From positions 151,339-215,338 of the forward strand of contig CAZYIA010000001.1 of the NCBI GenBank assembly GCA_964646765.1: a stretch of 64,000 nt of DNA, read 5' to 3'. The stretch is from an uncultured Candidatus Saccharibacteria bacterium (GTDB lineage: Bacteria; Patescibacteriota; Minisyncoccia; Phycocordibacterales; UBA9973). The notes beneath the pieces were generated by a model. It was not told the DNA's origin. It did not search any database and worked only from the letters and a program-made list of their open reading frames with translations. Of this stretch, positions 1 through 64,000 are shown one piece after another. The position numbers and the translations under genes were made by a program. Position 1 is the first letter of the stretch; the number at the start of each line of letters is the position of its first letter.

Positions 1-284
1 CCGGTACACTCGTTATTTTGAACGGCCTCTTTGAGGTTATGGCAGGGGCTCTTCTTGCTCTCAATGTGTATGCCCAATATGTGGCACTACTCCTCGGTAT
101 CCACCTTTTTGTTATTGCGACGAGTCTGGGTTTGAACGCAACTGGAGTTCGCGATATTGGTCTCTCGCTTGCAACTATTTCACTCTTTTTCCTTAGTGGT
201 GCACAAAAAGAATCTTTACCAAGTTCTCCAGCAACTTCAGAACCATTTACTCCTAGTGTCATACGCCCACGTCCTCGCGTGTAG
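1..284 (+). CDS. 3' end of a hydrophobic membrane protein (gene starts upstream of window)
   Basis: ORF 18..284 is open to the window edge; translation is strongly hydrophobic (LLALNVYAQYVALLLGIHLFVIATSLGL..). No family recognised. Confidence 0.3.
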   Translation, partial: GTLVILNGLFEVMAGALLALNVYAQYVALLLGIHLFVIATSLGLNATGVRDIGLSLATISLFFLSGAQKESLPSSPATSEPFTPSVIRPRPRV

Positions 285-299
285 AGGTTTGTATCGCAC

Positions 300-356
300 C
301 CGAATAAAAAAAAAGAGCCGCTTACCACTAGATACTAGGGGAACGGCTCAAGACAT
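300..356 (-). terminator. Hairpin plus T-run read on the minus strand, terminator for the 90-aa ORF
   Basis: Minus-strand reading GAGCCGTTCCCCTAGTATCTAGTGGTAAGCGGCTC followed by TTTTTTTTTATT. Overlaps the stop of ORF 335..607. Confidence 0.4.
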
Positions 357-607
357 ACGGTTAGTTCGATTTCGTCAGGTTTTTCTGAAATAATTTTTGC
401 TTCATAGGTTCGGCCTGGATATAGACCAACTAATTTTTCGCACTTGAAGTAGGGGTTTTGTACCTTGAAGGTTTTGCCGATTTGTTCGTTTAAACCACTA
501 GTACATTCTGCCGTCCATAAACCTGGCAGAATTTTTACGGTTATTGTTTGTTCTGCCATCGATAGAATTTTTTCGCAATAGTAGCACGAAACGGAAATGA
601 AAATCAA
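335..607 (-). CDS. Hypothetical small protein (90 aa; alternative start at 559 giving MAEQTITVK..)
   Basis: ORF with its own minus-strand terminator; 4-nt overlap with the upstream PaaX-like gene (604..1134). No family recognised. Confidence 0.4.
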   Translation of the reverse strand: MIFISVSCYYCEKILSMAEQTITVKILPGLWTAECTSGLNEQIGKTFKVQNPYFKCEKLVGLYPGRTYEAKIISEKPDEIELTVCLEPFP

Positions 608-1134
608 AACAATTCGTTCAATAAAACTTTTTGTGTTTCCCCATCAAGTTCACTTGTAGAAAAAATCATCATCTCAGTAGTAAGCCCGAGATCTTTTTTA
701 ATGTTCATAAACAGATGCTCAAAAGGGTAGGGAGAAATCCATGCCGAATTTTTAAGCATCACAAACCCCGCTTTTTTTAATAGATAGCGAAGCGATTCTC
801 GTTCGGTTTTTCTTTCTTCAGGTAAATCAAGAAGAATAATTCGCCATTTCCCGTCCCAGCTTGGGTTAACGAGCGCCGTATCGGCATCTAGTCGGGCACT
901 ATGTGCTTTCTTTCGGCCTTCTTTTGTAAGTCGCGCATATTCATTCTGACCAGAAGAGACATGTTCGATAAAGCCAGCCTCTTTTAAGCCTTTTAGGGAG
1001 CGGGTAATGGCATATACAGGCTTCTTTGAAGAAGGATTTGGTTCTACCTTTTTTGCTAATTCAGGTAGGGAAATAGCCGGTTTTTCAGAGAGGATTTTTA
1101 GGATTTTCTTTGAAAAATCTTGCTTTTTTGACAT
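604..1134 (-). CDS. PaaX-like transcriptional regulator
   Basis: C-terminal region WDGKWRIILLDLPEERKTERESLRYLLKKAGFVMLKNSAWISPYP resembles the PaaX C-domain; N-terminal wHTH-like region. Confidence 0.55.
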   Translation of the reverse strand: MSKKQDFSKKILKILSEKPAISLPELAKKVEPNPSSKKPVYAITRSLKGLKEAGFIEHVSSGQNEYARLTKEGRKKAHSARLDADTALVNPSWDGKWRIILLDLPEERKTERESLRYLLKKAGFVMLKNSAWISPYPFEHLFMNIKKDLGLTTEMMIFSTSELDGETQKVLLNELF

Positions 1135-1173
1135 ATTTCACATATTAACATGCTTTTTGCGGTCGCGGAATAC

Positions 1174-1201
1174 TTGTCAAAAAGTTATCCACAAGTATAA
1201 T
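1174..1201 (+). promoter_or_regulatory. Sigma70-like promoter TTGTCA-N16-TATAAT for ORF 1246, containing a DnaA-box 9-mer
   Basis: TTGTCA at 1174..1179 and TATAAT at 1196..1201. TTATCCACA (perfect DnaA-box consensus) at 1185..1193 lies in the spacer. Flanked by a 7-bp inverted repeat CATGCTT/AAGCATG. Confidence 0.4.
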
Positions 1202-1245
1202 AAGCATGTTCAAGAATAAAAATTAGTAGAAATAACAGAAATACT

Positions 1246-1515
1246 ATGGTAGATCCAAAAAAAGTAGATTTTACTCAGCTACCAAAAAAGTTTTGCGATG
1301 GAGCCCTTGGAGCATTTAACAAAGAAGCAATCATGTTTTGTATTGCTTCAGGAAATGCCCTTGATTCATACGCCACAACTCCACAGGTAGCAAAAAGTAT
1401 CGCCCTTTTCTTTAATCAACAGATTGCAAATTACGAGAAGCAATACGGCACGATTGATATGACTGTGCCTGAAATTCCAAGTCCGTTACAATCATCAGAT
1501 TTAGATTCAAAATAA
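1246..1515 (+). CDS. Hypothetical protein (89 aa)
   Basis: ORF downstream of a consensus promoter, immediately upstream of dnaK. Confidence 0.4.
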   Translation: MVDPKKVDFTQLPKKFCDGALGAFNKEAIMFCIASGNALDSYATTPQVAKSIALFFNQQIANYEKQYGTIDMTVPEIPSPLQSSDLDSK

Positions 1516-1540
1516 TTAGTAGCTAAATTATAAAAAGTAT

Positions 1541-3421
1541 ATGTCCAAAATCATTGGTATCGACCTCGGTACAACAAACTCGGCAGTAGCCATCATCGAA
1601 GGTGGTGCGCCAAAAATAATTGAAAATGCTGAAGGCATGCGTACAACGCCTTCGATCGTCGCTGAATCAAAAACCGGCGAGCGTCTTGTTGGTGTCGTAG
1701 CAAAACGCCAGAGCGTTACTAACCCGAAGAACACTATCTACCAAATTAAGCGCTTTATCGGCCACAACTTCGACGAAGAGCAGGTACAGAAAGACCTTAA
1801 GCTCATTCCATTCGAAAGCCGCAAATCTGAAAACGGCGGCATTGAAGTGAAGATGGGTGAAAAGTGGTACCGTCCAGAAGAAATGTCAGCCATGATTCTT
1901 CAAAAGATCAAAGCTGATGTTGAAGCTCGTCTCGGTGAAAAAGTAACTGAAGCGGTGATTACCGTTCCAGCGTACTTTAACGACGCTCAGCGCCAGGCAA
2001 CTAAAGATGCTGGTAAAATTGCCGGCCTCGATGTAAAGCGTATCATCAATGAACCAACCGCTGCTGCACTTGCGTACGGTTTCAATAAAAACAAAAACGA
2101 AAAAATCGCCGTCTTTGACTTTGGTGGTGGAACCTTCGATGTTTCAATTCTTGAAGTTGGTGACGATGTTATCGAAGTAAAATCTACTGACGGTGACTCA
2201 CACCTCGGTGGTAAAGATATTGACCAGAAAATTATTGACTGGTTAGCAAATGGTTTCCAGCAGGAAAATGGTATCGATCTCCGAAAAGATGCGCTTGCTC
2301 GTCAGCGTCTTGACGATGCTGCTGAAAAAGCAAAGATCGAACTTTCAACCGCTGTCCAGACCGAAATTAATATCCCGTTCATCACTTCTGGTGAAGCTGG
2401 CCCACTTCACCTTGTTCGCACCATGACTCGCGCTGAGCTCGAATCGCTCACGCAGGAATTTATTGATCGCGCCATGATGATTACCAAGCGCGCCATCGAA
2501 GCTTCACCATTTAAGGTTGGCGAAATTAACGAAGTTATTTTGGTTGGTGGTCAAACTCGCATGCCAGCACTTCAAAATGCAGTGAAAGCATTCTTTGGTA
2601 AAGAGCCACATATGGGTGTAAATCCAGATGAAGTAGTTGCTCTCGGTGCTGCTGTGCAAGGTGGCGTGCTTAAAGGTGAAGTTCGCGACGTGCTTCTCCT
2701 CGATGTTATTCCGCTTTCTCTCGGTATTGAAACTCTTGGTGGTGTAGCAACTAAATTGATCGAAAAGAACACCACGATTCCAAGCTCAAAGTCGCAGGTA
2801 TTCTCAACGGCCGCCGATAACCAAACTTCAGTAGAAATTCATATCACCCAAGGTGAACGTCCAATGGCTGCTGACAACAAATCACTTGGTCGCTTTATCC
2901 TCGATGGTATTCCACCAGCTCCACGCGGTATGCCACAGGTTGAAGTTACCTTTGATGTTGATGCAAACGGTATTCTTAATGTGAAGGCAAAGGACAAGGC
3001 TTCAGGTAAAGAGCAGTCTATCCGCATTGAAGCTTCGTCGGGTCTTTCTAAGGAAGACATTGAAAAGATGCAGAAGGATGCTGAAATGCACGCTGAAGAA
3101 GACCAGAAAAAGAAAGATGCTGCTGAAGTGAAGAATACCGCTGAGATGATGATCTTTACTGCTGAAAAAGAACTTCGCGAATACGACGCAAAACTTCCAC
3201 AAGAAGTAAAGGATGACGTAAACGCAAAAGTTACTGCGCTCAAAGGCGTAAAAGATGGTGGCGATGCGGAAGTCATTAAAAAGGCGACTCAGGATCTCTC
3301 AGCTTCAATCTCAAAGATTGGTGAAGCAATACAAAAGGCTGGTGGAGCAGGTGCTAACCCAACTCCAGAGCAGCAAAATCCTGAAGTGAATCCGGAAGGA
3401 GGCGAACAGCCAAAACAGTAA
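1541..3421 (+). CDS. dnaK: Molecular chaperone DnaK (Hsp70)
   Basis: N-terminus [23 protein letters not shown], and full-length Hsp70 signature motifs; 626 aa. Confidence 0.97.
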
Positions 3422-3428
3422 GAATGGT

Positions 3429-3452
3429 GCGCCGCGGGGTTACCCGCGGCGC
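3429..3452 (+). terminator. GC-rich perfect hairpin immediately after dnaK (terminator or attenuator)
   Basis: GCGCCGCGGGG-TTA-CCCGCGGCGC, a stem of about 10 bp, followed by a weakly T-rich tract. Confidence 0.4.
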
Positions 3453-3477
3453 TGTCGTTCTGTGCTATATTTTCTCC

Positions 3478-4113
3478 ATGATTAAAGCAGTTCTATTTGA
3501 CGTTGACGGTGTACTCCTTGATTCATTTGAGGCTAATCGCAAATTCTTAAACGACTATCGAGTCCTGAAAGGTCTTGCACCCCTCACTGCAGATGAATTT
3601 ACTGCCATGAAAGCTTTTCATCTTCCATTCAGAGAAACGATTCGCCAGACATTTGGAATAGAAACTCTTGAAGGAGCTCTTGAGCTCATTGAGTACGGCA
3701 GGCAGCAGGGAATTACTTACGCTACTGAATTGGTTGGTGTGCCAGAGGGTATTCACGAAGCTCTCGATCATCTGAAAGGAAAATATGTACTCGGTATCGT
3801 CAGTAGCCGTCGTGCTATTACGGTTGAGAATATTCCACTTCTAAAATCGCTCATGTCATACTTCCAAACAGCAGTGTTTGTAGAAGATGTAAAAAATACT
3901 AAACCTCACCCTGAGCCGCTTCTGATTGCCGCTGAACGGTTAGGGTTACAGCCAGAAGAATGTGTCTACATCGGTGATGCCGAAACCGATATGCATGCCG
4001 CTGAAGCTGCCGGCATGGGCATGATTACCTTCGCCGATGATGTGAAAGGAAATGCCACACTCGCAACCAAAGCCTTCCTTGAATTACCCGAACTAATTGA
4101 AAAACTTTCATGA
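3478..4113 (+). CDS. HAD-superfamily hydrolase (subfamily IA-like)
   Basis: MIKAVLFDVDGVLLDS motif I; start moved to the internal ATG at 3478 (the ORF track begins at 3424); GDAETD motif IV. Confidence 0.8.
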   Translation: MIKAVLFDVDGVLLDSFEANRKFLNDYRVLKGLAPLTADEFTAMKAFHLPFRETIRQTFGIETLEGALELIEYGRQQGITYATELVGVPEGIHEALDHLKGKYVLGIVSSRRAITVENIPLLKSLMSYFQTAVFVEDVKNTKPHPEPLLIAAERLGLQPEECVYIGDAETDMHAAEAAGMGMITFADDVKGNATLATKAFLELPELIEKLS

Positions 4114-4661
4114 CAAACAAAGCTATTTTTGCCGGCGGTTGCTTTTGGTGTACCGAACACGATCTCCGAGCAATCCCGGGAGTGACTGATGTTGTTTCTG
4201 GTTACACAGGTGACTCAGCCGAAACAGCGAGCTACGAGCAAGTAGCAACGCATACAACGCATCATCGCGAAAGTGTTGAAGTAACGTATGACTCTGATAA
4301 AACCAGTTTCAAAAAGCTCACTCAATTTTTCCTCGATCATATCGATCCAACCGATGCTGGCGGCCAATTTTATGATCGTGGTGAAAGCTACAAAACTGCT
4401 ATCTACTTCCAAAACCCTGAAGAAGAAAAAATCGCCAATGATCTTATTAAAGAATTAGGCGAAAGCGGTATCTACAACAAACCAATCGTTGTGGATGTTT
4501 TGCCAGCACAACCTTTCTATAAGGCCGAAGAATTTCACCAAAACTACGCCGAAAAAAATCCTGCGCATTACGCTTCATACCGTAAAGGCTCAGGCAAAGA
4601 AGATTTCGTCAATAACGTCTGCATTATTCGCGACGAAAAACAGATGCACTGGAAAGACTAG
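4110..4661 (+). CDS. msrA: Peptide methionine sulfoxide reductase MsrA
   Basis: AIFAGGCFWCTEHDL catalytic motif; ATGA overlap with the upstream gene. Confidence 0.9.
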   Translation: MTNKAIFAGGCFWCTEHDLRAIPGVTDVVSGYTGDSAETASYEQVATHTTHHRESVEVTYDSDKTSFKKLTQFFLDHIDPTDAGGQFYDRGESYKTAIYFQNPEEEKIANDLIKELGESGIYNKPIVVDVLPAQPFYKAEEFHQNYAEKNPAHYASYRKGSGKEDFVNNVCIIRDEKQMHWKD

Positions 4662-4679
4662 ATTTGTTATTATACGCAT

Positions 4680-5792
4680 ATGGGAATCGAAAGTGGTTTT
4701 GGCCGACCAAAAACAAAAGAAGAGCTAGAAAATCAACTTAAAAAAGTTGAGGACAAAATAGGTAAGCCTTTAGTTGCTGAAGATGCACGTGAAGAAGCAC
4801 TCACGCTTTCTACCGACGAGTTAGCTGCTCGTTTCCCTGAAGAATATCCTCTTTACTTTAAGAACCTAACTGGGCGATCACTACAAACAAAAGAATCATC
4901 TGCAGAGGTTTCTTATACATCCGAAGAATTAGGGCTAGCTCGTTCTGGTCTTGCTGGTGTTGCAAAAGTTTCAAAAGAACTCTTAGAAAAAATTGAATCA
5001 GACGCCAATATTAAAGCGTACAGTCCACTCGTACTTTTCCCAGAAATAAGTGAACGTGTGTATGATAAAAAAGAAAAACCAGAAATTACTCGTCTGCCAG
5101 CCCAAACACGAGGCCGAGCATTCAAGTGTGTGTTTAAAGATGAAACTTTTGTCATAAAACAAGTAGAAAATAATAATGAATCAAATATTGCTGCAATTGC
5201 TTCAGAGCTCGGTATTGGTCCTCATCAGTATGAATCTGTACAGGGGTATGTAACTGAAACGTGGATTGAAGGTTCACCAATTGCAAAGCTTAAAGAAGAA
5301 GAGGCTACTGCTGAACTAATGGAAGATCTAGGAAAGAAGATCGGTGCTGCATTGAAAAAACTCCACGAACGAAATATCATATTTAATGATCAGTTGATCC
5401 GAGACGACTTTAGTCGTTCGCATGTAATAGTTACCCCCGAAAAGGAAGTTCGGTTTATAGATTTTGGTGCCGCGGTTGATCTTAGCAACTTTCCAGAATT
5501 GTCTGACGAAGATTTGTACACACTTGCCCGTACCGAATCTTCATTCGAAGTTCAAATGGCTCTTAAAGATATTCAATTTGAACAAGATCCTACTATTCAA
5601 CAAAAAAGAACAGCTGAATTCTTGGCAAAATACCGCCAGCAACTGAGTCAATTTGCAAATGCTCAAGAATTAATCAAAGCAAAAGATACTCAACTTTTAA
5701 ACGAAGGCATTTATTTTCTTGGGCATGTACTTCCTAATACAACTTCTTTTGCGCGGGGTATCCAATCCACCTTGTATGAGCAAGGGGCTTAA
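4680..5792 (+). CDS. Hypothetical protein with a possible atypical-kinase-like C-terminal core
   Basis: HERNIIFNDQLIRDDFSRSHVIVTPEKEVRFIDFGAA resembles the catalytic-loop plus DFG arrangement of Bud32/RIO/Kdo-type kinases. Weak. Confidence 0.45.
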   Translation: MGIESGFGRPKTKEELENQLKKVEDKIGKPLVAEDAREEALTLSTDELAARFPEEYPLYFKNLTGRSLQTKESSAEVSYTSEELGLARSGLAGVAKVSKELLEKIESDANIKAYSPLVLFPEISERVYDKKEKPEITRLPAQTRGRAFKCVFKDETFVIKQVENNNESNIAAIASELGIGPHQYESVQGYVTETWIEGSPIAKLKEEEATAELMEDLGKKIGAALKKLHERNIIFNDQLIRDDFSRSHVIVTPEKEVRFIDFGAAVDLSNFPELSDEDLYTLARTESSFEVQMALKDIQFEQDPTIQQKRTAEFLAKYRQQLSQFANAQELIKAKDTQLLNEGIYFLGHVLPNTTSFARGIQSTLYEQGA

Positions 5793-5956
5793 TACTGGCT
5801 TAATTTAAATCCAAGCCAAATACCCAAAATTCCGCCAACTGCGGAAAGGAGAATTGAAGAAATCGAAAACATGCTAGCGCCCCAGAGGCCGGGTATTGCT
5901 CCACCGATAGTTGAGCCGATAAATAATCCGAGCCAAACAAAAGGTTTTGCATTCAT
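5789..5956 (-). CDS. Small hydrophobic membrane protein (55 aa), not in the ORF track
   Basis: Manual translation MNAKPFVWLGLFIGSTIGGAIPGLWGASMFSISSILLSAVGGILGIWLGFKLSQY; fills an otherwise empty gap; coordinates +/-1. Confidence 0.35.
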   Translation of the reverse strand: MNAKPFVWLGLFIGSTIGGAIPGLWGASMFSISSILLSAVGGILGIWLGFKLSQY

Positions 5957-5971
5957 AGTGCAAGTATAGCA

Positions 5972-6712
5972 CTAGGCTTTTTTATGACGCACGACAATGA
6001 TGTTTTTATGCACCACGGGCACTTCTTGGTAGGGGCCAGTAGGGTAGTCTCGTAATGCTGTATCAATTACCGAAACTGAGTAACGGTATCCGTCACCATG
6101 GTTTGTTCCTGAATCGTTGGTAATAAATTCGTTTGTTTTTGGGTCAAATCCTTTTACCACGAGGGTGTGATAGGCCGAACCGTGCGGGTAGTACGGGTTA
6201 TGGAGCAGTTTTCCATTCGTATAAATAATTATCACATTGCCGTTTTGAAGTTCTGTTTTGATATCGTCCACAGTGACGTCTTTTCGGAGTTCTATATCAT
6301 CATATGCGTAATATTCCTTCATCAGGTTGGTGAGATCTTCTGCTGAAATGTTCCAATAGAATGCTCCTTCTTTTTTCTCTTCGAGTTTCGTGAGGCCAGT
6401 AATATCCTTCGCAGCATTTTCGGGGGTAAGGGGAATATCCAGTGCCCAGTGCATAGCCATCACCGCATCAGCTTCTTCGCAACCGTGTTGAAATACAGGA
6501 TTTTTCCAGTTACCGTCTGGTGCTTGAGTAGTAAAAGTAACCGGAATTAAAACTGGCTCATTAGCCTTCTTGGCTTCTTCCGCCGCCTTTTCAATCGCCA
6601 GTTTCTTTTGCCCAACTGTTCGGGTGGCAAACAAAAGCCCTAATACCACAAGTACGATTACCAGGCCAGCTATAAGATTTTTTCGTGACTGCCAAAAGCT
6701 TCTCATGGTCAT
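5972..6712 (-). CDS. Membrane-anchored putative papain-like (C39-like) cysteine peptidase
   Basis: N-terminal TM helix. FQHGCEEADAVMAMHWAL (Cys motif) and a later YHTLVVKGFD (His) are consistent with a Peptidase_C39_2-like fold. Inference only. Confidence 0.4.
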   Translation of the reverse strand: MTMRSFWQSRKNLIAGLVIVLVVLGLLFATRTVGQKKLAIEKAAEEAKKANEPVLIPVTFTTQAPDGNWKNPVFQHGCEEADAVMAMHWALDIPLTPENAAKDITGLTKLEEKKEGAFYWNISAEDLTNLMKEYYAYDDIELRKDVTVDDIKTELQNGNVIIIYTNGKLLHNPYYPHGSAYHTLVVKGFDPKTNEFITNDSGTNHGDGYRYSVSVIDTALRDYPTGPYQEVPVVHKNIIVVRHKKA

Positions 6713-6769
6713 TAATTATATAGAGAGCAGTTAAAACATAAAAGGACACCACTAAATTTAAAAATATTT

Positions 6770-6805
6770 TATATACAATTCTCACCCGGGTGAGAATTGT
6801 ATATA
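6770..6805. repeat. 36-bp perfect palindrome centred on CCCGGG in a divergent promoter region
   Basis: TATATACAATTCTCACCCGGGTGAGAATTGTATATA; all 18 bp on each arm verified complementary. Confidence 0.6.
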
Positions 6806-6927
6806 TTTTTTATTTAAATTTAAGATTAAATTTTTTTAAAAAAGAAATAGGAGATTTTTGAAGAGTTTTTCCACATTAAACTTTAAAATTTAATTTTCTA
6901 TTACCTCAAACTTCCTACAGTTTTAAT

Positions 6928-9900
6928 ATGGAGGTTAAAAAATTTTTGCAGGCATATTTTGCGCTGTTTCTCGTTGTGTTTTTTATTAGTTTTCTCTCAT
7001 TACCAGTATCAGCTAAAGCATCGACTCTTGTTGATACAGATATAACAGCTGATACCATATGGACTACTTCAGGAGACCCATATATTATTTCTGGACCAAT
7101 TTCAATTTCAGAACAGGCCACTCTCACCATCTCAAAAGGTGTGATAGTTAAGTTTCTTGATCCGTTATCGAGCCTGACAGTTTCAGGAGCTCTCCTAGCT
7201 CAGGGAACTAAAAATAAGCCAATTTATTTTACCTCGTACCAAGATGACACCATTGGTGGGGATACAAACCATGACTACCAAGATTCACTACCGTATCCAG
7301 GAGATTGGGACGGTATTGTTTTTGATAATACTGGTACATCAAGTTCACTTTTAAACGTTAAAATTACCTACGCTGAGAATGGTGTCACTGTTTGGGGAGC
7401 CCATTTAGTAGGAGAAAACATTTCCTGCTTAAATACTAATGGATGTTTTAATGTTTCAAATGGGGAATTATCGATCAATGGATTTCTCTCAGAAGGAGTT
7501 TCAGGAACTATATTCAATTTATATCAAAGTTCACTTTCTTTGGGGCAAGCGCTGATCCATAATATAGAAATAAGTCTTAATCCTTTTGCTCAATATATTA
7601 TTGACGGCTATGCCAGTAATGTTTCGCTCAATAATGTAACTATTGGTACAGTACCTGATCCGGTAAATGGAATAACTTTATTTAGTGGAAGTTCATTTCA
7701 AGCATCTAATTTAACTTTTGACTCACAGAGCAGTCGTGACGCCATAACGATTTTTAATGACAGCACCATTTCTCTTACTGATACTGTAATTAAAAAAACA
7801 ACCCCAGGGTTCTATGAGAGTGGGCTCTTGTTTTTCAATCATGCCGAAGCGGTGCTTACTAATGTAAAGGTTAATGGATTTGGTAACACAGGTATTTATG
7901 ATCTCGGATCGCAGAGTGGTTTTGGATCAAATGTGCTTTCGATGAATCGTGTTGAAGTTGACCATAATAATATTGGTTTTGGAGTTGATGATGGATTAGT
8001 GACACATGTAACAGACGTTTCAGTGCACAATAACGGCTATGCGCTCTTTGCTTATACAGATGTTCCCGTGGAATTTAAAAATGTGTGGTGGGGAAGTGAA
8101 AGTGGTCCAAATTATACGACAACCCCAACAGGAAGTAACAATGAAGTTTTTGGGCTTATAGACTATACGCCATGGGCAACAATTGATCCGTTTAATCCAG
8201 TTCCGACACAGTACTTTGCCAAAATTACAAGTATTCCTGGTGGAGTCGCAAAACTTTATGAATCTCCAAGTATAAGTGGGATATTAGTAAAAACTCTACC
8301 AAATGATTGGGTCGTGAAAGTGATTCAAAGAACACTTGATAATGGTCAGCCAGCAATTTCTGATGGTTATCGATGGTATAAGGTTGAAGATCCAACAGAT
8401 GGTTCGCAAATGTGGATGTTTGCTGGGCCAGAAATCGGCGCCGGTTCGCCATTTTTGCCATATGACTCAAGTTTGCAACAAAATTTACAGCATATTTCTT
8501 CTGATATTTTAAACACGAAAGCGTTGCGACGAGAAGCAATCCTAGAAGCGGTAGATCATTACTATAATGATACGAGTACCAACCCGTCATTGTATAGTTC
8601 GGATGATTCTCAAACAATTTCACTTCTTAAACAAATAAACATGCCAAAAGAAGTTTTACTAGCAATTATTTCCCAAGAATCTGGAATAGTAAATTTTGAT
8701 AATGAGAATGTGAGTTATGACTACGGTCACGGAGCGATGCAGATAACATTTAAAGCGTGGTCAAATGAAAATACCGCTAAAGGATATTCATATAAGAATA
8801 ATGATTGGGATAATCGAGGAGCGATGAGTCTAGTTACGCTAAGTAAATGTAAAAATTGGGATAAAAATATTTCCGGAATACAAAAAGGTGTAAATGATTA
8901 TGAAAGATGTTACGAAAATGCTGGAGGATATAATAAACTTCTAAAACCATATAAAAATTATGAGGATATTTCTACAAATCCAAGATATAAGCAATATACA
9001 AATACAGTCCAGTCGTTTTACGCGAATATTAAGGATGGACTTGGAGACCTTAGTAAGAAGTTTAATCTAACTCGTTCATGCCCTCATTCTAGTTTTACTA
9101 TTGAAAGTCTTACTTTCTCTTGTGAAGATGTACAGAAAATTCTTATGGTGTGGGCATATAACGGTCTCGGATTTGATAAAAAAACGAATCAATATACCGG
9201 AACTTACCTTCATGATATTTCGCAGAAACTAGCTAGTTTAAATAAAAATTTCTCTGGTATCAACTATTCCAATACAGACCAACTTATAGAAAAACTTGAG
9301 GTTGCTAATAAAAACAGAAAAACTATCAAAGTGTATAGTCCTGTAAAATTAAAAGTAACTGACTCAGAAGGGGATATTACGGGAATAAATGATGGTTTAG
9401 CAGTAGTTGATATTCCTAATTCAGTTTACGATGCTGATGCCGAAGCTGTCACTATTTTATTTCCAGAAGATACCTACGCATACCAGGTAGTGGGAGATTC
9501 TCAAGGAGGTTCTTATGGTCTTTCAGTCGAAAGTCTTAATAATAATGTAAAGATAAATTTCCTAGCAACAGATATTCCAATTACAACAGGTGAAATTCAT
9601 ACATATCATATCGACGAAGCTGCGCTGGCTTCGGGTGAAGATGGGGTAATGGTAGATATAGATAAGAATGGTGATGGTATTCCAGAGCGCACAGTTATGG
9701 CTGGACCAAAGCTTACCAGTCTCTCATATCAGTTTGATGGTTTTAAACCCCTACTTGATGGTAAGACATTCAAAAAGAACAAATCGCTTAATATTAAGTT
9801 TAGAGTGAAATCAAAAAATGGTATCCTTGTTCCATTACTTCATCCAACACTTTCAATTGTAAGAATTTCAGACGGTTTTCATGCAGATGTAAACCCAAGT

Positions 9901-10071
9901 ACATTCGAAGAAGATCCTGATTGCGATCCAGATGATAACTGCTTTAAAGGAAATCATAATCGCTACCGGTATATTCTTCCAGGAAGTACTCTCACACCTG
10001 GTACTTGGAAAGTCACGGTAGGATTAGATGATGGGAGTAGTTATAGTGCGGTAATAAATATCATCAACTAA
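6928..10071 (+). CDS. Secreted 1047-aa multidomain cell-wall-targeting protein: signal peptide, beta-helix region, SH3b-like domain, SLT lytic transglycosylase domain, C-terminal Ca-binding-like region
   Basis: N-terminal signal (LSLPVSAKAS). Repeated NGxT/NNIGFGVDDG pectate-lyase-type repeats. SH3b-like YFAKITSIPGGVAKLYESPSISG..YRWYKV. SLT motif LLAIISQESG..GHGAMQIT. DKNGDGIPE loop. Confidence 0.75.
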   Translation: MEVKKFLQAYFALFLVVFFISFLSLPVSAKASTLVDTDITADTIWTTSGDPYIISGPISISEQATLTISKGVIVKFLDPLSSLTVSGALLAQGTKNKPIYFTSYQDDTIGGDTNHDYQDSLPYPGDWDGIVFDNTGTSSSLLNVKITYAENGVTVWGAHLVGENISCLNTNGCFNVSNGELSINGFLSEGVSGTIFNLYQSSLSLGQALIHNIEISLNPFAQYIIDGYASNVSLNNVTIGTVPDPVNGITLFSGSSFQASNLTFDSQSSRDAITIFNDSTISLTDTVIKKTTPGFYESGLLFFNHAEAVLTNVKVNGFGNTGIYDLGSQSGFGSNVLSMNRVEVDHNNIGFGVDDGLVTHVTDVSVHNNGYALFAYTDVPVEFKNVWWGSESGPNYTTTPTGSNNEVFGLIDYTPWATIDPFNPVPTQYFAKITSIPGGVAKLYESPSISGILVKTLPNDWVVKVIQRTLDNGQPAISDGYRWYKVEDPTDGSQMWMFAGPEIGAGSPFLPYDSSLQQNLQHISSDILNTKALRREAILEAVDHYYNDTSTNPSLYSSDDSQTISLLKQINMPKEVLLAIISQESGIVNFDNENVSYDYGHGAMQITFKAWSNENTAKGYSYKNNDWDNRGAMSLVTLSKCKNWDKNISGIQKGVNDYERCYENAGGYNKLLKPYKNYEDISTNPRYKQYTNTVQSFYANIKDGLGDLSKKFNLTRSCPHSSFTIESLTFSCEDVQKILMVWAYNGLGFDKKTNQYTGTYLHDISQKLASLNKNFSGINYSNTDQLIEKLEVANKNRKTIKVYSPVKLKVTDSEGDITGINDGLAVVDIPNSVYDADAEAVTILFPEDTYAYQVVGDSQGGSYGLSVESLNNNVKINFLATDIPITTGEIHTYHIDEAALASGEDGVMVDIDKNGDGIPERTVMAGPKLTSLSYQFDGFKPLLDGKTFKKNKSLNIKFRVKSKNGILVPLLHPTLSIVRISDGFHADVNPSTFEEDPDCDPDDNCFKGNHNRYRYILPGSTLTPGTWKVTVGLDDGSSYSAVINIIN

Positions 10072-10072
10072 T

Positions 10073-10711
10073 ATGCAAAAGTATAAAACAAATTGGCTGC
10101 TCCTAGCAATTCTTCTTGTGTTGGTACTGATAGATTGCAGATTTATTTTAACTTACAACTCTTCTCTTCCTAAGTCAGTTCCAATTATCTATCAGGAGAA
10201 AGAAGAAGTGGAAAAATTTGGTGATTTAGAAGTAAGTTATCCTAAAAAGGTTATTTCGTTTTCAAAAGATATAGATGATGAAGGAGGTTATTTTACACTT
10301 AAAAATTATAATTTTATTTCTGATTCCTTCCCCAAGAAATATGTGGCTGCAAATTTTTCTATAACCTTAAATCCAAACGCTAATCCTCAGAAGTTAGATA
10401 TCCAAGATTGGTGGCTAGATAACTCTTTTGAGAATGAGCGTGGAGCGCCAGCTTCTAATATTCATGAAAAAATAAGTTTGTCTAATCAAGAAGCTTTTAA
10501 AACAGTATTCGAACAACAAAATAGTTTTGGTCTTCCTTTCTACGAAACAGTTATTATCTATCTCCCGTATGGCACCGATATCTACGAAATCCGCGGCTAC
10601 CAACTCCCAGAAAACCCAGATCCAGCTCTAACTCCTGAAGATATTAAAGCCGCTCAAGAGTACGAAAAAATCTTTAATCAAATGCTTCAAAGTATTCATT
10701 TTAGCGACTAA
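10073..10711 (+). CDS. Hypothetical membrane-anchored protein (212 aa), likely co-transcribed with the 1047-aa protein
   Basis: 2-nt gap from the upstream gene; N-terminal TM helix. Confidence 0.55.
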   Translation: MQKYKTNWLLLAILLVLVLIDCRFILTYNSSLPKSVPIIYQEKEEVEKFGDLEVSYPKKVISFSKDIDDEGGYFTLKNYNFISDSFPKKYVAANFSITLNPNANPQKLDIQDWWLDNSFENERGAPASNIHEKISLSNQEAFKTVFEQQNSFGLPFYETVIIYLPYGTDIYEIRGYQLPENPDPALTPEDIKAAQEYEKIFNQMLQSIHFSD

Positions 10712-10716
10712 ATAAA

Positions 10717-10747
10717 ATCGGCTCCGAAGAAATTCGGAGCCGATTAG
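10717..10747. terminator. Bidirectional intrinsic terminator
   Basis: AATCGGCTCCGAA-GAAA-TTCGGAGCCGATT, a perfect 13-bp stem between convergent genes. Confidence 0.6.
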
Positions 10748-10770
10748 GAAATAAGTTGGTTAGTAAGTAT

Positions 10771-11910
10771 TTAGCGTTCAATTCTGTAGGAGCCGATGTC
10801 GTCTCCTTCTTTAATGAAAACAAATTGGAACAGTTGGTTATCACCACAGCGAAATGAGCCGGCACAGCATAGAAGGTAATAGTCCCACATGCGACAGAAC
10901 CGTTCACCGTACAGTTTTTTTGCAACGTGTCTATTTCTTTGGAAGTTTTTATACCAGGCCATCAACGTCTTATCGTAGTAGGGCCCAAAATTATGAAAAT
11001 CCAGTTGTTTGAACAAGTTGCGTGTTGCTGTATCTACCTGCTCCATAGAAGGAAGCATAGAGTTTGGGAAAATGTATTTGTTTATCCAGGCATCAGTATT
11101 GGTTACCGAGGTTAGCCCACCAATGGTGTGTAGTAGGAAAATGCCTTTCGTTTCTAACACATCATATACGCGTTCCATAATAGTTCTGTAATTCTTATAG
11201 CCAACATGTTCTATCATGCCGCAGATAAGAACTTTGTCGTAGGTTTCTCCATTTACACCTAAGTCGCGGTAGTCCATCTCAATAATTTCTACCGAAAGCC
11301 CTTTGGTGTATTCGCGAGCGTATTTTGCTTGCTCGCTAGATATTGTGATGCCGGTTACCTTGCAGCCGTAGTGTAGAGCAGCAAATTTTGCAAATCCACC
11401 CCAGCCACAGCCGATATCAAGCACCCGGTCGCCCTGCTTCAGTTGTAATTTACGGCAAATAAGGTCAAGTTTTTGTTCCTGTGCCTTATTTAAATCGTTA
11501 GTGTTTTTGAAGTATCCGCAGGTATATTGGTTGTACGGGTCTAAGAAACTCCCGTACATTTCAGTGCTCAAATTGTAGTGTTCAAGTGCTACCTGTAAAC
11601 TGCCAGTTCTATCTTGCTGATTGAACAATACTGATTGCAGGTAGGGAATAAAGAGTAGTAAGGGATTAAGCTTCTTCTGAAGCTTGGCTGAAAGCAGCTT
11701 AGTAAAAAACACATCAAGTTTTTTACAAGTCCACCATTCATCCATATAGGCCTCGCCTAAACCAAGCGAGCCATGTTGTAGGATTCGATGGTACAGATCA
11801 ACGCTGTACTCATTCTTAATTTGGATATCCCAGGCCCGTGGGCCGTTTACTAATATGTCAGAACCGTTTAATAAGTCCTGCAGTTTCTGTAGTGCGATGA
11901 TTGTATTCAT
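10771..11910 (-). CDS. cfa: Cyclopropane-fatty-acyl-phospholipid synthase family SAM-dependent methyltransferase
   Basis: VLDIGCGWGGFAKFAA SAM-binding motif; length and CFA-synthase-like N- and C-terminal regions. Confidence 0.85.
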   Translation of the reverse strand: MNTIIALQKLQDLLNGSDILVNGPRAWDIQIKNEYSVDLYHRILQHGSLGLGEAYMDEWWTCKKLDVFFTKLLSAKLQKKLNPLLLFIPYLQSVLFNQQDRTGSLQVALEHYNLSTEMYGSFLDPYNQYTCGYFKNTNDLNKAQEQKLDLICRKLQLKQGDRVLDIGCGWGGFAKFAALHYGCKVTGITISSEQAKYAREYTKGLSVEIIEMDYRDLGVNGETYDKVLICGMIEHVGYKNYRTIMERVYDVLETKGIFLLHTIGGLTSVTNTDAWINKYIFPNSMLPSMEQVDTATRNLFKQLDFHNFGPYYDKTLMAWYKNFQRNRHVAKKLYGERFCRMWDYYLLCCAGSFRCGDNQLFQFVFIKEGDDIGSYRIER

Positions 11911-12024
11911 TGTTGTCAGTTTTTCCGCATACTAGCCCATAAGTATGTAATTTGTCTAGGTAACTATTCCGCTAGGTACGTGGAGTGATATACTTTAGAA
12001 GTTACTCGCTAATTAAGAAATTTT

Positions 12025-12204
12025 ATGGAAACTAAAGAACATTACATTTGTTTAGGAGGCTGTCATGGCGTTTCTGAGAATCCGGGCGTTTGCCAGGCGG
12101 CAGATTGTGCTAATCATAACCACGAGCTCGTGCCATGTGACTGTACTGATGGTACTCATTACAACTTTGAACACGGTGCAAACGGAGTAACCCAGAATGG
12201 CTAA
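12025..12204 (+). CDS. Small Cys/His-rich protein (59 aa), putative metal-binding; not in the ORF track
   Basis: METKEHYICLGGCHGVSENPGVCQAADCANHNHELVPCDCTDGTHYNFEHGANGVTQNG has 6 Cys and 7 His. Its stop overlaps the start of the next small ORF (AATGGCTAA). Confidence 0.4.
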   Translation: METKEHYICLGGCHGVSENPGVCQAADCANHNHELVPCDCTDGTHYNFEHGANGVTQNG

Positions 12205-12340
12205 GAAAAAGGTAGTAAAAAAAGTGGCTCCGAAGCCTGAAAATAAAAAACCAGGTGCCTATCCTCTTAAGAACAAAACAGAGGAGTTTGTGCTTAAGCA
12301 TCCGCCAGCTTTGAAGCCAAAAAACAAGCGAGCAAAATAA
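12197..12340 (+). CDS. Small lysine-rich basic protein (47 aa), translationally coupled to the Cys/His-rich ORF
   Basis: MAKKKVVKKVAPKPENKKPGAYPLKNKTEEFVLKHPPALKPKNKRAK; the ATG overlaps the upstream stop; a strong terminator follows directly. Confidence 0.35.
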   Translation: MAKKKVVKKVAPKPENKKPGAYPLKNKTEEFVLKHPPALKPKNKRAK

Positions 12341-12344
12341 AGAA

Positions 12345-12375
12345 ACGGCCCACTGAGTGGGCTTTTTCTTTATTT
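12345..12375 (+). terminator. Intrinsic terminator after the micro-ORF pair
   Basis: GGCCCACT-GA-GTGGGC stem then TTTTTCTTTATTTTT. Confidence 0.6.
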
Positions 12376-12404
12376 TTGAACCAGCTTTTGGTTTATGGTA
12401 TAGT
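12376..12404 (+). promoter_or_regulatory. Sigma70-like promoter for dnaJ (TTGAAC-N17-TATAGT)
   Basis: TTGAAC at 12376..12381 and TATAGT at 12399..12404. No CIRCE element seen. Confidence 0.4.
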
Positions 12405-12466
12405 ATCGCTCCATCCGGGAGTTGTGCAGTTTTGGCTACGGATTTTGGTAACTAAGTAAGCAATAT

Positions 12467-13549
12467 ATGGCAAAAGACTACTACAAAGTATTAGGCGTTG
12501 AACGAGGTGCAACAAAGGAAGACATCAAGAAAGCCTTCCGTAAATTGGCGCATCAGTATCATCCAGACAAAAATAACGGGGACGATAAGAAGTTTAAGGA
12601 AGTGAACGAAGCGTACCAAGTGCTCTCTGATGACCAGAAACGCGCCCAGTACGATCAATTTGGTTCTGACTTCCAAGGATACGCAGGTGGCCAAGGAAAT
12701 CCATTCCAGGGCGGTTTTGGTGGCTTCAATCAAGGTGGCTTTAACGTGAACTTTGAAGATCTTGGTGACTTAGGTGAAATGTTCGGCTTCGGCGATATTT
12801 TTGGTGGTGGCGGACGTGCCCGCGAGGCTCGCGGCCGTGATATTGCAACTGAAATCAATGTCTCGTTTAAAGACGCTGCGTTTGGAACTGAACGCCGAGT
12901 GCTCTTAACTAAAACGTCACTTTGTCACGTATGTGCAGGAAGCGGCGCAAAGCCAGGGACGAAAAAGAAAACTTGTACGAAATGTAACGGTAAAGGCCAG
13001 GTGCGCGAAACTCGAAATTCATTCTTTGGTCAAATTGCTACAACCGCAGTTTGTTCGACGTGTCAGGGAAGTGGTGAAATTCCGGAAACTCCATGTACTA
13101 ACTGTCACGGTGCTGGTGTAGAAAATCGCCAAGAGGAAATTACTATCGTTATTCCAGGCGGCATTGAAAATGGCGAAATGATTCGTATGACCGGTATGGG
13201 CGAGGCCGTAAAAAATGGCACAGCTGGAGATTTGTATGTAAAAGTAAATGTCTCGTCTGATCCGGTATTTAAACGAAACGGTAAAGACATTCACATGACA
13301 CTTCCAATTAAGCTTACTGAAGCTCTACTTGGATCTGTGAGAAAAGTAGCGAGCCTCGATGGAGTAGTTGAAGTTACTATTCCTGAAGGAGCGCATCACG
13401 GTCAGCAAATCAGAATTAAAGGAGAGGGCATTATGGCCGAGCGCGGACGCCGCGGAGATATGGTAGTTTCGCTTGATATTGCACTGCCAAATAAACTCTC
13501 TAAAAAAATGCGCGAACTGGTTGAGAAAATGAAAGAAGAAGGAATGTAG
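12467..13549 (+). CDS. dnaJ: Chaperone DnaJ (Hsp40)
   Basis: J-domain YYKVLGV..HPDKN; G/F-rich region; four CxxCxGxG zinc-finger repeats. Confidence 0.95.
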
Positions 13550-13552
13550 AAT

Positions 13553-13592
13553 AAAAAGTGCCGCGAGGGAAATCCAAGCGGCACTTTTTATA
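13553..13592. terminator. Bidirectional intrinsic terminator
   Basis: AAGTGCCGC..GCGGCACTTTTTTAT between convergent genes. Confidence 0.6.
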
Positions 13593-13606
13593 TTTCGTGG
13601 TTCGTA

Positions 13607-14071
13607 TTACGCAGTTATTTTTTCTTCATACCACTTTAGGAAAGGGTAGTCAGAATCTTCGGGTAACAGCTCGGTGAGGAGCTTGCTGAGGTATAGATGT
13701 TCCGGTTTTCCAATTTTTATTGGAGTACATCTGCGTGCGTAGAATGGAAGCATTAGCGTGTTTTCTACTGAGTAATCAATTGTCTTTTTACTGCCAGTAC
13801 GTTTCTTAATGGGGGTAATTGATACCCATTCATCAGTGCCGAGTGTGCGTTCTTGGGTAATTTGCTGAATGAAAGAAAGGTAGAGTGTAATATTTTTCAG
13901 TCGTTTCAGAAAGTAGCTATTAAGCTTTTTGCCTGTTCGTAGGTCAGTGTGGATAGTATGTAAGGCGTACAGAAATTCATGCAGCAGGATATTTTTAGAA
14001 AAATTTTTCTTAATTATTTCCCACTGCTGATTCTCCTGTGTCATTTCGAGTAAAGTTGTTAGTTTATGCAT
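13607..14071 (-). CDS. Hypothetical protein (154 aa)
   Basis: ORF with its own terminator; no family recognised. Confidence 0.5.
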   Translation of the reverse strand: MHKLTTLLEMTQENQQWEIIKKNFSKNILLHEFLYALHTIHTDLRTGKKLNSYFLKRLKNITLYLSFIQQITQERTLGTDEWVSITPIKKRTGSKKTIDYSVENTLMLPFYARRCTPIKIGKPEHLYLSKLLTELLPEDSDYPFLKWYEEKITA

Positions 14072-14206
14072 CGTCTTTAGTTTTTATTCCATCAAAAAAT
14101 ACACCATTTTAACCTAATAGGTCAAGGAAATTCTTGCCCGACCCCTGTGGATAAAGGGCTTTTTTGTATTTACATCCTCGCGCTACGTGTTACTATGGCG
14201 CCATAA

Positions 14207-15580
14207 ATGAAAAGGAACTGGAAAAAATTTTGGAAGCTCGGGGTTGAGGAATTCAACACCCAGTACTTTGGCTTAACGAAAGACGGCGAGCTTACCGTGT
14301 CGGAAGGTAACTACGTGTACACGCTCTACGATTTGGTTAAGAAGTATGGTTCACCGGCAAAAATCTACTTTCCGTTTATTTTGGAAAACCGTCTTCGTGA
14401 CCTCATTGAATACTTTAACGCCTACATTAAAATCAACGGCTACAAAGGTAAGTTTTTCTACCACTACCCAATGAAGGTTAACCAGAACCGTGAAGTGGTG
14501 CTTCCACTTGTGGCTGATGGTGCTCACCTCGAAGTAACTTCGTCCAACGAACTTTGGATTGTGAAGAAGCTTTGGGAAGGTGACAAATTCCACGAACGTC
14601 TCCGAGTGCTCTGTAACGGTCCAAAAACTGAGGAATACATTAATCTTATTTTTGAACTCCGTAGTAAGGGTTTAAACATTATCCCAATTATTGAAACCGA
14701 AGGGGAAATGGTTGCTCTTGAAAAGTATAAAGGTGATATCGGTGTACGAGTTGATTTGGCTATTAAAGCTGATACTCATTGGGATAAAAAAATTGACCGT
14801 TTTGGCCTTTCTGAAAAGCGTGTGCTTGAGCTTCCAAAAATGAAGAACTTAAAACTTCTTCACTACCACATTGGTTCACAGGTTCGTACTCAAAAAAGTT
14901 TGCTCGACGCGGTAAAACGCGGCTTCATGATTTATAGCGAGCTTGCTAAAAAGCATCCAAGTCTGGATACGCTCGACGTTGGCGGTGGTTTTTCGGTGCC
15001 GTACGAAAAGAAAAAACTCTACACTGCAAAAACGATGGCAAACCAAATTGTGAAGCTTTTGAAGAATCTTTCTGAAAAAGCCGGCATTCGTCATCCGAAC
15101 ATTGCCGTTGAGTGGGGCCAGTACGTTGTGGCTCCTGCACAGGTAACGGTGTATAAAGTGATTGCCGAAAAAGATATTCCAAAAGGAAATGCTAAAGCTT
15201 GGTACATTGTTGATGGCAGCTTTATGAATGATCTCACCGACACCTGGGCGATTCACCAAAAGTGGCATGTAGTACCAGTAAATAATGCGACACGAGGTGA
15301 AATGCAGCGCGTGTGGCTTGCCGGAAGTACCTGCGACTCAGACGATAAATACACTGCTGGTGGTAACTATATTTTGTTGCCAAAATTGAAGGAAGGTGAA
15401 GATCAGTATGTGGCAGTATTTGATACCAACGCATACCAAGAATCACTCGCTTCACACCACTGCTTGTTGTCGCAACCTGCGAAATTACTTGCTCAAGATG
15501 GTAGTATTAAAGTGATTCGCAAAAAAGAAACTGCTGAATCAATTGGAAAACTCTTCGGCTGGTCTAACGGCGAAAAGTAA
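14207..15580 (+). CDS. speA: Biosynthetic arginine decarboxylase-like PLP enzyme (fold III, SpeA type), short 457-aa form
   Basis: HYHIGSQ and LDVGGGF motifs. N-terminal ILENRLRDLIEYF resembles SpeA ILQHRLRSINAAF. Lacks the long C-terminal domain of E. coli SpeA. Confidence 0.65.
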   Translation: MKRNWKKFWKLGVEEFNTQYFGLTKDGELTVSEGNYVYTLYDLVKKYGSPAKIYFPFILENRLRDLIEYFNAYIKINGYKGKFFYHYPMKVNQNREVVLPLVADGAHLEVTSSNELWIVKKLWEGDKFHERLRVLCNGPKTEEYINLIFELRSKGLNIIPIIETEGEMVALEKYKGDIGVRVDLAIKADTHWDKKIDRFGLSEKRVLELPKMKNLKLLHYHIGSQVRTQKSLLDAVKRGFMIYSELAKKHPSLDTLDVGGGFSVPYEKKKLYTAKTMANQIVKLLKNLSEKAGIRHPNIAVEWGQYVVAPAQVTVYKVIAEKDIPKGNAKAWYIVDGSFMNDLTDTWAIHQKWHVVPVNNATRGEMQRVWLAGSTCDSDDKYTAGGNYILLPKLKEGEDQYVAVFDTNAYQESLASHHCLLSQPAKLLAQDGSIKVIRKKETAESIGKLFGWSNGEK

Positions 15581-15606
15581 ACGTTATCGGTAATTTTTTA
15601 AAAACT

Positions 15607-16581
15607 ATGGCACACAAAATTGATCTTGCCTGGATTGAGGCAAACTACTATCACTTTAATGCTGGCGCACTCACTCGCGCGACCAAGGATTATATCGATC
15701 ACCTTAAAAGTGGCGGCAAAATGCTCGTAGCAATGGCTGGAGCAATGTCTTCAGCTCGCTTGGGTGTAACGCTTGCACCGATGATTCGCGAAGGTAAAGT
15801 GCATGCAGTTTCTTGTACCGGTGCAAACCTCGAAGAATCAGTATTTCGCTTGGTTGCTCACGATAGCTACCATCTCTTCCCAAACTATCGCTATTTCACT
15901 AAGGAAGATGACACCAAAATTTTAGACGACGGCCACCGCCGCGTTACCGATATGTCGATTCCTGAAGAAGAAGCATTTCGAAAAATTGAAGCACTTATTG
16001 TAAAGCGCTGGAAAGCGGCTGAAGAAAAAGGTGAGCGTTATTTCCCGCACGAATATTTTTACCAGCTCCTTCTTTCCGGTGAACTAAAAGATCTTTACGA
16101 AGGAAAACCTGAAGAATGTTGGCTTTTAGCTGCCGCAGAAAAGAATTTGCCGATTGTGGTTCCAGGTTGGGAAGACTCAACACTCGGAAACATTTTTGCT
16201 GGGTACTGTAAGCGCGGGGAAGTAAAGCCACAGGTTATGAAGAGTGGTATTGAATATATGATGTACCTCTACGATCAGTATAAGGAACTTGCAAAGGCTG
16301 GTTCTGGCCTCGGTTTCTACCAAATTGGTGGTGGTATTTCAGGAGATTTCCCAATCTGTGTTGTGCCTTCGATCAAGTACGATCTCCAAGAAGAAGTTCG
16401 CCCATGGGGTTACTTCTGCCAGATTTCTGACAGTACTACTTCATACGGTTCATATTCTGGTGCTACACCAAACGAAAAAATTACCTGGGACAAGCTCACG
16501 AAAGATACTCCAATGCACGTTATTGAGTCAGATGCCACAATTGTCTGCCCAATAATGTTTGAAGCGATTCTCAATAGTTAA
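15607..16581 (+). CDS. Deoxyhypusine synthase-like protein (DHS/homospermidine synthase family)
   Basis: VAMAGAMSSARLGVTLAPMIREGKVHAVSCTGANLEE has the DHS-family NAD/spermidine-binding core; 324 aa. Confidence 0.7.
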   Translation: MAHKIDLAWIEANYYHFNAGALTRATKDYIDHLKSGGKMLVAMAGAMSSARLGVTLAPMIREGKVHAVSCTGANLEESVFRLVAHDSYHLFPNYRYFTKEDDTKILDDGHRRVTDMSIPEEEAFRKIEALIVKRWKAAEEKGERYFPHEYFYQLLLSGELKDLYEGKPEECWLLAAAEKNLPIVVPGWEDSTLGNIFAGYCKRGEVKPQVMKSGIEYMMYLYDQYKELAKAGSGLGFYQIGGGISGDFPICVVPSIKYDLQEEVRPWGYFCQISDSTTSYGSYSGATPNEKITWDKLTKDTPMHVIESDATIVCPIMFEAILNS

Positions 16582-16593
16582 TTTATTTAAGTA

Positions 16594-16632
16594 AAAAAGC
16601 CTGACTGATAGATTTAGTCAGGCTTTTTTCTT
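16594..16632. terminator. Bidirectional intrinsic terminator
   Basis: AAAAAGCCTGACT..AGTCAGGCTTTTTT. Confidence 0.6.
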
Positions 16633-16641
16633 TTGTCTTTG

Positions 16642-17388
16642 TTACACAAGACTTCCGATTTCTAAGCCAAGAAATTTACTTGCCGATTGGCCTTGCATCA
16701 TTACTTCCAAAAATCGTTTTTCTTTATACCCAGAACTCCCTCTGACAAAAGCAGGAATATTGTTTTTAGGAACATCAGCTAATTTTTCGTAGTAGACGTT
16801 GTCGAGTGAAGTATAGCTATTCAAGTTAACTCGTTTTCCAGTTGAAGTAGTTTTACAATTACCAAAGCAGTCAATTCGCCAAATAAAGTTTTGTTTACCA
16901 AAATCTTCTATCTCGATTTCATGAGAAGGAATATTGTTGCCCCCAAGAATCCATTGAGTGAGGTGAGGTAAATATTCATAACTTCTAAATTGGGATTCCG
17001 AGGTTCTCTTAGCCTCTCTTTTCGTGAGGAACTTACTGCAAACTTCTAAAACATCTGTTTGGTATGTTTTTGAGAATAGCCCTAGCTTTTTTGCCAGCGA
17101 AAAACAATTTGGTGTACCAATGACTACTATTTTTCCAAAAGTATGAAAACAGAAGGGAATTCCGTTTGAGTACTTTTCTTTATTGCCTCGAGGGGCAACG
17201 TTTACCACAATAACGGCAGGTTGGCCTTTTCGAGCATCGATGGCGTCAATAAGCTCTCCCTGGGCTTCTAAGTCGGTACAAGCACCGATAAATGTTTGAG
17301 ACACGTTACCTAAGAGTGCTTGGTAGCGGCTTTGCTGTCTCCCACGAGCATTGTCGTCTTGGCAATCAGAAATGATGGTTAGTTGCAT
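16642..17388 (-). CDS. DUF62-like SAM hydroxide adenosyltransferase (SAM hydrolase) family protein
   Basis: N-terminal LTIISDCQDD. VIVVNVAPRG resembles the VDPGVG region. IDCFGNCKTT resembles the DUF62 C-domain IDxFGNLITN. Inference from motif similarity. Confidence 0.5.
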   Translation of the reverse strand: MQLTIISDCQDDNARGRQQSRYQALLGNVSQTFIGACTDLEAQGELIDAIDARKGQPAVIVVNVAPRGNKEKYSNGIPFCFHTFGKIVVIGTPNCFSLAKKLGLFSKTYQTDVLEVCSKFLTKREAKRTSESQFRSYEYLPHLTQWILGGNNIPSHEIEIEDFGKQNFIWRIDCFGNCKTTSTGKRVNLNSYTSLDNVYYEKLADVPKNNIPAFVRGSSGYKEKRFLEVMMQGQSASKFLGLEIGSLV

Positions 17389-17581
17389 AGTTTTAAGTTT
17401 TAAATGAACAAAAAACAGCCTTTTCGGGGCTGCTTTTTACATTTCATTGATGTACGAGAGTGTTCTAGTTCATGCAATGCAATAAGCAACCCCGAGTTCT
17501 GGGCTGTTCATCATTGCCATCATGTTCTGTGAATTGCGTTGCATAAAATTAGTTAAACATCTCCACCTTAAAAAGTCAAAA

Positions 17582-18493
17582 TTAACTAAAGTGTCTCGCT
17601 AAAATGTTGTAGCAAATTTGGGCGGCGCCAAATTCAGTGCGAACGTCATCTTTGGCTGGTGAAACCTCAACAATATCAAAGCCAATCAGTTTTTTAGTTG
17701 CGCCAATTTTGTTAAAAAGTTCCCAGGCAAAATACCAATCAAGGCCGCCTTGTACTGGTGTACCAGTTGCTGGCATAAATCCTGGATCGATACCGTCTAC
17801 ATCAATAGAGAGATAGATGTACTTGGTTTTAAGAGCAGCAATAATTTTTTCAAGAGTCGGTCGTTCCTTTTTTGACCATTCGAAGATAGTAATTTGGCCA
17901 GGTTTACTAGCCGCATACTCAAACTCTTCTGTGCTTCCTGTGCGGATGCCAACTGAAACAATGTTATAGCCCATTTCTCCTGCATGGCGCATAACGGTTG
18001 AGTGAGCGAAGTTTGAAGGGTGAGTGCTGTAATCGGCGTCAGAAGAGCGCATATCCAGGTGGGCATCAATGTGAAGAATAGTTACTTCTTTCGGACTATA
18101 CTTTTCTTTAAGCGACATAAGGGCGCCAATGGTCATTGAGTGTTCGCCGCCGAGCATTACTGGAAGAGAACCAGCCTGTACAATTTTTTTATGAGCAGCA
18201 TAAAGTTTGCCAACCGCCTTTTCTGGATTTGAAACCAAGTTTAGTGCTTTGAGAGAATTGTCGAGAGCAACGGTAAAATTTTCGATTGGTTCCGAATTCA
18301 TCTCGCGATCATAAAACTCAATTTGATGATCGAGACAATCTGCGATAACGCCAGGGCCCTTTGCTGTGCCTTTTCGAAATGATGCCGTGCGGTCGTAGGG
18401 AGCTAAAAGGAGAGTAGCGTCTGCTTTAGCGCCTTTTTTCCCGTTAATAATGGAAGCTATTTTTTGCATGGCGCTATCATAACATACAAGCAA
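17582..18493 (-). CDS. speB: Agmatinase / arginase-family ureohydrolase
   Basis: GGEHSMTIGA, DAHLD and SIDVDGIDP manganese-binding signatures. Confidence 0.8.
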   Translation of the reverse strand: MLVCYDSAMQKIASIINGKKGAKADATLLLAPYDRTASFRKGTAKGPGVIADCLDHQIEFYDREMNSEPIENFTVALDNSLKALNLVSNPEKAVGKLYAAHKKIVQAGSLPVMLGGEHSMTIGALMSLKEKYSPKEVTILHIDAHLDMRSSDADYSTHPSNFAHSTVMRHAGEMGYNIVSVGIRTGSTEEFEYAASKPGQITIFEWSKKERPTLEKIIAALKTKYIYLSIDVDGIDPGFMPATGTPVQGGLDWYFAWELFNKIGATKKLIGFDIVEVSPAKDDVRTEFGAAQICYNILARHFS

Positions 18494-18588
18494 GACTGGC
18501 TCTAGACACTGAACGACTTGTAGTGTCTTGTTATTGTGTATGGTATAATTATGGCTTACTAAAACAAAGGAAAGGGATAGTATATGAC

Positions 18589-19638
18589 ATGGATGAGTCT
18601 GTAATTAAACAAAGCCCAGAGTATAGTAATCACGAAGTCGTAGAATACTTTACTGACCCAAAAACAGGATTGCGGGGGATTATTGCTCTGCATTCACGAA
18701 AGCGTGGCCCAGCAGTTGGTGGTACGCGTTACTATGCATATACGACAGACGAAGATGCGCTTGAAGATGTGTTGAAACTTTCTCGAGCGATGTCATATAA
18801 ATGTGCACTCGCTAACGTACCTTATGGAGGGGGAAAGTGTGTTTTAATTGCACCTCCTCACTCAGGAAAGAAAACTAAAGAGTATCTCGAGTCGTACGGA
18901 AAAATGCTTAAAAAGTACGAAACTGATTTTTATACTGGCGAAGACGTTGGTATGGCTCAGGAAGATATTGAAGAGTTAAGTACAGTAACCTCAAATATTA
19001 TTGGCACTCTTGCAAAGGCCGGTGATCCTTCACCTTGGGCTGCTTTCTCAGTTTTTTATGCACTCCGCGCAGCGCTTACCTTTGTATATGGCGAACCTTC
19101 ATTTCAAGGAAAGAAAATTTCTATCAAAGGTCTAGGAAAAGTTGGCATGGAACTTGCTCGATTGGTGAGTGAACAAGGCGCGGTTCTTACGGTAACTGAT
19201 GTTAATCAATCTCTCATTGATGAAGCGCTTAAGAGATTTCCTGGAACCATAGCTTCTACGCCTAACGATATTGTAAATGTTCCTTGCGATGTTTTTGCTC
19301 CATGCGCATTAAGTAAAGATATTACCAATGAGCGAGCAAAAACGATTCAGGCAAAAGTAATTTGTGGAGCAGCTAATAATCAACTCGAATCAGATGCTGC
19401 AGGCGTTACACTTTTTGAGCGAGGAATTATGTATGTTCCGGATTACATTGCTAATGCTGGTGGCTTAATTAATGTAGTTGCTGAGCTTGAAAAGGATGGT
19501 TACAACCGAGAAAATGTCGTGAAGAAATGTCAGCATATTGAGGAGGTTGTTGCTTCTGTTTTGCAAGAAAGTAAAGAAAAGAGCATTGCACCCAATATTG
19601 TAGCGGATACTATCGCCAAAAGAGTGCTTGCAGCATAG
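18589..19638 (+). CDS. Leucine/phenylalanine dehydrogenase (Glu/Leu/Phe/Val dehydrogenase family)
   Basis: GPAVGGTRYYAYTTDEDALEDVLKLSRAMSYKCALANVPYGGGK; Rossmann GLGKVG. Start set at the internal ATG 18589 downstream of the extended -10 TGGTATAAT (18540..18548). Confidence 0.8.
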   Translation: MDESVIKQSPEYSNHEVVEYFTDPKTGLRGIIALHSRKRGPAVGGTRYYAYTTDEDALEDVLKLSRAMSYKCALANVPYGGGKCVLIAPPHSGKKTKEYLESYGKMLKKYETDFYTGEDVGMAQEDIEELSTVTSNIIGTLAKAGDPSPWAAFSVFYALRAALTFVYGEPSFQGKKISIKGLGKVGMELARLVSEQGAVLTVTDVNQSLIDEALKRFPGTIASTPNDIVNVPCDVFAPCALSKDITNERAKTIQAKVICGAANNQLESDAAGVTLFERGIMYVPDYIANAGGLINVVAELEKDGYNRENVVKKCQHIEEVVASVLQESKEKSIAPNIVADTIAKRVLAA

Positions 19639-19641
19639 TGT

Positions 19642-21150
19642 ATGGCAGCAAAGCGATACCAACTAAAGAACAACCGAGTCTTAGCTGATCTCAAATTAAA
19701 AAAGAGTGCCTACTGGCAAAAAAAGCGAGAGGCGCATGCACTTTCAGTATTTAAGGATACTATTGCACATGTTCCTGCCTACCGAGATTTTCTTAAAAAG
19801 AATGGTATTAATCCTTCCAAAATAAAAAATTGGAAAGATTTTCAAACGCTTCCGATAATGACTAAAGACTCATATCTCCGAAGCTATGAACTCCAGGAAC
19901 TTTGCAAAAAGGGAACACTCGCGCATCCTTTAGTATTTACTTCAACTTCAGGATCAACAGGAGAACCATATTATTTTCCGCGCTTTGAAAAACTAGATCG
20001 TGAATATTCAGTACTCGCTGAGTTTTACATGAGTCAGCACAAAGAGACGCTAAAGGGTCCAACGCTGGTGGTAATTTGTTTTGGTATGGGAGTCTGGATT
20101 GGTGGACTGATTACCTACCAAGCGTTTGAATCAGCAAGTCGTGAAAGTGGTTACCCAATTTCTATTATCACACCGGGAACGAATAAAGATGAGATTATCA
20201 AAGTTTTGGCGTCTCTTTCGCCACGATTTTCGCAAACACTGCTTATTGGATATCCGCCATTTGTAAAAGACATTATCGATGAAGCATCGCGCAAGAAAAT
20301 TCCGCTCAAGAAATATAATCTTCGATTGATGTTTGCCGCAGAATCTTTTTCGGAAACATTTCGTGATTATCTTGCTCGAAAAGCTGGTATCGAAAATGTG
20401 TATCGCGACACCTTAAATATTTATGGTAGTGCCGACATTGGTGCGATGGCCTGGGAAACTGGAGTTTCAATTTTAATTAAGCGCTTGTTGAAGAAAAATA
20501 AAAAGCTTTACAGTGCTTTCTTTCCGTCAGTTTCGCGAATGCCAACGCTTGCACAGTACAATCCTGAATTTATTACTTTTGAATCTATTGATAACAAGAT
20601 TGCATTAACTGCTAATAATGCGCTGCCGCTTGTTCGTTATGCTCTTGGAGATCATGGGGGCGTGATTGATTTTGCTAAGGCGCAGCGTATCTGTAAAGAA
20701 CACGGATATGATTTACTCGCAGAAGCAAAAAAAGTGGGAATTCCGACGGTGCCTGAACTACCATTTGTGTATGTATATGAGCGAAGCGATTTCTCGACAA
20801 AACTCTATGGGGCGATTGTTTATCCAGAATATATCAAAGGAGCGCTTGAACGAGATGAATTTGCTGATGTACTCACTGGTAAGTTCACGATGTTCACCCG
20901 CAATGGAAAAAATCAGGATCAATATCTTGAAGTGAATGTTGAACTCACGCCTGAAGTTAAAGAGTCAGCGGAACTTGCTGCTCAGGTTTCCGACCGCATT
21001 TTTGAGGAACTTATTGAACGAAGCACGGAATGCCGAAATAACGCTCAACTTCTTGGCGACAAAATGAAGCCAAAAATCATTTTTTGGCAGAACGGTGACC
21101 CAACTTACTTCAAAACAGGTATTAAGCAAAAATGGGTAAAAAAGGCCTAA
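19642..21150 (+). CDS. PaaK / coenzyme-F390-synthetase-like adenylate-forming enzyme
   Basis: P-loop FTSTSGSTGEPYYFP. N-terminal AHVPAYRDFLKKNGINPSKIKNWKDFQTLPIMTKDSY matches the PaaK-family N-domain. Confidence 0.7.
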   Translation: MAAKRYQLKNNRVLADLKLKKSAYWQKKREAHALSVFKDTIAHVPAYRDFLKKNGINPSKIKNWKDFQTLPIMTKDSYLRSYELQELCKKGTLAHPLVFTSTSGSTGEPYYFPRFEKLDREYSVLAEFYMSQHKETLKGPTLVVICFGMGVWIGGLITYQAFESASRESGYPISIITPGTNKDEIIKVLASLSPRFSQTLLIGYPPFVKDIIDEASRKKIPLKKYNLRLMFAAESFSETFRDYLARKAGIENVYRDTLNIYGSADIGAMAWETGVSILIKRLLKKNKKLYSAFFPSVSRMPTLAQYNPEFITFESIDNKIALTANNALPLVRYALGDHGGVIDFAKAQRICKEHGYDLLAEAKKVGIPTVPELPFVYVYERSDFSTKLYGAIVYPEYIKGALERDEFADVLTGKFTMFTRNGKNQDQYLEVNVELTPEVKESAELAAQVSDRIFEELIERSTECRNNAQLLGDKMKPKIIFWQNGDPTYFKTGIKQKWVKKA

Positions 21151-21200
21151 AATACTGTTTCTTTGGCTCAATATACGATATACTTTTGCTAGTTTAGGCC

Positions 21201-22385
21201 ATGAAGGAAGTAATGGATTACATCGAGGAAGGTCTTCAGAGAAAAGCTGCCGTACAACCGGTATTTTTCCGTCTCTCACAAAAAGAAGATGCCGACAAAC
21301 TCAAGGCTTTATTTGAAGCAGGGAAAATACAGCGAGTTTCAGACGATTACAAAGAACAGCAACTTGAGCTTTTTGGAATTAACAATCCAACAAAAGTATA
21401 TCAACCAGGTTTTAAAGAATTGTTTGCGGAATATTTCAGTGCATTAGAGCAACAGCAACCGCTAGCTACCCACGGCATCTGGGTTTATTTTCCATGGTCT
21501 TCGACGTTGACGCATATCTTGGAAGAAAAAGAATTTCAACTCGTTCGAACAGCGCGCAATCGCAACCTTATCAACAGCGACGAACAGGAAAAATTTCATA
21601 ATGCCACTATCGGTATTGGTGGACTTTCTGTTGGTTCGAGTGTTGCTTTTGCTTTAACGCTTCAGGGCGGCCCAAAGCACATTAAATTAGCTGACATGGA
21701 TCGCTTTGCGCTCACTAATACAAATCGCGTGCTCATGGGTGTGGATTATCTTGGCGAACTGAAAGTAGAAATGGCCGCTCGCCGAATCTATGAAATAAAT
21801 CCGTATACGACCATTGAACTTTTTCCTGAAGGATTGCATAAAGAAAATATTGAGCGATTTTTTGACGGTCTCGATCTGGTGATTGATGAGCTCGATAACC
21901 TCGCCGTAAAGTATTTGATTCGCGTTGAAGCACAAAAGCGAAAATTACCAGTAGTTATGGCGGCAGATAACGGAGATAATGCAGTCGTTGATATTGAACG
22001 CTACGACCTCGATCCTAACTTAAAGTTTTTCCAAGGACGACTTGGCGAAACTTCATATGAAGAGCTCGCTAGTTTAGATAAATTTGGCATTGGTAAAACT
22101 ATTACCAAACATATTGGTCCTGAAAATGTAACCGCGCGAACCCAGGATTCTCTTTTGGAGATGGGGAAGACGATTGTTTCGTGGCCACAGCTTGGCGGAG
22201 CAGCGCTTATTAACGGTGCAGCGGTAGCGTACTGTGTCCGAAAGATTTTAAATGGCCAACCACTTGAACATAACCGGGCTCTTGTTTCGCTCGACGAAAA
22301 ACTTGTTCCAAATTATAACGCTCCGGAAGAAGTGGAGAATCGCGCTAAAGTATCTGAATCATTTAAGAAAATTTTTGGTTTGTAA
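21201..22385 (+). CDS. ThiF/MoeB (E1-like) adenylyltransferase-fold protein with an N-terminal extension of about 130 aa
   Basis: Rossmann IGIGGLSVGSSVAFALTLQGG..KLADMDRFALTNTNRV. Confidence 0.7.
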   Translation: MKEVMDYIEEGLQRKAAVQPVFFRLSQKEDADKLKALFEAGKIQRVSDDYKEQQLELFGINNPTKVYQPGFKELFAEYFSALEQQQPLATHGIWVYFPWSSTLTHILEEKEFQLVRTARNRNLINSDEQEKFHNATIGIGGLSVGSSVAFALTLQGGPKHIKLADMDRFALTNTNRVLMGVDYLGELKVEMAARRIYEINPYTTIELFPEGLHKENIERFFDGLDLVIDELDNLAVKYLIRVEAQKRKLPVVMAADNGDNAVVDIERYDLDPNLKFFQGRLGETSYEELASLDKFGIGKTITKHIGPENVTARTQDSLLEMGKTIVSWPQLGGAALINGAAVAYCVRKILNGQPLEHNRALVSLDEKLVPNYNAPEEVENRAKVSESFKKIFGL

Positions 22386-22390
22386 TTATC

Positions 22391-23461
22391 ATGGAGGAAG
22401 ACCTTAAAAAAATTCTTGAAAGTGCGATTCAAGCTCCGTCGGGAGAAAATTCTCAACCTTGGCGAGTTAAAGTTTCTGGAATGACTGTTGAACTCTGGAA
22501 TAATCCAGAAAGTGATCAGTCACTCTATAACAGCGGACAATTAGGTTCCATGATTGCCCACGGTGCTTTTATTGAGAATGCCGTAATAGCTGCTAAACAC
22601 TATGGCTACGAGACCGGAGTGGCTTTGTTTCCTAATAAAGAAAATCTTAATCAAGTAGCAGTACTTTCATTTTCAAAGAAGGCTACTCAAACAGAAGATA
22701 TTCTGTTTTCTTTAATTGAAAAACGTTGTACAAATCGTAAATCCTACAAGACTGATGCGGTAGAAGCAGCCGTTGCGAATGATCTTATTTCTGGTTCTTC
22801 TGGAAACGTAAAAATATACGTCACCCAAGAAACAGAAGCCAAAGAAATACTCGGTGCAGTCGGAGGAGCTAATGAGCAAATCATGCTCTCCAACGAATAT
22901 ATCCACGGTTTTTTCTTTTCTCATGTTAGCTGGACCAAAGAAGAGGATCGAGAGCGATCAGTTGGTTTTTTTATTGACACTCTTGAGTTACCAGCACCGG
23001 CTCGTTTTGCTTTTAAATTTATTCAAAAATGGAATCGGCTGGCGTTTCTTAATAAATACTTAGGACTATATAAGGCTATTGGGAAACAAAATGCAAAAGT
23101 ATATGGAGAAGCTTCCGGATTTTTAGCGTTTACAGTTCCAGCTAATTCTCCTGAGTCATTTGTAGAAGCGGGAAGAATTATCGAACGCACTTGGCTTGTA
23201 GCAACTAAGCATGGTTTAAGTATGCAACCAGTGAGTGGTCTTCTTTTTTTAAGAAACGCAATGCTCAGAAATGATACAGCCACTTTCTTTAATGATGAAC
23301 AGCGCATAACAATAACGGAAGCGTACCAGAATATCCAAAAAGTATTTAGTCTACCTGAGAATGAAACGGTTGCATTCATGTTTCGCTTTGGACGATCAAA
23401 TCCACCCACCGCTCGAGCATCTCGCTTTCCTCTTGAAAAAATAATGTACAATGCTTCTTAA
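22391..23461 (+). CDS. Tandem two-domain nitroreductase-family (SagB/Acg-like) protein
   Basis: ILESAIQAPSGENSQPWRVKV nitroreductase N-terminal motif; 356 aa, consistent with a duplicated nitroreductase fold. Confidence 0.65.
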   Translation: MEEDLKKILESAIQAPSGENSQPWRVKVSGMTVELWNNPESDQSLYNSGQLGSMIAHGAFIENAVIAAKHYGYETGVALFPNKENLNQVAVLSFSKKATQTEDILFSLIEKRCTNRKSYKTDAVEAAVANDLISGSSGNVKIYVTQETEAKEILGAVGGANEQIMLSNEYIHGFFFSHVSWTKEEDRERSVGFFIDTLELPAPARFAFKFIQKWNRLAFLNKYLGLYKAIGKQNAKVYGEASGFLAFTVPANSPESFVEAGRIIERTWLVATKHGLSMQPVSGLLFLRNAMLRNDTATFFNDEQRITITEAYQNIQKVFSLPENETVAFMFRFGRSNPPTARASRFPLEKIMYNAS

Positions 23462-23463
23462 TC

Positions 23464-25152
23464 ATGTTTAACGCGTATTCATCCAACTCAAACTTTAATC
23501 TTCTTATTGTCGGTGTTGCAATTGCGGCTATTGCGTTACTCGGTTTTACCGTCTTCTTTAACGATCGTAAAAGCAGAACAAATCGTGCCTTTTTCTACTA
23601 CGCAATCGCAGTGGTATTCTGGGGTATTTCAAACTATCTTGAATATCAATTTCAGTCTCCCACGATTGTCCTTTTTGCTTTACGAGCGCATATCGCGATT
23701 TCTGTATTGTATTGTCTTACCTTTTTCCGTTTAGCATATGTATTCCCATGGAGTGAAGTTACTTTTCCGCGTTGGCATCGGTTTTTTGTTTTTCCTCTAG
23801 CGCTCGTTACTATGGTGGTAGCTTTTACACCGCTTACTTTTAAACGCATTCTATCTTTAGCTCCGGTTGGAGAAGTAACGCCTGCACAAACTGGGCCGGG
23901 AATGGGCTTTTTTGGAATCATGGCATTTGGTCTACTTGTTGGCGGCCTTGCCATACTTTGGAGAAAGCGAAATAAAAGTTCTGGAGTAGAGAAGAAACAA
24001 ATTACATATGTCTGGTGGGGGATGCTTATTACTGCACTTCTAACTTTAACCTTTAATTTTGTTTTACCAGTTCTCTTTAATAACGTACGCTATATTCCAT
24101 TTGCCGCTCTCTTTGTTCTGCCGTTTATTTCTCTCATTTCATACACTATTTATCGACATCAGCTCTTTAACGTTAAAGTTGCTGCCGTTGCCCTCGTTAC
24201 CTTTATTCTTACCGTCTTCAGTCTCTTCAACGTTATCTACGCAACAAGCACAAGCCAAGTTGTCTTCAATGTTATTTTCTTCACTTCAATCTTGGCCGGA
24301 AGCGTTCTTCTCATTCGCAGTATTCTTCGAGAAATTGAACAGCGAGAAAAATTAGAGATTTTAGATAAAGAACTCGAAACTGCAAACGAAAAATTAAAAG
24401 AGCTTGATAAGCTGAAGACCGAATTTCTTTCCCTTGCTTCTCATCAATTGCGAAGTCCACTCACCGCTGTAAAAGGCTACACATCGATGCTCTTGGAAGG
24501 AGACTTCGGCGCTGTGAATCCGCAACAAAAAGAGGCTATTGACCGCGTGTATCAGTCGGTAACCCACCTTACTCGTGTTGTGGAAGATCTTCTTAATGTT
24601 ACTAAGATTGAACTTGGTGGTATGCAGTACACCATGCGCCCGTTTGACCTCGATACAGCAACCGAAGAACTTGTTTCGGAACTTCGAGTGACAGCCGAAA
24701 AGAAAGGACTCAAACTTATTTTTGATTGCGACACCAAGAAGAGCTACCCAATATTGGGTGACGAAGAGAAGCTCCGCCAGGTATTTCTTAACTTTATTGA
24801 TAACTCAATTAAATATACCGAAAAAGGCGAAGTTCGTGTTTCAGTTACGAAAGACACTGCTAAAAATCAAATTACTTTTGCAGTTACAGATACTGGTATG
24901 GGTATGACTCCTGAGACTCAGGCTAGCCTCTTCCAGAAATTTGTCCGTACAGACAAATCAAAAGAAGTTAACCGTGGTGGCTCGGGTCTTGGTTTGTATC
25001 TCGCAAAGCAGATTGTTGAGGCCCATCATGGCAGTCTCATTGTTTCTTCTCCAGGTGTTGGAAAAGGTTCCACGTTTGGCGTCGTGCTCTCACTTGCCTC
25101 ACCATCAACTTCATCAACAGAGTGGAAGAGTGGTAGTGAAAAAAACGCTTAG
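23464..25152 (+). CDS. Sensor histidine kinase with a multi-TM N-terminal domain (no cognate response regulator adjacent)
   Basis: At least 7 hydrophobic helices; HisKA FLSLASHQLRSPLTAV; HATPase_c region. Confidence 0.85.
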   Translation: MFNAYSSNSNFNLLIVGVAIAAIALLGFTVFFNDRKSRTNRAFFYYAIAVVFWGISNYLEYQFQSPTIVLFALRAHIAISVLYCLTFFRLAYVFPWSEVTFPRWHRFFVFPLALVTMVVAFTPLTFKRILSLAPVGEVTPAQTGPGMGFFGIMAFGLLVGGLAILWRKRNKSSGVEKKQITYVWWGMLITALLTLTFNFVLPVLFNNVRYIPFAALFVLPFISLISYTIYRHQLFNVKVAAVALVTFILTVFSLFNVIYATSTSQVVFNVIFFTSILAGSVLLIRSILREIEQREKLEILDKELETANEKLKELDKLKTEFLSLASHQLRSPLTAVKGYTSMLLEGDFGAVNPQQKEAIDRVYQSVTHLTRVVEDLLNVTKIELGGMQYTMRPFDLDTATEELVSELRVTAEKKGLKLIFDCDTKKSYPILGDEEKLRQVFLNFIDNSIKYTEKGEVRVSVTKDTAKNQITFAVTDTGMGMTPETQASLFQKFVRTDKSKEVNRGGSGLGLYLAKQIVEAHHGSLIVSSPGVGKGSTFGVVLSLASPSTSSTEWKSGSEKNA

Positions 25153-26531
25153 CTTTTCTTAGTTAATTTCGTTCCTTCAGCTGTATCAAATACAGTAAAA
25201 CCTAAAGACTCAAGTTCGCCGCGGAGCTTATCACTTTCTACCCAGTTTTTCTCTTTACGCGCAATATCACGTTTTGAAAGTAACGCGCTAACTTCTGATG
25301 AAATCAGAGGAGTGAGTTTTTCTAAGGAAAGTCCAAGTACTGCATCAAACGAAAGAAGAGTGGCTCGTTTTACTTCTCCGGTAAGGGAACTATCACCAAG
25401 ACATTCATGTACAATAGCGAGTGCTTTTGGTACATCAAGGTCGTCTGCTAAAGCATCGTTAAAGCGTATGAGATAAGTCTCATCGGGAATACCTCCAGCT
25501 GGCGAAAGAGCAACAGCTGTTCGAATACGTTTGAGGGCTTCAGATGCGCCATCGAGAGCTTCCCAAGTGAAGTTTAAATGCGAACGATAGTGAGCACCGA
25601 GATAAAAGTAACGGAGCGCTAATGGGTCAATACCACGATCAATTACATCTTGAATGCGAACATAATTTCCAAGACTCTTGCTCATTTTTTCGCCATTTAC
25701 GTTAAGGAAAGCGTAGTGGACCCAATATTTCACAAATTCTTTTCCGGTTGCCGCCTCAGATTGAGCAATCTCGTTTTCATGATGCACTGGGATATGATCA
25801 ATACCGCCAGTATGAATATCAAAACTCTCGCCAAGGTATTTCATGCTCATAGCTGAACATTCAATATGCCAGCCAGGAAAACCATCACCAAACGGAGATG
25901 GCCAGTGCATTGCATGGTTAGAAAATCGGCCAACACGCTTAAACCAGAGTGCAAAATCGTACGGATTTTTCTTAAAACTACCAGTCTCAACTTCTTCACG
26001 TACAGCTACGAGCTTGTCAGCTAATTTTTGACCAGAAAGTTCTCCGTACTTAGGAAACTTAGCAACATCAAAATAGACTGCTTCGCTTGTATCGTAGGCA
26101 AAGCCGCGTTTGATTAATTTTTCTACTAAAGCAATTTGCTCGGGAATATGTTCAGTTGCCTTGGCGATAACATGTGGACGCAGAATATTAAGCGTATCCA
26201 TCGCAATGTAGAAGTCGTCAGTAAAAAATTGAGCTACCTCCCATACTGTTTTTCCTGTTTTGGCGGCTCCTTTTTCGAGCTTGTCTTCTCCTTCGTCACC
26301 ATCAGAAGATAGATGGCCAACATCGGTAACATTTTGGACATGACGAACGGTAAAACCAGCCTGCTCAAGGGTTCGGCGGAGAATATCGTCCATGGTGTAT
26401 TTGCGTCCGTGACCAATGTGGGCATAGTCGTAGACCGTCATGCCACAGGTATACATGCCAATATTTTTTCCTTCAAGCGGAATGATTTCCTCGACGCTAC
26501 GGGATTTCGTGTTGTAGATTTTTACAGCCAT
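25149..26531 (-). CDS. cysS: Cysteinyl-tRNA synthetase
   Basis: MYTCGMTVYDYAHIGHGR (HIGH) and KMSKSLGN. Confidence 0.95.
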   Translation of the reverse strand: MAVKIYNTKSRSVEEIIPLEGKNIGMYTCGMTVYDYAHIGHGRKYTMDDILRRTLEQAGFTVRHVQNVTDVGHLSSDGDEGEDKLEKGAAKTGKTVWEVAQFFTDDFYIAMDTLNILRPHVIAKATEHIPEQIALVEKLIKRGFAYDTSEAVYFDVAKFPKYGELSGQKLADKLVAVREEVETGSFKKNPYDFALWFKRVGRFSNHAMHWPSPFGDGFPGWHIECSAMSMKYLGESFDIHTGGIDHIPVHHENEIAQSEAATGKEFVKYWVHYAFLNVNGEKMSKSLGNYVRIQDVIDRGIDPLALRYFYLGAHYRSHLNFTWEALDGASEALKRIRTAVALSPAGGIPDETYLIRFNDALADDLDVPKALAIVHECLGDSSLTGEVKRATLLSFDAVLGLSLEKLTPLISSEVSALLSKRDIARKEKNWVESDKLRGELESLGFTVFDTAEGTKLTKKS

Positions 26532-27436
26532 TTCTTGTTCTTAAAGTAGATGTACATTACCACCGCAATGAGAATCATGCCAATAAGCACTAAGAGGAAG
26601 TCATTAGTGCCTCGGATAAAGACGATGTCGCTTCGCATAGCAAAAATCCAAGTAATAAGGCCGAGCGGCAGCATGATGAAGTTCATAATAGTGAGTTTCT
26701 TCATGACATCGTTCGTTTTTGAGGCAAGGAGTGAGTCATTGGTGTTTCGTAAATCTGAAAGTGTCTCGCGTTCGCCGTCGAGCATTTGCTCAACTTTATT
26801 ATATTCACCAGTAAGTGCACCAAGATAGTAGGAGAAATCACCACCAAAGAAATCAGTCGCTGCTCGATTAAATGACGCAAGTACTTCACGATGGAAGCGA
26901 AGGGTCTGACGGAAATCAACTAGAATACGGTTTTCGCGAGAAATTGCGCTCACCATACTATGTTCGTTGCCATCAAAGAGCTTGCGTTCAATATCTCGAA
27001 TAGCACTCGATACCGTTTCAAGTTCAAGAAAGGTATGACGGTACATTTCGCGAATCATAGCAAAAAAGAGATATCCAGCATGGTCGCCTGAGAGGCTTTC
27101 TTCAAGTACTGAGTTAATTTCAAATAGTTTAGAAAATTCATTCAAAGCATCAACTGGTTCTTCGTGTGCTGTGATAACAAAATTTTTACCAATAATGAAG
27201 TCAACTTCCTGCTCACTGCGTTCTTGCTTTTTACTGCGATGAAGGGTGGGGAAGTGAAGAACAAGGGAAATATTGTTATCGTACCGATCAACTTTTGACC
27301 GGAGGATTGGCATGGTGAGTTCTTCGCCTAAGATATCCGGTAAGCGGTATTCTTCAATAATGCTTCGGACTTCCTCACTCGTTGGGGTTTCAAGATCGAT
27401 CCAAGTGAGTTTCTTATAGGTGTATTTTGAAATCAT
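26522..27436 (-). CDS. corA: CorA-family Mg2+/Co2+ transporter
   Basis: Two C-terminal TM helices with an MNF variant of the GMN motif (TIMNFIMLP). Confidence 0.75.
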   Translation of the reverse strand: MISKYTYKKLTWIDLETPTSEEVRSIIEEYRLPDILGEELTMPILRSKVDRYDNNISLVLHFPTLHRSKKQERSEQEVDFIIGKNFVITAHEEPVDALNEFSKLFEINSVLEESLSGDHAGYLFFAMIREMYRHTFLELETVSSAIRDIERKLFDGNEHSMVSAISRENRILVDFRQTLRFHREVLASFNRAATDFFGGDFSYYLGALTGEYNKVEQMLDGERETLSDLRNTNDSLLASKTNDVMKKLTIMNFIMLPLGLITWIFAMRSDIVFIRGTNDFLLVLIGMILIAVVMYIYFKNKKWL

Positions 27437-27495
27437 GTCCCTAAGTATACCGTGAAAAAACGCTCATACACAAAGGTTATATTGGAAAACCGGGT

Positions 27496-27524
27496 TTGAC
27501 TCTAAGATGAGCCTATGCTATGAT
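27496..27524 (+). promoter_or_regulatory. Sigma70-like promoter for rplU (TTGACT-N17-TATGAT)
   Basis: TTGACT at 27496..27501 and TATGAT at 27519..27524. Confidence 0.4.
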
Positions 27525-27535
27525 GCACGTCATCT

Positions 27536-27856
27536 ATGGCAGAATTTGCAGTAATCCAAACAGGCGGCAAACAGTACAAGGTTTCAGTCGGAGACAAACT
27601 CCGCATTGAAAAGCTTGCAGGCGACTTTAAGCCGGGTGATAAAGTAACCTTCGATAAGGTCCTCCTTGTTGATAATGGTACCGATACTTCTATTGGAACG
27701 CCTTACATTTCAGGTGCTTCTGTTGAAGCTATCTACGAAAAAGCAGGAAAGGCTAAAACTGTTGTTGTTGTAAAGTACAAGCAAAAGAGCCGCTACTTCA
27801 AGAAAAATGGCCACCGTCAGCCATACGCAGAGGTAAAGATTTCTGCAATCAAATAA
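27536..27856 (+). CDS. rplU: 50S ribosomal protein L21
   Basis: MAEFAVIQTGGKQYKV.. bL21; not followed by rpmA. Confidence 0.95.
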   Translation: MAEFAVIQTGGKQYKVSVGDKLRIEKLAGDFKPGDKVTFDKVLLVDNGTDTSIGTPYISGASVEAIYEKAGKAKTVVVVKYKQKSRYFKKNGHRQPYAEVKISAIK

Positions 27857-27865
27857 CTCTAAATA

Positions 27866-27899
27866 AAAAGAACCGCTTGATAGCGGTTCTTTTTATTTT
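27866..27899. terminator. Bidirectional intrinsic terminator (rplU on +, recR on -)
   Basis: AAGAACCGCT-TGAT-AGCGGTTCTT then TTTTATTTT. Confidence 0.6.
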
Positions 27900-28510
27900 C
27901 GATTTCTCAGTGAGTTCTCTAGGGTTTGTTTGTCGGCATATTCTAGTTCACTGCCGGTTGAGAGTCCGCGACCTAATTCTGTAACACGAGCCTTAGTTCC
28001 CGAAAGTAAACTTTCTAGCTTAGAGCGAAGAAAACTTTCAGTATGTTCGCCATGTGGTGTTAGAGGAAAGGCTAAGATGATTTCTTCTAATGTTTCCTCA
28101 CGCAAGAGTTCGGTAGTACGGTTCACTAACTCATTGAGGCGAACTTTCTCGAGTGTCTCGTTGTCGGCAATCGGCACCAAGCCGCCAAGTACAAAGTAGC
28201 CACCCTTGTATGCGCCACTTTTACGAACACTTTCAAGGTCGGCATCTTTTTCGACTATCAACAGTTTTGAAAAATCAGTGTTAGTGTTGGCACAGATATC
28301 GCAGTATTCATTGCCATCATATGCGAAGTAACGGAAACACAATGGGCATTGCGCAACATTCTTTTTGAGTGTTTTTAAGAGCTCCGAAAGTCGTTCAACA
28401 TTTTTAGGTGATTCACGTAATAAGTAATACACAAACCGGCGGGCTTGGCGTTCGCCAATTCCCGGAAATCGGGCGAATATTTTAGCTAGTTCGTCAAAGC
28501 TCTGGTTCAT
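27893..28510 (-). CDS. recR: Recombination protein RecR
   Basis: FARFPGIGERQARRFVYYLL HhH; C4 zinc finger CPLCFRYFAYDGNEYCDIC; Toprim. Confidence 0.9.
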   Translation of the reverse strand: MNQSFDELAKIFARFPGIGERQARRFVYYLLRESPKNVERLSELLKTLKKNVAQCPLCFRYFAYDGNEYCDICANTNTDFSKLLIVEKDADLESVRKSGAYKGGYFVLGGLVPIADNETLEKVRLNELVNRTTELLREETLEEIILAFPLTPHGEHTESFLRSKLESLLSGTKARVTELGRGLSTGSELEYADKQTLENSLRNRK

Positions 28511-28526
28511 TGGGAACCATTATAGC

Positions 28527-29945
28527 TTAAAATGCGCCGCCGAAGGGATCGCTAGCGGCTGTAGCAGAAGGACTAAACCCTTCAGCTGAATTCTTATCAA
28601 GATCCATAAAGGTGGTACGTTTCTGATCAAAGTAGAGTTCAACATCGCCAACAGGGCCGTTACGATGCTTTGCCACGATGATTTTAGTGATATTGGTGCG
28701 CTCCTCTTTTTCCTTGAAGCGATCTTCACTGTGAATAAACATCACCACATCGGCATCTTGTTCAATAGAACCGGAGTCACGGAGGTCAGAAAGACGAGGT
28801 TCACCACCGCGGCTTTCAACTGCACGAGAGAGCTGAGAAAGTGCAAGTACTGGCACGTTTAAGTCACGAGCCAAGCCTTTAAGCGAGCGAGAAATTTCGG
28901 TTACTTGGTTCACCATTGAATCATAATTTTTACTGGTACCCATGAGCTGGAGATAGTCGACAATGATAAGGCCAAGACCATGTTCAGCTTTTAAGCGGCG
29001 AGCAAAGGCGCGCATTTTTGAAATGGTGTTTGATGATTCATCTTCGATAAAGATCGGTGCTTTTGAGAGACGATCGAGGGCGTCACGCAAACTGGTAAAC
29101 TCATTGTCTTTTGAAAGTCGTCCTGTGCGGAGGTTCCAAGCGTTCACTCCTGCTTCAGCAGCAAGCATACGATCAACAAGTTGCTGGGCTCCCATTTCGA
29201 GCGAGAAAATACCAACCGGCACATTATTACGGGTAGCAGCTAAGCGAGCGATATCGAGAGCGAGTGTTGTCTTACCAACTGAAGGTCGTGCGGCAAGAAT
29301 GATAAGATCAGAATTTTGGAGTCCTGCTAAAAGATTATCGAGACTCTGGAATCCGGTTGGTACTCCGCGCATTTCGCCTGGCTTCTCATGGAGGGTTTCA
29401 ATGCGAGTCCATGCTTCGGAAAGAGTATCGCGAAGGGGAACAAAGCGCTGCGTTTTTCGGCCACTAGAAATTTCGAATACACGCTTCTCGGCTTTATCAA
29501 GGGTGTCTTCAATTTCATCACCAGTTTCCGTGAAGCCAAGTTCTGAAACGTACTCGCCAGCGTCAATCAAAGAACGAAGGGTTGCCTTGCGTACCACGAT
29601 ATCAGCATAGTAACGAGCATTGGTGGAGGCTGGAACATTTTCAACAAGTTCTGCAATATACGCAGAGCCTCCAACACGCTCAAGGGAACCTTGTTCGCGG
29701 AGACGGTTGGTAAGCGAGAGAAGGTCAATTGGTTCATGGCGAGCGGCCAGTTCCTGCATAGCCATAAAAATAATCCGGTGTTTATCAGCGTAAAAAGCTT
29801 CAGGGGTTAGAATGTCTTCAGTTTCATAGAGTGCCTGTGGTCGCAAAAGAATAGCACCGAGAAGAGCCTTTTCAGACTCTAAACTTTGCGGAGGAATACG
29901 ACCAGGATTATGTGCTTTGGCTGCCATGGAGCTAGATTCTACCAT
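28527..29945 (-). CDS. dnaB: Replicative DNA helicase DnaB
   Basis: N-terminal PPQSLESEKALLGAIL; Walker A GARPSVGKT; RecA-like C-domain. Confidence 0.95.
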   Translation of the reverse strand: MVESSSMAAKAHNPGRIPPQSLESEKALLGAILLRPQALYETEDILTPEAFYADKHRIIFMAMQELAARHEPIDLLSLTNRLREQGSLERVGGSAYIAELVENVPASTNARYYADIVVRKATLRSLIDAGEYVSELGFTETGDEIEDTLDKAEKRVFEISSGRKTQRFVPLRDTLSEAWTRIETLHEKPGEMRGVPTGFQSLDNLLAGLQNSDLIILAARPSVGKTTLALDIARLAATRNNVPVGIFSLEMGAQQLVDRMLAAEAGVNAWNLRTGRLSKDNEFTSLRDALDRLSKAPIFIEDESSNTISKMRAFARRLKAEHGLGLIIVDYLQLMGTSKNYDSMVNQVTEISRSLKGLARDLNVPVLALSQLSRAVESRGGEPRLSDLRDSGSIEQDADVVMFIHSEDRFKEKEERTNITKIIVAKHRNGPVGDVELYFDQKRTTFMDLDKNSAEGFSPSATAASDPFGGAF

Positions 29946-30065
29946 GCCTGTTACTGGCTCAAAGTCATGATGTTTCTAAGCCTGTGGGGAACATGGGGAT
30001 ATAGTTATCTCTCTTCTATGTATCACTTTGTAAGTACACCTTTGCGTGGTATCCTTGCTGTATCT

Positions 30066-31070
30066 ATGGAAAAAAGGGAGATTCGTGCGCTTACAGGAGA
30101 TCGTCCAACGGGAAAATTACATCTTGGTCACTACGTTGGCTCAATTAAAAGCAGACTAGCGCTCCAGGACACTGCCACCGCTTCTTTTTATATGGTGGCC
30201 GATGTTCAAGGACTTACTGATAATGCTGACAATCCTGAAAAAGTTCGTTCGAATGTATTGGAAGTAGCTCTCGATAATCTTGCCTGCGGCGTTGACCCAG
30301 CGAAGACAACTTTTTTCATTCAGTCAGAAGTTCCAGAAATTGCTGAGCTCACTATTTTTTTCATGAATCTGGTAACGGTGGCTGAAGTTGGCAGAAATCC
30401 AACCGTAAAAACAGAAATTGCTCAAAAACAATTTGGTGAAAGCGTGCCACTTGGTTTTTTCTGTTATCCAGTTTCGCAGGCAGCCGATATTTTGTTTACT
30501 CGAGCAAACACCGTGCCAGTTGGTGACGACCAGTTGCCAATGATTGAGTTAACTCGCGAAATTGCTCGAGCATTTAATCGAACTTACCAAACTGATCTTT
30601 TCCCGGAACCACAGGCAATGACTGGCATGCGATTAGTCGGCACAGACGGTACAGCAAAAATGTCGAAGTCGCTTGGCAATACGATCTATTTCGCTGACTC
30701 TAACGAAATGATTGAACAGAAAGTGAAAGAGATGTACACCGATCCGAATCACATTCATGTAGCGGATCCAGGCAAGGTGGAGGGCAACGTGGTATTTACC
30801 TATCTCGATGTTTTTGATCCCAAAAAAGACGAAGTGGCCGAACTCAAAGCTCAATATGAAAAAGGTGGCTTAGGTGACATGGTCATTAAAAAGCGTCTCA
30901 CTGAAGTGCTTCAAGATTTCATTTCACCAATTCGCGAGCGTCGTGAACATTTAGCGAAAGATCCAAAACAGGTGATGGACATTCTGCGTGCCGGCACCCA
31001 GCGAGCCCGCGAAGAAGGAAAAGTAACTCTCGATCTTGTTCGTCAAGCGATGAAAATTAACTATTTCTAA
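30066..31070 (+). CDS. trpS: Tryptophanyl-tRNA synthetase
   Basis: TGDRPTGKLHLGHYVG (HIGH-type) and KMSKSLGN. Start set at the internal ATG 30066 (MEKREIR..), giving 334 aa. Confidence 0.85.
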   Translation: MEKREIRALTGDRPTGKLHLGHYVGSIKSRLALQDTATASFYMVADVQGLTDNADNPEKVRSNVLEVALDNLACGVDPAKTTFFIQSEVPEIAELTIFFMNLVTVAEVGRNPTVKTEIAQKQFGESVPLGFFCYPVSQAADILFTRANTVPVGDDQLPMIELTREIARAFNRTYQTDLFPEPQAMTGMRLVGTDGTAKMSKSLGNTIYFADSNEMIEQKVKEMYTDPNHIHVADPGKVEGNVVFTYLDVFDPKKDEVAELKAQYEKGGLGDMVIKKRLTEVLQDFISPIRERREHLAKDPKQVMDILRAGTQRAREEGKVTLDLVRQAMKINYF

Positions 31071-31072
31071 GT

Positions 31073-31348
31073 ATGAAAAAGCAGTTACTCTCACGCAAGG
31101 AAACGCTTCGTAGTATTCAGGCGGCAAGCAAAAAACCAGAAGTACTTGAAGCACTGCTCGAGCATATGCTTACTCCTGGTGAGTATGATGAGCTAGTAGT
31201 TCGTACTGAAATCTTAAAACGGTTGCTAAAGGGTGAACAGCAAAGGGTAATTGCTAAAGACCTAGGTATCGGAATAGCTACGGTTACTCGCGGCAGCCGC
31301 GAAGTTCAGCGGATGACGCCAGAGATAAAAAAGATTATACTAAAGTAG
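31073..31348 (+). CDS. TrpR-family (Trp repressor / YerC-YecD-like) DNA-binding protein
   Basis: GIGIATVTRGSREVQ matches the TrpR recognition-helix region GAGIATITRGSNSL. Separated from the trpS stop (31068..31070) by 2 nt. Confidence 0.6.
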   Translation: MKKQLLSRKETLRSIQAASKKPEVLEALLEHMLTPGEYDELVVRTEILKRLLKGEQQRVIAKDLGIGIATVTRGSREVQRMTPEIKKIILK

Positions 31349-31349
31349 T

Positions 31350-31580
31350 ATGTTTTTCGCCTTTATCTTTCATCTCTTCAAGTTCCTGATAACGGTGCTC
31401 CTGGGTATTATTTACTTACCACTTAACCATTTTTTGCTTTGGATTGGTGGTGAGTACCAGTCTATAAAGAAAACTAATATTGTGCTGTACTGGTTGGTTC
31501 GCATCGCTATTTTCCCAATTTGGGGTGTAGCGGCTATATTTTCAGCTCCTTACGAAATGCTGCTTGATAGCATGCACTAA
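31350..31580 (+). CDS. Small membrane protein (76 aa)
   Basis: Hydrophobic ORF immediately after the trpR-like gene. Confidence 0.4.
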   Translation: MFFAFIFHLFKFLITVLLGIIYLPLNHFLLWIGGEYQSIKKTNIVLYWLVRIAIFPIWGVAAIFSAPYEMLLDSMH

Positions 31581-31589
31581 AGGCGCTAT

Positions 31590-31760
31590 AGTACCAAAAC
31601 CGACGATCCTGCTGACACCAGGGGAGGTATGAGAGTAATCTCCGGGAGCGCCCGTAATAGTGCAGAGAGTAGAAACGTAGGGTGGCACCGCGGTTGAAAA
31701 ATCGCCCCTGCAAATTAACAGTGTTAATTTGGAGAGGCGATTTTTTGCTTCTCGCATACA
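31590..31760 (+). promoter_or_regulatory. T-box riboswitch leader upstream of aspS
   Basis: Conserved T-box sequence AACGTAGGGTGGCACCGCGG. Followed by a long terminator hairpin (ATCGCCCCTGCAAATTAACAGTGTTAATTTGGAGAGGCGAT) plus a TTTTTT run. GAGAG k-turn-like and AGTGCAGAGAG elements lie upstream. Confidence 0.7.
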
Positions 31761-31761
31761 T

Positions 31762-33144
31762 ATGCGAACATATATAAAAGATTTAAGCGCGAAGATTGGA
31801 GAAGAAGTTTCTGTTTCTGGTTGGGTGGATGTGCGCCGCGACCAAGGCAAAATGGTGTTTCTTGATTTGCGCGACATGAGCGGCAAAGTGCAGTGCATTG
31901 TGCTTCCGATGCATGCCGAAGCTATTGAAGCAGCGAAAGAACTCCGTACTGAATGGGTAGTAAAGGTAAAAGCGAAAGTAAATCAGCGCCCAGAAAAAAA
32001 CCGAAAGGCTGATGTTTTGAACGGCGACATTGAACTTGAGATTTTAGGTATTGAAGTCTTAAACAAAGCGGAAACTCTCCCGTTTGATGTTTCAGGCAAC
32101 ACGCGCGAGATCAATGAAGATCTTCGCATGAAGTATAAGTACCTTGATCTTCGCAGTGAACGCATGCAAAAAAATATCCGCATGCGCGATAAAATTGTTT
32201 CCTTCTTCCGCGACTACATGCATAAAAATGATTTCGTTGAAATCGAAACGCCGATCATGATGAAGGGAACTCCAGAAGGCAGTCGCGAGTATATTGTGCC
32301 TTCACGCTTGGAGCCAGGAAAGTTTTATGTGCTTCCGCAGTCACCACAGCAATTCAAGCAGCTCTCGATGGTCGCCGGTTTTGAAAAATATTTCCAAATC
32401 GCTCGCTGTATGCGCGACGAAGACACTCGCGGTGATCGTCAGCCAGAATTCACCCAGCTCGACTACGAACTTTCATTTGTTGAGCAGGAGGACGTTATTT
32501 CGTATACCGAAGCGATGTATATCGAAATGGTAAAAACGGTGTACCCAGAAAAGCGTATTCAGCAAATTCCATTTCCACGTTTAACCTATGCTGAATCAAT
32601 GGAAAAGTATGGCAACGATAAACCTGATCTTCGCGAAGATAAAAATGATCCAAACCTCTTGGCATTTTGCTGGGTGGTAGATTTCCCAATGTTTGAAAAA
32701 GATGATGAGGGTGGCGTACAGGCTGTGCATCATCCATTTACCTCACCAAAAGCAGAAGATGCACATCTTCTTGATACCGAGCCATTAAAAGCTCGTGCTA
32801 ATGCCTACGATATCGTGCTCAACGGTTACGAACTCGGTGGAGGATCAATCCGAATTCACAAGCGTGAACTTCAGAATAAAATTTTTGAGCTTCTCGGTCT
32901 TTCAGCTGAAACTATTCAGGCTCGCTTCGGTCATATGCTCACCGCTTTCGAATATGGTGCTCCACCACACGGTGGTTGTGCCCAGGGTATCGATCGTATC
33001 GTCATGCTTCTTCAAAATGAACCAAACATTCGTGAAGTTATTGCTTTCCCAAAGACTGGAGAAGGGAAGGATCTCATGATGGGCGCTCCATCCGAAGTTG
33101 CCGACAAACAGCTCCGAGAACTCAAAATCAAAATCGCGCTCTAG
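31762..33144 (+). CDS. aspS: Aspartyl-tRNA synthetase, short (461 aa) form lacking the bacterial GAD insertion
   Basis: Class II motifs [26 protein letters not shown] and GGGSIRIHK. Start set at ATG 31762, downstream of the T-box terminator. Confidence 0.88.
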
Positions 33145-33152
33145 AAAATAAA

Positions 33153-33197
33153 ATGCCCTGTCTAAATTGCTACATCTAGACAGGGCATTTTAATTTT
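33153..33197. terminator. Bidirectional intrinsic terminator
   Basis: ATGCCCTGTCTA..TAGACAGGGCAT, a 12-bp stem, plus TTTAATTTT. Confidence 0.55.
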
Positions 33198-33831
33198 AGT
33201 GGTGACGTAAGCTATCTAACGTGTTGTAGATTGGATATCCATGCTCTTGAAACCATGCTAAATGGTTGTAGCCAAGGATAACTGCTACTCTTCTTCCGTA
33301 TGTACGGGCTACCGCACATGCATTGCGTTCTATGGCAGCACTGCGAGCATCAAGCATGTCTTTTGACCAAGCAGTGGTTGGGTCTGCTTGAACTACTCGA
33401 TACACAGAATCATACAAAGCTTTATTTTCAGCGCCAAAAATTATTTTTTGCTGCTCCAAAATAAAAAGGGTTTGTACTTCATAATCTGCCGAGCTTCGTT
33501 TTATGTACTCCATATTTTCCGGAGTAATTTTTAAATTCTCTGCGGCAGCCATTTCTATGTAGTGGTTTAGAGTAATTTGCGAATCAAGCGCAAATCCTTC
33601 TACAAGAATAATGTCTTCTGTTACAGCCGAGTGCAGTATGTGTTGTACAGCTGTAACTGTATCCATAATTGTGGCCAGGATTGCAGGAGGAACAATATCA
33701 GCCGGTACCATATGTACATTGCCATATACGATAACCGAATCTTTGGTGAAGGCAGATGTCGTTTTTGTTGTATTCTGCGAACGAGTGCAGGAGTACGCAA
33801 GTAGAAAAAAGAGTGGAATAAATAATTTCAT
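33196..33831 (-). CDS. Putative lipoprotein (211 aa)
   Basis: N-terminal signal with a lipobox-like LAYSC; no family recognised. Confidence 0.55.
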   Translation of the reverse strand: MKLFIPLFFLLAYSCTRSQNTTKTTSAFTKDSVIVYGNVHMVPADIVPPAILATIMDTVTAVQHILHSAVTEDIILVEGFALDSQITLNHYIEMAAAENLKITPENMEYIKRSSADYEVQTLFILEQQKIIFGAENKALYDSVYRVVQADPTTAWSKDMLDARSAAIERNACAVARTYGRRVAVILGYNHLAWFQEHGYPIYNTLDSLRHH

Positions 33832-33992
33832 TGTTCGTTTTTTTGGTGTGAAAGTAAATGAGTTCAGATAAACTCATAATGGTTATGACCTTATCTGAAC
33901 TCACATTTTATTGCAAAATAACATACAATTTTATTTTGTCAAAGTAAAGCCGCAGAAGAAATTCCGCGGCTTAGTTTTTTGTATGTAACTAT

Positions 33993-34166
33993 TTATCTCC
34001 GAACATGGAAAAGAATAGTTCCGTAAATCATAAGTGCGGCTAGGCCAAGTAAATTAGCGGTACCGTCACTCATGAAATGGAATCCAATTTGGCAGCCGAT
34101 TCCACTGAGAATCAGAACAAATGCACTGAGTGCAATTTTCTGCCGTTGTGTTAAATGTTTCAGCAT
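33993..34166 (-). CDS. Small membrane protein (57 aa), not in the ORF track
   Basis: Manual translation MLKHLTQRQKIALSAFVLILSGIGCQIGFHFMSDGTANLLGLAALMIYGTILFHVRR. Confidence 0.3.
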   Translation of the reverse strand: MLKHLTQRQKIALSAFVLILSGIGCQIGFHFMSDGTANLLGLAALMIYGTILFHVRR

Positions 34167-34172
34167 CTATTG

Positions 34173-34856
34173 TTATTGAAATTCAGGATTGGGTACTAAT
34201 TTCACCGCAGAAGCAAAAGGCGCTAGAGCACCGTGGATTGCCTCATTCATACCATACAGCACTTCTTCAAACAGCACAGAGTTTTCGGAAACAATTTGTT
34301 CCACCGATTCACGCATCCATTGAGAATGTTCATCACCATCAACCTTAATATGCTCGTCAATATAGCGCATATCAGCCATAGGGAAGTGGCAAATAATTGC
34401 CGGCCGCACTACCTGAAGTATTGTGGGAAATAGTGTTTCGGTGGCAAGCATAAAACCTGACCGGGTTGGTTCGGTGGCTTTTTTTAGCATTTTATTTTCC
34501 TTTTGTGCACGAGTCAGCGCATTTTTGTACACTGAGTCGCTCATATCAATTGGAAGCATAATACTAGCGGCAAATTTTTCCATTAATTCTAAGTGAGGAA
34601 TGTTACCGGATATGCCGGTCTCACAATTATAGTTGTCTTCCAGCGCCTGTTTAAAGCGTGCGTTACGCGCTTCGTTTTTCATATAACCTAAAGCGGAAAC
34701 CCACCATAATCCATCAGCGTAAAAGCATTTTAGGATTGCGATAAGAGCCTCTTTAGGAAGCGTACCGCTATCAATTAAAAGAGCGATTAAGTGGTTACGA
34801 AGATTTTCGTCTGCGGACTTTAAGGTGTCCAAAACCTTTTTCATTTCTGGTTTCAT
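34173..34856 (-). CDS. Haem-oxygenase-like fold protein (TenA/PqqC/CADD-like), putative
   Basis: All-helical 227-aa protein with His/Glu-rich segments (HIKVDGDEHSQWMRE). Weak family-level resemblance only. Confidence 0.4.
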   Translation of the reverse strand: MKPEMKKVLDTLKSADENLRNHLIALLIDSGTLPKEALIAILKCFYADGLWWVSALGYMKNEARNARFKQALEDNYNCETGISGNIPHLELMEKFAASIMLPIDMSDSVYKNALTRAQKENKMLKKATEPTRSGFMLATETLFPTILQVVRPAIICHFPMADMRYIDEHIKVDGDEHSQWMRESVEQIVSENSVLFEEVLYGMNEAIHGALAPFASAVKLVPNPEFQ

Positions 34857-35050
34857 AAAATTGTTTTTTTGGTAAAGAATTAATTAAAAATACCGGCTTG
34901 TGGGCCGGTATCTGCGCTCTAGGTAGAGAAAGTAGAAGTAACTACAGCGAAGCAACTGGCCCATAAGTCTTTAGAGCTCGCCACCAGGTGTCGCTATTTC
35001 GCTGTAATTCCATAATAGTCATGTACTAGTACACTAGTTTATTGGTGAAT
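34857..35050 (-). promoter_or_regulatory. Structured 5' leader of about 190 nt with a terminator-like hairpin just upstream of the start codon (candidate riboswitch/attenuator)
   Basis: Minus-strand RNA: nested helices (ACAGCGAA/UUCGCUGU; GCUCUA/UAGAGC), then AUACCGGCCCACAAGCCGGUAU followed by UUUUUAAUUAAUU, ending about 35 nt before the AUG. Confidence 0.3.
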
Positions 35051-35067
35051 AAAAGTCAAGCAAAAAT

Positions 35068-35094
35068 AAAAGGCTTATGTGTATAAGCCTTTTA
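35068..35094 (-). terminator. Intrinsic terminator for the 195-aa gene
   Basis: Minus-strand reading AAAAGGCTTAT-ACAC-ATAAGCCTTTT then ATTTTTG. Confidence 0.5.
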
Positions 35095-35110
35095 CTGATA
35101 ACTATTGTCA

Positions 35111-35698
35111 CTATACATCCCACGTACCACGAACTATTCTTAAATAGTTCTGAGCTTTAGTGTAAGGGTAAAAGAACGCGCCAGTACCAATGCGGCATAC
35201 CGATGGCGAACCAACAAGAGCCCATTTAACTAAGCCACGGTAGTTTCCTGACTCAAAAAATCGCTTATAGACAACTTGCAGAAGTCGGTTATCTAAGCGT
35301 ACGTAACGCAGATGCATGTCGCTTGTGGTTTGTTTGGCATCTTCATCGGTTACAAATTCCCATTGCTTAGTATTTTTGTCAGACAGTATGTCGTGCACCA
35401 GCGCACCCACAAACAGTGATGGATTTTCATACACCGCGAGTGAGGCGACTTGTCCAAGAACATGCCCATCATTCATACCGTACACTAACTTTTCTGTGCG
35501 TACGTCAGTAAATGGTTCATTAATAACAATAGATTCGGGCAGAAATGGTAAAACCTTTTTTTCGAAAAAGGAGCGGGAGTTTGCCGAATTTCCCGTATAT
35601 GCACCTCCTCGTAAGAGGTTATATACTTCCATAACTTTGTCATTTTTCCAGTCTACTGGAGGGATGACGATCCCATTTTTTGCTTCTAGCTCTTTCAT
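35111..35698 (-). CDS. Hypothetical protein (195 aa)
   Basis: ORF with its own terminator; no family recognised. Confidence 0.55.
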   Translation of the reverse strand: MKELEAKNGIVIPPVDWKNDKVMEVYNLLRGGAYTGNSANSRSFFEKKVLPFLPESIVINEPFTDVRTEKLVYGMNDGHVLGQVASLAVYENPSLFVGALVHDILSDKNTKQWEFVTDEDAKQTTSDMHLRYVRLDNRLLQVVYKRFFESGNYRGLVKWALVGSPSVCRIGTGAFFYPYTKAQNYLRIVRGTWDV

Positions 35699-35946
35699 AG
35701 AAATTTGTTTTAAATTGTTAAAGAATAAAAATAGCGACCTTTGAGGTCGCTTTGGAAAGTTTGTTTGTAGAAGTGGGGGAAGAAAATTACAAACACTCTA
35801 AGGCAACCTCAACTGCTTGGGTTGCGCGACGACGATTCTGTGTGTTTGTAATAATTTTTGCGGACATATCTTTTATATACGGCACATTACCTATCACTGC
35901 AAGTCAAGTTATCCACAGAAGCCCAAAAAGGTTAAAATAGCCCCCA

Positions 35947-36708
35947 GTGGAGACTAGCGTGACAGGGGAAAAGTATGTCGTTAAAGCAGGTTCTTTTGAA
36001 GGACCGCTTGAAGTGTTGCTCGGACTGATTGAGTCCCGCAAACTTTTTATTAACGAAATTTCGCTGGCAAGCGTAACCAATGACTATTTAGCCTATGTTC
36101 GCTCACTTGGTGGTCAGAATTTGCCAGATGCCACTGATTTCGTAGTTGTTGCGGCAACTCTCGTACTTATTAAATCACGATCGCTACTGCCAAATCTTGA
36201 ACTCACTACTGAAGAAGAGGAAAAAATTATCGACCTTGAAGCGCGACTTAAAATGTATGCGCTCATTCGAGAAGTGGGTGAAGATATTAAAGCTCGGTTT
36301 GGAAAAACACCAATCTTTTTTGCACCGGAGCGTACAGATTCAATCGTCATTTTTTCACCCGGCGACAACATTTCTGTAAGTAATCTCATACAAGCGCTCA
36401 ACGAAACACTCACTCGCATTCCAACCCAAACTGCGCCGTTGCCCGAAATTACGGTTCGTGCCGTCGTTTCAATTGATGAAATGATGGAAAGCCTTACTGA
36501 ACGAATTGAAACAGCACTCTCACTTTCATTCCATGATATTGCCCGACATCCAAATCCAGCTGATGCAAAAGACGAAAAGGTGTATGCTATTGTTTCGTTT
36601 CTTGCGATGCTTGAACTTGTCCGTGAAGGCATTATTGATGTATTACAAGCAGATTCGTTTGGTGATATGACTATTGCTCGCCAGGCGAAACAAGTAGATT
36701 CACTTTAA
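35947..36708 (+). CDS. scpA: Segregation and condensation protein A (kleisin)
   Basis: FEGPLEVLLGLIESRKLFINEISLASVTNDYLAYV. Confidence 0.85.
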   Translation: METSVTGEKYVVKAGSFEGPLEVLLGLIESRKLFINEISLASVTNDYLAYVRSLGGQNLPDATDFVVVAATLVLIKSRSLLPNLELTTEEEEKIIDLEARLKMYALIREVGEDIKARFGKTPIFFAPERTDSIVIFSPGDNISVSNLIQALNETLTRIPTQTAPLPEITVRAVVSIDEMMESLTERIETALSLSFHDIARHPNPADAKDEKVYAIVSFLAMLELVREGIIDVLQADSFGDMTIARQAKQVDSL

Positions 36709-36712
36709 ACGT

Positions 36713-37300
36713 ATGACACTCGTCAGCCAACTCGAAGCCTTACTCTTTATTTCAGGAGAACCGATGCCGTTTTCACGACTCGGCGCACTTCTAAAAGTTT
36801 CTCCAGGAGAATTGGAGGAAGCTATAACGTTACTCACAAAAAGTCTCGAGGGTCGTGGTATTACTGTTCTGCGAACTCATGACACTATTACGCTCGGCAC
36901 AAGCCCAGAAGCGGCAGAACTCATTTCTAAATTAAAAAAGGAAGAACTCGAACGTGAACTTTCAAAAGCATCACTCGAAACACTCTCGATTATTTTATAT
37001 AAAAATGGGGCAACCCGAAGTGACATTGATTACATCCGTGGCGTGAACTCAAGCTTTATTCTCCGTAACTTAGCTATCCGTGGTTTGGTTGAACGTATGG
37101 AAAATCCTACTGACAAGCGCACCTTTCTCTATAAACCAACTGCTGATTTGCTTGCCCACTTAGGTCTTTCAAGTATTGAAGCATTGCCAAACTTTGCTGA
37201 AAATCATGCCCGTCTAGGTAAAGAAGTGGCAAAGAGTATTGAAGAGAATGTTGTAGCTGAAGAGGCTCCTGTCCTAGAAGAAGAAACTCATGAAGAATAA
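36713..37300 (+). CDS. scpB: Segregation and condensation protein B
   Basis: ALLFISGEPMPFSRLGALL.. ScpB wHTH. Confidence 0.85.
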   Translation: MTLVSQLEALLFISGEPMPFSRLGALLKVSPGELEEAITLLTKSLEGRGITVLRTHDTITLGTSPEAAELISKLKKEELERELSKASLETLSIILYKNGATRSDIDYIRGVNSSFILRNLAIRGLVERMENPTDKRTFLYKPTADLLAHLGLSSIEALPNFAENHARLGKEVAKSIEENVVAEEAPVLEEETHEE

Positions 37301-38576
37301 AATTCGTAATCTAATTCCAGAGTCACTCTTGCTCATCTACCACACGGTAGTTAGTTTTTTGTCCGCGTTATTCTATGGTTTTCCTGGGCAAAAACTTACG
37401 GTTATAGGTATTACGGGAACAAAAGGGAAAACAACCACTGCAAATTTTATTTGGTCGGTGCTAAAAACGTCTGGCTATAAAGTTGGGATTGTGAGTACTG
37501 CGAATATCCGTATTGGAGATAAAGAATGGCTTAACTTATACCGCATGACATTTCCACCAGCATGGGAAATGCAGAGAATTTTAAATCAAATGTTGAAGGC
37601 TGGTTGCACGCATGTTGTTATGGAAGCAACATCTGCGGCGCTTGCACTCAACCGTCATATCGGTATTCGTTTTACCGCTGGTATTTTTACTAATCTTTCT
37701 CCAGAACATCTAGAACTGCATCACGGTAGTTTTGAAGAATATCGAAGCCAAAAAGAAAAATTATTTGCTGCACTCCAACATAATTCACGTTCGGTTTCTA
37801 TCGTAAATGCTGACAGCGAACAGGCGTCGTACTTTACTAAGTATAAGGCTGGTAAAAATTATACATACGGTATTGCCCATGGTGATGTGCGCGCGGAAAA
37901 TATTGTTGAAAAAGAAAATGGTGTGTCATTTACTGTTGGTGGTGAATCGTATGAGCTTCAAACTATTGGAGCGTTTAACGTATATAACGCGTTGCCTGCG
38001 CTCGTGCTCGCTCGCTCGTGGGGAATTCCAACTGAAAAGATTAAAGCAGGACTCGCATCACTATCGTTAATTCCTGGCCGAATGGAAAAAATTGAGGCAG
38101 GCCAATCATTTTCAGTTATCGTAGATTATGCTCACGAAGGACTTTCCGTTGGTACCGTGCTCGACGTTGCTCGTCGAATGAAAAAAGAGGGAAGTCGTAT
38201 TTTGGTTGTCACAGGTGCAACTGGTGGCGGGCGGGATAAAGCAAAGCGTACCGCAATTGGTAAAGCTGTTGGTGGCGGTGCTGATATTGCATATGTAACC
38301 GATGAAGATCCGTATGAAGATGACCCGCTTATCATTATTAAAGATGTTGCGGAAGCAGCACGAAGTACTGGAAAAAAAGATAATGTTGATCTTTTCGTAC
38401 TTGCAAACCGAAAAGATGCAATCGAGAAAGCGTTATCTGAGGCAAAAAATAGTGATATAGTGCTCATCATTGGTAAAGGTGCTGAACAGACAATGCAGGT
38501 CAATGGTGGCGCAATTCCATGGGATGATCGTAAAATTGCCCGAGATTTTTTGCAGTCACGTTTTAGTAAAAAATAA
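37290..38576 (+). CDS. MurE-like Mur ligase lacking the canonical N-terminal domain (428 aa)
   Basis: P-loop GITGTKGKTTT at about residue 40. C-domain matches MurE (VVTGATGGGRDKAKR, TDEDPYEDDP in place of the DNPR motif, GKGAEQ). Directly upstream of mraY. Confidence 0.75.
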   Translation: MKNKIRNLIPESLLLIYHTVVSFLSALFYGFPGQKLTVIGITGTKGKTTTANFIWSVLKTSGYKVGIVSTANIRIGDKEWLNLYRMTFPPAWEMQRILNQMLKAGCTHVVMEATSAALALNRHIGIRFTAGIFTNLSPEHLELHHGSFEEYRSQKEKLFAALQHNSRSVSIVNADSEQASYFTKYKAGKNYTYGIAHGDVRAENIVEKENGVSFTVGGESYELQTIGAFNVYNALPALVLARSWGIPTEKIKAGLASLSLIPGRMEKIEAGQSFSVIVDYAHEGLSVGTVLDVARRMKKEGSRILVVTGATGGGRDKAKRTAIGKAVGGGADIAYVTDEDPYEDDPLIIIKDVAEAARSTGKKDNVDLFVLANRKDAIEKALSEAKNSDIVLIIGKGAEQTMQVNGGAIPWDDRKIARDFLQSRFSKK

Positions 38577-39634
38577 TGTCTATGATTCCTGACGTCATTA
38601 AAGTAATGCTCTCATCGATGCTCGCGTTTTTCGTGGGTATAGTTTCCACTCCGTTTCTCTCTGATTTTCTGTACAAGCATGAACTTTGGAAAAAGGCGTC
38701 AGTACCGAAAACACTCGATGGTAAAGTAGCTACGCTTACACAAGCAATCCACCAAGATCACATTCGTCGCGTACCACGGTTCGGTGGACTTCTGGTGTGG
38801 GGAAGTGTTGTTTTTGTAGCACTCGTACTAGCAATTATTTCTTCGGTGTCTAACAGTGATCTATTCTCTAAAATTTCTTTCCTCTCACGAAATCAAACCT
38901 GGGTGCCGCTGGCTACACTCATTATTGGAGGACTTGTTGGCGCGATAGATGACTACATGGTATGCCGGGATGCTGGTAGTCATGTGGGTGGAGGGCTCTC
39001 GCTTTCGGCTCGCATAGGTCACGTTACGATTGTGGCGCTCCTCGCAGGACTTTGGTTTTATGTAAAACTTGGCGTTACCGCAATCTCAATCCCGTTTGTC
39101 CCACCACTATTTTTAGGTTTTCTTATTGTGCCATTTTTTATTATTGTCATGCTCGGTCTCTATTCTGGTGGAATTATTGACGGTATTGATGGTCTCGCTG
39201 GCGGGCTCTACGCTATCATGTTTGGCGCATACGGTGCCATCGCGTTCTATCATAACCAAATCGATTTGGCGGCTTTCTCGATGGCTGTTGCTGGGGCGCT
39301 TCTTGCATTTCTTTGGTTCAATATTCCGCCAGCACGTTTTTACTTATCAGAAACAGGAACAATGGGGCTTTCAATGACTCTTGGTGTCGTTGCATTTTTA
39401 ACGGACTCCGTTATTGTACTTCCGATAATTGCTCTTCCACTTGTTGTTACTTCTGCCTCAGCCATCATTCAACTTTTGTCGAAAAAATTCCGTGGTAAAA
39501 AAGTATTTCTTGTTGCGCCGCTCCACAACCATTTTCAAGCTCTCGGTTGGCCTGCAACAAAAATAACGATGCGCTATTGGGTTATTGGTGCTATGTGTGC
39601 AATTCTTGGTGTCATTATTGCACTTGTCGGCTAA
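38576..39634 (+). CDS. mraY: Phospho-N-acetylmuramoyl-pentapeptide transferase
   Basis: Polytopic GT4-family protein; GAIDDY motif; cell-wall cluster context. Confidence 0.85.
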   Translation: MSMIPDVIKVMLSSMLAFFVGIVSTPFLSDFLYKHELWKKASVPKTLDGKVATLTQAIHQDHIRRVPRFGGLLVWGSVVFVALVLAIISSVSNSDLFSKISFLSRNQTWVPLATLIIGGLVGAIDDYMVCRDAGSHVGGGLSLSARIGHVTIVALLAGLWFYVKLGVTAISIPFVPPLFLGFLIVPFFIIVMLGLYSGGIIDGIDGLAGGLYAIMFGAYGAIAFYHNQIDLAAFSMAVAGALLAFLWFNIPPARFYLSETGTMGLSMTLGVVAFLTDSVIVLPIIALPLVVTSASAIIQLLSKKFRGKKVFLVAPLHNHFQALGWPATKITMRYWVIGAMCAILGVIIALVG

Positions 39635-39645
39635 AATAAGAACGT

Positions 39646-40773
39646 ATGGCGGTAAAGGTTTCGGTAAAAACAAGCGAACGGAGGCCTGTTGACCGTTTCT
39701 TTTTGGGTATTATTGGTGCTTTGGTTTTTTTTGGCGCCCTAGCATTCGTCTCGGCTTCACTTGGTGTTTTGGCGCACAACGAAAGTACCTTTTGGAGTAT
39801 TACTTTTAACCAGCTCGTTCTCGGACTTTTGCTTGGAATTATCGCCATGTTGGTTACCGCTCGCATCCCATACACATTTTGGAAGAGTTATGCGTTTCCT
39901 ATTTTTGTTTTTACATTACTTTTGATGCCACTCGTGTTTGTTCCGCATATTGGCTTTTCTCATGGTGGAGCAAGACGCTGGGTTGATATCGGGCCTATTA
40001 ATTTTCAGCCAGCAGAGTTTTTAAAAATTGGATTTCTGATTTATTTTTCTGCTTGGCTCGCGTGGGCAAAAAAAAGATTAGGTAGTATTAAGTACGGTGT
40101 ATTACCGTTCATCTGCATTATTGCCATCATGGCGGGCCTCTTATTGCTACAACCTGACACGAAGAGTCTTTTGTTGATGATTGCTACCGGAAGTATTTTG
40201 CTTTTTGTCGCAGGTGTGCCGGTGCGATACCTTGTAGGGACGGCTATTCTTGGTGCGGTGCTTCTCACGGCACTCGTGTTTGTAACTCCGTATCTTCGGG
40301 CTCGCGTACAAACCTTTATTAATCCTTCCCACGATCCTCGTGGTGCTTCCTACCAGCTTCAACAAGCGCTTATTGCTATCGGTTCAGGTGGAATTACAGG
40401 AAGAGGATTTGGGCAAAGTGTCCAAAAATTTAGTTATTTACCAGAGCCGCAAGGTGATTCTATTTTTGCCGTCATTGGTGAAGAGTTTGGTTTTGTGGGC
40501 AGTGTTTTCATTATTTTACTCTATGTTGCATTTGCCCTCCGAGGCATGCGTATTGCTGGTAGAGCTCCAGATATGTTTGGCCGGTTATTGGCATTAGGAA
40601 TTGTCAGTATCATCACTCTCCAGTCATTTTTGAATATTGCTTCCATTACCGGCGTTTTTCCGCTTACCGGTGTGCCGCTGGTATTTATGAGCCAAGGAGG
40701 TACTTCGCTTCTTATTTCACTTGCCGCCATCGGTATCGTGCTTAACATTTCTCGTTTTCAGCAGGAAGGGTAG
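39646..40773 (+). CDS. ftsW: SEDS-family peptidoglycan polymerase FtsW
   Basis: GSGGITGRGFGQSVQKFSYLPEPQGDSIFAVIGEEFGFVG; located between mraY and murG. Confidence 0.85.
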   Translation: MAVKVSVKTSERRPVDRFFLGIIGALVFFGALAFVSASLGVLAHNESTFWSITFNQLVLGLLLGIIAMLVTARIPYTFWKSYAFPIFVFTLLLMPLVFVPHIGFSHGGARRWVDIGPINFQPAEFLKIGFLIYFSAWLAWAKKRLGSIKYGVLPFICIIAIMAGLLLLQPDTKSLLLMIATGSILLFVAGVPVRYLVGTAILGAVLLTALVFVTPYLRARVQTFINPSHDPRGASYQLQQALIAIGSGGITGRGFGQSVQKFSYLPEPQGDSIFAVIGEEFGFVGSVFIILLYVAFALRGMRIAGRAPDMFGRLLALGIVSIITLQSFLNIASITGVFPLTGVPLVFMSQGGTSLLISLAAIGIVLNISRFQQEG

Positions 40774-40810
40774 AAATAGGGCGTAGAAATAAGGTATACT
40801 TGAGAATCAT

Positions 40811-41938
40811 ATGAAGATCGTTTTTACTGGAGGGGGAACAGGCGGCCATTTCTATCCGCTCATTGCTGTAGCCGAAAAAATTAATCAAATTGCCGACAAG
40901 GAAAAAATTGTCGGTCTCAAGCTCTACTTTATGTCGCATGATCCGTACGACAAGGAGCTTTTATTTGAAAATAGTATTACATTTTTGCCAGTCTCTACCG
41001 GTAAACAGCGTGTATATCGTTCATGGCGCAATATTACTGACCTCATTAGTATTGCTATGGGGTGTATTTCGGCAACGATAAAATTATTTTTCTTGTATCC
41101 GGACGTTATTTTTTCGAAAGGTGGTTATGGTGCTTTCCCAGCACTTTTTGCTGCAAAACTACTGCGCATCCCAGTAATTATTCATGATAGCGATACTGTT
41201 CCAGGCCGCGTCAGTATTTGGAGTGGAAAATTTGCTAAGCATATTGGTGTTGCGTATCCAGAAGCAGTAGAATATTTTCCTAAAGAAAAAACGGCATGGG
41301 TTGGTGTGCCAATTCGTGATGCTATAAAAGAAAAACCAACCGAGGGCATGTATGACATTCTTGGTCTAGAACCGGGAACGCCAACTATTTTGGTTACTGG
41401 AGGATCCCAGGGTGCAGAACGAGTAAATAATGTACTCATTGATGCGCTTCCAGAGCTTTTAAATCGATACCAGATTATTCATCAAGCCGGTGTAAACAAT
41501 ATGAAGGATGTTTTAGGACGTACCTCAGTTGTTCTCGATAAACATCCATATTTCAAGCGCTATAAACCATTTTCTTATCTAAATGAGCTTAATTTAAAAA
41601 TGGCTGCTGCTGCCTCGAAAATCGCTATTTCTCGTGCAGGTTCTACCATATTTGAACTTGCCATTTGGGGATTACCGTCGATCATTATTCCGCTTCCTGA
41701 AAGTATTTCTCGTGATCAGGCAAAAAATGCATTTTCCTATGCTCGCAATGGTGCTTGTACCGTAATTGAAGAGGAAAACTTAACACCATCGGTACTTATT
41801 TCCCAAATTGATAATCTCATCAATAATCCTACTCGGCTTGAAGCCATGTCTCTTAAAGCGAAAGAATTTGCCAAAGTAGATGCAGCTGAAAAAATTGCTC
41901 GTGATATTGTAGACGTTGCCCTAAAACACGAAAGTTAA
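40811..41938 (+). CDS. murG: UDP-GlcNAc:lipid I N-acetylglucosaminyltransferase MurG
   Basis: MKIVFTGGGTGGHFYPLIAV. Confidence 0.9.
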   Translation: MKIVFTGGGTGGHFYPLIAVAEKINQIADKEKIVGLKLYFMSHDPYDKELLFENSITFLPVSTGKQRVYRSWRNITDLISIAMGCISATIKLFFLYPDVIFSKGGYGAFPALFAAKLLRIPVIIHDSDTVPGRVSIWSGKFAKHIGVAYPEAVEYFPKEKTAWVGVPIRDAIKEKPTEGMYDILGLEPGTPTILVTGGSQGAERVNNVLIDALPELLNRYQIIHQAGVNNMKDVLGRTSVVLDKHPYFKRYKPFSYLNELNLKMAAAASKIAISRAGSTIFELAIWGLPSIIIPLPESISRDQAKNAFSYARNGACTVIEEENLTPSVLISQIDNLINNPTRLEAMSLKAKEFAKVDAAEKIARDIVDVALKHES

Positions 41939-41939
41939 T

Positions 41940-43652
41940 ATGGAAAGCGAGCGACGAACGTGTAGAAAGTGCAACCAAGAGTTCGTCATTGATTCTGACG
42001 ACTTTGAGTTCTATAAAAAAATAAATGTGCCACCGCCGACACATTGCCCGCACTGTCGTATGATTCGACGAATGCTTTTTCGTAATGAACGAGCTTGGTA
42101 TCGTCGCACTTGCGCGGCAACTGGTAAGCCAATACTTTCAATGTATGCACCTGACCTTCCGCTTACTGTTTACGAAGAGAACTATTGGAAAAGCGATGCT
42201 TGGGATCCACTCGACTACGGTCGCGAATATGATTTTTCTCGAGGTTTTTTTGAGCAATTTTTTGAACTTTTTCAGGCTGTACCACATCCAAACCTGATTC
42301 AAAAAAATAATGTTGGAAGCGACTACTCAAATCACACCCTGAACCTGAAGAATTGTTATTTCTGTATTAGTACTGATACTGCTGAAGATTCCAGCTATCT
42401 TTTTACGGCAATGATCCGTATGCGCAATTCGTTTGATGGCCACCAGTCGTCTGACTCTGAATACTGCTATGAAATTGTAGACTCCAAGAAATGTAATCGC
42501 TCGCTCTTTATTCAAAATTGCGAAGCCTGTGTCGAGTCAGCCCTTTTGTATGATTGTCGTAACTGCACAAACTGTTTTGGTTGCACTGGTCTTCGTGGAG
42601 CACAGTACGTGATTTTTAATGAGCAATATTCAAAAGAGGACTATCATAAAAAAGTTGCTGAATATCTCAACGGTAGCTATAGAGCTCTCCAAACAGCACT
42701 TAAAAAATTTAATGAACTCAAGCTAGCATATCCGCATAAGTACGCGATGATCACTAATGCGCAAAATGTCTCTGGGGATGATATTTATAATGCTCGTAAC
42801 TGTGCACAATGTTTCTTTGCTCGCGACAATGTCGAAAACTGCAAATATGGCTATCGTATTTGGGAAAATACTAAAGACGGCTGGGATGGCATTGTGGTGT
42901 GGAAGGGAAGCGAAGTATTTTATGAAGTGCTTTCTGTAACTGGCCAGCGAATTTCCTTCTCAGCGTATGTGTGGGGTGGAAATGATATCGAGTATTCTTA
43001 TAATTGTTTCGACTGTAATAATGTATTTGGCTGTATTGGACTTCGTAGTAAATCCTATTGCATTTTCAACCGACAGTATACAAAAGAAGAGTATCAAGAA
43101 CTTTTACCAAAAATAAAAGAGAGTATGAAATCTCGTGGCGAATACGGCGAGTTTTTTCCAATTGAGCGTTCTCCTTTTGCATATAACGAAACCATTGCTC
43201 AAGATTATTTCCCACTTACTAAAGATGAAGCAATTACTAAGCAGATGCCATGGCATGATCCTGAGGTAAAGTACTACAACGTCACTATGACAGCTGACAC
43301 TATTCCGGATTCCATACAAGAAGTTACTGATAACATTACCAAAGAAGTTATTGCCTGCGCTCATAACGGTGAATGTACCGAACAGTGCTCAACTGCCTTT
43401 CGGGTAACACCTGAGGAAGTTCAATTTTACAAAATGATGAAGTTGCCATTGCCGCGACTTTGCCCAAACTGTCGTCACTTTGGCCGAGTAAAAATGAAGA
43501 CGCCGCTTAAGCTTTGGCACCGCTCATGTATGTGTAATCAAGCTACTCATGACCACTCTGGTACCTGTCCAAACGACTTTGAGACGGCGTATGCTCCAGA
43601 ACGCCCAGAAAAAATCTATTGCGAGAGCTGTTACCAGAAGGAAATCCTCTAA
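41940..43652 (+). CDS. Large cysteine-rich protein (570 aa), copy A of a paralogous pair, with an internal tandem module duplication
   Basis: N-terminal CRKC..FYKKINVPPPTHCPHCRMIRRM. Two internal modules ending ..NCFGCTGLRGAQYVIFNEQYSKEDY and ..VFGCIGLRSKSYCIFNRQYTKEEY. C-terminal FYKMMKLPLPRLCPNCRH ..ERPEKIYCESCYQKEIL. 1-nt gap after murG. Confidence 0.8.
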   Translation: MESERRTCRKCNQEFVIDSDDFEFYKKINVPPPTHCPHCRMIRRMLFRNERAWYRRTCAATGKPILSMYAPDLPLTVYEENYWKSDAWDPLDYGREYDFSRGFFEQFFELFQAVPHPNLIQKNNVGSDYSNHTLNLKNCYFCISTDTAEDSSYLFTAMIRMRNSFDGHQSSDSEYCYEIVDSKKCNRSLFIQNCEACVESALLYDCRNCTNCFGCTGLRGAQYVIFNEQYSKEDYHKKVAEYLNGSYRALQTALKKFNELKLAYPHKYAMITNAQNVSGDDIYNARNCAQCFFARDNVENCKYGYRIWENTKDGWDGIVVWKGSEVFYEVLSVTGQRISFSAYVWGGNDIEYSYNCFDCNNVFGCIGLRSKSYCIFNRQYTKEEYQELLPKIKESMKSRGEYGEFFPIERSPFAYNETIAQDYFPLTKDEAITKQMPWHDPEVKYYNVTMTADTIPDSIQEVTDNITKEVIACAHNGECTEQCSTAFRVTPEEVQFYKMMKLPLPRLCPNCRHFGRVKMKTPLKLWHRSCMCNQATHDHSGTCPNDFETAYAPERPEKIYCESCYQKEIL

Positions 43653-43784
43653 AAAAGCTCTAAATTCGATTTACACAGGGGTCGCTTTAGGGGTTAGCAC
43701 AGTGGATTAAAATACGCTATAGTAGGGTAGTCAATAATTACTAAGTAGATGTAACGTAGTTGCCGCCTGTCGGCAGAAAGAATT

Positions 43785-44039
43785 ATGGCAGAAAAGACAT
43801 CAGCATTTATGAAGCCAATGAAGCTCACTCCAGAGCTCGAGGCAGTCGTTGGTAAGGGCCCAATGCCACGCTCTGAAGTAGTTAAGGCTCTCTGGGTCTA
43901 CATTAAGAAAAATGGTCTCCAGGACCAGAAAAACAAGCGAAACATCAACGCTGACGAAAACCTTAAGAAGGTCTTCGGCGGAAAGGGAACTGTTTCAATG
44001 TTTGAAATGACCAAGCTCGTTTCAAAACACCTTTCTTAG
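43785..44039 (+). CDS. SWIB/MDM2-domain protein
   Basis: PRSEVVKALWVYIKKNGLQDQKNKRNINADENLKKVFG..VSMFEMTKLVSKHL matches the SWIB consensus. Confidence 0.8.
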   Translation: MAEKTSAFMKPMKLTPELEAVVGKGPMPRSEVVKALWVYIKKNGLQDQKNKRNINADENLKKVFGGKGTVSMFEMTKLVSKHLS

Positions 44040-44061
44040 TTCTCAGAAAACTTAGAATAAA

Positions 44062-44090
44062 AAGAACGCCTCATCGGCGTTCTTTTTATT
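44062..44090 (+). terminator. Intrinsic terminator
   Basis: AAGAACGCC-TCATC-GGCGTTCTT then TTTATTT. Confidence 0.6.
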
Positions 44091-44138
44091 TGACAAAGTA
44101 ATATTTTGTTTTAAAGTGAAGAAAACGCTTTGAAAATG

Positions 44139-44191
44139 GTTAGAAAAAGCCCGGTTTTTCAGGCTCTCTGGAATGTCGAGCTTTTTCTAAC
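44139..44191 (+). promoter_or_regulatory. 12-bp perfect inverted repeat (GTTAGAAAAAGC ..29 nt.. GCTTTTTCTAAC) 14 nt upstream of the start codon at 44206
   Basis: Arms verified complementary; forms a long hairpin or operator in the 5' region of the hypothetical gene pair. Confidence 0.35.
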
Positions 44192-44205
44192 GCTAAAAAC
44201 AATTT

Positions 44206-44811
44206 ATGGAACTTAAACGCTTAATAGATCTGGTTACAGGCCAGGCATCTGCGGACTATCAGGAAGAACGCAAACAAAAAATCCAAAATCCTGAACATGA
44301 CATAATTTGCGATGATGGGCAGGGATTTATCCGGCCAGCTACGCATATTACTGAAGAAACCTTTAACATTCCTGGCATAGTGCTACAGGATATAAAGGAT
44401 ATTGAAAGCGATTTAAAAAAATTGCTTCATGAAGGCAAAGATTGCCTGATTAGTTCAAAACACTACTTCCATGTTCGCACACCGGAAGTAACTACTGATG
44501 ACCTTACCATCATACCTATGTTAGAGAACCCTAAACTTATTTCCTTAGGGGAAGCGCTTGCTACCGCCAAATTTCTAATTGAACAGGACTTACAAGGAAA
44601 AGGCCCACTTTTCGAGCCTAATCCTGAAAAAGACCGCAATGTTAATTTGGGTTACTGCGAACTGGATGACAATGGCGCCCAGGTAGTAAAAATTGTTTTT
44701 ATAGAACGCGTGCAAAGTAGCCGCTGGGTTGACGGAAAACAAACCTACCATATCCATGCACACAAAACACCGCGTTTCTACAAACCAAACCGCCACCTGC
44801 TTGATTTTTAA
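44206..44811 (+). CDS. Hypothetical protein (201 aa)
   Basis: No family recognised. Confidence 0.55.
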   Translation: MELKRLIDLVTGQASADYQEERKQKIQNPEHDIICDDGQGFIRPATHITEETFNIPGIVLQDIKDIESDLKKLLHEGKDCLISSKHYFHVRTPEVTTDDLTIIPMLENPKLISLGEALATAKFLIEQDLQGKGPLFEPNPEKDRNVNLGYCELDDNGAQVVKIVFIERVQSSRWVDGKQTYHIHAHKTPRFYKPNRHLLDF

Positions 44812-44820
44812 AACCGATTT

Positions 44821-45189
44821 ATGCCACATATACAAGTAGTTTACGACCAAAAGAAATCTGGAGTTGATTTTGACAAGATTTCACAACTTGCCCGACAGCT
44901 TCCAGGTATCGTTGCCCCAGCACTTTTCCCAGCAGACACCAAAGATATGGATTTAAAAATTAAAGTGGATGTGTTTACGCCCATTTTAGCTATAAACCAG
45001 ATTCCGGTGGCTATTAGGATTAGTGTTGGCTACAACAAATATCGTAATGAGAAGGGAATAGAGAAAATCATTACAGAGATTGAGAGTTCACTAAAGGAAA
45101 CGCGCAAGAAATTGTTTGCGTCACTTGGTGAAAAGGACTTCTTTGTAAAAGTATCTTTTTCCGAATCAGAATTTCGGTATATTAATTAA
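44821..45189 (+). CDS. Hypothetical protein (122 aa)
   Basis: 9-nt gap from the upstream ORF; no family recognised. Confidence 0.5.
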   Translation: MPHIQVVYDQKKSGVDFDKISQLARQLPGIVAPALFPADTKDMDLKIKVDVFTPILAINQIPVAIRISVGYNKYRNEKGIEKIITEIESSLKETRKKLFASLGEKDFFVKVSFSESEFRYIN

Positions 45190-45292
45190 TTGCTTCCACA
45201 CTCAACTTTTGAAATCGCCCCGCTGCTTTGCATGGGCTTTTTCTTTTACAAAATATTGAATTTAAAGGCTTTTCTGGTACACTCAAACTACG

Positions 45293-46744
45293 ATGTCAGA
45301 TAAGATTGTTACTCGTTTTGCCCCAAGTCCAACTGGCTTTATGCACGTTGGAGGTATTCGTACCGCCCTGTTTGCTTGGGCCTGGGCGCGTAAAAATAAA
45401 GGTACGTTTATTCTTCGTATTGAAGACACCGACAAAGAACGTGAAGTTCCTGGTTCAGTTGCCCATATTATTGAATCGCTGAAGTGGCTTGGCATTACCT
45501 GGGATGAAGGTCCCGAAATAGATGGTCCGCACGCACCATATTTACAGTCACAACGCCTTGATCTCTATAAAAAGTACGCAGCTATTTTAATTGAAAAAGG
45601 TTTTGCCTACGCAGATCCATATTCAGTAGAAGAATTAGAAGCATTTCGCAAAGAGGCTGAAAGAAATTCGCAACCGTTTCTTTTTCGGAATCATCGACCA
45701 GAGAATCCTCCAGTGTGGGATGGTACTACGCCGCTTCGTTTTAAAACTCCTGAAATAAAAAGCTATGCATGGTTCGATTTAGTGCGTGGTGATCTTTCTG
45801 CTGGCCCTGAAGCTCTCGATGACTTTATCCTGATAAAAAGTGATGGTTATCCAACCTATAATTTTGCGCACATTGTAGATGATATTGAGATGGGTGTAAC
45901 TCATGTAATGCGTGGCGAAGAATTTATTTCTTCAACACCAAAGTTTCTTGCGCTCTACGATGCGCTTGGTATAACAGCACCACATTTTGTAACCATGCCA
46001 CCAATTTTAGGTGAAGGTGGTAAGAAGAAACTTTCAAAACGTGATGGTGCAAAAGATGTGCTCGAGTATCGCACCGAAGGTTATCTGCCTGAAGCATTAA
46101 TAAATTTTCTCGCTTTTCTCGGCTGGAATCCTGGAGATGAACGTGAAGTAATGACTTCACAAGAATTTATTGAAGCGTTTGATATTGCTCGTATTGGCCG
46201 CTCTGGTTCACAGTGGAACGAAGAAAAATTAAACTGGCTCAATCGTGAACACATGAAGAAGCTTTCCTATGAAGAGCAGGTAAAGCGTTTCATCTCATTC
46301 TTGCCTGATTCGGTAAAAAATTTGCCGGGCTACACTGGCGCTAAAGCTGCCCGTATTGCACCAATTGCTCTCGATCGTATTCAAAAATTTAGTGATGTAG
46401 TTACCATGACCACTGAAGGAGAATTTGATTACTATTTCTCAAAGCCAAAGTACGACGGAGTTAAACTTACCTGGAAAGAAGATGCTCCAGACGTAACTAA
46501 AAAGCATCTTGGTGAAGTAGTAAAACTTTTGGTGAAAGTAGACGAAGATACGTTTACTCGCGATGAAGTGAAAAAAGCTATCTGGGATTATGCCGAATCT
46601 GTTGGTCGTGGCAATGTTCTCTGGCCAACTCGTGTCGCGCTTTCTGGTCGCGAAAAATCCCCAGACCCGTTTGTCTTAGCTGAACTTCTTGGTAAAGAAG
46701 AAACTATTACGCGGCTTAATGAAGCGGTAGAAACGCTTAACTAA
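45293..46744 (+). CDS. gltX: Glutamyl-tRNA synthetase
   Basis: RFAPSPTGFMHVGGIRTALFAWAWAR (HIGH-type), KLSKR, tRNA-binding C-domain. Confidence 0.95.
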   Translation: MSDKIVTRFAPSPTGFMHVGGIRTALFAWAWARKNKGTFILRIEDTDKEREVPGSVAHIIESLKWLGITWDEGPEIDGPHAPYLQSQRLDLYKKYAAILIEKGFAYADPYSVEELEAFRKEAERNSQPFLFRNHRPENPPVWDGTTPLRFKTPEIKSYAWFDLVRGDLSAGPEALDDFILIKSDGYPTYNFAHIVDDIEMGVTHVMRGEEFISSTPKFLALYDALGITAPHFVTMPPILGEGGKKKLSKRDGAKDVLEYRTEGYLPEALINFLAFLGWNPGDEREVMTSQEFIEAFDIARIGRSGSQWNEEKLNWLNREHMKKLSYEEQVKRFISFLPDSVKNLPGYTGAKAARIAPIALDRIQKFSDVVTMTTEGEFDYYFSKPKYDGVKLTWKEDAPDVTKKHLGEVVKLLVKVDEDTFTRDEVKKAIWDYAESVGRGNVLWPTRVALSGREKSPDPFVLAELLGKEETITRLNEAVETLN

Positions 46745-46745
46745 C

Positions 46746-47114
46746 ATGAGGCACAATCGAGGCTTTCTTGTTACCGTTATTGTCATTATTTTTGCTATCG
46801 CAGCTTTCGGTATTATTCGTTTACAAGGTGCGACATTGCCGACGCTGCCAGAAAACGCAACCGAGAAAACTGATTTACAAAATGCCGATACGACACTTTC
46901 TGCCTACTGGAATAAATACTTTTCAATCGCAGCCCCAATTGGTAATTTTCTTTGGAATGCTTTTAAAGCAAATATGACACACATCCAAAATGGTGAGCCA
47001 ACAGATATTCAGAATAATTGGTCATCAACTATTTCTGGAGAAAAACCAAATTATGAAAAACAGGGAATTAGCATTCATAACCAAGTAACTTCGCAAAACT
47101 CTCTTGGAAACTAG
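46746..47114 (+). CDS. Hypothetical membrane-anchored protein (122 aa)
   Basis: N-terminal TM helix. Confidence 0.45.
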   Translation: MRHNRGFLVTVIVIIFAIAAFGIIRLQGATLPTLPENATEKTDLQNADTTLSAYWNKYFSIAAPIGNFLWNAFKANMTHIQNGEPTDIQNNWSSTISGEKPNYEKQGISIHNQVTSQNSLGN

Positions 47115-48351
47115 TTCTCACAATCAGTTTGACGTTATCATTGTTGGTGGTGGTGCTTCAGGTATGATGGCCGCTGGCACTGCTGCTTCGCGTGGTTTAA
47201 AGGTGCTTTTGCTTGAGAAAAACCAAAAACTTGGCGAGAAGTTAAAAATTTCAGGTGGTGGACGTTGCAATATTACCAATGCCGAACCCGAAAAACGCAC
47301 GTTTCTAAAAAATTATGGTAAAGCGGAGCAGTTTCTGTATTCGCCGTTTTCAAAGTTTGATAACAAAACCACATTCTCTTTTTTTGAATCTCTTGGTTTG
47401 CCATTGGTGGTGCAGGCACGCAACCGAGCATTTCCTCATACTGAAAAAGCTCACGATGTTGTAAAGACGCTTGAGCACTATATGAAAAAAGGAAATGTAA
47501 CTATAAAGATAAATGCAAAAGTTTCTCGAATTGAAAAAGAAGGCGATCGCATCATTGGTGTTCGTTCCGGTACTACTTTCTACGAGGCTAAGGCCGTTGT
47601 TCTCTCAACTGGCGGCGTATCGCATCCAGAAACTGGTTCAACTGGGGACGGTTTTAATTGGTTAAAAAGTCTGGGACACACGGTAGTTGAGCCAACACCA
47701 ACCATTGTGCCGTTAGCCGTAAAAGAACGCTGGGTTCATGCTTTGGCTGGAGTATCACTTTCTTTTATGAAAATCACATTCTACCAAGATGGAGTAAAAA
47801 AGTTCTTTCGAAAAGGAAAAGTGCTGTTCACCCATTTTGGTCTTTCTGGCCCGCTTATTTTAAATGCGGCGAAAGAAGTGCATGATCTTTTGTATGATGG
47901 CGTTGTTACGGCAACTATTGATGCCTATCCAGATACAGACATTGGTGCGTTAGATAAGCAAATTACGAAAGTGTTTGATACCAACAAAAATAAAATGCTC
48001 AAAAATATTTTTGACCAAATAACACCAGAGGGAACAGCTAAGGCGTTATTACCACTTCTTCCTATTCCACCAGAAACCAAAGTGCATAGTATTACTAAAG
48101 AAGATCGTCGAAAAATCGTTGATCTTTTGAAGGCACTACCGATTACGGTCACAGGACTCATGGGTTTTGATCGTGCTGTCGTAGCTGATGGGGGAGTGCC
48201 GTTAACAGAAGTAGATACTCGGACGATGCGTTCAATTATCTACCAAAATCTTTACTTAACCGGTGACCTACTTCATATCAATCGACCCTCGGGCGGCTAT
48301 TCACTTCAGCTTTGTTGGACTACCGGCTACGTAGTTGGTTCTAGTGTATAG
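47104..48351 (+). CDS. HI0933/BaiN-family FAD-dependent flavoprotein
   Basis: FDVIIVGGGASGMMAAG..GGGRCNITN. The ORF track uses a TTG start at 47104; an internal start is possible. Confidence 0.8.
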   Translation: METSSHNQFDVIIVGGGASGMMAAGTAASRGLKVLLLEKNQKLGEKLKISGGGRCNITNAEPEKRTFLKNYGKAEQFLYSPFSKFDNKTTFSFFESLGLPLVVQARNRAFPHTEKAHDVVKTLEHYMKKGNVTIKINAKVSRIEKEGDRIIGVRSGTTFYEAKAVVLSTGGVSHPETGSTGDGFNWLKSLGHTVVEPTPTIVPLAVKERWVHALAGVSLSFMKITFYQDGVKKFFRKGKVLFTHFGLSGPLILNAAKEVHDLLYDGVVTATIDAYPDTDIGALDKQITKVFDTNKNKMLKNIFDQITPEGTAKALLPLLPIPPETKVHSITKEDRRKIVDLLKALPITVTGLMGFDRAVVADGGVPLTEVDTRTMRSIIYQNLYLTGDLLHINRPSGGYSLQLCWTTGYVVGSSV

Positions 48352-48401
48352 TTATACCCGGTTTATAAGACAATTTCCTCCATGATTGGTATACTTTTCG
48401 T

Positions 48402-48764
48402 ATGATTGACTTACAACAGCCGATGACCAAGCAAAGTGCTACGATGGTTGTCCTTAGTATTCTTGGTGTGCTTGCTGCACTGAGTATTGGATTCTACGTT
48501 GTTCGAGGATTCTTTCACTCCAACTCTGTTTCGCCAACTGGTGAACCACCAATAATTGGAGAAATAAAAACTATTGTTGGTTCGCAAATGCTTATTACTG
48601 GTCCAAAAGGTGATCAGGCTGTTCGTCTCGCCTCAGGTACTCATTACGAGAATGGTGGTTATAGCAGTTTACATGAAGGCGTACTTGTTATGGTTGTTGG
48701 TTCTTCTAAAAATGGTATTCAAAATGCTGATAAGGTCATTATTAATCCGGGGCACAGTGAATAG
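48402..48764 (+). CDS. Hypothetical membrane-anchored protein (120 aa) upstream of the pilin
   Basis: N-terminal TM helix; 1-nt gap to the pilin gene. Confidence 0.45.
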   Translation: MIDLQQPMTKQSATMVVLSILGVLAALSIGFYVVRGFFHSNSVSPTGEPPIIGEIKTIVGSQMLITGPKGDQAVRLASGTHYENGGYSSLHEGVLVMVVGSSKNGIQNADKVIINPGHSE

Positions 48765-48765
48765 T

Positions 48766-49293
48766 ATGACGAAAGAATATAATCGCGGTTTTACGCTTAT
48801 TGAACTCTTGGTAGTGATGGCCATTATCGGCATTCTTTCGAGTGTTGTATTAGTGAGCCTAAGCTCTGCTCGTGATAAAGCAAAGAATGCTCGCATTATG
48901 CACGACCTCGATCAATTGCGAACCCAAATGGAAATTTACCAGATAGATCACGATGGATACGGTGGTTATGTTTGGGATTGTACTAACGGTGTATACGATG
49001 GTAATCCAAATGCAATAAATGTTTTCGCTACGCCCGAAGCCCAAGGAGGAGTAAAGGAAACAGTTGATATTGCTCGAAATGATGCTGCACCAGATAGTAA
49101 CTACTATGGCGGATTTACCTGTGCGACTGGTCCTTACTGGGGTTCATACTATGGAGGCGCAGTGCAACCAACAACGTGGGCTGTTGCCGTTCCTCGTTTT
49201 GGTGGTGGTTTTATTTGCTACGACAATATAAACGGCATGACTGAAATTCAAGGTCAGCTTTTTATGTGGTACGGACAGTGTGGTCATTACTAA
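48766..49293 (+). CDS. Type IV pilin / pseudopilin (prepilin-type N-terminal methylation domain)
   Basis: MTKEYNRGFTLIELLVVMAIIGILSS; start at the internal ATG 48766, the ORF track frame begins earlier. Confidence 0.75.
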   Translation: MTKEYNRGFTLIELLVVMAIIGILSSVVLVSLSSARDKAKNARIMHDLDQLRTQMEIYQIDHDGYGGYVWDCTNGVYDGNPNAINVFATPEAQGGVKETVDIARNDAAPDSNYYGGFTCATGPYWGSYYGGAVQPTTWAVAVPRFGGGFICYDNINGMTEIQGQLFMWYGQCGHY

Positions 49294-49349
49294 TTTTCCC
49301 CTACTTTAGAAAAATTTAATATTTTGTTTAGTTTTCCACAGTTAAAGTA

Positions 49350-49378
49350 TTGCTAGTGAACGCTCGTTCACCTATACT
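49350..49378 (+). promoter_or_regulatory. LexA (Cheo-type) box GTGAAC-N4-GTTCAC filling the spacer of a TTGCTA-N17-TATACT promoter
   Basis: GTGAACGCTCGTTCAC at 49356..49371. TTGCTA at 49350..49355 and TATACT at 49373..49378. Upstream of the small ORF and lexA. Confidence 0.6.
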
Positions 49379-49415
49379 TATTGTAGGTCGCTAGAGTAAT
49401 TTTTGAAACAAAACT

Positions 49416-49607
49416 ATGTCACGAGAACAATACATTGACGTCCTTAGACGAGAAGTTGAAAAGCTTAATAAGGTTATTGATATTAAAATTTTACAAGGCC
49501 AAAATTACTCAAGTGAAGCTCGAAAGCACAAGGCGCTTCTTTCTGAAATTCGTAAGCATGCAGCACGAAACTTTTGGAACCGTCTCTTTATGCTCTTTCA
49601 ATTCTAA
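49416..49607 (+). CDS. Small hypothetical protein (63 aa), likely SOS-regulated and co-transcribed with lexA
   Basis: Lies between the LexA box and lexA; 6-nt gap to lexA. Confidence 0.45.
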   Translation: MSREQYIDVLRREVEKLNKVIDIKILQGQNYSSEARKHKALLSEIRKHAARNFWNRLFMLFQF

Positions 49608-49613
49608 GTAAGT

Positions 49614-50180
49614 ATGAATAACGAATATAAAGACAAGCTCTCTTCCTTCTATCGTCGCGAAAAGCGCATGCCATCGTATTCAGAAATGATGAAGCTCTTT
49701 GGTTTTAAATCAAAAAATGCTGTCTATCGTTTAGTACAAAAAATGCTCGATGCTGGTGTCGTAACCAAGGATGCACTTGGCCGACTATTACCAGGAAATT
49801 CTTTTACTGAAGTGCCAATGCTTGGTTTGGTAAAAGCTGGTTTTCCAGCACCGAGCGAAGAAGTCCTCGAGACTAGCATTAACCTGGATGATTTTCTTAT
49901 TTCTGAAAAAGGTTCAACGTATCTTTTAGAAGTAGATGGTGATTCAATGATCGAAGCGCATATTGCGCCAGGCGACATGGTAATTGCTGAACGGGCAAGC
50001 ATGGCTCGCGATGGCCAAATTGTCATTGCTCGCGTAGATGGCGAGTACACCATGAAATACTTTAAGCGTGATGGCACAAAAGTATGGCTTTTGCCAGCCA
50101 ACAAAAACTTTAAGCCAATTTATCCTACAGATGACTTTCGGATTGAAGCTATCGTGAAGGGTGTTATTCGAAAGTACTAG
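49614..50180 (+). CDS. lexA: LexA repressor (S24 peptidase)
   Basis: N-terminal wHTH; C-terminal VDGDSMIEAHIAPGDMVIAE..GQIVIARVDGEYTMKYF with the Ser/Lys dyad context. Confidence 0.9.
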   Translation: MNNEYKDKLSSFYRREKRMPSYSEMMKLFGFKSKNAVYRLVQKMLDAGVVTKDALGRLLPGNSFTEVPMLGLVKAGFPAPSEEVLETSINLDDFLISEKGSTYLLEVDGDSMIEAHIAPGDMVIAERASMARDGQIVIARVDGEYTMKYFKRDGTKVWLLPANKNFKPIYPTDDFRIEAIVKGVIRKY

Positions 50181-50830
50181 AGGCTCTCTAACTGTTCTAG
50201 CGTGAAGTCGCTGAGCGTTTTAATAGTCAGGTCTGCAATTCCAAACCGAGGATCATTTTCTCCATGATAGTCGGGAACAGCTATGCACTTCATCCGCGCT
50301 GCTTTTGCTGCTAATACACCATTAGGTGAATCTTCGAAAGCGAGACAAAAAACTGGTGGAATACCAAGCTTTTCTGCGGCCGTAATGTATACACCTGGGT
50401 GTGGTTTACCGTATGGTTCATGTTCAGCCGAATGAACAATTGTTATTTTCTTTGTAAGGTTTAGCTTTTCCATAACTGCAGCAATAATGTCTGTTGCTGA
50501 AGATGAAGCAATAGCCATAGGAATATCATTTGTCTTAAAAAGACTAATGATTTCTTCAACTCCTTGCTTTGCTATGCCATTTTTCTTTATTTCTGAGATT
50601 ACTCCAAGGACAATGTCTGCTGCCACTTTTTCTTTTACGATCCCTGGCTGAGGAAATCGAATAAACCAATGTTCAACAACTTCATCCACCCGAAGACCTG
50701 TAGTCTCTTGAACTTGTTTCTGAGATAAGGAAATTCCAATATCTTGAAATACTTTCATTGTTACCTTTTGCCAAATAGGTTCCGAGTCAATCAAAAGTCC
50801 ATCCATGTCAAAAATAACGGCTTTTATCAT
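50177..50830 (-). CDS. HAD-superfamily hydrolase (beta-phosphoglucomutase-like)
   Basis: MIKAVIFDMDGLLIDSE motif I. Confidence 0.8.
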   Translation of the reverse strand: MIKAVIFDMDGLLIDSEPIWQKVTMKVFQDIGISLSQKQVQETTGLRVDEVVEHWFIRFPQPGIVKEKVAADIVLGVISEIKKNGIAKQGVEEIISLFKTNDIPMAIASSSATDIIAAVMEKLNLTKKITIVHSAEHEPYGKPHPGVYITAAEKLGIPPVFCLAFEDSPNGVLAAKAARMKCIAVPDYHGENDPRFGIADLTIKTLSDFTLEQLESL

Positions 50831-50898
50831 AAAACGATTATAAGCGAGAATTGTACTGAGAGCTACTTATTTTAAATGTTCTGTGTATACTAGGAGTC

Positions 50899-52275
50899 AT
50901 GAATCGCATTGAACACGACAGCCTGGGCCCTGTTTCTATAGGTGAAAAAAATATATGGGGAGCGCAAACCGAGCGTACCCGAGAGAATTTTAAGGCAGGT
51001 ACCCCGGTACCGCTTTTGGTTGTGTACGCTCTTACTCAAATCAAGAAAGCTGCTGCCAAAACACATCAATCACTCAAACTGCTGACACCACTAAAAGCAA
51101 AGGCGATTATTATTGCGTGCGATGAAATTTTAAAAGGGAAGTGGGACGATCAATTTCCTGTTTCGGTTTTTCAAAGTGGCTCAGGAACGCAAACTAATAT
51201 GAATGTCAACGAAGTCATCGCTAACCGCGCTCACCAGCTTTTAGACGGTAAGCTTAGTGATACCACTCGTTTGGTACATCCAAACGATGACGTAAATAAG
51301 TCGCAATCAACCAACGATACGTTTCCGGCGGCAATGCATATGGCGCTTCATCGGGCACTCACCCTCGAGCTCTTGCCGGTTCTTATCGGTTTTGAAAAAA
51401 CGCTGATAAAAAAATCTAAAGCATTTAAAAATAATATTAAAGTTGGACGCACGCATTTAATGGATGCCGTCCCAATTTCTTTTGGTCAAGAATTTTCTGG
51501 ATATGCTGCTCAAATTGCTACTACTCGTCGCGCGATAGAAGATTCACTTAAGAATCTCAGAGAACTTCCACTTGGTGGCACTGCGGTAGGAACTGGACTT
51601 AATGCGCCAAAACAATTTGCCGAGCTTACCGTTAAGAACATTCGTACAGACACAAAAGAACCATTTATGGTAGCTAAGAACACATTTGCTCATATGGCCG
51701 CACATGAGGCCGAAGTTCTTACTTCCAGTGCGCTTAAAGTACTTGCCGTTGCTCTTACTAAAATTGCTAACGATATTCGTCTTGGAGCTTCTGGTCCACA
51801 CACAGGTTTTGCTGACATTATAATTTCGGACAACGAACCTGGTTCTTCTATCATGCCTGGTAAGGTAAACCCAACACAGGCAGAGAGTATGCTGATGGTA
51901 TGTCAGAGAGTTATTGGGAACGATCTCACAGTAACACTGGGCGGAATGAATGGTCAATTTGAACTTAATGTATCAAAACCGCTCATCATTGCGACAGTTC
52001 TTGAGTCAGTTGATCTTCTTACACAAGCAATTGTTTCGTTTGATGCTAAGTGTGTTTCTGGTATTAAGATCAATTCCAAAAAATCCCTAGAAAATCTTGA
52101 TCGGTCTCTTATGAACGTCACTGCATTGAACACTCGTATTGGTTATGAGCGAGCAGCCAAAGCAGTGCAGCAAGCAAAAAAAGAAGGTAAAACATTACGT
52201 CAGGTAATTCTTGAACAGAAACTTCTTACTGAAAAAGAATTTGATCAGGTAATGAACTATACAAAACTCGTTTAA
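50899..52275 (+). CDS. fumC: Class II fumarate hydratase (fumarase/aspartase family)
   Basis: GSGTQTNMNVNEV and GSSIMPGKVNPTQAE signatures. N-terminus resembles FumC more than AspA. Confidence 0.75.
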   Translation: MNRIEHDSLGPVSIGEKNIWGAQTERTRENFKAGTPVPLLVVYALTQIKKAAAKTHQSLKLLTPLKAKAIIIACDEILKGKWDDQFPVSVFQSGSGTQTNMNVNEVIANRAHQLLDGKLSDTTRLVHPNDDVNKSQSTNDTFPAAMHMALHRALTLELLPVLIGFEKTLIKKSKAFKNNIKVGRTHLMDAVPISFGQEFSGYAAQIATTRRAIEDSLKNLRELPLGGTAVGTGLNAPKQFAELTVKNIRTDTKEPFMVAKNTFAHMAAHEAEVLTSSALKVLAVALTKIANDIRLGASGPHTGFADIIISDNEPGSSIMPGKVNPTQAESMLMVCQRVIGNDLTVTLGGMNGQFELNVSKPLIIATVLESVDLLTQAIVSFDAKCVSGIKINSKKSLENLDRSLMNVTALNTRIGYERAAKAVQQAKKEGKTLRQVILEQKLLTEKEFDQVMNYTKLV

Positions 52276-52280
52276 ACCCT

Positions 52281-52796
52281 ATGGCGTTTCGAACAACAGT
52301 TGTTACTGTTAACGACAAAATGCAGCGAGGCTATCGCTACGAACGAGTAGAGCCAGAAGGCAAGCATTTTCATCCTGACTTTAAGCCTGATCTCACACCG
52401 AAGCAGATGCTTGCCCTTGGAATTTTTGGCGGTGTCTATATGCGCGACTGTACTAAGGAATTTCCGAAGACTTGGTTTACAAAAGCCAAATTTGCAAAAG
52501 GGAAATCAGACCCAAAACTCAATTACTTTAAAGTTTCTGCGAGCCAGCCACTTTCAGAATGGCAAAAGAAAGGTTGGATATACAAAGATGATCCACGTGG
52601 ATGGTTTCAGTGGTACTGTCGCTACTATTCAGGTCGCCGGTTGCCAAAGGAAGACGATCGGCAGATTAAACGCTGGATCAATATGCGTCGCCATCTAGGC
52701 CAAATCGCGGCTCATTGTCGTCCTCTCGACATGCTTTGTCGACCTCGTCAGCGTCAAGCATTACTCCATTGGGCTTATGATGCAAGGCGCTTTTAG
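52281..52796 (+). CDS. Hypothetical protein (171 aa) with a Trp/Arg-rich motif
   Basis: GWFQWYCRYYSGRR..DDRQIKRW; no confident family. Confidence 0.5.
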   Translation: MAFRTTVVTVNDKMQRGYRYERVEPEGKHFHPDFKPDLTPKQMLALGIFGGVYMRDCTKEFPKTWFTKAKFAKGKSDPKLNYFKVSASQPLSEWQKKGWIYKDDPRGWFQWYCRYYSGRRLPKEDDRQIKRWINMRRHLGQIAAHCRPLDMLCRPRQRQALLHWAYDARRF

Positions 52797-52839
52797 GCGT
52801 AGAAAACCCAAAGTGGCTGTGCTACACTAGACCTTACGT

Positions 52840-54030
52840 ATGGAAATAGCAGAACGAATGTCACGCCTCGGAACCGAAACAGCTTTCGAGGTTTTAGTTA
52901 AAGCGCGTGCCCTCGAAGCACAAGGTAAAAATATTGTTCACCTTGAAATTGGTGAACCAGATTTTGATACCCCTAAAAATATTGTTGAAGCCGCGAAGAC
53001 AGCGCTCGACACAGGCTACACTCACTATGGTCCATCAGCGGGCTTAGTTCCTGCACGTGAGGCGATTGCAAAGTACGTAATGAAAACTCGCCCAGGTTTT
53101 ACCTGTACCGTTGATGAGGTAGTAATTACTCCAGGAGCAAAGCCAATCATGTTCTACTCTATTTTGGCTACCGTTAATGAAGGCGATGAAGTTATTTATC
53201 CGAATCCAGGATTCCCAATCTATGAATCAATGATCAACTTTGTTGGAGCAAAGCCAGTACCACTTCCATTAAAAGAAGAAAAGGAATTCCGTTTTGATAT
53301 TGAAGACCTCAAGGCTCGCATCACTCCAAAAACTAAGATGGTGATCGTAAATACACCGCAAAATCCAACAGGTGGTATTTTGACGAAAGAAGATATCGAA
53401 GCAATTTCTGCACTCGCTATCGAGCACAACTTTATTGTTTTCTCGGATGAAATTTATTCTCGCATTGTCTACGGAGATTTTCAGCATTTCTCATTTCTTC
53501 AAGTACCAGGCATGAAGGAACGCACTATCATGCTCGATGGTTTTTCAAAAACCTACGCCATGACCGGTTGGCGTTTAGGCTACGGTGTTATGCCAAAAGA
53601 AATTGCTACACTCGTTGCAAAGCTCCAAACAAACTGTGCAAGTTGCACCTCAAGCTTTACCCAAATGGCCGGCGTTGAAGCACTTGAGGGTCCACAAGAG
53701 TCAGTAGATGAAATGGTTGCCGAGTTTAAACGCCGTCGCGATGCAATCGTAGATGGTCTAAACTCTATCCCAGGATTCCGCTGCCACCGTCCGCACGGTG
53801 CCTTTTATGTATTTCCTAATATCACCGGAACTGGCATGAAGAGCCAGGAAATTGCCGACTATCTTCTCTATGAAGGTGGCGTAGCTTGTCTTTCTGGAAC
53901 TGCTTTCGGCGAATATGGTGAAGGATTTATTCGTTTCAGTTACGCAACCTCAATCGAAAATATCAACGAAGCAATTGCTCGAGTAAAGAAAGCTATCGAG
54001 AAGAAATTAGGAACCAAGGCGGCTGTATAA
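52840..54030 (+). CDS. Class I/II pyridoxal-phosphate aminotransferase (aspartate aminotransferase-like)
   Basis: SKTYAMTGWRLGY PLP-lysine motif; 396 aa. Confidence 0.85.
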   Translation: MEIAERMSRLGTETAFEVLVKARALEAQGKNIVHLEIGEPDFDTPKNIVEAAKTALDTGYTHYGPSAGLVPAREAIAKYVMKTRPGFTCTVDEVVITPGAKPIMFYSILATVNEGDEVIYPNPGFPIYESMINFVGAKPVPLPLKEEKEFRFDIEDLKARITPKTKMVIVNTPQNPTGGILTKEDIEAISALAIEHNFIVFSDEIYSRIVYGDFQHFSFLQVPGMKERTIMLDGFSKTYAMTGWRLGYGVMPKEIATLVAKLQTNCASCTSSFTQMAGVEALEGPQESVDEMVAEFKRRRDAIVDGLNSIPGFRCHRPHGAFYVFPNITGTGMKSQEIADYLLYEGGVACLSGTAFGEYGEGFIRFSYATSIENINEAIARVKKAIEKKLGTKAAV

Positions 54031-54127
54031 TCAGTCGAATATCTCTTCACTAAATCTTCATATTTGAAACTTGCCGGAGGGATTGTCGGGTGTACAATAT
54101 CGGCATTACGAGTAACAAGAAAAGTAT

Positions 54128-54373
54128 ATGTTCTATCCTCACGGTTCTATGATGTTCTATCCGTATTTTGGTCCACTAAACATGATTGGTCATATTCTCG
54201 GTTGGATCGTTTTTGTTGCAGTCATCCTTTTTGTGGTAAAAGCTTTCTCTCGCAACCGACATCACTATCGCATGTTCGGCCACGACAGTTCTATGGATAT
54301 TCTCCGCGAACGTTATGCAAAAGGAGAAATTACCAAAGAGCAGTTCGAGTCAATGAAGAAAGATTTACAGTAA
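54128..54373 (+). CDS. SHOCT-domain small membrane protein
   Basis: TM helix plus C-terminal ILRERYAKGEITKEQFESMKKDL. Confidence 0.6.
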   Translation: MFYPHGSMMFYPYFGPLNMIGHILGWIVFVAVILFVVKAFSRNRHHYRMFGHDSSMDILRERYAKGEITKEQFESMKKDLQ

Positions 54374-54374
54374 T

Positions 54375-54404
54375 AACGTTTACAAAGAACCCAAACGCGG
54401 GTTC
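54375..54404 (+). terminator. Intrinsic terminator
   Basis: AAGAACCC-AAAC-GCGGGTTCTT then TGTTTTTT. Confidence 0.5.
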
Positions 54405-54732
54405 TTTGTTTTTTATGACAACATTTAGCGATCGCGTCGTAGAACTTGCACTTTCAATTCCTAAAGGCCGTGTTACCACATACGGTCGCATTGCGCGTGC
54501 CGCTGGAGGCGGTGGAATGTCAGCCCAAAGTGTCACCGCTATTTTAGGAAAAGCAGCCAACTCTGGAATAAAAAATATTCCATTTCACCGCATTGTCTAC
54601 GCTGACGGTCACATTTGGTTGTCATCTACAAACCGTAAAGAACGTATAACGCTCTACAAAAAAGAGGGGATAGAAATAGATAATCGAGGGCGAATAGAAA
54701 ATTTTCGCAGGCTGTTATTTGAATTTAAATAG
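54405..54732 (+). CDS. Alkyltransferase-like (MGMT DNA-binding domain) protein lacking the catalytic Cys (PFHRIV instead of PCHRV)
   Basis: VTTYGRIARAAGGGGMSAQSVTAILGKAANSGIKNIPFHRIVYADG; start at the internal ATG 54405 (108 aa). Confidence 0.6.
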
Positions 54733-54789
54733 CCATTGACAATAGTGCTTAGTATCGTATTGTAAGCAAAGAATTCTCTGACAATACTC

Positions 54790-55599
54790 GTGATCGAAAG
54801 TAAGAAGATCGCAGTCTTTTTGCTTTTGATCACCAGTAATATTTTTACTATGGCAACAAAAACAAGAGTTTTTTACGGTACTCATGCATCCGAATATATG
54901 GATGTCTATTGGCCTTACTCCACAACGAATCTACAGACACTCATTGTTCTTATCCACGGCGGCTTTTTTAAGCCAGTCTGGCATTTGAACTTAATGGAAG
55001 CATTAGCGAAAGCCTTCCAAAAACTTGGCTACACGGTAGTAAATATCGAATATCCTCGTGTTGGCGAAGGAAAAACAGCTCTAGAAATGCTCGAAAGCGT
55101 TTTTATAGCGTACGACACGGCTTGCATGCTCGATCCAGAGATTAGTAAGCATGTGGTAATTGGTCATTCGGCAGGAGGATTTTATGCCGAATGGTTTGCC
55201 CTCCGCTCAAATTTTTGTGGCACTAAACTGTGGAATAAAAAAGTTGTGACGCCAACAAAAGTTATCCCACTCGCTCCACTTTCTGACTTAGTTCGTGCAC
55301 AGCGTGAAGGGCTTTCTGATAAACACGATGCCGTATTACGCTTTATACAGTCTGAACAACCTTCAGTACGTTTTGAAGAGGAAGCTCTTAAACTTTCTCC
55401 AATACAGTATGTTACACAAGATTGTCCCATCGAAATTATTCATGGGACACATGATACCGATGTGCCGCTTAGTCATTCTATTTCGTTTGCAGATAATCGC
55501 AGTAATGTGGTCCTGCACCGTACCGAAATGAATCACTACGAGGTAATCGAACCGTCATACCAAATGATGGAACTACTACAAAAAATTATACTTGCTTGA
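54790..55599 (+). CDS. Alpha/beta-hydrolase fold esterase/lipase-like protein
   Basis: Nucleophile elbow VVIGHSAGGFYA; HGTHDTD near the C-terminus. Confidence 0.7.
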   Translation: MIESKKIAVFLLLITSNIFTMATKTRVFYGTHASEYMDVYWPYSTTNLQTLIVLIHGGFFKPVWHLNLMEALAKAFQKLGYTVVNIEYPRVGEGKTALEMLESVFIAYDTACMLDPEISKHVVIGHSAGGFYAEWFALRSNFCGTKLWNKKVVTPTKVIPLAPLSDLVRAQREGLSDKHDAVLRFIQSEQPSVRFEEEALKLSPIQYVTQDCPIEIIHGTHDTDVPLSHSISFADNRSNVVLHRTEMNHYEVIEPSYQMMELLQKIILA

Positions 55600-55605
55600 A
55601 AACTA

Positions 55606-55641
55606 AAAATCCCGCTTCGGTTTTGCCGCGGCGGGATTTTT
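55606..55641. terminator. Bidirectional intrinsic terminator
   Basis: AAAATCCCGC..GCGGGATTTT with T-runs on both strands, between convergent genes. Confidence 0.5.
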
Positions 55642-55657
55642 ACTTTAAAGACTGAAG

Positions 55658-56143
55658 TTAAAATAAATACAGTTGGATTCCTCCAGTGATAAAGGCTCCG
55701 GTATAAAAGAAGCCAAAGAGGTATCCGTACACATAATGTAATTGTTGGTATCTTGGTAAACCCGGAACAAATTTTCTTAATAGAAATCTACCCCACAGTA
55801 GCAGCAAGAGGAAAGCCGTTGGGCCTACAAAACCATACATGTGTATACGGAACAGTGTTGGGTGGTGATGTCCATGGAAATAGGGAATATGAACCAGACA
55901 TTCTATGAAAAACAACGTTGTGGTCGCTACCAGTACAAACTTATTGCGGAACGAACGATGTTTCTTTGCCGCGTTCGGAATGCGTTCTTTACTCTGCATT
56001 CCAAACCAAACGGTACCAATAGCAAGATACAGTGAGTAAGTTGCCGGAATGCTAGAAATCCATTTCAGAATGATAAGAAGTGTTTCCATAGTTTGGGTTA
56101 GTTTAGAAGTGACCACAAAAGAAAAATGGCCTTCTGTGGCCAC
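55658..56143 (-). CDS. Hypothetical polytopic membrane protein (161 aa)
   Basis: Multiple hydrophobic helices. Confidence 0.5.
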   Translation of the reverse strand: MATEGHFSFVVTSKLTQTMETLLIILKWISSIPATYSLYLAIGTVWFGMQSKERIPNAAKKHRSFRNKFVLVATTTLFFIECLVHIPYFHGHHHPTLFRIHMYGFVGPTAFLLLLLWGRFLLRKFVPGLPRYQQLHYVYGYLFGFFYTGAFITGGIQLYLF

Positions 56144-56210
56144 CTCTAGACCGAGCTGTCAAAGAAATTGCTTTAATTAAAATATAACAAAATATAATTT
56201 TGTCAATTAA

Positions 56211-56900
56211 ATGGAAAAAGGTCGAACTGGTATACTTCTAACCATATCAGTAGCTAATATTTCTGTCGTTATGAAAACTCATATGTATAATCGAGGTATC
56301 GCACCACTTATTATTGTGCTTGTCCTAGCGCTTGCAGTTGCTGTTGGCGGTGGCGCATATTATGTGCAAAAGCATAAAATTAGTACTCAAAGTGAAATTA
56401 ACGCTTCAACCCAAACTGAGTCAAATACGCAAGCTAACTCAAATAATGAAATTTCAGCAGGTTTGAATGCTGGCGTAACACTCAATAGTGGTACCATTCG
56501 CAGTTTGCTTTCAATCGGTAAAGATGTTGCGTGTACTTTTTCTGGAACAAATTCTCAAGGCACGGTAACTGGTACGAGCTACATTTCTGGCACCATGATG
56601 CGTGGTGACTTTACCTTAGAGTCTAAAGCTACCGGTACCGTTAACTCACACATGATTCGAAATGGTAATGATGTGTATGTTTGGACCGGTTCACAAGGTG
56701 CCAAGATGAGTTTTAGTGCTGTTACTGGTAGCGATACAAAAGCTAAGAGCGGTGTAGATCTCGATAGTACTGTGCAATATACCTGTAAGGATTGGACGAA
56801 AGATACTTCAAAGTTTACGCTTCCGACTGGAGTTTCGTTTCTCGACATTAACGCAATGCTTCAAGGTCAGGCAAACTTCAAACTCCCAGCCCACTATTAG
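56211..56900 (+). CDS. Secreted/membrane-anchored Ser/Thr/Gly-rich protein (alternative start 56271)
   Basis: Signal-anchor GIAPLIIVLVLALAVAVGGGAYYV; low-complexity T/S/G-rich body. Confidence 0.5.
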   Translation: MEKGRTGILLTISVANISVVMKTHMYNRGIAPLIIVLVLALAVAVGGGAYYVQKHKISTQSEINASTQTESNTQANSNNEISAGLNAGVTLNSGTIRSLLSIGKDVACTFSGTNSQGTVTGTSYISGTMMRGDFTLESKATGTVNSHMIRNGNDVYVWTGSQGAKMSFSAVTGSDTKAKSGVDLDSTVQYTCKDWTKDTSKFTLPTGVSFLDINAMLQGQANFKLPAHY

Positions 56901-56916
56901 TTGAGCAGATACTTCT

Positions 56917-56947
56917 AAAAACAACCAGGATGTCCTGGTTGTTTTTT
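56917..56947 (+). terminator. Intrinsic terminator
   Basis: AACAACCAGGA-TG-TCCTGGTTGTT then TTTT. Confidence 0.6.
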
Positions 56948-56995
56948 ATATACAAAAGAGGGAAGAAGGAGATGTTTCTAAGCTGGTTCTAATAA

Positions 56996-57024
56996 TTGAC
57001 ACACATTATTTTGATATGTATAGT
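56996..57024 (+). promoter_or_regulatory. Sigma70-like promoter TTGACA-N17-TATAGT
   Basis: Consensus hexamers. The ORF-track start at 56996 is probably this -35 element read as a TTG start. Confidence 0.4.
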
Positions 57025-57040
57025 AAACAAAAAACAGAAT

Positions 57041-57448
57041 ATGAAAGACAAACAACTACAATCCTTATTGAATGAAATTTTTGGTGCACAGCCAGGTCTT
57101 CATGTAGAAGAAGTTCCAACTGAAACTGTTGAGAAGTACGATTTACCAATTAAATCTGGAATCGTGTATCAACTTAACGTAAAAAGTAACGTTCATAAAG
57201 ACCTTACTCGCTTTGTGTGTTATATTGCGCCACACGATAACGAAAGCACTGCAGCTGTGTTTGCAACCACTTTTTTACGGAAGAAAAATGCCGAATCAAT
57301 CTTAAAGGCACTTCCAAAGTCAGGCGAAATCTGTGGCGACAGTGTTTATTACAGTGAATTTTCACTTAATGAGCCAGCCGCCAAGTTCGAAGGTTTGTTG
57401 AAGGCGATAAAGACGCTGCAAAAAGAACCCAGAGGAAGTTTTACGTAA
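57041..57448 (+). CDS. Hypothetical protein (135 aa from ATG 57041)
   Basis: ORF downstream of a consensus promoter. Confidence 0.5.
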   Translation: MKDKQLQSLLNEIFGAQPGLHVEEVPTETVEKYDLPIKSGIVYQLNVKSNVHKDLTRFVCYIAPHDNESTAAVFATTFLRKKNAESILKALPKSGEICGDSVYYSEFSLNEPAAKFEGLLKAIKTLQKEPRGSFT

Positions 57449-57574
57449 CATATTTATTTACTAAGTATATAAACAGTTTATAGGCAGGCTCATATATTTG
57501 AGTTCTGCCTATATTCTTAGAAGAAAGGGTCGTAAAAGATATATTGTGCGACGTTAAGCTAAAAAAGAAATAGG

Positions 57575-57610
57575 CCTAAGATAGGCCCAATTTCTTATTT
57601 CCCCACCAAC
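57575..57610 (-). terminator. Intrinsic terminator for the CAP-domain gene
   Basis: Minus-strand reading GGCCTA-TCT-TAGGCC then TATTTCTTTTTT. Confidence 0.4.
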
Positions 57611-57619
57611 TCAAATCAG

Positions 57620-58633
57620 CTATTCGTGGCTTGCGCCAGTATGTGCCACAACGCATGAGTTATAGGAATTTACTTCAGCATTGTATTCGGTAATTTTAGC
57701 TTTCAGGTCGGCAATCAGATTATTGTAGTCATTTACCATCTGATTATATTCCTGCACGTACTGTTCATGTTCGTAAGTGTACGTACTGGTGCTATCTATT
57801 TGCTGCTTCTTAGCAGTAATTTGATCCTTGAGAGCGTCAGCTTGAGCTGTTTTTGCATCAACCTCAAGTTTCAGTTTTGGATCAATAGTAGGACATGCAT
57901 TAGATGGGAGTCCAAAGTGTTGAGTAATCATCCAAACTTCCCTGCCTTTAAACATACCAACCCGGGCGCCAATACCAATTTCGGTATAGTTCTTATTCAA
58001 AATGTTGGCACGATGACCAGGACTATTCATCCACGCAGTTACCACATCGTTGGCAGATGAAAAATTACCATAGGCAAGATTTTCACCAATCGTGATGTAG
58101 GTATAGCCAACTTTCGCTACAACTTGATCAAGAGTCACACCAGTTGGCGAAACGTGGTCAAAATATTGTCTCGAAAGCATGTCGTTTACTTTCATCAGTG
58201 CGCTTTGGTCAAGTAGTACGCTTTCGGTAAGTGGCGAAAGTCCAGCGTTAACTCGTTCCTTATTAGTTGCTACGATAACGCTTTCGATAGTAATTGGGCC
58301 ATTAATGTTTACTTCTGTTTGCTGCTCTGGTGGTAGCGGCCCAGGGGTTTGCACGTTTGTCGTCGCAGGTACTGGTTTTACCGTTTTAACTGGTGCTGTA
58401 GTAATTGGAGTTAAAGCTGTGCTCGTATTTTGCGAGTCGGTATTCGTAGTAGTATTAGAATTTTGCTCTAATTTGCTAAATAATTTTCCAGTTGGTAATT
58501 CAGGAGCAACCTGGTTAAGAACTGTCTCGGTTTTGTGTGCGACTTTTATCGCAGTTGGTCGAATATCATCCCAAAGTAGATACATCGTACCTACCACAAA
58601 AATAAATATGACAATGTTACCAATCAAACGCAT
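57620..58633 (-). CDS. Membrane-anchored CAP/SCP (PR-1-like, YkwD-type) domain protein with a Thr/Pro-rich linker and a C-terminal coiled-coil-like region
   Basis: NKERVNAGLSPL..AWMNSPGHRANILNKNYTEIGIG CAP motifs; N-terminal TM. Confidence 0.75.
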   Translation of the reverse strand: MRLIGNIVIFIFVVGTMYLLWDDIRPTAIKVAHKTETVLNQVAPELPTGKLFSKLEQNSNTTTNTDSQNTSTALTPITTAPVKTVKPVPATTNVQTPGPLPPEQQTEVNINGPITIESVIVATNKERVNAGLSPLTESVLLDQSALMKVNDMLSRQYFDHVSPTGVTLDQVVAKVGYTYITIGENLAYGNFSSANDVVTAWMNSPGHRANILNKNYTEIGIGARVGMFKGREVWMITQHFGLPSNACPTIDPKLKLEVDAKTAQADALKDQITAKKQQIDSTSTYTYEHEQYVQEYNQMVNDYNNLIADLKAKITEYNAEVNSYNSCVVAHTGASHE

Positions 58634-58675
58634 ACCGCATAATTATATCACGCAGTAGAAATATTTTTGTTACGT

Positions 58676-59077
58676 TTACTGGCATACTTTGGCTAAACGA
58701 TAGCCTGCGGATTGCGCGACGCTCTCAGTATCAAACCAGACTTTGTTTTCCTCTTTTATCCGACTTCCAGAGCCGCATGATTCAAAGTAATATGTTGTTC
58801 CATTTTTTGAAGCAAAGACATTTTCAGAAGTATGTGTACTTTTGGTGATTTCTGAACTCAGAATTGGCTCACTATTAGGCAATAGTTTTTGGTTTGAGAC
58901 AAGAGAACGGTCTGCCGTAATAATCGTTACTCCCCCATCCCCTTCGGTAAACCCAATCGCTGATAATCGCCCAAGGCCAAAACAACCAAGTGAAATAAGG
59001 ATAAAAATGAAAAAAGAGGCTACTGGCTCATAAAAACTTGGCTGCTTGATTTTTTCTCGAATTTCATGTATATTCAT
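58676..59077 (-). CDS. Membrane-anchored protein with a C-terminal Ada-type metal-binding-like domain
   Basis: TTYYFESCGSGSRIKEENKVWFDTESVAQSAGYRLAKVC resembles the Ada_Zn_binding pattern (C..ENxVFF..AGxRxCKxC). Weak. Confidence 0.4.
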   Translation of the reverse strand: MNIHEIREKIKQPSFYEPVASFFIFILISLGCFGLGRLSAIGFTEGDGGVTIITADRSLVSNQKLLPNSEPILSSEITKSTHTSENVFASKNGTTYYFESCGSGSRIKEENKVWFDTESVAQSAGYRLAKVCQ

Positions 59078-59166
59078 CAGGGATTATTGTATTTAATTTC
59101 GCTGTATTTTCTAGGTTCGGCTTTAGATTTTGTTTAAAGCTAGTATCTAACAGCTAGTATTATTGT

Positions 59167-59439
59167 ATGGCACATCGTAAAGCCGCGGGAACAGCCAAAA
59201 ACCTACGGGACTCAAATCCTAAATATCTCGGTACCAAGCTCTATGATGGTGAGCACGCTCAGGCAGGTTCAATCATCATCCGTCAGCGCGGAAGCCGCAT
59301 TCTCGCCGGAAAGAACGTTAAGGCTGGAAAAGACTACACTCTCTTTGCTCTCAAAGAAGGCACCGTAAAGTTCACTTCAACTCGCAAGACGAACTTTGAC
59401 GGAAAAGTTGCAGTCAAGAAAGTAGTAAACGTTATCTAA
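59167..59439 (+). CDS. rpmA: 50S ribosomal protein L27
   Basis: [29 protein letters not shown].. bL27. Confidence 0.95.
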
Positions 59440-59444
59440 CAAAA

Positions 59445-59468
59445 ATCTCCCCTTTGGGGAGTTTTTTG
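59445..59468. terminator. Bidirectional intrinsic terminator (rpmA on +, gpmI on -)
   Basis: CTCCCC-TTT-GGGGAG then TTTTTTG. Confidence 0.55.
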
Positions 59469-59469
59469 T

Positions 59470-60978
59470 TTATGCAATCAAGTTTTTTCCAGTCATTGTT
59501 TTTGGTACTGGAAGATTAAAGAGCGAGAGCATTGTTGGCGCGACATCAGCAAGCGTGCCGTTAGAAAGTTTTATATTTTCTTTGGTAAGAATTACTGGTA
59601 CACGGTTCAAGGTATGCGCAGTATGTTTTTCATGCGTTTCTTGATCAATATTGAGTTCGGCATTTCCATGATCGGCGGTAATAAGCGCTACGCCGCCGTG
59701 AGCTGTAAGAGCTTCAATAAACCGTTTTAGTTCGCGATCAATTGTTTCAACGGCAATAACAATTGCTTCTTTATTTGCTGTATGGCCAACCATGTCTGCG
59801 TTGGCGTAGTTAATGAAAATAAAGTTGGTGCCTTTTTCAATTTGCTCGATAGCTTTGTCGGTAATTTCTTTCGCGCGCATCTCTGGAGCTAAGTCGTGTG
59901 TCGGTACATCTTTTCGGCTCGGAACTAAAATATGCTCTTCACCAGCATGTGGAGCTTCGCGACCACCGTTTAAAAAGTACGTTGCGTGCGGATATTTTTC
60001 GGTTTCGGCAATGTGCGCTTGTGTAAAGCTAGCGTTTGAAAGTTCGTTAGCTAAAGTCGTTTCAATAGTTCCTGGCAGAAATGCTGCATGTTCGCTTAAA
60101 TCTTTCTCGTATTGTGTAAGAGTTACAAGTTTTATATTTTTTTCTTTTGCGTGCTCAAGAATTTTCTTCGTGAGCATGCGAGCACGATCAGGACGATAGT
60201 TAAAGAAGAATACGCCATCGTTATTTTCTATGGTGTAGGCTTTACCACTCTCGTCTAAAAATACATGTGGCTCAAGATGTTCATCAAGCACACCATCTTT
60301 ATAGAGCGCTTTCAAAATAGCTGAAGGTGTACGAGTAATGTGTGTTTTACCCTTACCGTGGAAAATAGCTTGTTCAGCTTTAGCTAAGCGATCCCAGTTG
60401 TGGTCGCGATCCATCGCATAAAAGCGGCCAGAAGCGGTAGCGATAAAACCAATACCAAGTTCTTCTAAGAGATTTTCGAGCTCTTTAAGTGATTGATGTG
60501 CACTTTGTGGTGGAGTATCACGGCCGTCGGTAAACACGTGAATGGCAATTTTTTCTATTCCAAATTCTTTCGCCGCTTTTAAAATACCGTGCAAATGGGC
60601 ATGATGGCTATGAATGCCGCCTGGTGAAAGAAGCCCCATTAAATGAAGCGTACTTCCCTCTTTTTGCACATGCTCAAATAGCTCGCTAATTTTTGGATTT
60701 GTTGGAAATTCACCGCGGTTCATAGCTTTGGTGATGCGAACTAAATCGGTATCAATTATTTTTCCAGCACCAATCGTCATATGGCCAATTTCACTGTTAC
60801 CAATTTGCCCGGATGGTAGCCCAACATCCTCGCCTGATGCATCAAGTACCGCATGCGGATATCTCACCAAAAGCGAATCAAAAAACGGTGTCTTTGCTTC
60901 CGCAATGGCGTTATCTTGTGTATCTTCCCGATGCCCCCAGCCATCGAGAATAATTAGAGCAATCTGATTATTTTCCAT
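59470..60978 (-). CDS. gpmI: 2,3-bisphosphoglycerate-independent phosphoglycerate mutase
   Basis: LIILDGWGHRED..; full-length iPGM (502 aa). Confidence 0.9.
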   Translation of the reverse strand: MENNQIALIILDGWGHREDTQDNAIAEAKTPFFDSLLVRYPHAVLDASGEDVGLPSGQIGNSEIGHMTIGAGKIIDTDLVRITKAMNRGEFPTNPKISELFEHVQKEGSTLHLMGLLSPGGIHSHHAHLHGILKAAKEFGIEKIAIHVFTDGRDTPPQSAHQSLKELENLLEELGIGFIATASGRFYAMDRDHNWDRLAKAEQAIFHGKGKTHITRTPSAILKALYKDGVLDEHLEPHVFLDESGKAYTIENNDGVFFFNYRPDRARMLTKKILEHAKEKNIKLVTLTQYEKDLSEHAAFLPGTIETTLANELSNASFTQAHIAETEKYPHATYFLNGGREAPHAGEEHILVPSRKDVPTHDLAPEMRAKEITDKAIEQIEKGTNFIFINYANADMVGHTANKEAIVIAVETIDRELKRFIEALTAHGGVALITADHGNAELNIDQETHEKHTAHTLNRVPVILTKENIKLSNGTLADVAPTMLSLFNLPVPKTMTGKNLIA

Positions 60979-60981
60979 AAA

Positions 60982-61653
60982 TTAAAAGCGTTTATATATT
61001 TCAGTGATAATTTTTTCTGTGGCAGTTTTGTTGTAAATGCAAAGTTCAGTAACTTCTTCTCCGGTTTCTTTAAGTTCGTAGGCTTTGGTTTTATTAATTT
61101 TTATATTACCTACTAAATTTGGTTCACCAATTTTAAACCCTTCTTGTTGAATCGGTAAAGTTACTTTCATCCCGTTCGTTTCAATGACGTATTCTCCTTG
61201 ACCTTCTTTAGTAACATCAATGACATCAATATGCTTTTTATTATTGACTAAATCTCGAATTTTTCTTGGAAATGAAGCAGGGACACATGTATTTTCAATA
61301 CTAACTCCTGTATCAGAATCATTTGTCAGTTTAAGTAAGTAAGTGTGCAGTTGGGGTGAAGTAAATTTAAGATAAGAAAATGGCTCTTTTCCTTCTGTTA
61401 ACTGTCGAGAATAAAATGGGAAATAAATTTTCTTTTTCGAAAAGGAAGAATTATATGGTGAGATAAATTTCTCAAAAATATCTTGGGCACAGTAATCGAA
61501 GAGTTCTGTTGAGTTAGCTAAAATATCCCCAACTGAATGAGCGACATCATTAATGTCAGTTCCTTCCATTTTTGCCTTAAAAAGGACGTCACCAAGGTCA
61601 TTAATTTTACTAGAAATATACTTCAGTTTTTCTTTAATATTATCTTGTCGCAT
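60982..61653 (-). CDS. Hypothetical protein (223 aa) between Cys-rich paralog B and gpmI
   Basis: 3-nt and 22-nt gaps to its neighbours; no family recognised. Confidence 0.55.
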   Translation of the reverse strand: MRQDNIKEKLKYISSKINDLGDVLFKAKMEGTDINDVAHSVGDILANSTELFDYCAQDIFEKFISPYNSSFSKKKIYFPFYSRQLTEGKEPFSYLKFTSPQLHTYLLKLTNDSDTGVSIENTCVPASFPRKIRDLVNNKKHIDVIDVTKEGQGEYVIETNGMKVTLPIQQEGFKIGEPNLVGNIKINKTKAYELKETGEEVTELCIYNKTATEKIITEIYKRF

Positions 61654-61675
61654 TTTTGGAATCTATAATCTTCCC

Positions 61676-63376
61676 CTATATTACTTCCTTCTGATAACAA
61701 CTTTCACAATACACCTTTTCCGGCCGCTCTGGCGAGTAACTGGTCTCGACTTCAGTTCCGCACTTATCACAAGTACGCTTCCAAAGCTTCATTGGATTTT
61801 GCTTAGCCAAGCGGCGCTTGTGGCGCTCGTCAGGATGTAGTCGCGGCAGAGGAATATTCATTGTTTTATAAAATTGGAACTCGGCAGGAGTTAAGCGAAA
61901 TGCTCGTCCTGATATTTCACATTCAATGACTTCCTTCATAATTATGTCGCTAACAAAACGAATATCATCAGGCAAATCTTTTGCCTTTATAGTTATTGTG
62001 TGAGCGTTTTTCTCAATTTCTTTATATCGAAAACCATTTTTCTCGGCTTCATCTTTTGAAAGTGGAAAGTAGCTATTGGCTAAACTTTCGTTATAGGCAA
62101 AAAGTGAAATCTCGCTTGGGAAAAATTCGCCATACTTATATACGCGCCCAAGTTTGTCGATATACGGCATATCCATCATATGCTGTTTTATTTTTGGTAT
62201 GAGCGCTTCGTATTCTTCCTTCGTATATTGCTTGTTTAAAATGCAGTACTCTTTATTTTTGAGTCCAACGCAGCCGAAAATATTTTTATTAGGGGAAACT
62301 ATGTGGTACGAGTATTCGATATTCGTGCCTGGCGCCCAAGCATCAAAACAAAACTTCACCATATCCTCACTGTCACCTGCTCCCATACATTCGTAAATGC
62401 GGGTGGCGTTTTGACCCCAGAAAGTCATATCATAACAGTCTCGAGCCGGCTTATAGAAAACAAATTGGCAATATTTAGAATCTTCTACTGCAATGTTATA
62501 GAAACTATCAAAAACGTTTTTACAATCGAATAAAATATCGCCAGAGACATTTTTATTGTGCACCCCGTGCATATAGCGTACCGGAGCGGTTTTATGAAAT
62601 GCTGCCGCCTGCTTTTTTAGATTTTCAACCACAGTGTATGAACCGAGATTATATTTTTTTATTTCCTCGGCATACGATTCTTTTGTATATGGCTGATTAA
62701 AAATGTAATACGACTTATTTCGTAAGTTAACGCAGCCGAAACAATTTTGACAGCCGTATAAATCTTTTGAAAAGTACACATCAACACAGTCTTCGCAGTT
62801 CTCTGAATAAAATGTTCGGTAACAGTTACCAACGTATGCACATTCGTACGACAGTTCACATGAAGCACTGCCATACATATCGAAACATTTTTTGGCGTAT
62901 CGAGTGAATGTTGTGTAGCTAGATTCCTCACTAAAAGCAGTATTGGTAACCAAGTAGCAATCCTTGTTATACGTGCCCATATTGGTGTATTCAGAGCGAA
63001 TGAGTGTGGTGTACTGACTCTGGAGCGAAAACTGCGGTACCTTTCGTAACAGTTCGCCAAATTGGGTAAAGAATGGTCGAGAAAAGTCATAGTCTTGGCC
63101 GTAGTCTAGCGCGTCCCAGTTGTCACTCCACCAAGCTTTTGGTGAATATACTGGAACTTCTGCATCTTGAGGAAAAAGTGAAACTACCGACTCCCCTGTC
63201 ATGTCGCAGGTGCGTTTATAGAAAGTGCGTTCATTTAAAAAACTCATGCGGCGCTGAGCCCGGCATTGAGGGCAAAATGTTGGCGGCGGCACCTCAACCT
63301 TTTTATAGAAATCGAAATCGTCTGTTGTTATTTCAAACGACTGCTTGCAAGCTTGGCATGATTTCGTTTCGTTCAT
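61676..63376 (-). CDS. Large cysteine-rich protein (566 aa), copy B of the paralogous pair
   Basis: Same architecture as 41940..43652, with identity throughout (N-terminal CQACKQSFEITTDDFDFYKKVEVPPPTFCPQCR; NCFGCVNLRNKSYYIFNQPYTKESY; IFGCVGLKNKEYCILNKQYTKEEYEA; ERPEKVYCESCYQKEVI). The C-terminal ribbon has degenerated (PLPRLHPDERH). Confidence 0.8.
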   Translation of the reverse strand: MNETKSCQACKQSFEITTDDFDFYKKVEVPPPTFCPQCRAQRRMSFLNERTFYKRTCDMTGESVVSLFPQDAEVPVYSPKAWWSDNWDALDYGQDYDFSRPFFTQFGELLRKVPQFSLQSQYTTLIRSEYTNMGTYNKDCYLVTNTAFSEESSYTTFTRYAKKCFDMYGSASCELSYECAYVGNCYRTFYSENCEDCVDVYFSKDLYGCQNCFGCVNLRNKSYYIFNQPYTKESYAEEIKKYNLGSYTVVENLKKQAAAFHKTAPVRYMHGVHNKNVSGDILFDCKNVFDSFYNIAVEDSKYCQFVFYKPARDCYDMTFWGQNATRIYECMGAGDSEDMVKFCFDAWAPGTNIEYSYHIVSPNKNIFGCVGLKNKEYCILNKQYTKEEYEALIPKIKQHMMDMPYIDKLGRVYKYGEFFPSEISLFAYNESLANSYFPLSKDEAEKNGFRYKEIEKNAHTITIKAKDLPDDIRFVSDIIMKEVIECEISGRAFRLTPAEFQFYKTMNIPLPRLHPDERHKRRLAKQNPMKLWKRTCDKCGTEVETSYSPERPEKVYCESCYQKEVI

Positions 63377-63381
63377 AAAAA

Positions 63382-64000
<619 letters not shown>

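Follow-up and report, generated by a model that had tools for sequence, protein, structure and literature searches.

In human deoxyhypusine synthase (DHS) a conserved lysine forms an enzyme-imine intermediate. Bacterial DHS homologs of the SpeY type belong to a route, shown experimentally in 2024 and 2026, that leads from agmatine via diagmatine (G44G) to homospermidine (PMC10981699, PMC13625781). All bacterial SpeYs assayed form G44G out of agmatine without any need for putrescine (PMC13625781); the SpeB homologs associated with SpeY are G44G-specific (PMC10981699, PMC13625781). Among the arginine decarboxylases (ADC) of the alanine-racemase (AR) fold, an 'ancestral' form without the four-helix bundle of ~100 aa is recognised, and Winogradskyella has it alongside speY and speB (PMC13625781, PMC8503589). 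Canonical DUF62 enzymes, for their part, hydrolyse SAM to adenosine and L-methionine.

The region and its genes

The region studied here (positions 14207 to 18493) is part of a window of 64,000 nucleotides, the whole stretch of DNA that was analysed, from an uncultured Candidatus Saccharibacteria bacterium. All four open reading frames (ORFs) lie where the preliminary description placed them; their checked translations contain every motif it quoted (ILENRLRDLIEYF, HYHIGSQ, GANLEE, NVAPRG, and IDCFGNCKTT), and the gap between the decarboxylase and the DHS-like gene is indeed 26 nt. Homolog searches place each of the four in a large conserved family, which rules out chance ORFs. The region probably comprises two independent functional units: a homospermidine pathway, encoded by the ADC and SpeY genes on the plus strand together with a convergent ureohydrolase gene on the minus strand; and a separately regulated gene with a DUF62 fold. 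The polyamine genes represent an already described kind of pathway, and the proposed methionine attenuator in front of the DUF62-like gene is the more novel part of the region. The SpeY and DUF62-like genes converge on a bidirectional intrinsic terminator (16593..16629, no strand assigned), a 16-bp hairpin flanked by an A-run and a T-run; sister genome L178 has an analogous hairpin between its SpeY and ureohydrolase genes.

The predicted homospermidine module

The proposed pathway, with activities carried over from homologs characterised in the literature, would be independent of SAM and consist of three steps: the short PLP-dependent decarboxylase would convert arginine to agmatine; the SpeY-type enzyme, using NAD+ and its conserved lysine, would join two agmatines to N1,N9-bis(guanidino)homospermidine (diagmatine, G44G); and the arginase-fold enzyme would strip two ureas from G44G to give homospermidine. 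The agmatine-based, non-canonical route with a DHS-like enzyme that had been suggested for this locus matches the published SpeY/CdmS pathway, with which it has in common the same three enzyme families, clustered genes, and the short AR-fold ADC of the Winogradskyella cluster (PMC10981699, PMC13625781).

The first gene (14207..15580, plus strand) encodes the short 'ancestral' AR-fold ADC of 457 aa (PF02784 and PF00278), a member of a large Patescibacteria family with ~70% identity. It groups with SpeA and not with LysA or ODC: the SpeA models score 227 and 211 bits versus 164 for LysA, and the corresponding PDB matches have E-values of 8e-34 (SpeA) and 1e-24 (LysA). The motifs YPMKVNQ, HYHIGSQ, and CDSD align with SpeA, and the alignment to the E. 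coli enzyme skips from query 321/target 379 to query 333/target 486, which shows that an insert of ~100 aa is missing. The short length that had been remarked upon is real but no oddity, being that of the recognised ancestral form. Just upstream of the start a consensus scan gave a promoter-like site (TTTACA-16-TACTAT with a TG extension; 14169..14196, plus strand), for which the scan is weak evidence as it returned fewer such sites in the region than in shuffled sequence.

The second gene (15607..16581, plus strand) encodes a SpeY-type DHS homolog of 324 aa, the predicted diagmatine/G44G synthase (PF01916, 120.8 bits), conserved at ~75% identity across Patescibacteria. It has the Pfam DS fold of eukaryotic and archaeal DHS, and the alignment shows that the protein and its clade retain the equivalents of human DHS Lys329, Glu323, and Trp327; Glu137 is kept too, as in true DHS. 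However, it is 17% identical to human DHS and 23% to an archaeal DHS, Asn and Tyr replace the equivalents of Asp243 and Asp316, and Asp stands at the His288 position; to our knowledge, moreover, an eIF5A-like target is not to be expected in a bacterium. Retention of the catalytic Lys and Glu and loss of both acidic spermidine-binding residues are common to the window's clade and the validated CdmS and CsSpeY, yet this pocket (Asn, Tyr, and Asp) is unlike that of either validated SpeY type. The lineage forms its own deep branch in the tree, with 23% identity to CdmS and 27% to the cyanobacterial SpeY (the two validated SpeYs compared). It has no curated model of its own, and the protein falls below every NCBIfam equivalog cutoff, with 96 versus 450 bits and 53 versus 500 bits for the SpeY models. 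Given the low identity, the deep branch, and these scores, we infer its SpeY activity and extrapolate G44G synthesis to this lineage.

The third enzyme, a predicted diagmatine ureohydrolase of the arginase fold and the agmatinase family (17582..18493, minus strand; PF00491, 205 bits), measures 303 aa from a TTG start, or 295 aa from the ATG at 18469 that gene callers use. On inspection GGEHS, DAHLD, and SIDVDGIDP, presumably the metal-binding motifs of the arginase family, are intact. The agmatinase model TIGR01230 scores 190 bits (cutoff 174.3), and the closest relative of solved structure is an agmatine ureohydrolase. The family given in the preliminary description therefore stands, but diagmatine (G44G) is a more likely substrate than agmatine.

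The ADC, SpeY, and ureohydrolase genes form an operon in Doudnabacteria, in the Paceibacteria genome L018, and in the sister genomes L178 and L179. Natural gene fusions also join decarboxylase and SpeY: relatives 41-54% identical to the window's protein are fused to AdoMet_dc-type decarboxylases, and on an archaeal contig 18 nt separate such an AdoMet_dc-DS fusion (DS part 54% identical) from a gene of the arginase family. Unlike in the described clusters, the polyamine genes are dispersed in most Patescibacteria, so only a minority of genomes contributes to the evidence from clustering. Together with the active-site residues, these recurrences and fusions support the assignment of the three genes to the known homospermidine module, whose gene identities and conservation are shown here; in the literature searched we found no description of Patescibacteria as hosts of the SpeY/diagmatine pathway.

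Two other readings of the DHS-like enzyme deserve consideration. Before 2024 SpeY was viewed as an enzyme of putrescine: a true agmatinase would supply putrescine, and the DHS-like enzyme would join two putrescines, or putrescine and spermidine, to homospermidine. We regard this as unlikely here. The TIGR01230 cutoff passed by the ureohydrolase, a SpeY lineage distinct from the validated ones, and the DHS-like Glu137 would agree with it, but the assayed bacterial SpeYs all work on agmatine (PMC13625781), the two amine-binding aspartates of true DHS are both absent, and a canonical agmatinase would drain the substrate of SpeY. Alternatively, the enzyme might modify a protein (EF-P or another factor) in a hypusine-like manner, with agmatine as donor and the ureohydrolase trimming the adduct. 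The retained lysine, the very high conservation among Patescibacteria, and, in most genomes, the separation of the gene from those for ADC and ureohydrolase would suit such a role; against it, DHS-like genes are fused to or clustered with small-molecule decarboxylases and ureohydrolases, neither EF-P nor another candidate target is ever a conserved neighbour, and we know of no precedent for protein modification by a bacterial DHS-like enzyme, which makes this reading extremely improbable.

The DUF62-fold protein

The fourth gene (16642..17388, minus strand) encodes a divergent protein of 248 aa with the DUF62 fold of SAM hydrolases and halogenases; in our searches its family was found in Patescibacteria MAGs only. 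The DUF62 assignment made earlier fails HMM thresholds, and holds at the level of the family and of the predicted fold. Pfam gives no match at E<=0.01, PF01887 is never matched and the N-domain is undetected, and PF20257 (SAM_HAT_C) reaches 16.5 bits (E=0.011), short of its gathering score of 25.5. At E<=1, PF20257 is matched by all 41 aligned relatives (best 3.8e-12), and for the AlphaFold2 model (pLDDT 91.6, pTM 0.90) the top 34 PDB matches in Foldseek consist entirely of DUF62 enzymes (E 5e-11 to 1e-7, TM 0.58-0.69). The two-domain fold of the DUF62 SAM hydroxide adenosyltransferases/(R)-SAM hydrolases, the chlorinase SalL, and the fluorinase FlA is present over the whole length (TM 0.6-0.7), including the N-terminal Asp after strand 1 and the C-domain D..FGN motif (D173/F175/N177 align with fluorinase D210/F213/N215). 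Unlike these enzymes, to which it is 12-17% identical, the protein carries NVAPRG instead of the DPGVG catalytic loop, and Cys9 and Cys178 are invariant in its family. From the topology we take the canonical catalytic-loop Asp to be Asn here; because of this exchange and the two cysteines, the chemistry may differ from hydrolysis. Most likely the enzyme would cleave SAM, or a close adenosyl-sulfonium relative, to adenosine and L-methionine.

The leader and its proposed methionine switch

The DUF62-like gene is preceded by a leader ORF of 24 codons (MQRNSQNMMAMMNSPELGVAYCIA*; 17470..17544, minus strand) with a cluster of methionine codons at codons 8-12 (17523-17509). Frame, Met cluster, and stop position are kept in eight loci despite differing upstream genes. 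A long antiterminator hairpin (17424..17495, minus strand) has its 5' arm inside the ORF, and its 3' arm is common to an intrinsic terminator (17413..17435, minus strand; stem including CAGCC/GGCUG, and a U-run) that ends ~20 nt upstream of the start codon. Paired cells amount to 98.6% for the terminator in the eight loci versus 42-67% with the partners slid, and to 93.8% versus 39-45% for the antiterminator. The latter is recovered independently by RNAalifold, has a single-sequence fold z of -3.46, and displays 3 compensatory pairs as well as a three-way covariation (columns 27/92/100) in L021; the covariation is modest, stemming from eight similar sequences, with the observed values reached by 11-15 of 500 shuffles. 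Family-wide, Met-cluster leaders precede 28 of 77 DUF62-like loci versus 10 of 1472 controls (0.7% of other genes; Fisher p=5e-31), and a terminator lies downstream of 25 of the 28. Antiterminator complementarity in the leaders has a mean z of -2.27 (p=1.5e-6), and of -2.22 (p=1.8e-4) in 17 unrelated ones.

This layout is that of the ribosome-mediated leader-peptide attenuators (trpL, hisL, leuL, thrL, and pheL): a short ORF, clustered regulatory codons, an antiterminator with its 5' arm inside this ORF, and, immediately upstream of the regulated gene, an intrinsic terminator. With Met-tRNA plentiful, the ribosome would traverse the ORF and mask the 5' arm, and the terminator would form; with Met-tRNA scarce, it would stall at the Met-codon cluster, the antiterminator would form, and the gene would be transcribed. 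The conservation and enrichment of the Met-cluster leaders thus suggest that the gene is induced when methionine runs short, as would fit an enzyme that frees methionine from SAM. Unlike the known attenuators, the proposed switch uses methionine codons, its target is a SAM-cleaving-type enzyme and not a biosynthetic operon, and the host belongs to the Patescibacteria. The element has no Rfam family, our literature searches found no published description, and a methionine-sensing leader-peptide switch of this kind is apparently undescribed so far.

Relation between the two units

The DUF62-like gene is a separately regulated unit outside the polyamine pathway, because the polyamine island of a sister genome, whose SpeY is 96.6% identical, lacks it, and 76 of the 80 family loci have neither SpeY nor any other polyamine gene nearby, nor indeed any conserved neighbour. 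Relatives 77% identical to the gene occur without a polyamine island, and none of 80 SpeY loci has a DUF62-like gene within 6 kb. The linkage called unexplained in the preliminary description is real, and is accounted for by such a separately regulated gene.

Both the sensor and the independence of this gene can be read otherwise. The small Met-rich ORF might specify a micropeptide with a function of its own, or the precursor of a RiPP on which the DUF62-like enzyme acts; alternatively, the hairpin might simply be the terminator of the upstream gene. In the close subgroup the peptide keeps Cys12 and its C-terminal residues, and DUF62 SN2 chemistry could in principle involve a peptide thiol, the enzyme itself having invariant cysteines; but those conserved residues coincide with RNA stems, conservation across the family extends no further than the Met cluster and the arrangement of leader and terminator, the element accompanies the gene irrespective of what lies upstream, and complementarity is significant in unrelated leaders, so that a non-sensor role seems quite unlikely beside a methionine-sensing leader. 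That same leader, a regulation not common to the polyamine genes, speaks against a function of the DUF62-like enzyme within the polyamine route here, for example by modifying agmatine, G44G, or homospermidine in a SAM-dependent reaction. We consider such a role very unlikely, the gene being missing also from the Doudnabacteria and archaeal modules. It does sit between SpeY and the ureohydrolase in five genomes (the window's and L015-L018), these linked copies falling on two branches in the tree of the family, and only 3 nt separate its start from the SpeY stop in L015 and L018. A lineage-specific functional tie to the polyamine genes is thus conceivable; but adjacency to DnaJ is kept between the window and L018 as well, and synteny is therefore inherited regardless of function.

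Gene content of the polyamine island

The region holds four open reading frames: an arginine decarboxylase (ADC; 14207-15580, + strand; 457 aa; PF02784 and PF00278); a deoxyhypusine synthase (DHS) homolog of the SpeY type (15607-16581, + strand; 324 aa; PF01916), 26 nt downstream of the former; a DUF62-like gene (16642-17388, - strand; 248 aa); and an arginase-fold ureohydrolase (17582-18493, - strand; 303 aa from a TTG, or 295 aa from the ATG at 18469 chosen by gene callers; PF00491). All four lie where the preliminary description had placed them, the 26-nt gap included, and every motif quoted there is found in the translations. The contig was recovered in two sequencing runs, and the relatives are metagenome-assembled genomes of Patescibacteria (CPR). 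Horizontal transfer, as judged by composition, was rejected on the flat GC content (ca. 0.41-0.42) across the region. No speD, speE or metK gene is present in the 64-kb window. The agmatine-based, non-canonical polyamine route suspected beforehand gains support, as it matches the SpeY pathway via diagmatine (G44G) published in 2024-2026; the island is this known pathway in a new host group, with a divergent SpeY lineage. The recently defined SpeY/diagmatine pathway thereby reaches the Patescibacteria.

The decarboxylase had been grouped with SpeA, and when set against LysA and ODC it is indeed closer to SpeA. The NCBIfam SpeA models score 226.7 and 210.8 bits (LysA: 164), and no solved structure matches better than E. 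coli SpeA (E=8e-34, versus 1e-24 for LysA); a LysA or ODC identity was rejected on these grounds. None of these NCBIfam scores reaches its cutoff, as the SpeA models represent the long form of about 630 aa. Two motifs, YPMKVNQ with the PLP lysine and CDSD, line up with their E. coli SpeA counterparts. The alignment (457 versus 666 aa) skips from query 321/target 379 to query 333/target 486, and therefore an insert of about 100 residues is missing from the window protein. So-called "ancestral" AR-fold ADCs have the size of other AR-fold decarboxylases and possess neither four-helix bundle nor C-terminal extension (PMC8503589; PMC13625781). The window ADC likewise has neither of these parts of long SpeA, of which the four-helix bundle is an insert of ca. 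100 aa, and by its sequence it is exactly such an "ancestral" short AR-fold ADC, an already known class. The short length remarked upon earlier thus stands, but 457 aa is no anomaly. Family membership and context suggest that the enzyme decarboxylates L-arginine. Its family is very large in Patescibacteria, with ca. 70% identity throughout.

The ureohydrolase passes PF00491 (205 bits) and the cutoff of the TIGR01230 agmatinase model (190 against 174.3 bits), in keeping with the arginase-family "agmatinase" named in advance, and its metal-binding motifs (GGEHS, DAHLD and DVD, read off the translation) are intact. We know of no published sequence discriminator of G44G-specific and agmatine-specific ureohydrolases. 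SpeB homologs associated with SpeY hydrolyse G44G and not agmatine (PMC13625781), and from its own association with SpeY the window enzyme is predicted to prefer G44G over agmatine as well.

A divergent SpeY lineage

The DHS homolog of Thermus thermophilus, CdmS, joins two agmatines to form caldomycin (G44G) (PMC10981699), and SpeY homologs from diverse phyla all make G44G (2026; PMC13625781). The ADCs that partner them belong to three different folds, and one of them, in Winogradskyella, is a short AR-fold ADC (PMC13625781). The window SpeY is a full-length match to Pfam DS (PF01916; 120.8 bits; residues 16-319). We aligned it and 27 relatives with CdmS, the cyanobacterial CsSpeY, human and plant DHS and homospermidine synthases (HSS), and archaeal DHS, using sequences from the supplement of PMC10981699. 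The equivalents of the catalytic Lys329 (HsDHS K329 = CdmS K299), Glu323 and Trp327 are invariant in the window SpeY and in all clade members aligned. In true DHS, Asp243 and Asp316 bind the spermidine amines, whereas the window SpeY is non-acidic at both positions, with Asn for Asp243 (Gln or Ser in a few relatives) and Tyr for Asp316 (Phe in a few relatives). CdmS (Phe/Leu) and CsSpeY (Met/Leu) also are without both aspartates, although this loss is not fully diagnostic of SpeY, as an archaeal DHS has Thr/Leu there. At the His288 position the window SpeY carries Asp, whereas the two validated enzymes, CdmS and CsSpeY, carry Asn. By analogy with the validated enzymes, the window SpeY is predicted to form G44G from two agmatines.

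The window SpeY clade is a separate deep branch (23% identity to CdmS, 27% to CsSpeY, 23% to archaeal DHS and 17% to human DHS), and it misses the cutoffs of the curated NCBIfam SpeY equivalogs by far (NF001980: 96.5 versus 450 bits; NF002699: 53.1 versus 500 bits). For this reason we class it as SpeY-like, on mechanism and context, and place it in neither curated equivalog. No canonical SpeY or DHS protein appeared among the best 150 matches in a search of representative proteins with the window SpeY. All this sets a third SpeY lineage apart, one not covered by any curated model and which we could link to no validated protein. The lineage is found also on an archaeal contig and in a Bacteroidota-like genome: a homolog 75% identical to the window SpeY lies on a 3.88-Mb contig (L173; ERZ21831265) that also encodes a T9SS-sorted Por_Secre_tail protein, and therefore the lineage extends beyond the CPR. 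No ADC or ureohydrolase gene lies within 8 kb of this SpeY gene. Such identity across phyla implies strong constraint or recent transfer.

Distribution of the three-gene module

The association with an ADC and a ureohydrolase or iminohydrolase, by which membership of the SpeY family is recognized, occurs in the window and in several other genomes. A Doudnabacteria contig (L009) has a tight ADC-arginase-DS operon; a Paceibacteria locus (L018) has the order DnaJ-GNAT-ADC-SpeY-DUF62-like with a convergent ureohydrolase; and the two sister genomes (L178 and L179; SpeY 96.6% and ADC 90.6% identical) have ADC-SpeY and a convergent ureohydrolase, with a bidirectional terminator in between. The GNAT acetyltransferase gene of the Paceibacteria locus (6754-7326) is situated immediately 5' of the ADC gene and may encode a polyamine N-acetyltransferase. 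The association is seen again at a fusion locus. Among 1.84 billion representatives searched there are proteins in which a DS domain 41-54% identical to the window SpeY is naturally fused to an AdoMet_dc-type domain (P0298, 756 aa; P0297, 469 aa; P0319, 453 aa; loci L176/L177), one of them encoded on an archaeal contig 18 nt from an arginase-family gene. The AdoMet_dc-type fold has been repurposed as a pyruvoyl ADC (PMC10407285). The contig of P0297 is archaeal by its Nop, fibrillarin and TFIIS zinc-ribbon genes. P0298 holds an NNMT/PNMT-like methyltransferase domain between its two other domains, and its N-terminal stretch resembles an organelle-targeting presequence, so that it may be eukaryotic.

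An ADC-SpeY-ureohydrolase cluster as the general arrangement in Patescibacteria was rejected, since an ADC gene within 6 kb is missing from all 80 metagenome loci that carry a SpeY of 69-84% identity. The usual SpeY neighbours in these loci are, by the look of their sequences, housekeeping genes (SecG-like, RNase J-like, a solute-binding protein and an MFS transporter). The compact island is a minority arrangement, and in most Patescibacteria the genes are dispersed. No homolog was found in plasmid and phage collections. Both the short ADC and the SpeY lineage are abundant in Patescibacteria and, at ca. 70-77% identity, unusually well conserved, which suggests that SAM-free homospermidine is a core need of these minimal, largely auxotrophic cells.

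The DUF62-like protein

Sequence searches hardly reveal what this protein is related to: there was no Pfam or NCBIfam match at E<=0.01 and nothing relevant in a phmmer search against the PDB. The C-domain model SAM_HAT_C (PF20257) gives the window protein 16.5 bits against a cutoff of 25.5, though it matches all 41 aligned relatives (best E=3.8e-12); the N-domain model PF01887 matches none of the 41. A profile of the family gives no better than E~0.6 to PH0463, and hhalign against fluorinase returned a low probability with only the C-domain aligned. It was the fold search that decided where these searches failed, and we accept the two-domain DUF62 fold because of it. The AlphaFold model from the family alignment (pLDDT 91.6; pTM 0.90) was compared with the PDB, and its 34 best matches are without exception DUF62 enzymes (SAM hydrolases, chlorinases and fluorinases), over the full length (E 5.5e-11 to 1e-7; probability 1.00; TM 0.58-0.69; 12-17% identity). 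On this predicted structure the earlier DUF62 call survives at the level of the fold only, and fails at the Pfam gathering thresholds.

Residues D173, F175 and N177 (D..FGN) align with D210, F213 and N215 of fluorinase, which we take to be the adenine-binding motif; the fluorinase sequence used is 100% identical to 1RQP. From secondary-structure topology, D8, after strand 1, probably corresponds to the ribose-binding Asp16 of fluorinase. Comparison of motifs likewise suggests that the canonical DPGVG loop (of the Asp-Arg-His triad) is NVAPRG here, with Asn for Asp. Cys9 and Cys178 are invariant in the family. In 6 of 80 loci, including L089 (10844-11671), a divergent second paralog (ca. 275 aa; SAM_HAT_C 18 bits) stands in tandem with the family gene.

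Independence of the DUF62-like gene from the island

The preliminary description listed the DUF62-like gene within the polyamine island and left the linkage unexplained; the distribution of the gene speaks against a tie to the polyamine genes. SpeY adjoins it in only 4 (L015-L018) of the 80 DUF62-like loci that we took from species-representative genomes; in two of these, L015 and L018, 3 nt separate SpeY from the start of the gene. In the family tree the SpeY-linked copies fall in two branches, which unlinked copies set apart, and no conserved neighbour hints at a function, the commonest occurring in 10 of the 80 loci. Decisive is a three-way comparison. The window has the island and the DUF62-like gene; the sister genome L178 has the island without the gene; and L011/L012 (77% identical) have the gene without the island, beside CysS-CorA, a pair that in the window is found some 8 kb farther on. 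DnaJ and CysS therefore flank a variable region, and the two units were gained or lost independently. The DUF62-like gene is not part of the polyamine pathway.

A methionine-codon leader

Upstream of the DUF62-like gene is a 193-nt spacer (17389-17581, - strand) closed by a terminator hairpin, which stops some 20 nt short of the ATG. The fold of the spacer is better than that of shuffled sequence (z=-3.46). A riboswitch reading of this leader was rejected, there being no Rfam match at gathering thresholds and chance-level ones only at E<=10. The element recurs in seven other loci (L011-L014 and L019-L021), 85-95% identical in blocks, ahead of DUF62-like proteins of 48-77% identity and behind different genes (CysS, ArgS and DoxX in the annotated loci). 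It includes a small ORF of 24-29 codons with a conserved stop position and a cluster of methionine codons (MMAMM in the window; MMPMM, MMAVMM, MMM, MMNMMM, MFMMM and MMDMM elsewhere). In an independent prediction, RNAalifold pairs a 5' arm within the 3' part of the ORF with a 3' arm that doubles as the 5' arm of the terminator, which gives a long hairpin. In the alignment 93.8% of the cells of this antiterminator are paired (39-45% with slid partners), with three compensatory pairs, as are 98.6% of those of the terminator; in L021 a substitution at a shared position is matched at both alternative partners.

Counting as a Met-cluster leader any upstream small ORF with at least three Met in six codons, we found 28 among 77 family loci versus 10 among 1472 control upstream regions (0.7%; Fisher p=5e-31), three of the ten being duplicates of the window itself. 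The 28 comprise the window, the seven loci named and 20 further ones, and as a whole set they have no sequence in common other than the Met cluster. A hairpin and T-run ahead of the start codon follow 25 of the 28. The segment after the Met cluster is complementary to the 5' arm of the terminator beyond shuffled sequence (mean z=-2.27, p=1.5e-6), also when the 17 unrelated leaders are taken alone (z=-2.22, p=1.8e-4). Clustered codons for one amino acid, and a terminator set against an antiterminator that overlaps the ORF, are the features by which attenuators are recognized, and on these the leader has the architecture of a methionine-tuned, ribosome-mediated attenuator. That the methionine-codon attenuator is real we consider probable. 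We found no published description of such a Met leader in a searchable literature that is incomplete; it is the most novel item here. One other strongly Met-rich small ORF, the only one among the controls (MITTMMITMIMMMRMILTT...; L083), lies ca. 22 nt 5' of a ClpP-like gene; it may be due to chance or be a second target of Met leaders.

Proposed roles of the two units

In the scheme that we propose, arginine would be converted by the ADC to agmatine, which SpeY would turn into G44G and the ureohydrolase into homospermidine. Independently of this, scarce Met-tRNA would induce the DUF62-like gene, whose product would cleave SAM to adenosine and methionine. From SAM, with a preference for the inactive (R)-sulfonium epimer, canonical DUF62 enzymes produce adenosine and L-methionine by hydrolysis. 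The regulation fits the reaction, because a methionine-releasing enzyme would be turned on by methionine shortage. The SpeY route is SAM-free, unlike spermidine synthesis, and suits an organism that apparently is thrifty with methionine, a link that is thematic and not mechanistic. We lean, without much confidence, towards the full reading, in which the Patescibacteria DUF62-like genes stand under a hitherto undescribed Met-codon attenuator and the enzyme is a SAM cleaver induced by methionine starvation, reclaiming L-methionine and adenosine, possibly from host SAM, in auxotrophs. If so, a branch of the long-enigmatic DUF62 family would receive a physiological role, and methionine would join the short list of amino acids sensed through ribosome-mediated attenuation. 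Few regulatory mechanisms are defined in uncultured Patescibacteria, and such an attenuator would be one of them. As a testable clue to the cellular role of this enzyme family, its position before a divergent DUF62 gene may outweigh the polyamine result.

EamA/DMT-family transporters recur beside the island or the DUF62-like gene (L018, 11742-12680; L178, 13297-14292; L006, 14788-15759). The rickettsial SAM importers belong to the same family. Such transporters would suit an uptake of SAM that supplies a SAM-cleaving enzyme, a speculative link.

The variable region and its surroundings

We compared the region between DnaJ and CysS-CorA (window 12467-26531) with L178 and L006/L011. Independently present or absent there are the island, the DUF62-like gene, a 154-aa ORF without family (13607-14071) and an accessory set of four genes beside the island (18523-23461, + strand). 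The set, of which L178 lacks all four genes, encodes a ScyB-like amino-acid dehydrogenase (NF035922; 287 bits, below cutoff), a PaaK/ANL-like ligase (502 aa; no Pfam match), and a ThiF-type E1-like enzyme and a nitroreductase, which between them match both halves of the Rv1355c family. It may be a cassette for small-molecule or peptide modification. In L178 its place is taken by EamA and two unknown genes. The ureohydrolases of the window and L178 are only 70% identical, as against 96.6% for SpeY, which suggests that the right-hand part was swapped by recombination. Elsewhere in the window (6928-10071, + strand), a predicted secreted protein of 1047 aa is followed by a membrane-anchored protein of 212 aa, and the sister genome has a pair resembling it (1131 and 216 aa).

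Follow-up and report, generated by a model that had tools for sequence, protein, structure and literature searches.

A conserved gene cluster in Patescibacteria, apparently a hitherto undescribed form of the oxazolone pathway

Introduction

That ThiF-FDO enzymes (FDO, flavin-dependent oxidase) synthesise oxazolones has been known only since 2020-2021, and the pathways described so far are from Pseudomonadota, Actinomycetota and Planctomycetota. Patescibacteria have minimal genomes with few biosynthetic genes.

The TrzA/TrzS system (Rv1356c/Rv1355c) of Mycobacterium and Rhodococcus makes N-acyl tryptazolone. Biochemical work has shown that TrzS cyclises and then desaturates N-acyl-Trp, and its Asp217 is essential (PMC12856293). 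The same cyclisation and desaturation are carried out by the split TyzB/TyzC and the fused OxzB (PMC10404671; bioRxiv 10.1101/2020.06.11.147165). Tyrazolone is made by TyzA/TyzB/TyzC in Mtb and by OxzA/OxzB in Pseudoalteromonas rubra, and stieleriacine clusters contain NasY, ThiF and NTR genes; all three types depend on an N-acyl amino acid synthase supplied with acyl-CoA or acyl-ACP (PMC10404671; bioRxiv 10.1101/2020.06.11.147165; PMC12479983). The physiological role of oxazolones is regarded as unresolved by their discoverers, who speculate on a role as signals (PMC12856293).

Results

Organization of the locus

The window, which is the whole 64-kb stretch of DNA that was analysed, comes from an ultra-small bacterium of the Patescibacteria (CPR). 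It contains an operon of five genes surrounded by housekeeping genes:

18523-19638, + strand: gene 1, ELFV (Glu/Leu/Phe/Val) amino-acid dehydrogenase (Pfam ELFV_dehydrog and ELFV_dehydrog_N)
19642-21150, + strand: gene 2, PaaK-like ligase (TSGSTGEPYYFP = residues 102-113)
21201-22385, + strand: gene 3, ThiF-fold protein (Pfam ThiF domain from residue 119)
22391-23461, + strand: gene 4, tandem nitroreductase/FDO (C-terminal half of NF005901; Acg-family model)
23464-25152, + strand: gene 5, sensor histidine kinase (Pfam HisKA_7TM/HisKA/HATPase_c)

A sequence-only reading had described five co-directional, tightly spaced genes. An ORF check confirms the arrangement, with gaps of 3, 50, 5 and 2 nt, and the domains named in that reading are present. 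Since no gap exceeds 50 nt, the operon has no room for a small gene such as MoaD or ThiS. The true start of the dehydrogenase is probably the ATG at 18589, which has the Shine-Dalgarno-like sequence AAGGAAAGGG upstream.

Conservation of the cluster

The order PaaK-like ligase, ThiF, nitroreductase and kinase is found in 47 of 56 species-level genomes with enough flanking sequence. The synteny is strongly conserved rather than scattered, and the arrangement recurs far beyond chance. Relatives of the ligase number 393 among species-representative genomes, and the best 80 of the 393 are all from CPR MAGs. The cluster is widespread in Patescibacteria. Some relatives contain a methyltransferase as an optional accessory, as in Stieleria.

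The ThiF and nitroreductase proteins match the two halves of TrzS

The ThiF protein matches the Rv1355c family model NF005901 with 321.8 bits over model positions 6-348, and the nitroreductase/FDO matches it with 170.2 bits over positions 375-718. Each falls below the full-length cutoff of 476 because it represents one half. When the two proteins, which are encoded separately in the genome, are artificially joined, they score 497.8 bits in a single stretch covering positions 6-718 of 722. The match includes an N-terminal extension of the ThiF protein that forms an α/β domain. The extension had been noted previously as 130 residues long, but the start of the Pfam domain at residue 119 gives a length of ~118 residues. 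Natural fused ThiF-FDO proteins also occur in clusters with the PaaK-like ligase and the kinase and share 42-50% identity with the window ThiF.

The motifs GLSVG, AD.D, N.NR, K and DELDN are kept across 70 ThiF orthologues, indicating an intact adenylation site. From the E1 motif, rather than from a direct alignment with TrzS, we infer that the conserved Asp is equivalent to Asp217 of TrzS. None of the columns in the alignment of the 70 orthologues exceeds 49% Cys, and neither a Cys nor a CxxC is conserved.

The nitroreductase had been taken for a SagB-type enzyme. It has no match to TIGR03605 and is instead of the Acg/FDO type, matching the Acg-family model NF047509 with 141.8 bits and Acg (2ymv) as the top PDB entry. 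The motifs APSg.N.QPW and R.tnRk.y are conserved. The gene is present in 48 of 56 loci, and an α/β hydrolase takes its place in one locus (L115), so desaturation is not universal.

By family membership, genes 3 and 4 are a split version of the Rv1355c/TrzS oxazolone synthase. The ThiF protein is the predicted ATP-dependent cyclase, corresponding to the N-terminal half of Rv1355c/TrzS. The tandem (pseudo-dimeric) FDO is proposed to be the Cα/Cβ desaturase, corresponding to the C-terminal half.

The PaaK-like ligase

The product of gene 2 has no Pfam match. The PaaK model TIGR02155 aligns with its N-domain alone and scores 43.9 bits against a cutoff of 646.3, so the protein is not an orthologue of PaaK. 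Its AF2 model (pLDDT 87.6) is most similar in a Foldseek search of the PDB to BT_0428 and PaaK1/2 (E 1e-21, TM 0.59-0.68), with the condensing ligases AjiA1 and NatL2 next (E ~1e-17, identity 15-16%). The closest solved structures, PaaK1/2, BT_0428 and HCL, are genuine CoA ligases. The motifs TSGSTGxP, YG.A..G, GD, ER.D and a C-terminal Lys are invariant across 27 ligase sequences, and AMP-binding_C_2 is found in one orthologue. The two-domain PaaK fold of the model and the adenylation motifs identify gene 2 as a predicted divergent PaaK-like adenylate-forming ligase of the ANL superfamily.

The ligase gene adjoins the ThiF gene in 69 of 71 loci, the tightest linkage of the cluster. In addition, a metagenomic protein, P0466, is a natural PaaK-like::ThiF fusion (41% identity over 488 residues), encoded in the order amino-acid dehydrogenase, fusion, hydrolase, 7TM kinase and receiver. 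The fusion suggests that the two enzymes catalyse consecutive steps. No acyltransferase is found among the cluster genes or their immediate neighbours, or among the identified families found in 10 or more of the 80 PaaK-anchored loci; four small upstream families of these loci (c22, c26, c29 and c32) are unannotated. The ligase is proposed to be an ATP-dependent N-acylating enzyme that takes the place of the usual N-acyltransferase.

The amino-acid dehydrogenase and its substitutes

The top NCBIfam match of the dehydrogenase is Trp_DH_ScyB. The score of 287 bits is below the equivalog cutoff of 600, so the protein is not ScyB itself. Its PDB matches include LeuDH (3vpx, 1e-74) and TrpDH (5b37, 4e-68). 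The catalytic residues K68, K80 and D115 are invariant among orthologues. The substrate pocket contains Gly and Leu at LeuDH positions 113 and 291, like PheDH and TrpDH; the Gly is present in 38 of 38 orthologues and the Leu in 37 of 38. These residues and matches place gene 1 in the Leu/Phe/Trp clade of NAD(P)-dependent amino-acid dehydrogenases, with a pocket of the Phe/Trp type.

In 34 of 73 loci, the dehydrogenase gene immediately precedes the gene of the PaaK-like ligase. In other relatives, the gene upstream of the ligase encodes a class I/II or class IV aminotransferase, or a MIO ammonia-lyase that is separate and FlxA TAL-like (tyrosine-ammonia-lyase-like) in one locus (L117) and fused to ThiF in another (L116). 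In roughly half of the clusters, no gene for a deaminating enzyme adjoins that of the ligase, which counts against a deamination step; perhaps deamination is optional, or the cells scavenge the acid.

The sensor kinase

The kinase matches HisKA_7TM of Pfam with 49.6 bits. Its hydropathy profile shows ~8-9 hydrophobic segments without a large domain outside the cytoplasm. The gene is present in 49 of 56 PaaK-anchored loci. In a reciprocal search with the sensor domain, all 26 informative loci had a cluster gene no more than 1.5 kb upstream, and 17 of 17 loci had all three enzymes. The kinase is a conserved member of the cluster. A fused ThiF-FDO gene in a probably Bacteroidota genome also adjoins a kinase, of the 7TMR-DISM type.

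A tblastn search with the receiver of relatives as query found no response regulator in the 64-kb window, in agreement with the sequence-only reading. The view of the kinase as an orphan does not hold, given its conserved place in the cluster and the stand-alone receiver often encoded beside it in relatives. It is perhaps a receptor for the pathway product, but the linkage fits product sensing and mere regulation of the operon alike.

Proposed pathway

We consider it probable on balance that the product of the operon is a small molecule of the oxazolone (azlactone) type, built from amino-acid-derived blocks without an acyl-CoA-dependent N-acyltransferase. Beyond domain identity, we infer every assignment in the pathway. 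The Phe/Trp-type dehydrogenase would deaminate an aromatic amino acid to an arylpyruvate, a step that an aminotransferase or a tyrosine-ammonia-lyase-like enzyme would perform in relatives. The acyl donor is thus probably a deaminated aromatic amino acid. As the gene fusion suggests, the PaaK-like enzyme would adenylate the arylpyruvate, or another scavenged acid, and couple it to a second amino acid at the amino group of the latter, giving an N-acyl amino acid. By family membership, ThiF would adenylate the carboxylate of this intermediate, allowing the amide oxygen to close the oxazolone ring, and the tandem nitroreductase/FDO would desaturate the Cα/Cβ bond with FMN. Characterised FDOs use O2 and many CPR bacteria live in anoxic settings, which counts against this reading. 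The multi-TM kinase, in view of its conserved linkage, may respond to the lipophilic product or to a related ligand, passing the signal to a stand-alone receiver encoded elsewhere in the genome.

Comparison with known systems

Together, the window ThiF and FDO match the TrzS family model end to end and above its curated cutoff, N-terminal extension included. As in TrzS, the adenylation motifs are conserved, and ATP-dependent cyclisation followed by flavin-dependent desaturation would be expected. Unlike TrzS, the window enzyme is split over two genes, which are separate and adjacent like those of TyzB/TyzC. The cluster also differs from the TrzA/TrzS system in lacking a TrzA-type N-acyltransferase, in containing a PaaK-like ligase, an amino-acid dehydrogenase and a dedicated 7TM kinase, and in its host, which belongs to the Patescibacteria and is not a mycolic-acid actinobacterium. 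The Tyz, Oxz and NasY clusters have the aromatic amino-acid theme in common with the present cluster, which appears to lack their type of acylation. For none of these cluster types is a PaaK-like ligase, deaminating enzyme or sensor kinase on record, and the terms 'ligase' and 'histidine kinase' are absent from the two J Biol Chem papers on these pathways.

The window ligase shares the PaaK fold with NatL2 and AjiA1 of benzoxazole biosynthesis, whose partner enzymes differ. NatL2 and AjiA1 presumably activate an aromatic acid with ATP for direct attack by a nucleophile, and do not use CoA. Their place among the structural neighbours of the ligase favours a deaminated acid as the acyl donor. 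Ind3 of indolmycin biosynthesis is another possible comparison for the ligase, taken here as a lead only. In the indolmycin pathway, deamination converts Trp into indolepyruvate before an ATP-dependent enzyme assembles an oxazolinone (PMC8246080).

For the kinase, a parallel is offered by the LuxM/LuxN and CqsA/CqsS pairs, each composed of an autoinducer synthase and a membrane kinase receptor. Here too, the synthesis genes adjoin a multi-TM kinase without a periplasmic sensor domain, and in the window cluster the linkage is reciprocal and conserved. The likeness is one of analogy only: the synthases are non-homologous, and ligand binding and secretion are putative in the window system.

Alternative explanations

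A more classical route would restrict the PaaK-like enzyme to the role of an aryl- or alkyl-acid CoA ligase and leave an unlinked N-acyl amino acid synthase to supply ThiF and FDO, which would still form the oxazolone. The CoA ligases among the nearest structures favour this route, as does the presence of an acyl-CoA- or acyl-ACP-dependent transferase in all known oxazolone clusters (PMC10404671; PMC12856293; PMC12479983). However, no acyltransferase recurs among the identified families near the cluster in 113 loci, the ligase is not a PaaK orthologue, and P0466 points to consecutive ligase and ThiF steps; we regard the classical route as unlikely. Alternatively, the dehydrogenase and ligase could process arylpyruvate and arylacetate for energy or carbon in aromatic amino-acid catabolism or salvage, next to functionally separate ThiF, FDO and kinase genes. 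The dehydrogenase does come from a catabolic enzyme family, PaaK-family ligases act in aryl-acid metabolism, and housekeeping genes flank the operon. Yet the conserved cluster includes no 2-oxoacid oxidoreductase or decarboxylase to bridge arylpyruvate to arylacetate, and the tightest linkage is that of ligase and ThiF, fusion included, whereas the dehydrogenase occurs in only about half of the loci. Catabolism is highly improbable as an explanation.

The least probable alternative, to which we give very little weight, is a macromolecular substrate. ThiF would act on tRNA (TcdA-like ct6A) or on a peptide or protein C-terminus (RiPP/TOMM-like, MccB/PaaA-like or ThiS/MoaD activation), with the nitroreductase as an azoline or peptide dehydrogenase. 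Although TcdA is the top PDB sequence match, its model NF011696 scores 50.5 bits against 304, and the ThiF model PRK08644 scores 67 against 159. All MoeB models are well below their cutoffs (best 65.3 bits against 449) and a cognate MoaD is lacking; no MoeB/MOCS3 orthology emerges. Neither the SagB-type model TIGR03605 nor the TOMM docking-protein model TIGR03603 gives a match at E <= 0.01. The sequence-only reading had likened the genes to TOMM/RiPP or thiocarboxylate machinery; both comparisons fail because the ThiF protein lacks a ThiS/MoaD partner and any conserved Cys or CxxC, and because the nitroreductase is not SagB-type. It had also found no YcaO and no precursor peptide. Consistently, no YcaO is present among the window proteins scanned, which cover part of the window, and none of the small ORFs is a recurring part of the cluster. 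The Cys/His-rich micro-ORF at 12025, once suggested as a substrate, has no homologue in 113 related loci and is unrelated to the cluster. Of the earlier proposal of an uncharacterised small-molecule or peptide modification pathway, the small-molecule half stands, with an E1-like enzyme and a nitroreductase-superfamily flavoenzyme probably forming a heterocycle, and the peptide half is not supported.

Discussion

The cluster appears to encode a form of the oxazolone pathway that has not been described before, with a PaaK-like ligase in place of the N-acyltransferase and a kinase as a fixed member. It departs from the known pathways in the proposed ATP-dependent acylation by the PaaK-like enzyme, a probable deaminated aromatic acyl donor, and a co-inherited sensor kinase. 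Acylation of this kind may open a new biocatalytic route to azlactones that does not depend on CoA.

The kinase linkage makes the idea of oxazolones as signals directly testable, and for a major radiation of uncultured bacteria the cluster offers a candidate signalling system. Tentatively, and with clear doubt, the cluster can be viewed as a self-contained signalling module of Patescibacteria, in which the ligase, ThiF and FDO would convert scavenged amino acids into a signal, either an aryl-acyl oxazolone or a dehydro-amino acid, and the co-inherited 7TM kinase would be the receptor that feeds stand-alone CheY-like receivers. If so, the candidate phyla radiation would have its first autoinducer-like pair of synthase and receptor, and bacterial oxazolones would gain their first assigned physiological role, together with a receptor.

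Organization of the gene cluster

The five genes lie where the sequence-only reading had placed them, and profile searches bear out its domain calls for all five products.

Genes of the cluster (coordinates, strand, product)
18523-19638, +, ELFV (Glu/Leu/Phe/Val) amino-acid dehydrogenase (profile search)
19642-21150, +, PaaK-like protein with TSGSTGEPYYFP; no Pfam match, weak PaaK/F390-synthetase similarity
21201-22385, +, ThiF protein, ThiF domain from residue 119 (profile search)
22391-23461, +, two-lobed nitroreductase (NTR, or FDO) (profile search)
23464-25152, +, HisKA_7TM/HisKA/HATPase_c kinase (profile search)

The intergenic gaps are, in order, 3, 50, 5, and 2 nt. The ATG at 18589, preceded by AAGGAAAGGG, is probably the true start of the dehydrogenase ORF. 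In a profile search, the PaaK-like protein scores 43.9 bits against TIGR02155, compared with a cutoff of 646. The kinase gene and cysS converge tail to tail, their 3' ends overlapping by 4 nt (25149-25152), and no terminator-like structure is found between them. Promoter and terminator scans return counts no higher than in shuffled sequence, and the region at 10-32 kb of the window contains no Rfam matches to a structured RNA or riboswitch.

Conservation of the cluster

One genome per species (GTDB) was scanned with a PaaK-like protein alignment, yielding 393 relatives. The best 80 of the 393 are all from Patescibacteria (CPR) metagenome-assembled genomes, and the names of the homologues place the source of the window in this group as well. 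The gene order is kept in relatives, with ligase, ThiF, NTR, and kinase found together and all three partners of the ligase present in 47 of 56 loci.

Linkage of cluster genes in related loci
PaaK-like gene followed by 1.3 kb or more of sequence: ThiF 69/71
PaaK-like gene followed by 4.5 kb or more of sequence (n = 56): ThiF 54, NTR 48, kinase 49, complete trio 47
PaaK-like gene preceded by 1.3 kb or more of sequence: dehydrogenase immediately before it 34/73
Kinase gene preceded by 1.15 kb or more of sequence: cluster gene no further than 1.5 kb away 26/26
Kinase gene preceded by 4.6 kb or more of sequence: complete set of three enzymes 17/17

The kinase-anchored rows give the reciprocal view: scanning metagenomes with the 7TM sensor domain alone (8 closer sequences) yielded 33 loci; the scan samples orthologues, because its motif came from cluster-linked kinases. 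ThiF is the most conserved component (65-77% identity to relatives), followed by the ligase (about 50-70%) and the FDO (39-49%). One related locus, L070, contains two tandem PaaK-like/ThiF pairs. One Saccharibacteria-labelled genome (CAZVGP01) carries two clusters, the dehydrogenase-type, split L077 and a second, L117, composed of a tyrosine ammonia-lyase (TAL), the ligase, a fused ThiF-FDO, a methyltransferase, and the kinase.

The ThiF/nitroreductase pair belongs to the Rv1355c/TrzS family

The ThiF protein aligns to positions 6-348 of the NCBIfam model NF005901 ('Rv1355c family') with 321.8 bits, and the nitroreductase to positions 375-718 with 170.2 bits. Joined in silico, the two proteins give a single alignment over positions 6-718 of 722 whose 497.8 bits exceed the curated cutoff (476). 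The 130-residue N-terminal extension of ThiF noted earlier (the ThiF domain starts at residue 119) is no oddity: since the joined proteins match the model in one stretch, it belongs to the family. The extension is predicted to fold into a confident α/β domain.

Rv1355c is TrzS, shown in 2025 to perform an ATP-dependent cyclisation of N-acyl-Trp followed by FMN/O2 desaturation, giving an N-acyl tryptazolone; oxazolones are prone to hydrolysis and alcoholysis (PMC12856293). The split TyzB/TyzC and the fused OxzB perform the same chemistry on Tyr and Phe (PMC10404671; bioRxiv 10.1101/2020.06.11.147165). The best PDB matches are consistent with this oxazolone-synthase family, namely TcdA, another oxazolone-forming dehydratase, for ThiF by sequence, and Acg, the template structure for TrzS, for the nitroreductase. 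The best structural neighbour of ThiF is AclA (9egb). The adenylation motifs of ThiF are kept across 70 orthologues. No cysteine is conserved among them, ruling out both an E1 thioester and a zinc site of the MoeB/ThiF kind. The ThiF/FDO pair is quite likely to perform oxazolone-type cyclodehydration and desaturation; as no product has been seen, we infer the chemistry beyond family membership.

The earlier suggestion of TOMM/RiPP or thiocarboxylate machinery does not hold. The pairing shows no match to SagB-type or TOMM docking models in profile searches, and the model scores, the lack of a conserved cysteine, and the absence of a YcaO (among the scanned window proteins) or a precursor all speak against these readings. 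The Cys/His-rich micro-ORF at 12025-12204 (59 aa, METKEHYICLGGCHGV..., upstream of dnaJ), once considered as a substrate, matches no Pfam family, lacks homologues in the 113 related loci, and is regarded as unrelated to the cluster. Anti-phage defence of the E1-E2/Cap2-like type was likewise rejected: PADLOC returned weak E1-domain matches of at most 32 bits and none for the other enzymes.

A PaaK-like ligase as the proposed substitute for an acyltransferase

Every oxazolone or N-acyl-dehydrotyrosine cluster published so far includes an N-acyl amino acid synthase (PMC10404671, PMC12856293, PMC12479983). In contrast, the constant partner in the CPR cluster is the PaaK-like gene. No acyltransferase is found among the identified families recurring around the cluster, which are all but a few small upstream ones.

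An exhaustive phmmer search gives 932 ThiF relatives at E <= 1e-30. One related protein, P0466 (863 aa), is naturally fused. Its residues 16-503 share 41% identity with the PaaK-like protein of the window across 488 aa (E 2e-128), and residues 513-861 are a Rv1355c-type ThiF. The order at its locus is dehydrogenase, fusion, alpha/beta hydrolase, HisKA_7TM kinase, and receiver. The same ligase/kinase clusters also house fused ThiF-FDO proteins 42-50% identical to the window ThiF. Another relative, P0408 (Chloroflexota, Rv1355c family), has instead a C-terminal region with weak GNAT similarity, suggestive of the classical arrangement.

Conversion of an acid and an amino acid to an oxazolone requires two carboxylate activations, and the cluster encodes exactly two adenylating enzymes. 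The substrate of ThiF/FDO is probably supplied by the ligase. The nearest structures to the ligase model (pLDDT 87.6) are PaaK and BT_0428, then AjiA1 and NatL2. The latter two are PaaK-fold enzymes that condense an acyl-adenylate directly with a nucleophile, without CoA. Direct, CoA-independent amide formation by the ligase is nearly as credible as its opposite.

The dehydrogenase and its replacements

The nearest structures to the dehydrogenase are LeuDH and TrpDH. LeuDH and PheDH are told apart at two positions, Ala113 and Val291 in LeuDH versus Gly and Leu in PheDH. The dehydrogenase has Gly and Leu at these positions, like TrpDH, and its orthologues have Gly in 38/38 and Leu in 37/38 cases.

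In some relatives that lack the dehydrogenase, a class I/II or class IV aminotransferase lies directly upstream of the ligase. At L117, this place is taken by a MIO ammonia-lyase nearest to flexirubin tyrosine ammonia-lyase, and at a further related locus, L116, an ammonia-lyase/aminomutase domain is fused to ThiF itself. These alternatives appear to share the removal of the α-amino group from a mostly aromatic amino acid, which favours a deaminated acid as the acyl donor of the ligase. The deaminating enzyme would yield an aromatic acid that the ligase would take as acyl donor. About half of the clusters have no deaminating gene beside the ligase, and we assign this donor only tentatively. 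A role of the first-gene enzyme as a plain supplier of the amino acid is a poorer fit than a deaminated aromatic donor.

Genomic surroundings and accessory genes

The window order is DnaK (1541-3421), DnaJ (12467-13549), the cluster, and TrpRS-AspRS (29886-33144), mirroring the GrpE-DnaK-DnaJ, cluster, TrpRS-AspRS order of many relatives. It is broken by insertions of polyamine genes and of cysS-corA-L21-recR-dnaB. A Trp-repressor-like gene (31073-31348) accompanies TrpRS. TrpRS is found within 8 kb in 12 of the best 80 of 393 loci. As the order is conserved, the proximity of TrpRS is probably inherited synteny. A role as a resistance gene, by analogy with indolmycin, was therefore rejected and is kept only as a lead, in view of the Trp-type enzymes.

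The polyamine gene set immediately upstream of the cluster (14207-18493), with a divergent agmatinase nearest, is not retained alongside the cluster in other genomes.

Neighbouring genes (coordinates, strand where assigned, product)
4680-5792 (370 aa), 6928-10071 (1047 aa), 41940-43652 (570 aa), three large ORFs without any Pfam match
10771-11910, -, CMAS, cyclopropane-fatty-acyl/mycolic-acid-synthase-type methyltransferase (260 bits)
14207-15580, arginine/ornithine-decarboxylase-like gene
15607-16581, deoxyhypusine/homospermidine-synthase-like gene
16642-17388, -, 248-aa ORF without family
17582-18493, -, agmatinase

A CMAS is odd in a CPR genome, as such organisms are thought to scavenge lipids; L082 carries a homologue (47% identical) roughly 4.6 kb downstream from its kinase.

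An M19 'membrane dipeptidase' gene is found within or beside the cluster in four species (L006, L014, L028, and L078). M19 is a dehydropeptidase family and hydrolysed unsaturated oxazolones are N-acyl dehydro-amino acids, so the enzyme may serve in processing or turnover. Methyltransferase-like accessory genes occur at L008, L027, L035, and L054 (between NTR and kinase), at L016, L047, and L049, and at L117 (5378-6136), recalling the methyltransferase of the Stieleria N-acyl-dehydrotyrosine clusters. They include a 307-aa family that has no Pfam match and is assigned from its DLGAGG motif only, as well as genes of the UbiE/Methyltransf_11 type.

The sensor kinase

The kinase had been taken for an orphan. 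The forward and reciprocal linkage counts (49/56 PaaK-like loci and 26/26 kinase loci) instead make it a fixed member of the cluster. It has indeed no partner response regulator in the 64-kb window; a stand-alone receiver (about 130 aa; Pfam Response_reg) lies nearby in 22 of the best 80 of 393 loci. Residues 1-290 of the kinase contain about 8-9 hydrophobic segments joined by short loops, so any ligand would be sensed within the membrane.

The conserved reciprocal linkage of kinase and biosynthetic genes resembles, by analogy, LuxM/LuxN and CqsA/CqsS. The product of the cluster would then be sensed by the kinase as a candidate receptor. Alternatively, the kinase regulates the operon. Because linkage fits both roles alike, we consider sensing of the product rather unlikely. 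The conserved linkage does fit a published speculation that oxazolones act as signals (PMC12856293). A related locus that is probably from Bacteroidota (L121, 5001-11277; Por_Secre_tail neighbour) encodes a fused ThiF-FDO of 764 aa followed by a 259-aa protein without family, then by a sensor kinase of the 7TMR-DISM type and a hybrid kinase/receiver. Oxazolone-type enzymes and 7TM kinases may therefore be linked beyond CPR as well.

Two J Biol Chem papers on oxazolone pathways make no mention of Patescibacteria, a ligase, or a histidine kinase, and none of the papers searched combines these cluster genes. A 2025 review names OxzB as the sole ThiF-like enzyme with a known small-molecule substrate (PMC12596934). 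Thus, with the chemistry beyond family membership being what we infer, the oxazolone-synthase core of the cluster is known, its phylum and its dedicated sensor are new, and its acylation logic would differ.

Follow-up and report, generated by a model that had tools for sequence, protein, structure and literature searches.

The leader upstream of aspS in the 64,000-nt stretch of Patescibacteria DNA analyzed here (the window) is very probably a functional T-box that controls transcription by attenuation in response to the charging state of tRNA-Asp. Its codon corresponds to the gene it precedes, its antiterminator and terminator exclude each other, its helices covary, and its terminator is conserved among relatives, in a genome where Shine-Dalgarno (SD) sites are nearly absent (Table 1). 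An earlier note, made from the letters of the sequence, had proposed a T-box leader with a competing terminator in control of aspS, and the sequence elements, exclusive folds, covariation, and terminator conservation described below bear this out. The T-box sequence, which the note called canonical, is so, as is the antiterminator; the leader as a whole departs from the canonical form in its Rfam score, its Stem I, and the apical position of its codon.

Table 1. Predicted features of the aspS leader and transcription unit (window positions)
Feature	Position	Strand	Description
Promoter-like site	31564..31592	+	-35 TTGATA 31564-69, 17-nt spacer, -10 TATAGT 31587-92
Ultrashort Stem I	31599..31628	+	30 nt total; K-turn plus 5-bp hairpin
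Stem I C-stem	31599-601 with 31626-28	+	
Stem I K-turn bulge	31602-04	+	GAC, 3 nt
Stem I tandem G.A/A.G	31605-06 with 31624-25	+	
Stem I 5-bp stem	31607-11 with 31619-23	+	
Stem I apical loop	31612-18	+	CUGACAC, 7 nt
Specifier codon	31614-16	+	GAC (Asp), then conserved purine A31617
Stem II remnant	31631..31642	+	4-bp hairpin GAGA-GUAA-UCUC, without S-turn (fold)
Stem IIA/B pseudoknot	31643..31663	+	
IIA	31643-46 with 31651-54	+	CGGG/CCCG
F-box-like element	31651-60	+	CCCGUAAUAG
IIB	31648-50 with 31661-63	+	Loop GCG with UGC
Purine-rich linker	31664..31676	+	AGAGAGUAGAAAC; occupies usual Stem III place, no hairpin
Antiterminator	31677..31711	+	Helix A1, T-box bulge, helix A2
Antiterminator helix A1	31677-82 with 31706-11	+	
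T-box bulge	31683-89	+	UGGCACC, 7 nt, between helices A1 and A2
Antiterminator helix A2	31690-94 with 31701-05	+	
Intrinsic terminator	31696..31746	+	Long hairpin, core AUCGCC 31701-06 with GGCGAU 31736-41, U6 31741-46
aspS	31762..33144	+	Aspartyl-tRNA synthetase, 460 aa, bacterial-type with GAD insertion domain deleted
Bidirectional terminator hairpin	33149..33192	.	End of aspS transcription unit; terminator scan, 19 pairs

T-box sequence and competing folds

The sequence AGGGTGGCACCGCGG was read directly at 31679-31693. The 14-nt T-box consensus AGGGTGGNACCGCG has one exact match in the window (31679-31692) and none in 100 shuffles, in agreement with the canonical T-box sequence reported for this leader in the earlier note. 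The T-box sequence AGGGUGGNACCGCG is placed in the 7-nt bulge between helices A1 and A2, where UGGC would pair with the tRNA 3' end, GCCA. In isolation, the antiterminator (A1, bulge, and A2) folds at -13.1 kcal/mol, and in the alignment 94.8% of its cells pair versus 40 to 55% in slid controls, with three pairs changed on both sides. The G-C pair that replaces a G.U wobble at the base of A2 (G31690-C31705) was considered as a lineage-specific oddity and set aside, as the canonical leaders L086, L117, and L160 also read CGCCCC. A pairing of GUGC (31660-63) with GCAC of the T-box bulge was likewise discarded, not being kept in the relative L081.

The 5' strand of the terminator includes the 3' strands of A2 and A1, and because 31701-31711 is used by both folds, terminator and antiterminator are mutually exclusive. 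At -25.9 kcal/mol the terminator is predicted to be stronger than the antiterminator (-12.6 to -14.6 kcal/mol), and 15 nt separate the end of its U6 run from the aspS ATG at 31762, matching the competing hairpin and T6 run recognized at the outset. An equivalent hairpin with a U run was present in 19 of 19 family members of the GTDB set. The intergenic region 5' of aspS measures 181 nt (31581-31761), a correction of the 170 nt first given. The promoter-like site has 10 of 12 consensus matches (consensus scan), relatives carry a -10-like box at an equal distance 5' of Stem I, and the predicted transcription start, near 31599, falls at the base of Stem I.

SD-like motifs occur at 2 of 44 gene starts in the window and no SD was found before aspS; because the genome hardly uses such sites, regulation is assigned to transcription attenuation. 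The alternative is translational control by masking of the ribosome-binding site, as in actinobacterial ileS T-boxes with an ultrashort Stem I. Architecturally, Stem I does match Class III T-boxes, which are mostly translational (PMC10482949), and GGAGAGG is found in the 3' strand of the hairpin. However, this motif lies 24 nt from the ATG, six U residues follow the hairpin, a U run is found in every relative, and L147, which has a real SD, carries it downstream of the terminator. Together with the rarity of SD-like motifs in the window, these features render ribosome-binding-site masking very improbable and favor attenuation of transcription.

Whole-leader detection gave a mixed outcome for the scan with the Rfam T-box model (RF00230) that the earlier note had suggested. 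With 40.8 bits, the leader fell 52 bits short of the gathering score of 93, hence a default scan of the window at the gathering threshold returned no match; at an E-value threshold, it was the sole notable match in the window, with E 1e-07 locally and 1.3e-05 across the 64 kb. The low score is due to the ultrashort Stem I: in the Rfam alignment 5 nt stand in for 74 Stem I model positions. At the place of Stem III, 2 nt are aligned versus 17 in the model. Our own covariance model identified one site in the window with 57.9 bits (E 1e-10), the runner-up scoring 12 bits. While a score below the Rfam gathering level would suit a chance T-box resemblance beside an ordinary terminator of the upstream operon, the exact 14-mer, the E-value of the family model, and the existence of a conserved, covarying family always upstream of aspS all argue otherwise. 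Chance resemblance is refuted by the comparative data and its probability is negligible. Scans with RF00230 and our own model found no T-box upstream of cysS, trpS, or gltX in the window.

Ultrashort Stem I and reduced Stem II and Stem III regions

The leader has neither an internal specifier loop nor the long Stem I whose distal platform, made up of an AG bulge and a distal loop, stacks on the tRNA elbow. At the sequence level, the base of Stem I is a K-turn with the GA motif, with an invariant 5' GA and a covarying C-stem. Both-side changes occurred in 8 of 8 Stem I pairs and 92.7% of cells pair, versus 32 to 61% in slid controls, in an alignment (A6) of 16 leaders that was fitted by hand to the structure. 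A 97%-identical relative replaces G-C with U.G and A-U with G-C in Stem I. Single-sequence folding did not single out Stem I (z +0.53 vs shuffles) and favored a slightly different register. Because MAFFT, applied to full-length leaders, broke Stem I of the short members, the core alignment A4 and the hand-padded alignments A6 and A7 were used; alignment A5 was excluded from the pair counts because covariance model R1 placed Stem I on the wrong hairpin in members with long Stem II inserts (L009, L014, L030, and L036).

The specifier is an Asp codon matching the regulated aspS, followed by a purine, and sits in the apical rather than an internal loop. GACA was found at the loop position in 15 of the 16 aligned leaders, the sole replacement being AACA (Asn), always before aspS. 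Relatives show no loop triplet other than GAC or AAC, in each case 5' of AspRS genes and with UGGC in the bulge. Their apical loops range from 5 to 9 nt, mostly 6 or 7. It is this exchange of GAC for AAC that confirms the specifier position. A GAC had been pointed out before in connection with the specifier, and both the GACA conservation and the exchange before aspS support it in that role; the coordinates given then (31612..31614) were 2 nt off, that triplet reading CTG and the loop GAC lying at 31614-31616. The second GAC of the leader, at 31602-31604, forms the K-turn bulge.

Stem II is represented by a short hairpin in the predicted fold, and no S-turn was found in the window leader. Some relatives have, on the same basal helix, a complete Stem II carrying the S-turn motifs AAGAAA/AGUAGAA; by rough motif heuristics, which make some false calls, about half of the relatives were scored as having S-turn motifs. 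In L081 the Stem II hairpin is retained with a UUAA loop. For the IIA/B pseudoknot, all 10 sequences compared pair at all 7 positions, and 3 of 3 IIB pairs covary (100% pairing vs 26 to 52% in slid controls), in sequences that were chosen solely by the IIA and F-box pattern and aligned by hand to fit the structure. No Stem III hairpin is present, 31655-31679 folding to 0 kcal/mol; the purine-rich string GAGAG..AAA persists, and the arrangement 5'-RRRxG-Stem III-AA-3' is lost. A Stem III hairpin occurs in relatives L009, L014, L021, L036, L041, and L070. AGUAGAA at 31668-74 was considered as a displaced S-turn strand and is more likely the purine linker of the family (GAGUCGAAAA in relatives).

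Distribution among relatives and the AspRS enzyme

Our covariance model matched at the aspS loci of 18 of 80 Patescibacteria species, all 18 matches lying upstream of aspS or of an ORF-aspS operon. The discriminator pattern was found at >120 metagenome sites, and the same ultrashort Stem I preceded AspRS genes in ~40 of 80 metagenome loci examined; L086, L117, and L160, with canonical long-Stem-I aspS leaders, were also among the loci. In L057, L135, and L110 the whole Stem II domain is replaced by a short linker, and versions with a 28-32-nt linker (e.g., L135 and L057), smaller still than the window leader, are conserved in several lineages. The window contains no tRNA gene, and no tRNA-Asp or tRNA-Asn genes were found in the 61 loci searched along with it. 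Our literature search found no report of T-boxes in connection with the candidate phyla radiation (CPR) or Patescibacteria.

The closest species-level relatives (L001-L008, 76 to 82% AspRS identity) have no T-box, hence the leader is dispensable. Its absence from the nearest species would also be expected of a decaying relic, in which the terminator is a constitutive or leaky attenuator with no tRNA response left, and Stem II and Stem III are shorter than in some relatives. Nevertheless, compensatory Stem I changes separate 97%-identical strains, covariation spans distant lineages, the GACA loop and UGGC bulge are invariant, and the same reductions recur in many independent lineages with the antiterminator/terminator pair always intact, so decay is an improbable explanation. 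In weighing the T-box reading, we counted against it the low Rfam score, missing features held to be "required," weak Stem I folding, dispensability, and the hand alignments.

The ORF at 31762-33144 matched Pfam tRNA_anti-codon and tRNA-synt_2, and Pfam found no GAD domain in it, as anticipated; it encodes 460 aa, not 461. NCBIfam NF001750 matched in two stretches with 651.5 bits (cut-off 443) and the second bacterial-type model of the TIGR00459/NF001750 pair with 589.2 bits (cut-off 374), whereas the scores for the archaeal-type/non-discriminating models TIGR00458 (198.8 bits) and NF003483 (231.2 bits) stayed below the respective cut-offs of 368.4 and 353. Given that the bacterial aspS models passed and the archaeal cut-off was missed, the enzyme is a bacterial-type AspRS with its GAD insertion deleted and is not archaeal/eukaryal-like, the term first used for its length. 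Its alignment with a 593-aa AspRS covers residues 19-336 and 425-589 of the latter, by comparison with which it lacks ~90-125 residues; GAD normally lies between motifs 2 and 3. The best 120 homologs are all from Patescibacteria, are 443 to 492 aa long, and have no GAD, and GAD-less AspRS is the norm in this phylum. Our literature search found no report of GAD-less AspRS in CPR.

GAD-less AspRS homologs, 58 to 68% identical, also lie behind Asn-codon T-boxes. Around ten homologous leaders, including L030, L033, L100, L109, L126, and L147, have AAC (Asn) at the specifier position, all before aspS, which implies that the AspRS enzymes behind them are probably non-discriminating in those lineages. 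The earlier suggestion that the window enzyme is possibly non-discriminating gains indirect support from these leaders. No gatA, gatB, or asnS was found among 16 Pfam-scanned ORFs, including all those of 394 to 502 aa, in the 64 kb that make up a fraction of the genome.

Proposed mechanism and comparison with known T-box systems

For tRNA binding by the leader, the identity of the tRNA, and the regulatory output, we infer the following course. Transcription would probably start near 31599, and the nascent RNA would form the K-turn and short hairpin, showing GAC-A in the apical loop for pairing with the GUC anticodon of tRNA-Asp, while the Stem IIA/B pseudoknot would orient the downstream discriminator. 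An uncharged tRNA would pair through its 3' GCCA with UGGC of the T-box bulge and stabilize the weak antiterminator (~-13 kcal/mol), allowing RNA polymerase to read into aspS; with a charged tRNA, or none, the much stronger terminator (~-26 kcal/mol, U6) would form and transcription would stop at ~31746. As the elbow-binding distal Stem I, the S-turn, and the Stem III hairpin are missing, tRNA recognition seems to depend chiefly on the codon-anticodon and NCCA pairings.

Transcriptional T-boxes are held to need an elbow-binding platform and Stem III has been termed indispensable (PMC7583486), with Stem II being essential where Stem I is truncated (PMC7583486, PMC11297988). The RNA alone could be too slow to capture tRNA and need a helper, candidates being an L7Ae-family K-turn-binding protein or AspRS itself, which would make the leader a T-box-derived ribonucleoprotein switch. 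A helper would fit the strict conservation of the textbook K-turn alongside the loss of the other tRNA contacts. [quoted passage not shown] However, the window yielded no candidate protein, the sequence has no feature that calls for one, and the still smaller versions with a 28-32-nt linker are conserved in several lineages; we regard a helper-dependent switch as unlikely.

Taken as a T-box attenuator, the window leader, and even more so its relatives with a 28-32-nt linker (L135 and L057), may represent a fifth T-box architecture, a proposal that we advance tentatively and rate at just short of an even chance. If true, it would contradict the view that one of two auxiliary contacts plus Stem III is indispensable, and would constitute the smallest natural T-box at ~125-150 nt. 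T-boxes serve as the model system for recognition between RNAs and as targets for antibiotics and synthetic biology. Current structural models hold that a transcriptional T-box depends on a long Stem I for timely capture of the tRNA elbow, whereas the Patescibacteria family combines a short Stem I with a terminator and is conserved and covarying. In this family Stem II, IIA/B, and Stem III have been lost naturally, step by step, which would provide a ready deletion series for the minimal needs of a T-box. These data suggest T-box regulation is present in the CPR, where it is invisible to Rfam-based annotation, and terminator-based control probably reflects missing SD-based initiation in Patescibacteria genomes. 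The GAC to AAC swaps may serve as a genomic read-out of GAD-less AspRS enzymes serving tRNA-Asn.

Among known systems, the leader resembles the Class III T-boxes with an ultrashort Stem I, e.g., the Nocardia farcinica and M. tuberculosis ileS leaders (PMC7583486, PMC10482949, PMC11297988), in several respects: Stem I is short, has a K-turn at its base, and lacks an elbow-binding platform; a small apical loop presents the specifier, with a purine after it; a Stem IIA/B pseudoknot with an F-box is kept; and the T-box bulge and antiterminator-like helix are the same. Unlike these Ile-specific, actinobacterial, SD-masking leaders, it is Asp-specific, belongs to Patescibacteria, and has an intrinsic terminator at its end, in a genome with hardly any use of SD. 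Class III leaders also need a full Stem II whose S-turn clamps the codon-anticodon helix, whereas the window leader has a 4-bp hairpin and no Stem III hairpin. With Class I leaders of the Bacillus subtilis tyrS type it shares the T-box sequence, the UGGN bulge logic, antiterminator/terminator competition, K-turn, IIA/B pseudoknot, and the regulation of an aminoacyl-tRNA synthetase gene through the cognate tRNA. They differ from it in having Stem III, an S-turn in Stem II, and a Stem I of ~90 nt that carries a distal platform and whose specifier loop is internal, and canonical leaders pass the Rfam gathering score. Class II glyQS leaders are similarly transcriptional and without a Stem II S-turn, but are glycine-specific and keep a long Stem I with elbow contact as well as Stem III. 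In Clostridium acetobutylicum, a T-box with an Asn specifier, reportedly described by Saad et al. in 2012 (cited in PMC4206432), is said to control an operon of a non-discriminating AspRS and GatCAB. The relatives with AAC, including the six named above, resemble this system in placing an Asn codon before an AspRS gene, whereas the window leader has GAC (Asp) rather than AAC, and the clostridial leader is reportedly a canonical long-Stem-I T-box.

The aspS leader as a T-box attenuator

The leader of aspS is, as read from its sequence and conservation, a real T-box attenuator, whose tRNA binding, start site and regulatory output are predicted properties. The window belongs to a genome of the Patescibacteria (candidate phyla radiation, CPR), of Nomurabacteria/Paceibacteria type. 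An earlier note had placed a T-box sequence before aspS, followed by a terminator hairpin and a T6 run about 15 nt short of the ATG. Both are there. AGGGTGGCACCGCGG occupies 31679-31693, and the T-box consensus of 14 nt has one exact match in the whole window against none in 100 dinucleotide shuffles; a long hairpin comes next, with a U6 run (31741-31746) that ends 15 nt 5' of the ATG. Three details needed correction, as the gap measures 181 nt rather than 170, the protein has 460 residues rather than 461, and positions 31612-31614 read CTG instead of GAC. The relevant GAC is 31614-16, while a second (31602-04) forms the K-turn bulge.

Features of the aspS locus and predicted elements of its leader, with window positions
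Feature	Position	Description
dnaB		minus strand; upstream end of the local gene order
trpS	30066-31070	directly 5' of the TrpR/YerC-like gene
TrpR/YerC-like gene	31073-31348	91 aa; between trpS and the membrane ORF
Membrane ORF	31350-31580	76 aa; without Pfam hit
Intergenic gap		181 nt between membrane ORF and aspS; carries the T-box leader
Stem I	31599-31628	30 nt; 3-bp C-stem, 3-nt bulge, tandem G.A/A.G, 5-bp stem, apical loop
Apical loop of Stem I		CUGACAC; contains GAC-A
Hairpin	31631-42	4 bp, GUAA cap; at the place of the relatives' full Stem II with S-turn motifs
Stem IIA hairpin		carries F-box-like CCCGUAAUAG
IIB pseudoknot	31648-50 with 31661-63	3 bp
Purine-rich linker		13 nt; unable to fold (segment 31655-79, 0 kcal/mol)
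Antiterminator	A1 31677-82/31706-11; bulge 31683-89; A2 31690-94/31701-05	bulge UGGCACC; -13.1 kcal/mol
Terminator	31696-31746	-25.9 kcal/mol; uses 31701-11, also in the antiterminator
aspS	31762-33144	AspRS, 460 aa
Bidirectional terminator hairpin	33149-33192	19 bp; between aspS and a convergent 211-aa ORF

A scan with Rfam RF00230, proposed in the earlier note, gave a split outcome. At the E-value threshold the model matched 31594-31712 end to end (E 1e-07 locally, 1.3e-05 over the window), but it scored only 40.8 bits, well short of the gathering score of 93, at which nothing in the window is reported. The low score arises because Stem I and Stem III positions are missing from the alignment, 74 model positions of Stem I being reduced to 5 nt and 17 of Stem III to 2 nt. 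The C-stem, 3-nt bulge and tandem G.A/A.G of Stem I form a predicted textbook K-turn. At the base of helix A2 (31690/31705) reviews place a conserved G.U wobble that senses the aminoacyl group; the pair is G-C here, as it also is in canonical long-Stem-I aspS T-boxes from metagenomes (loci L086, L117 and L160), so this is not specific to the window's lineage.

Since the terminator is predicted to be more stable than the antiterminator, termination is the default fold. Uncharged tRNA-Asp would relieve this default and permit aspS transcription, and classical T-box transcription attenuation by this tRNA is the best-supported reading of the leader. The RNA may be sufficient on its own for the switch. 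Masking of the Shine-Dalgarno (SD) sequence, the known mode of ultrashort-Stem-I T-boxes, is very unlikely here: an SD-like motif occurs at only 2 of the 44 gene starts of the window, the ATG is 24 nt away from the hairpin's GGAGAGG, a U run follows the hairpin in all relatives, and many window genes carry a -10-like box close upstream of the start codon, suggesting leaderless mRNAs. These boxes (TAnnnT, 6-12 nt before the ATG) include those at starts 4680, 27436(-), 28510(-), 45293, 50899, 52840 and 58633(-). Together with the scarcity of SD-like motifs, such gene starts suggest that translation initiation in this genome is SD-independent and often leaderless. The hairpin at 33149-33192 shows that intrinsic terminators are in use in the genome.

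A consensus scan found a promoter-like TTGATA-17-TATAGT ending at 31592, from which the RNA would start at the base of Stem I; relatives have -10-like boxes at a similar position. No terminator was found between the upstream operon and the leader, hence read-through transcripts may also carry it. Genes for CysRS (25149-26531(-)), TrpRS (30066-31070) and GluRS (45293-46744) share the window with aspS; none is preceded by a T-box, and within the window the element is specific to aspS. Elsewhere in the window, a Lyase_1/FumaraseC_C enzyme (aspartase or fumarase, 50899-52275) and a nearby class I/II aminotransferase (52840-54030) may serve aspartate metabolism, and 19642-21150 encodes a 502-aa ORF without Pfam hit.

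Distribution and covariation of the leader family

Among 80 loci of the best species-level AspRS relatives, all Patescibacteria MAGs, a motif search found a T-box upstream of aspS in 16, raised to 18 by R1, a covariance model built from the family leaders (Stem I plus discriminator). R1 has a single site in the window (57.9 bits, E 1e-10), the next match scoring 12 bits with filters off. A strain whose AspRS is 97% identical to the window's (L081/L082) shares the leader; in Stem I a G-C pair is replaced by U.G and an A-U pair by G-C, and in IIB G.U is replaced by G-C. Its A2 loop (L081:1309-1485) is lengthened by an insertion of 23 nt, and L021 has a longer one at that place.

Both-side changes occur in all eight Stem I pairs, with 92.7% of cells paired, compared with 32-61% after sliding the partner. 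For the antiterminator the values are 94.8% and 40-55%, with both-side changes in three pairs, and for IIA/B 100% and 26-52%, with covariation in 3/3 pseudoknot pairs. The IIA/B sequences were picked by the IIA plus F-box pattern only. Alignment of Stem I and of IIA/B was done by hand, which biases it toward the model; chance pairing is nevertheless unlikely in view of how many pair types occur and of the slid-partner controls. A hairpin and U run overlapping the 3' strand of the antiterminator are present in 19/19 members of the species-genome set.

A metagenome scan with the discriminator pattern returned more than 120 sites among the matches listed. About 40 of the 80 examined share the K-turn and the short hairpin, whose loop reads YUGACA, and precede either a GAD-less bacterial-type AspRS (52-84% identical) or an archaeal-type aspartate-tRNA(Asn) ligase; one leader (L118) precedes a full-length 593-aa AspRS. 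The family is patchy in distribution: no T-box was found in the nearest species (L001-L008, 76-82% AspRS identity), and the membrane ORF-aspS pairing is kept in relatives with and without the element, L004-L008 being among the latter. Loci L033 (1637-2490) and L108 have a variant with an asymmetric internal loop in Stem I instead of the K-turn, preceding a 226-aa ORF of unknown function with aspS directly after.

Specifier codon and AspRS type

Of 16 aligned leaders, 15 have GACA at an identical position in the loop. The sole alternative seen is AACA (Asn), found at L030 (2302-2445), L033 (1637-1760), L090, L098, L100, L108, L109, L126, L145 and L147, in every case with an AspRS gene downstream, of GAD-less bacterial or archaeal type; at L147 the enzyme is archaeal-type, with the NCBIfam name aspartate-tRNA(Asn) ligase. 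This natural GAC/AAC swap confirms that the apical-loop triplet is the specifier. The window's own leader carries the Asp codon and is predicted to monitor tRNA-Asp. A G73 discriminator base would match the UGGC of the bulge, and G73 is the discriminator known for bacterial tRNA-Asp and tRNA-Asn alike; no genes for either tRNA were found in the window or 61 loci for this check.

The AspRS lacks GAD, as the earlier note says, and is archaeal/eukaryal-like in length only; the enzyme is of bacterial type. Bacterial-type aspS NCBIfam models match in two stretches (651 and 589 bits), whereas the archaeal/non-discriminating model scores 199 bits, under its cut-off of 368, and in alignment with a GAD-containing AspRS the protein covers residues 19-336 and 425-589, which indicates a bacterial AspRS with GAD excised. 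Among the listed matches, 120 of 120 homologues (73-100% identity) are 443-492 aa long without GAD, so its loss is the lineage norm and no peculiarity of this genome; the few with a source name are all labelled Patescibacteria-group. Because an AAC specifier precedes GAD-less bacterial-type enzymes 58-68% identical to the window's, those enzymes must supply tRNA-Asn, implying that they would be non-discriminating. By extension, the window's AspRS may be so too; gatA, gatB and asnS were not found among suitably sized ORFs of the 64-kb window.

Comparison with known T-box classes

The literature search found no paper joining T-boxes with CPR or Patescibacteria, though its coverage was incomplete and an earlier description is possible; TBDB mentions truncated-Stem-I sequences without detail (PMC7778990). 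Current literature recognizes four architectures: Class I with a long Stem I with platform and a Stem II S-turn, Class II (glyQS) with a long Stem I and single-stranded linker, and Classes III and IV, mostly translational, with a short or intermediate Stem I and a required Stem II (PMC10482949). Binding of tRNA is boosted by platform, S-turn or both (PMC10482949, PMC7583486), transcriptional T-boxes generally needing the platform (PMC7583486), and in the M. tuberculosis ileS T-box tRNA binding was lost on shortening of Stem II (PMC11297988).

Relatives form a series from leaders with a full, S-turn-containing Stem II and Stem III (L014, L113) to minimal ones in which a purine-rich linker of 28-32 nt alone joins Stem I to the antiterminator (L057, L064, L110, L111, L116, L125, L135, L148). 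The latter (e.g., L135:401-493(-), L057:2335-2424) consist of K-turn and specifier hairpin, linker, and antiterminator plus terminator, without Stem II, IIA/B or Stem III. L135, on a short contig, is close to the window (84% identity over 113 AspRS residues) and has the same upstream membrane ORF.

The window leader resembles Class III in its Stem I, K-turn and IIA/B pseudoknot, yet differs in lacking an S-turn and in using a terminator as expression platform. It also has no Stem III hairpin, an element described as indispensable (PMC7583486). The regulatory logic is ordinary, but the architecture is a new variant, and the phylum is one whose T-boxes escape annotation.
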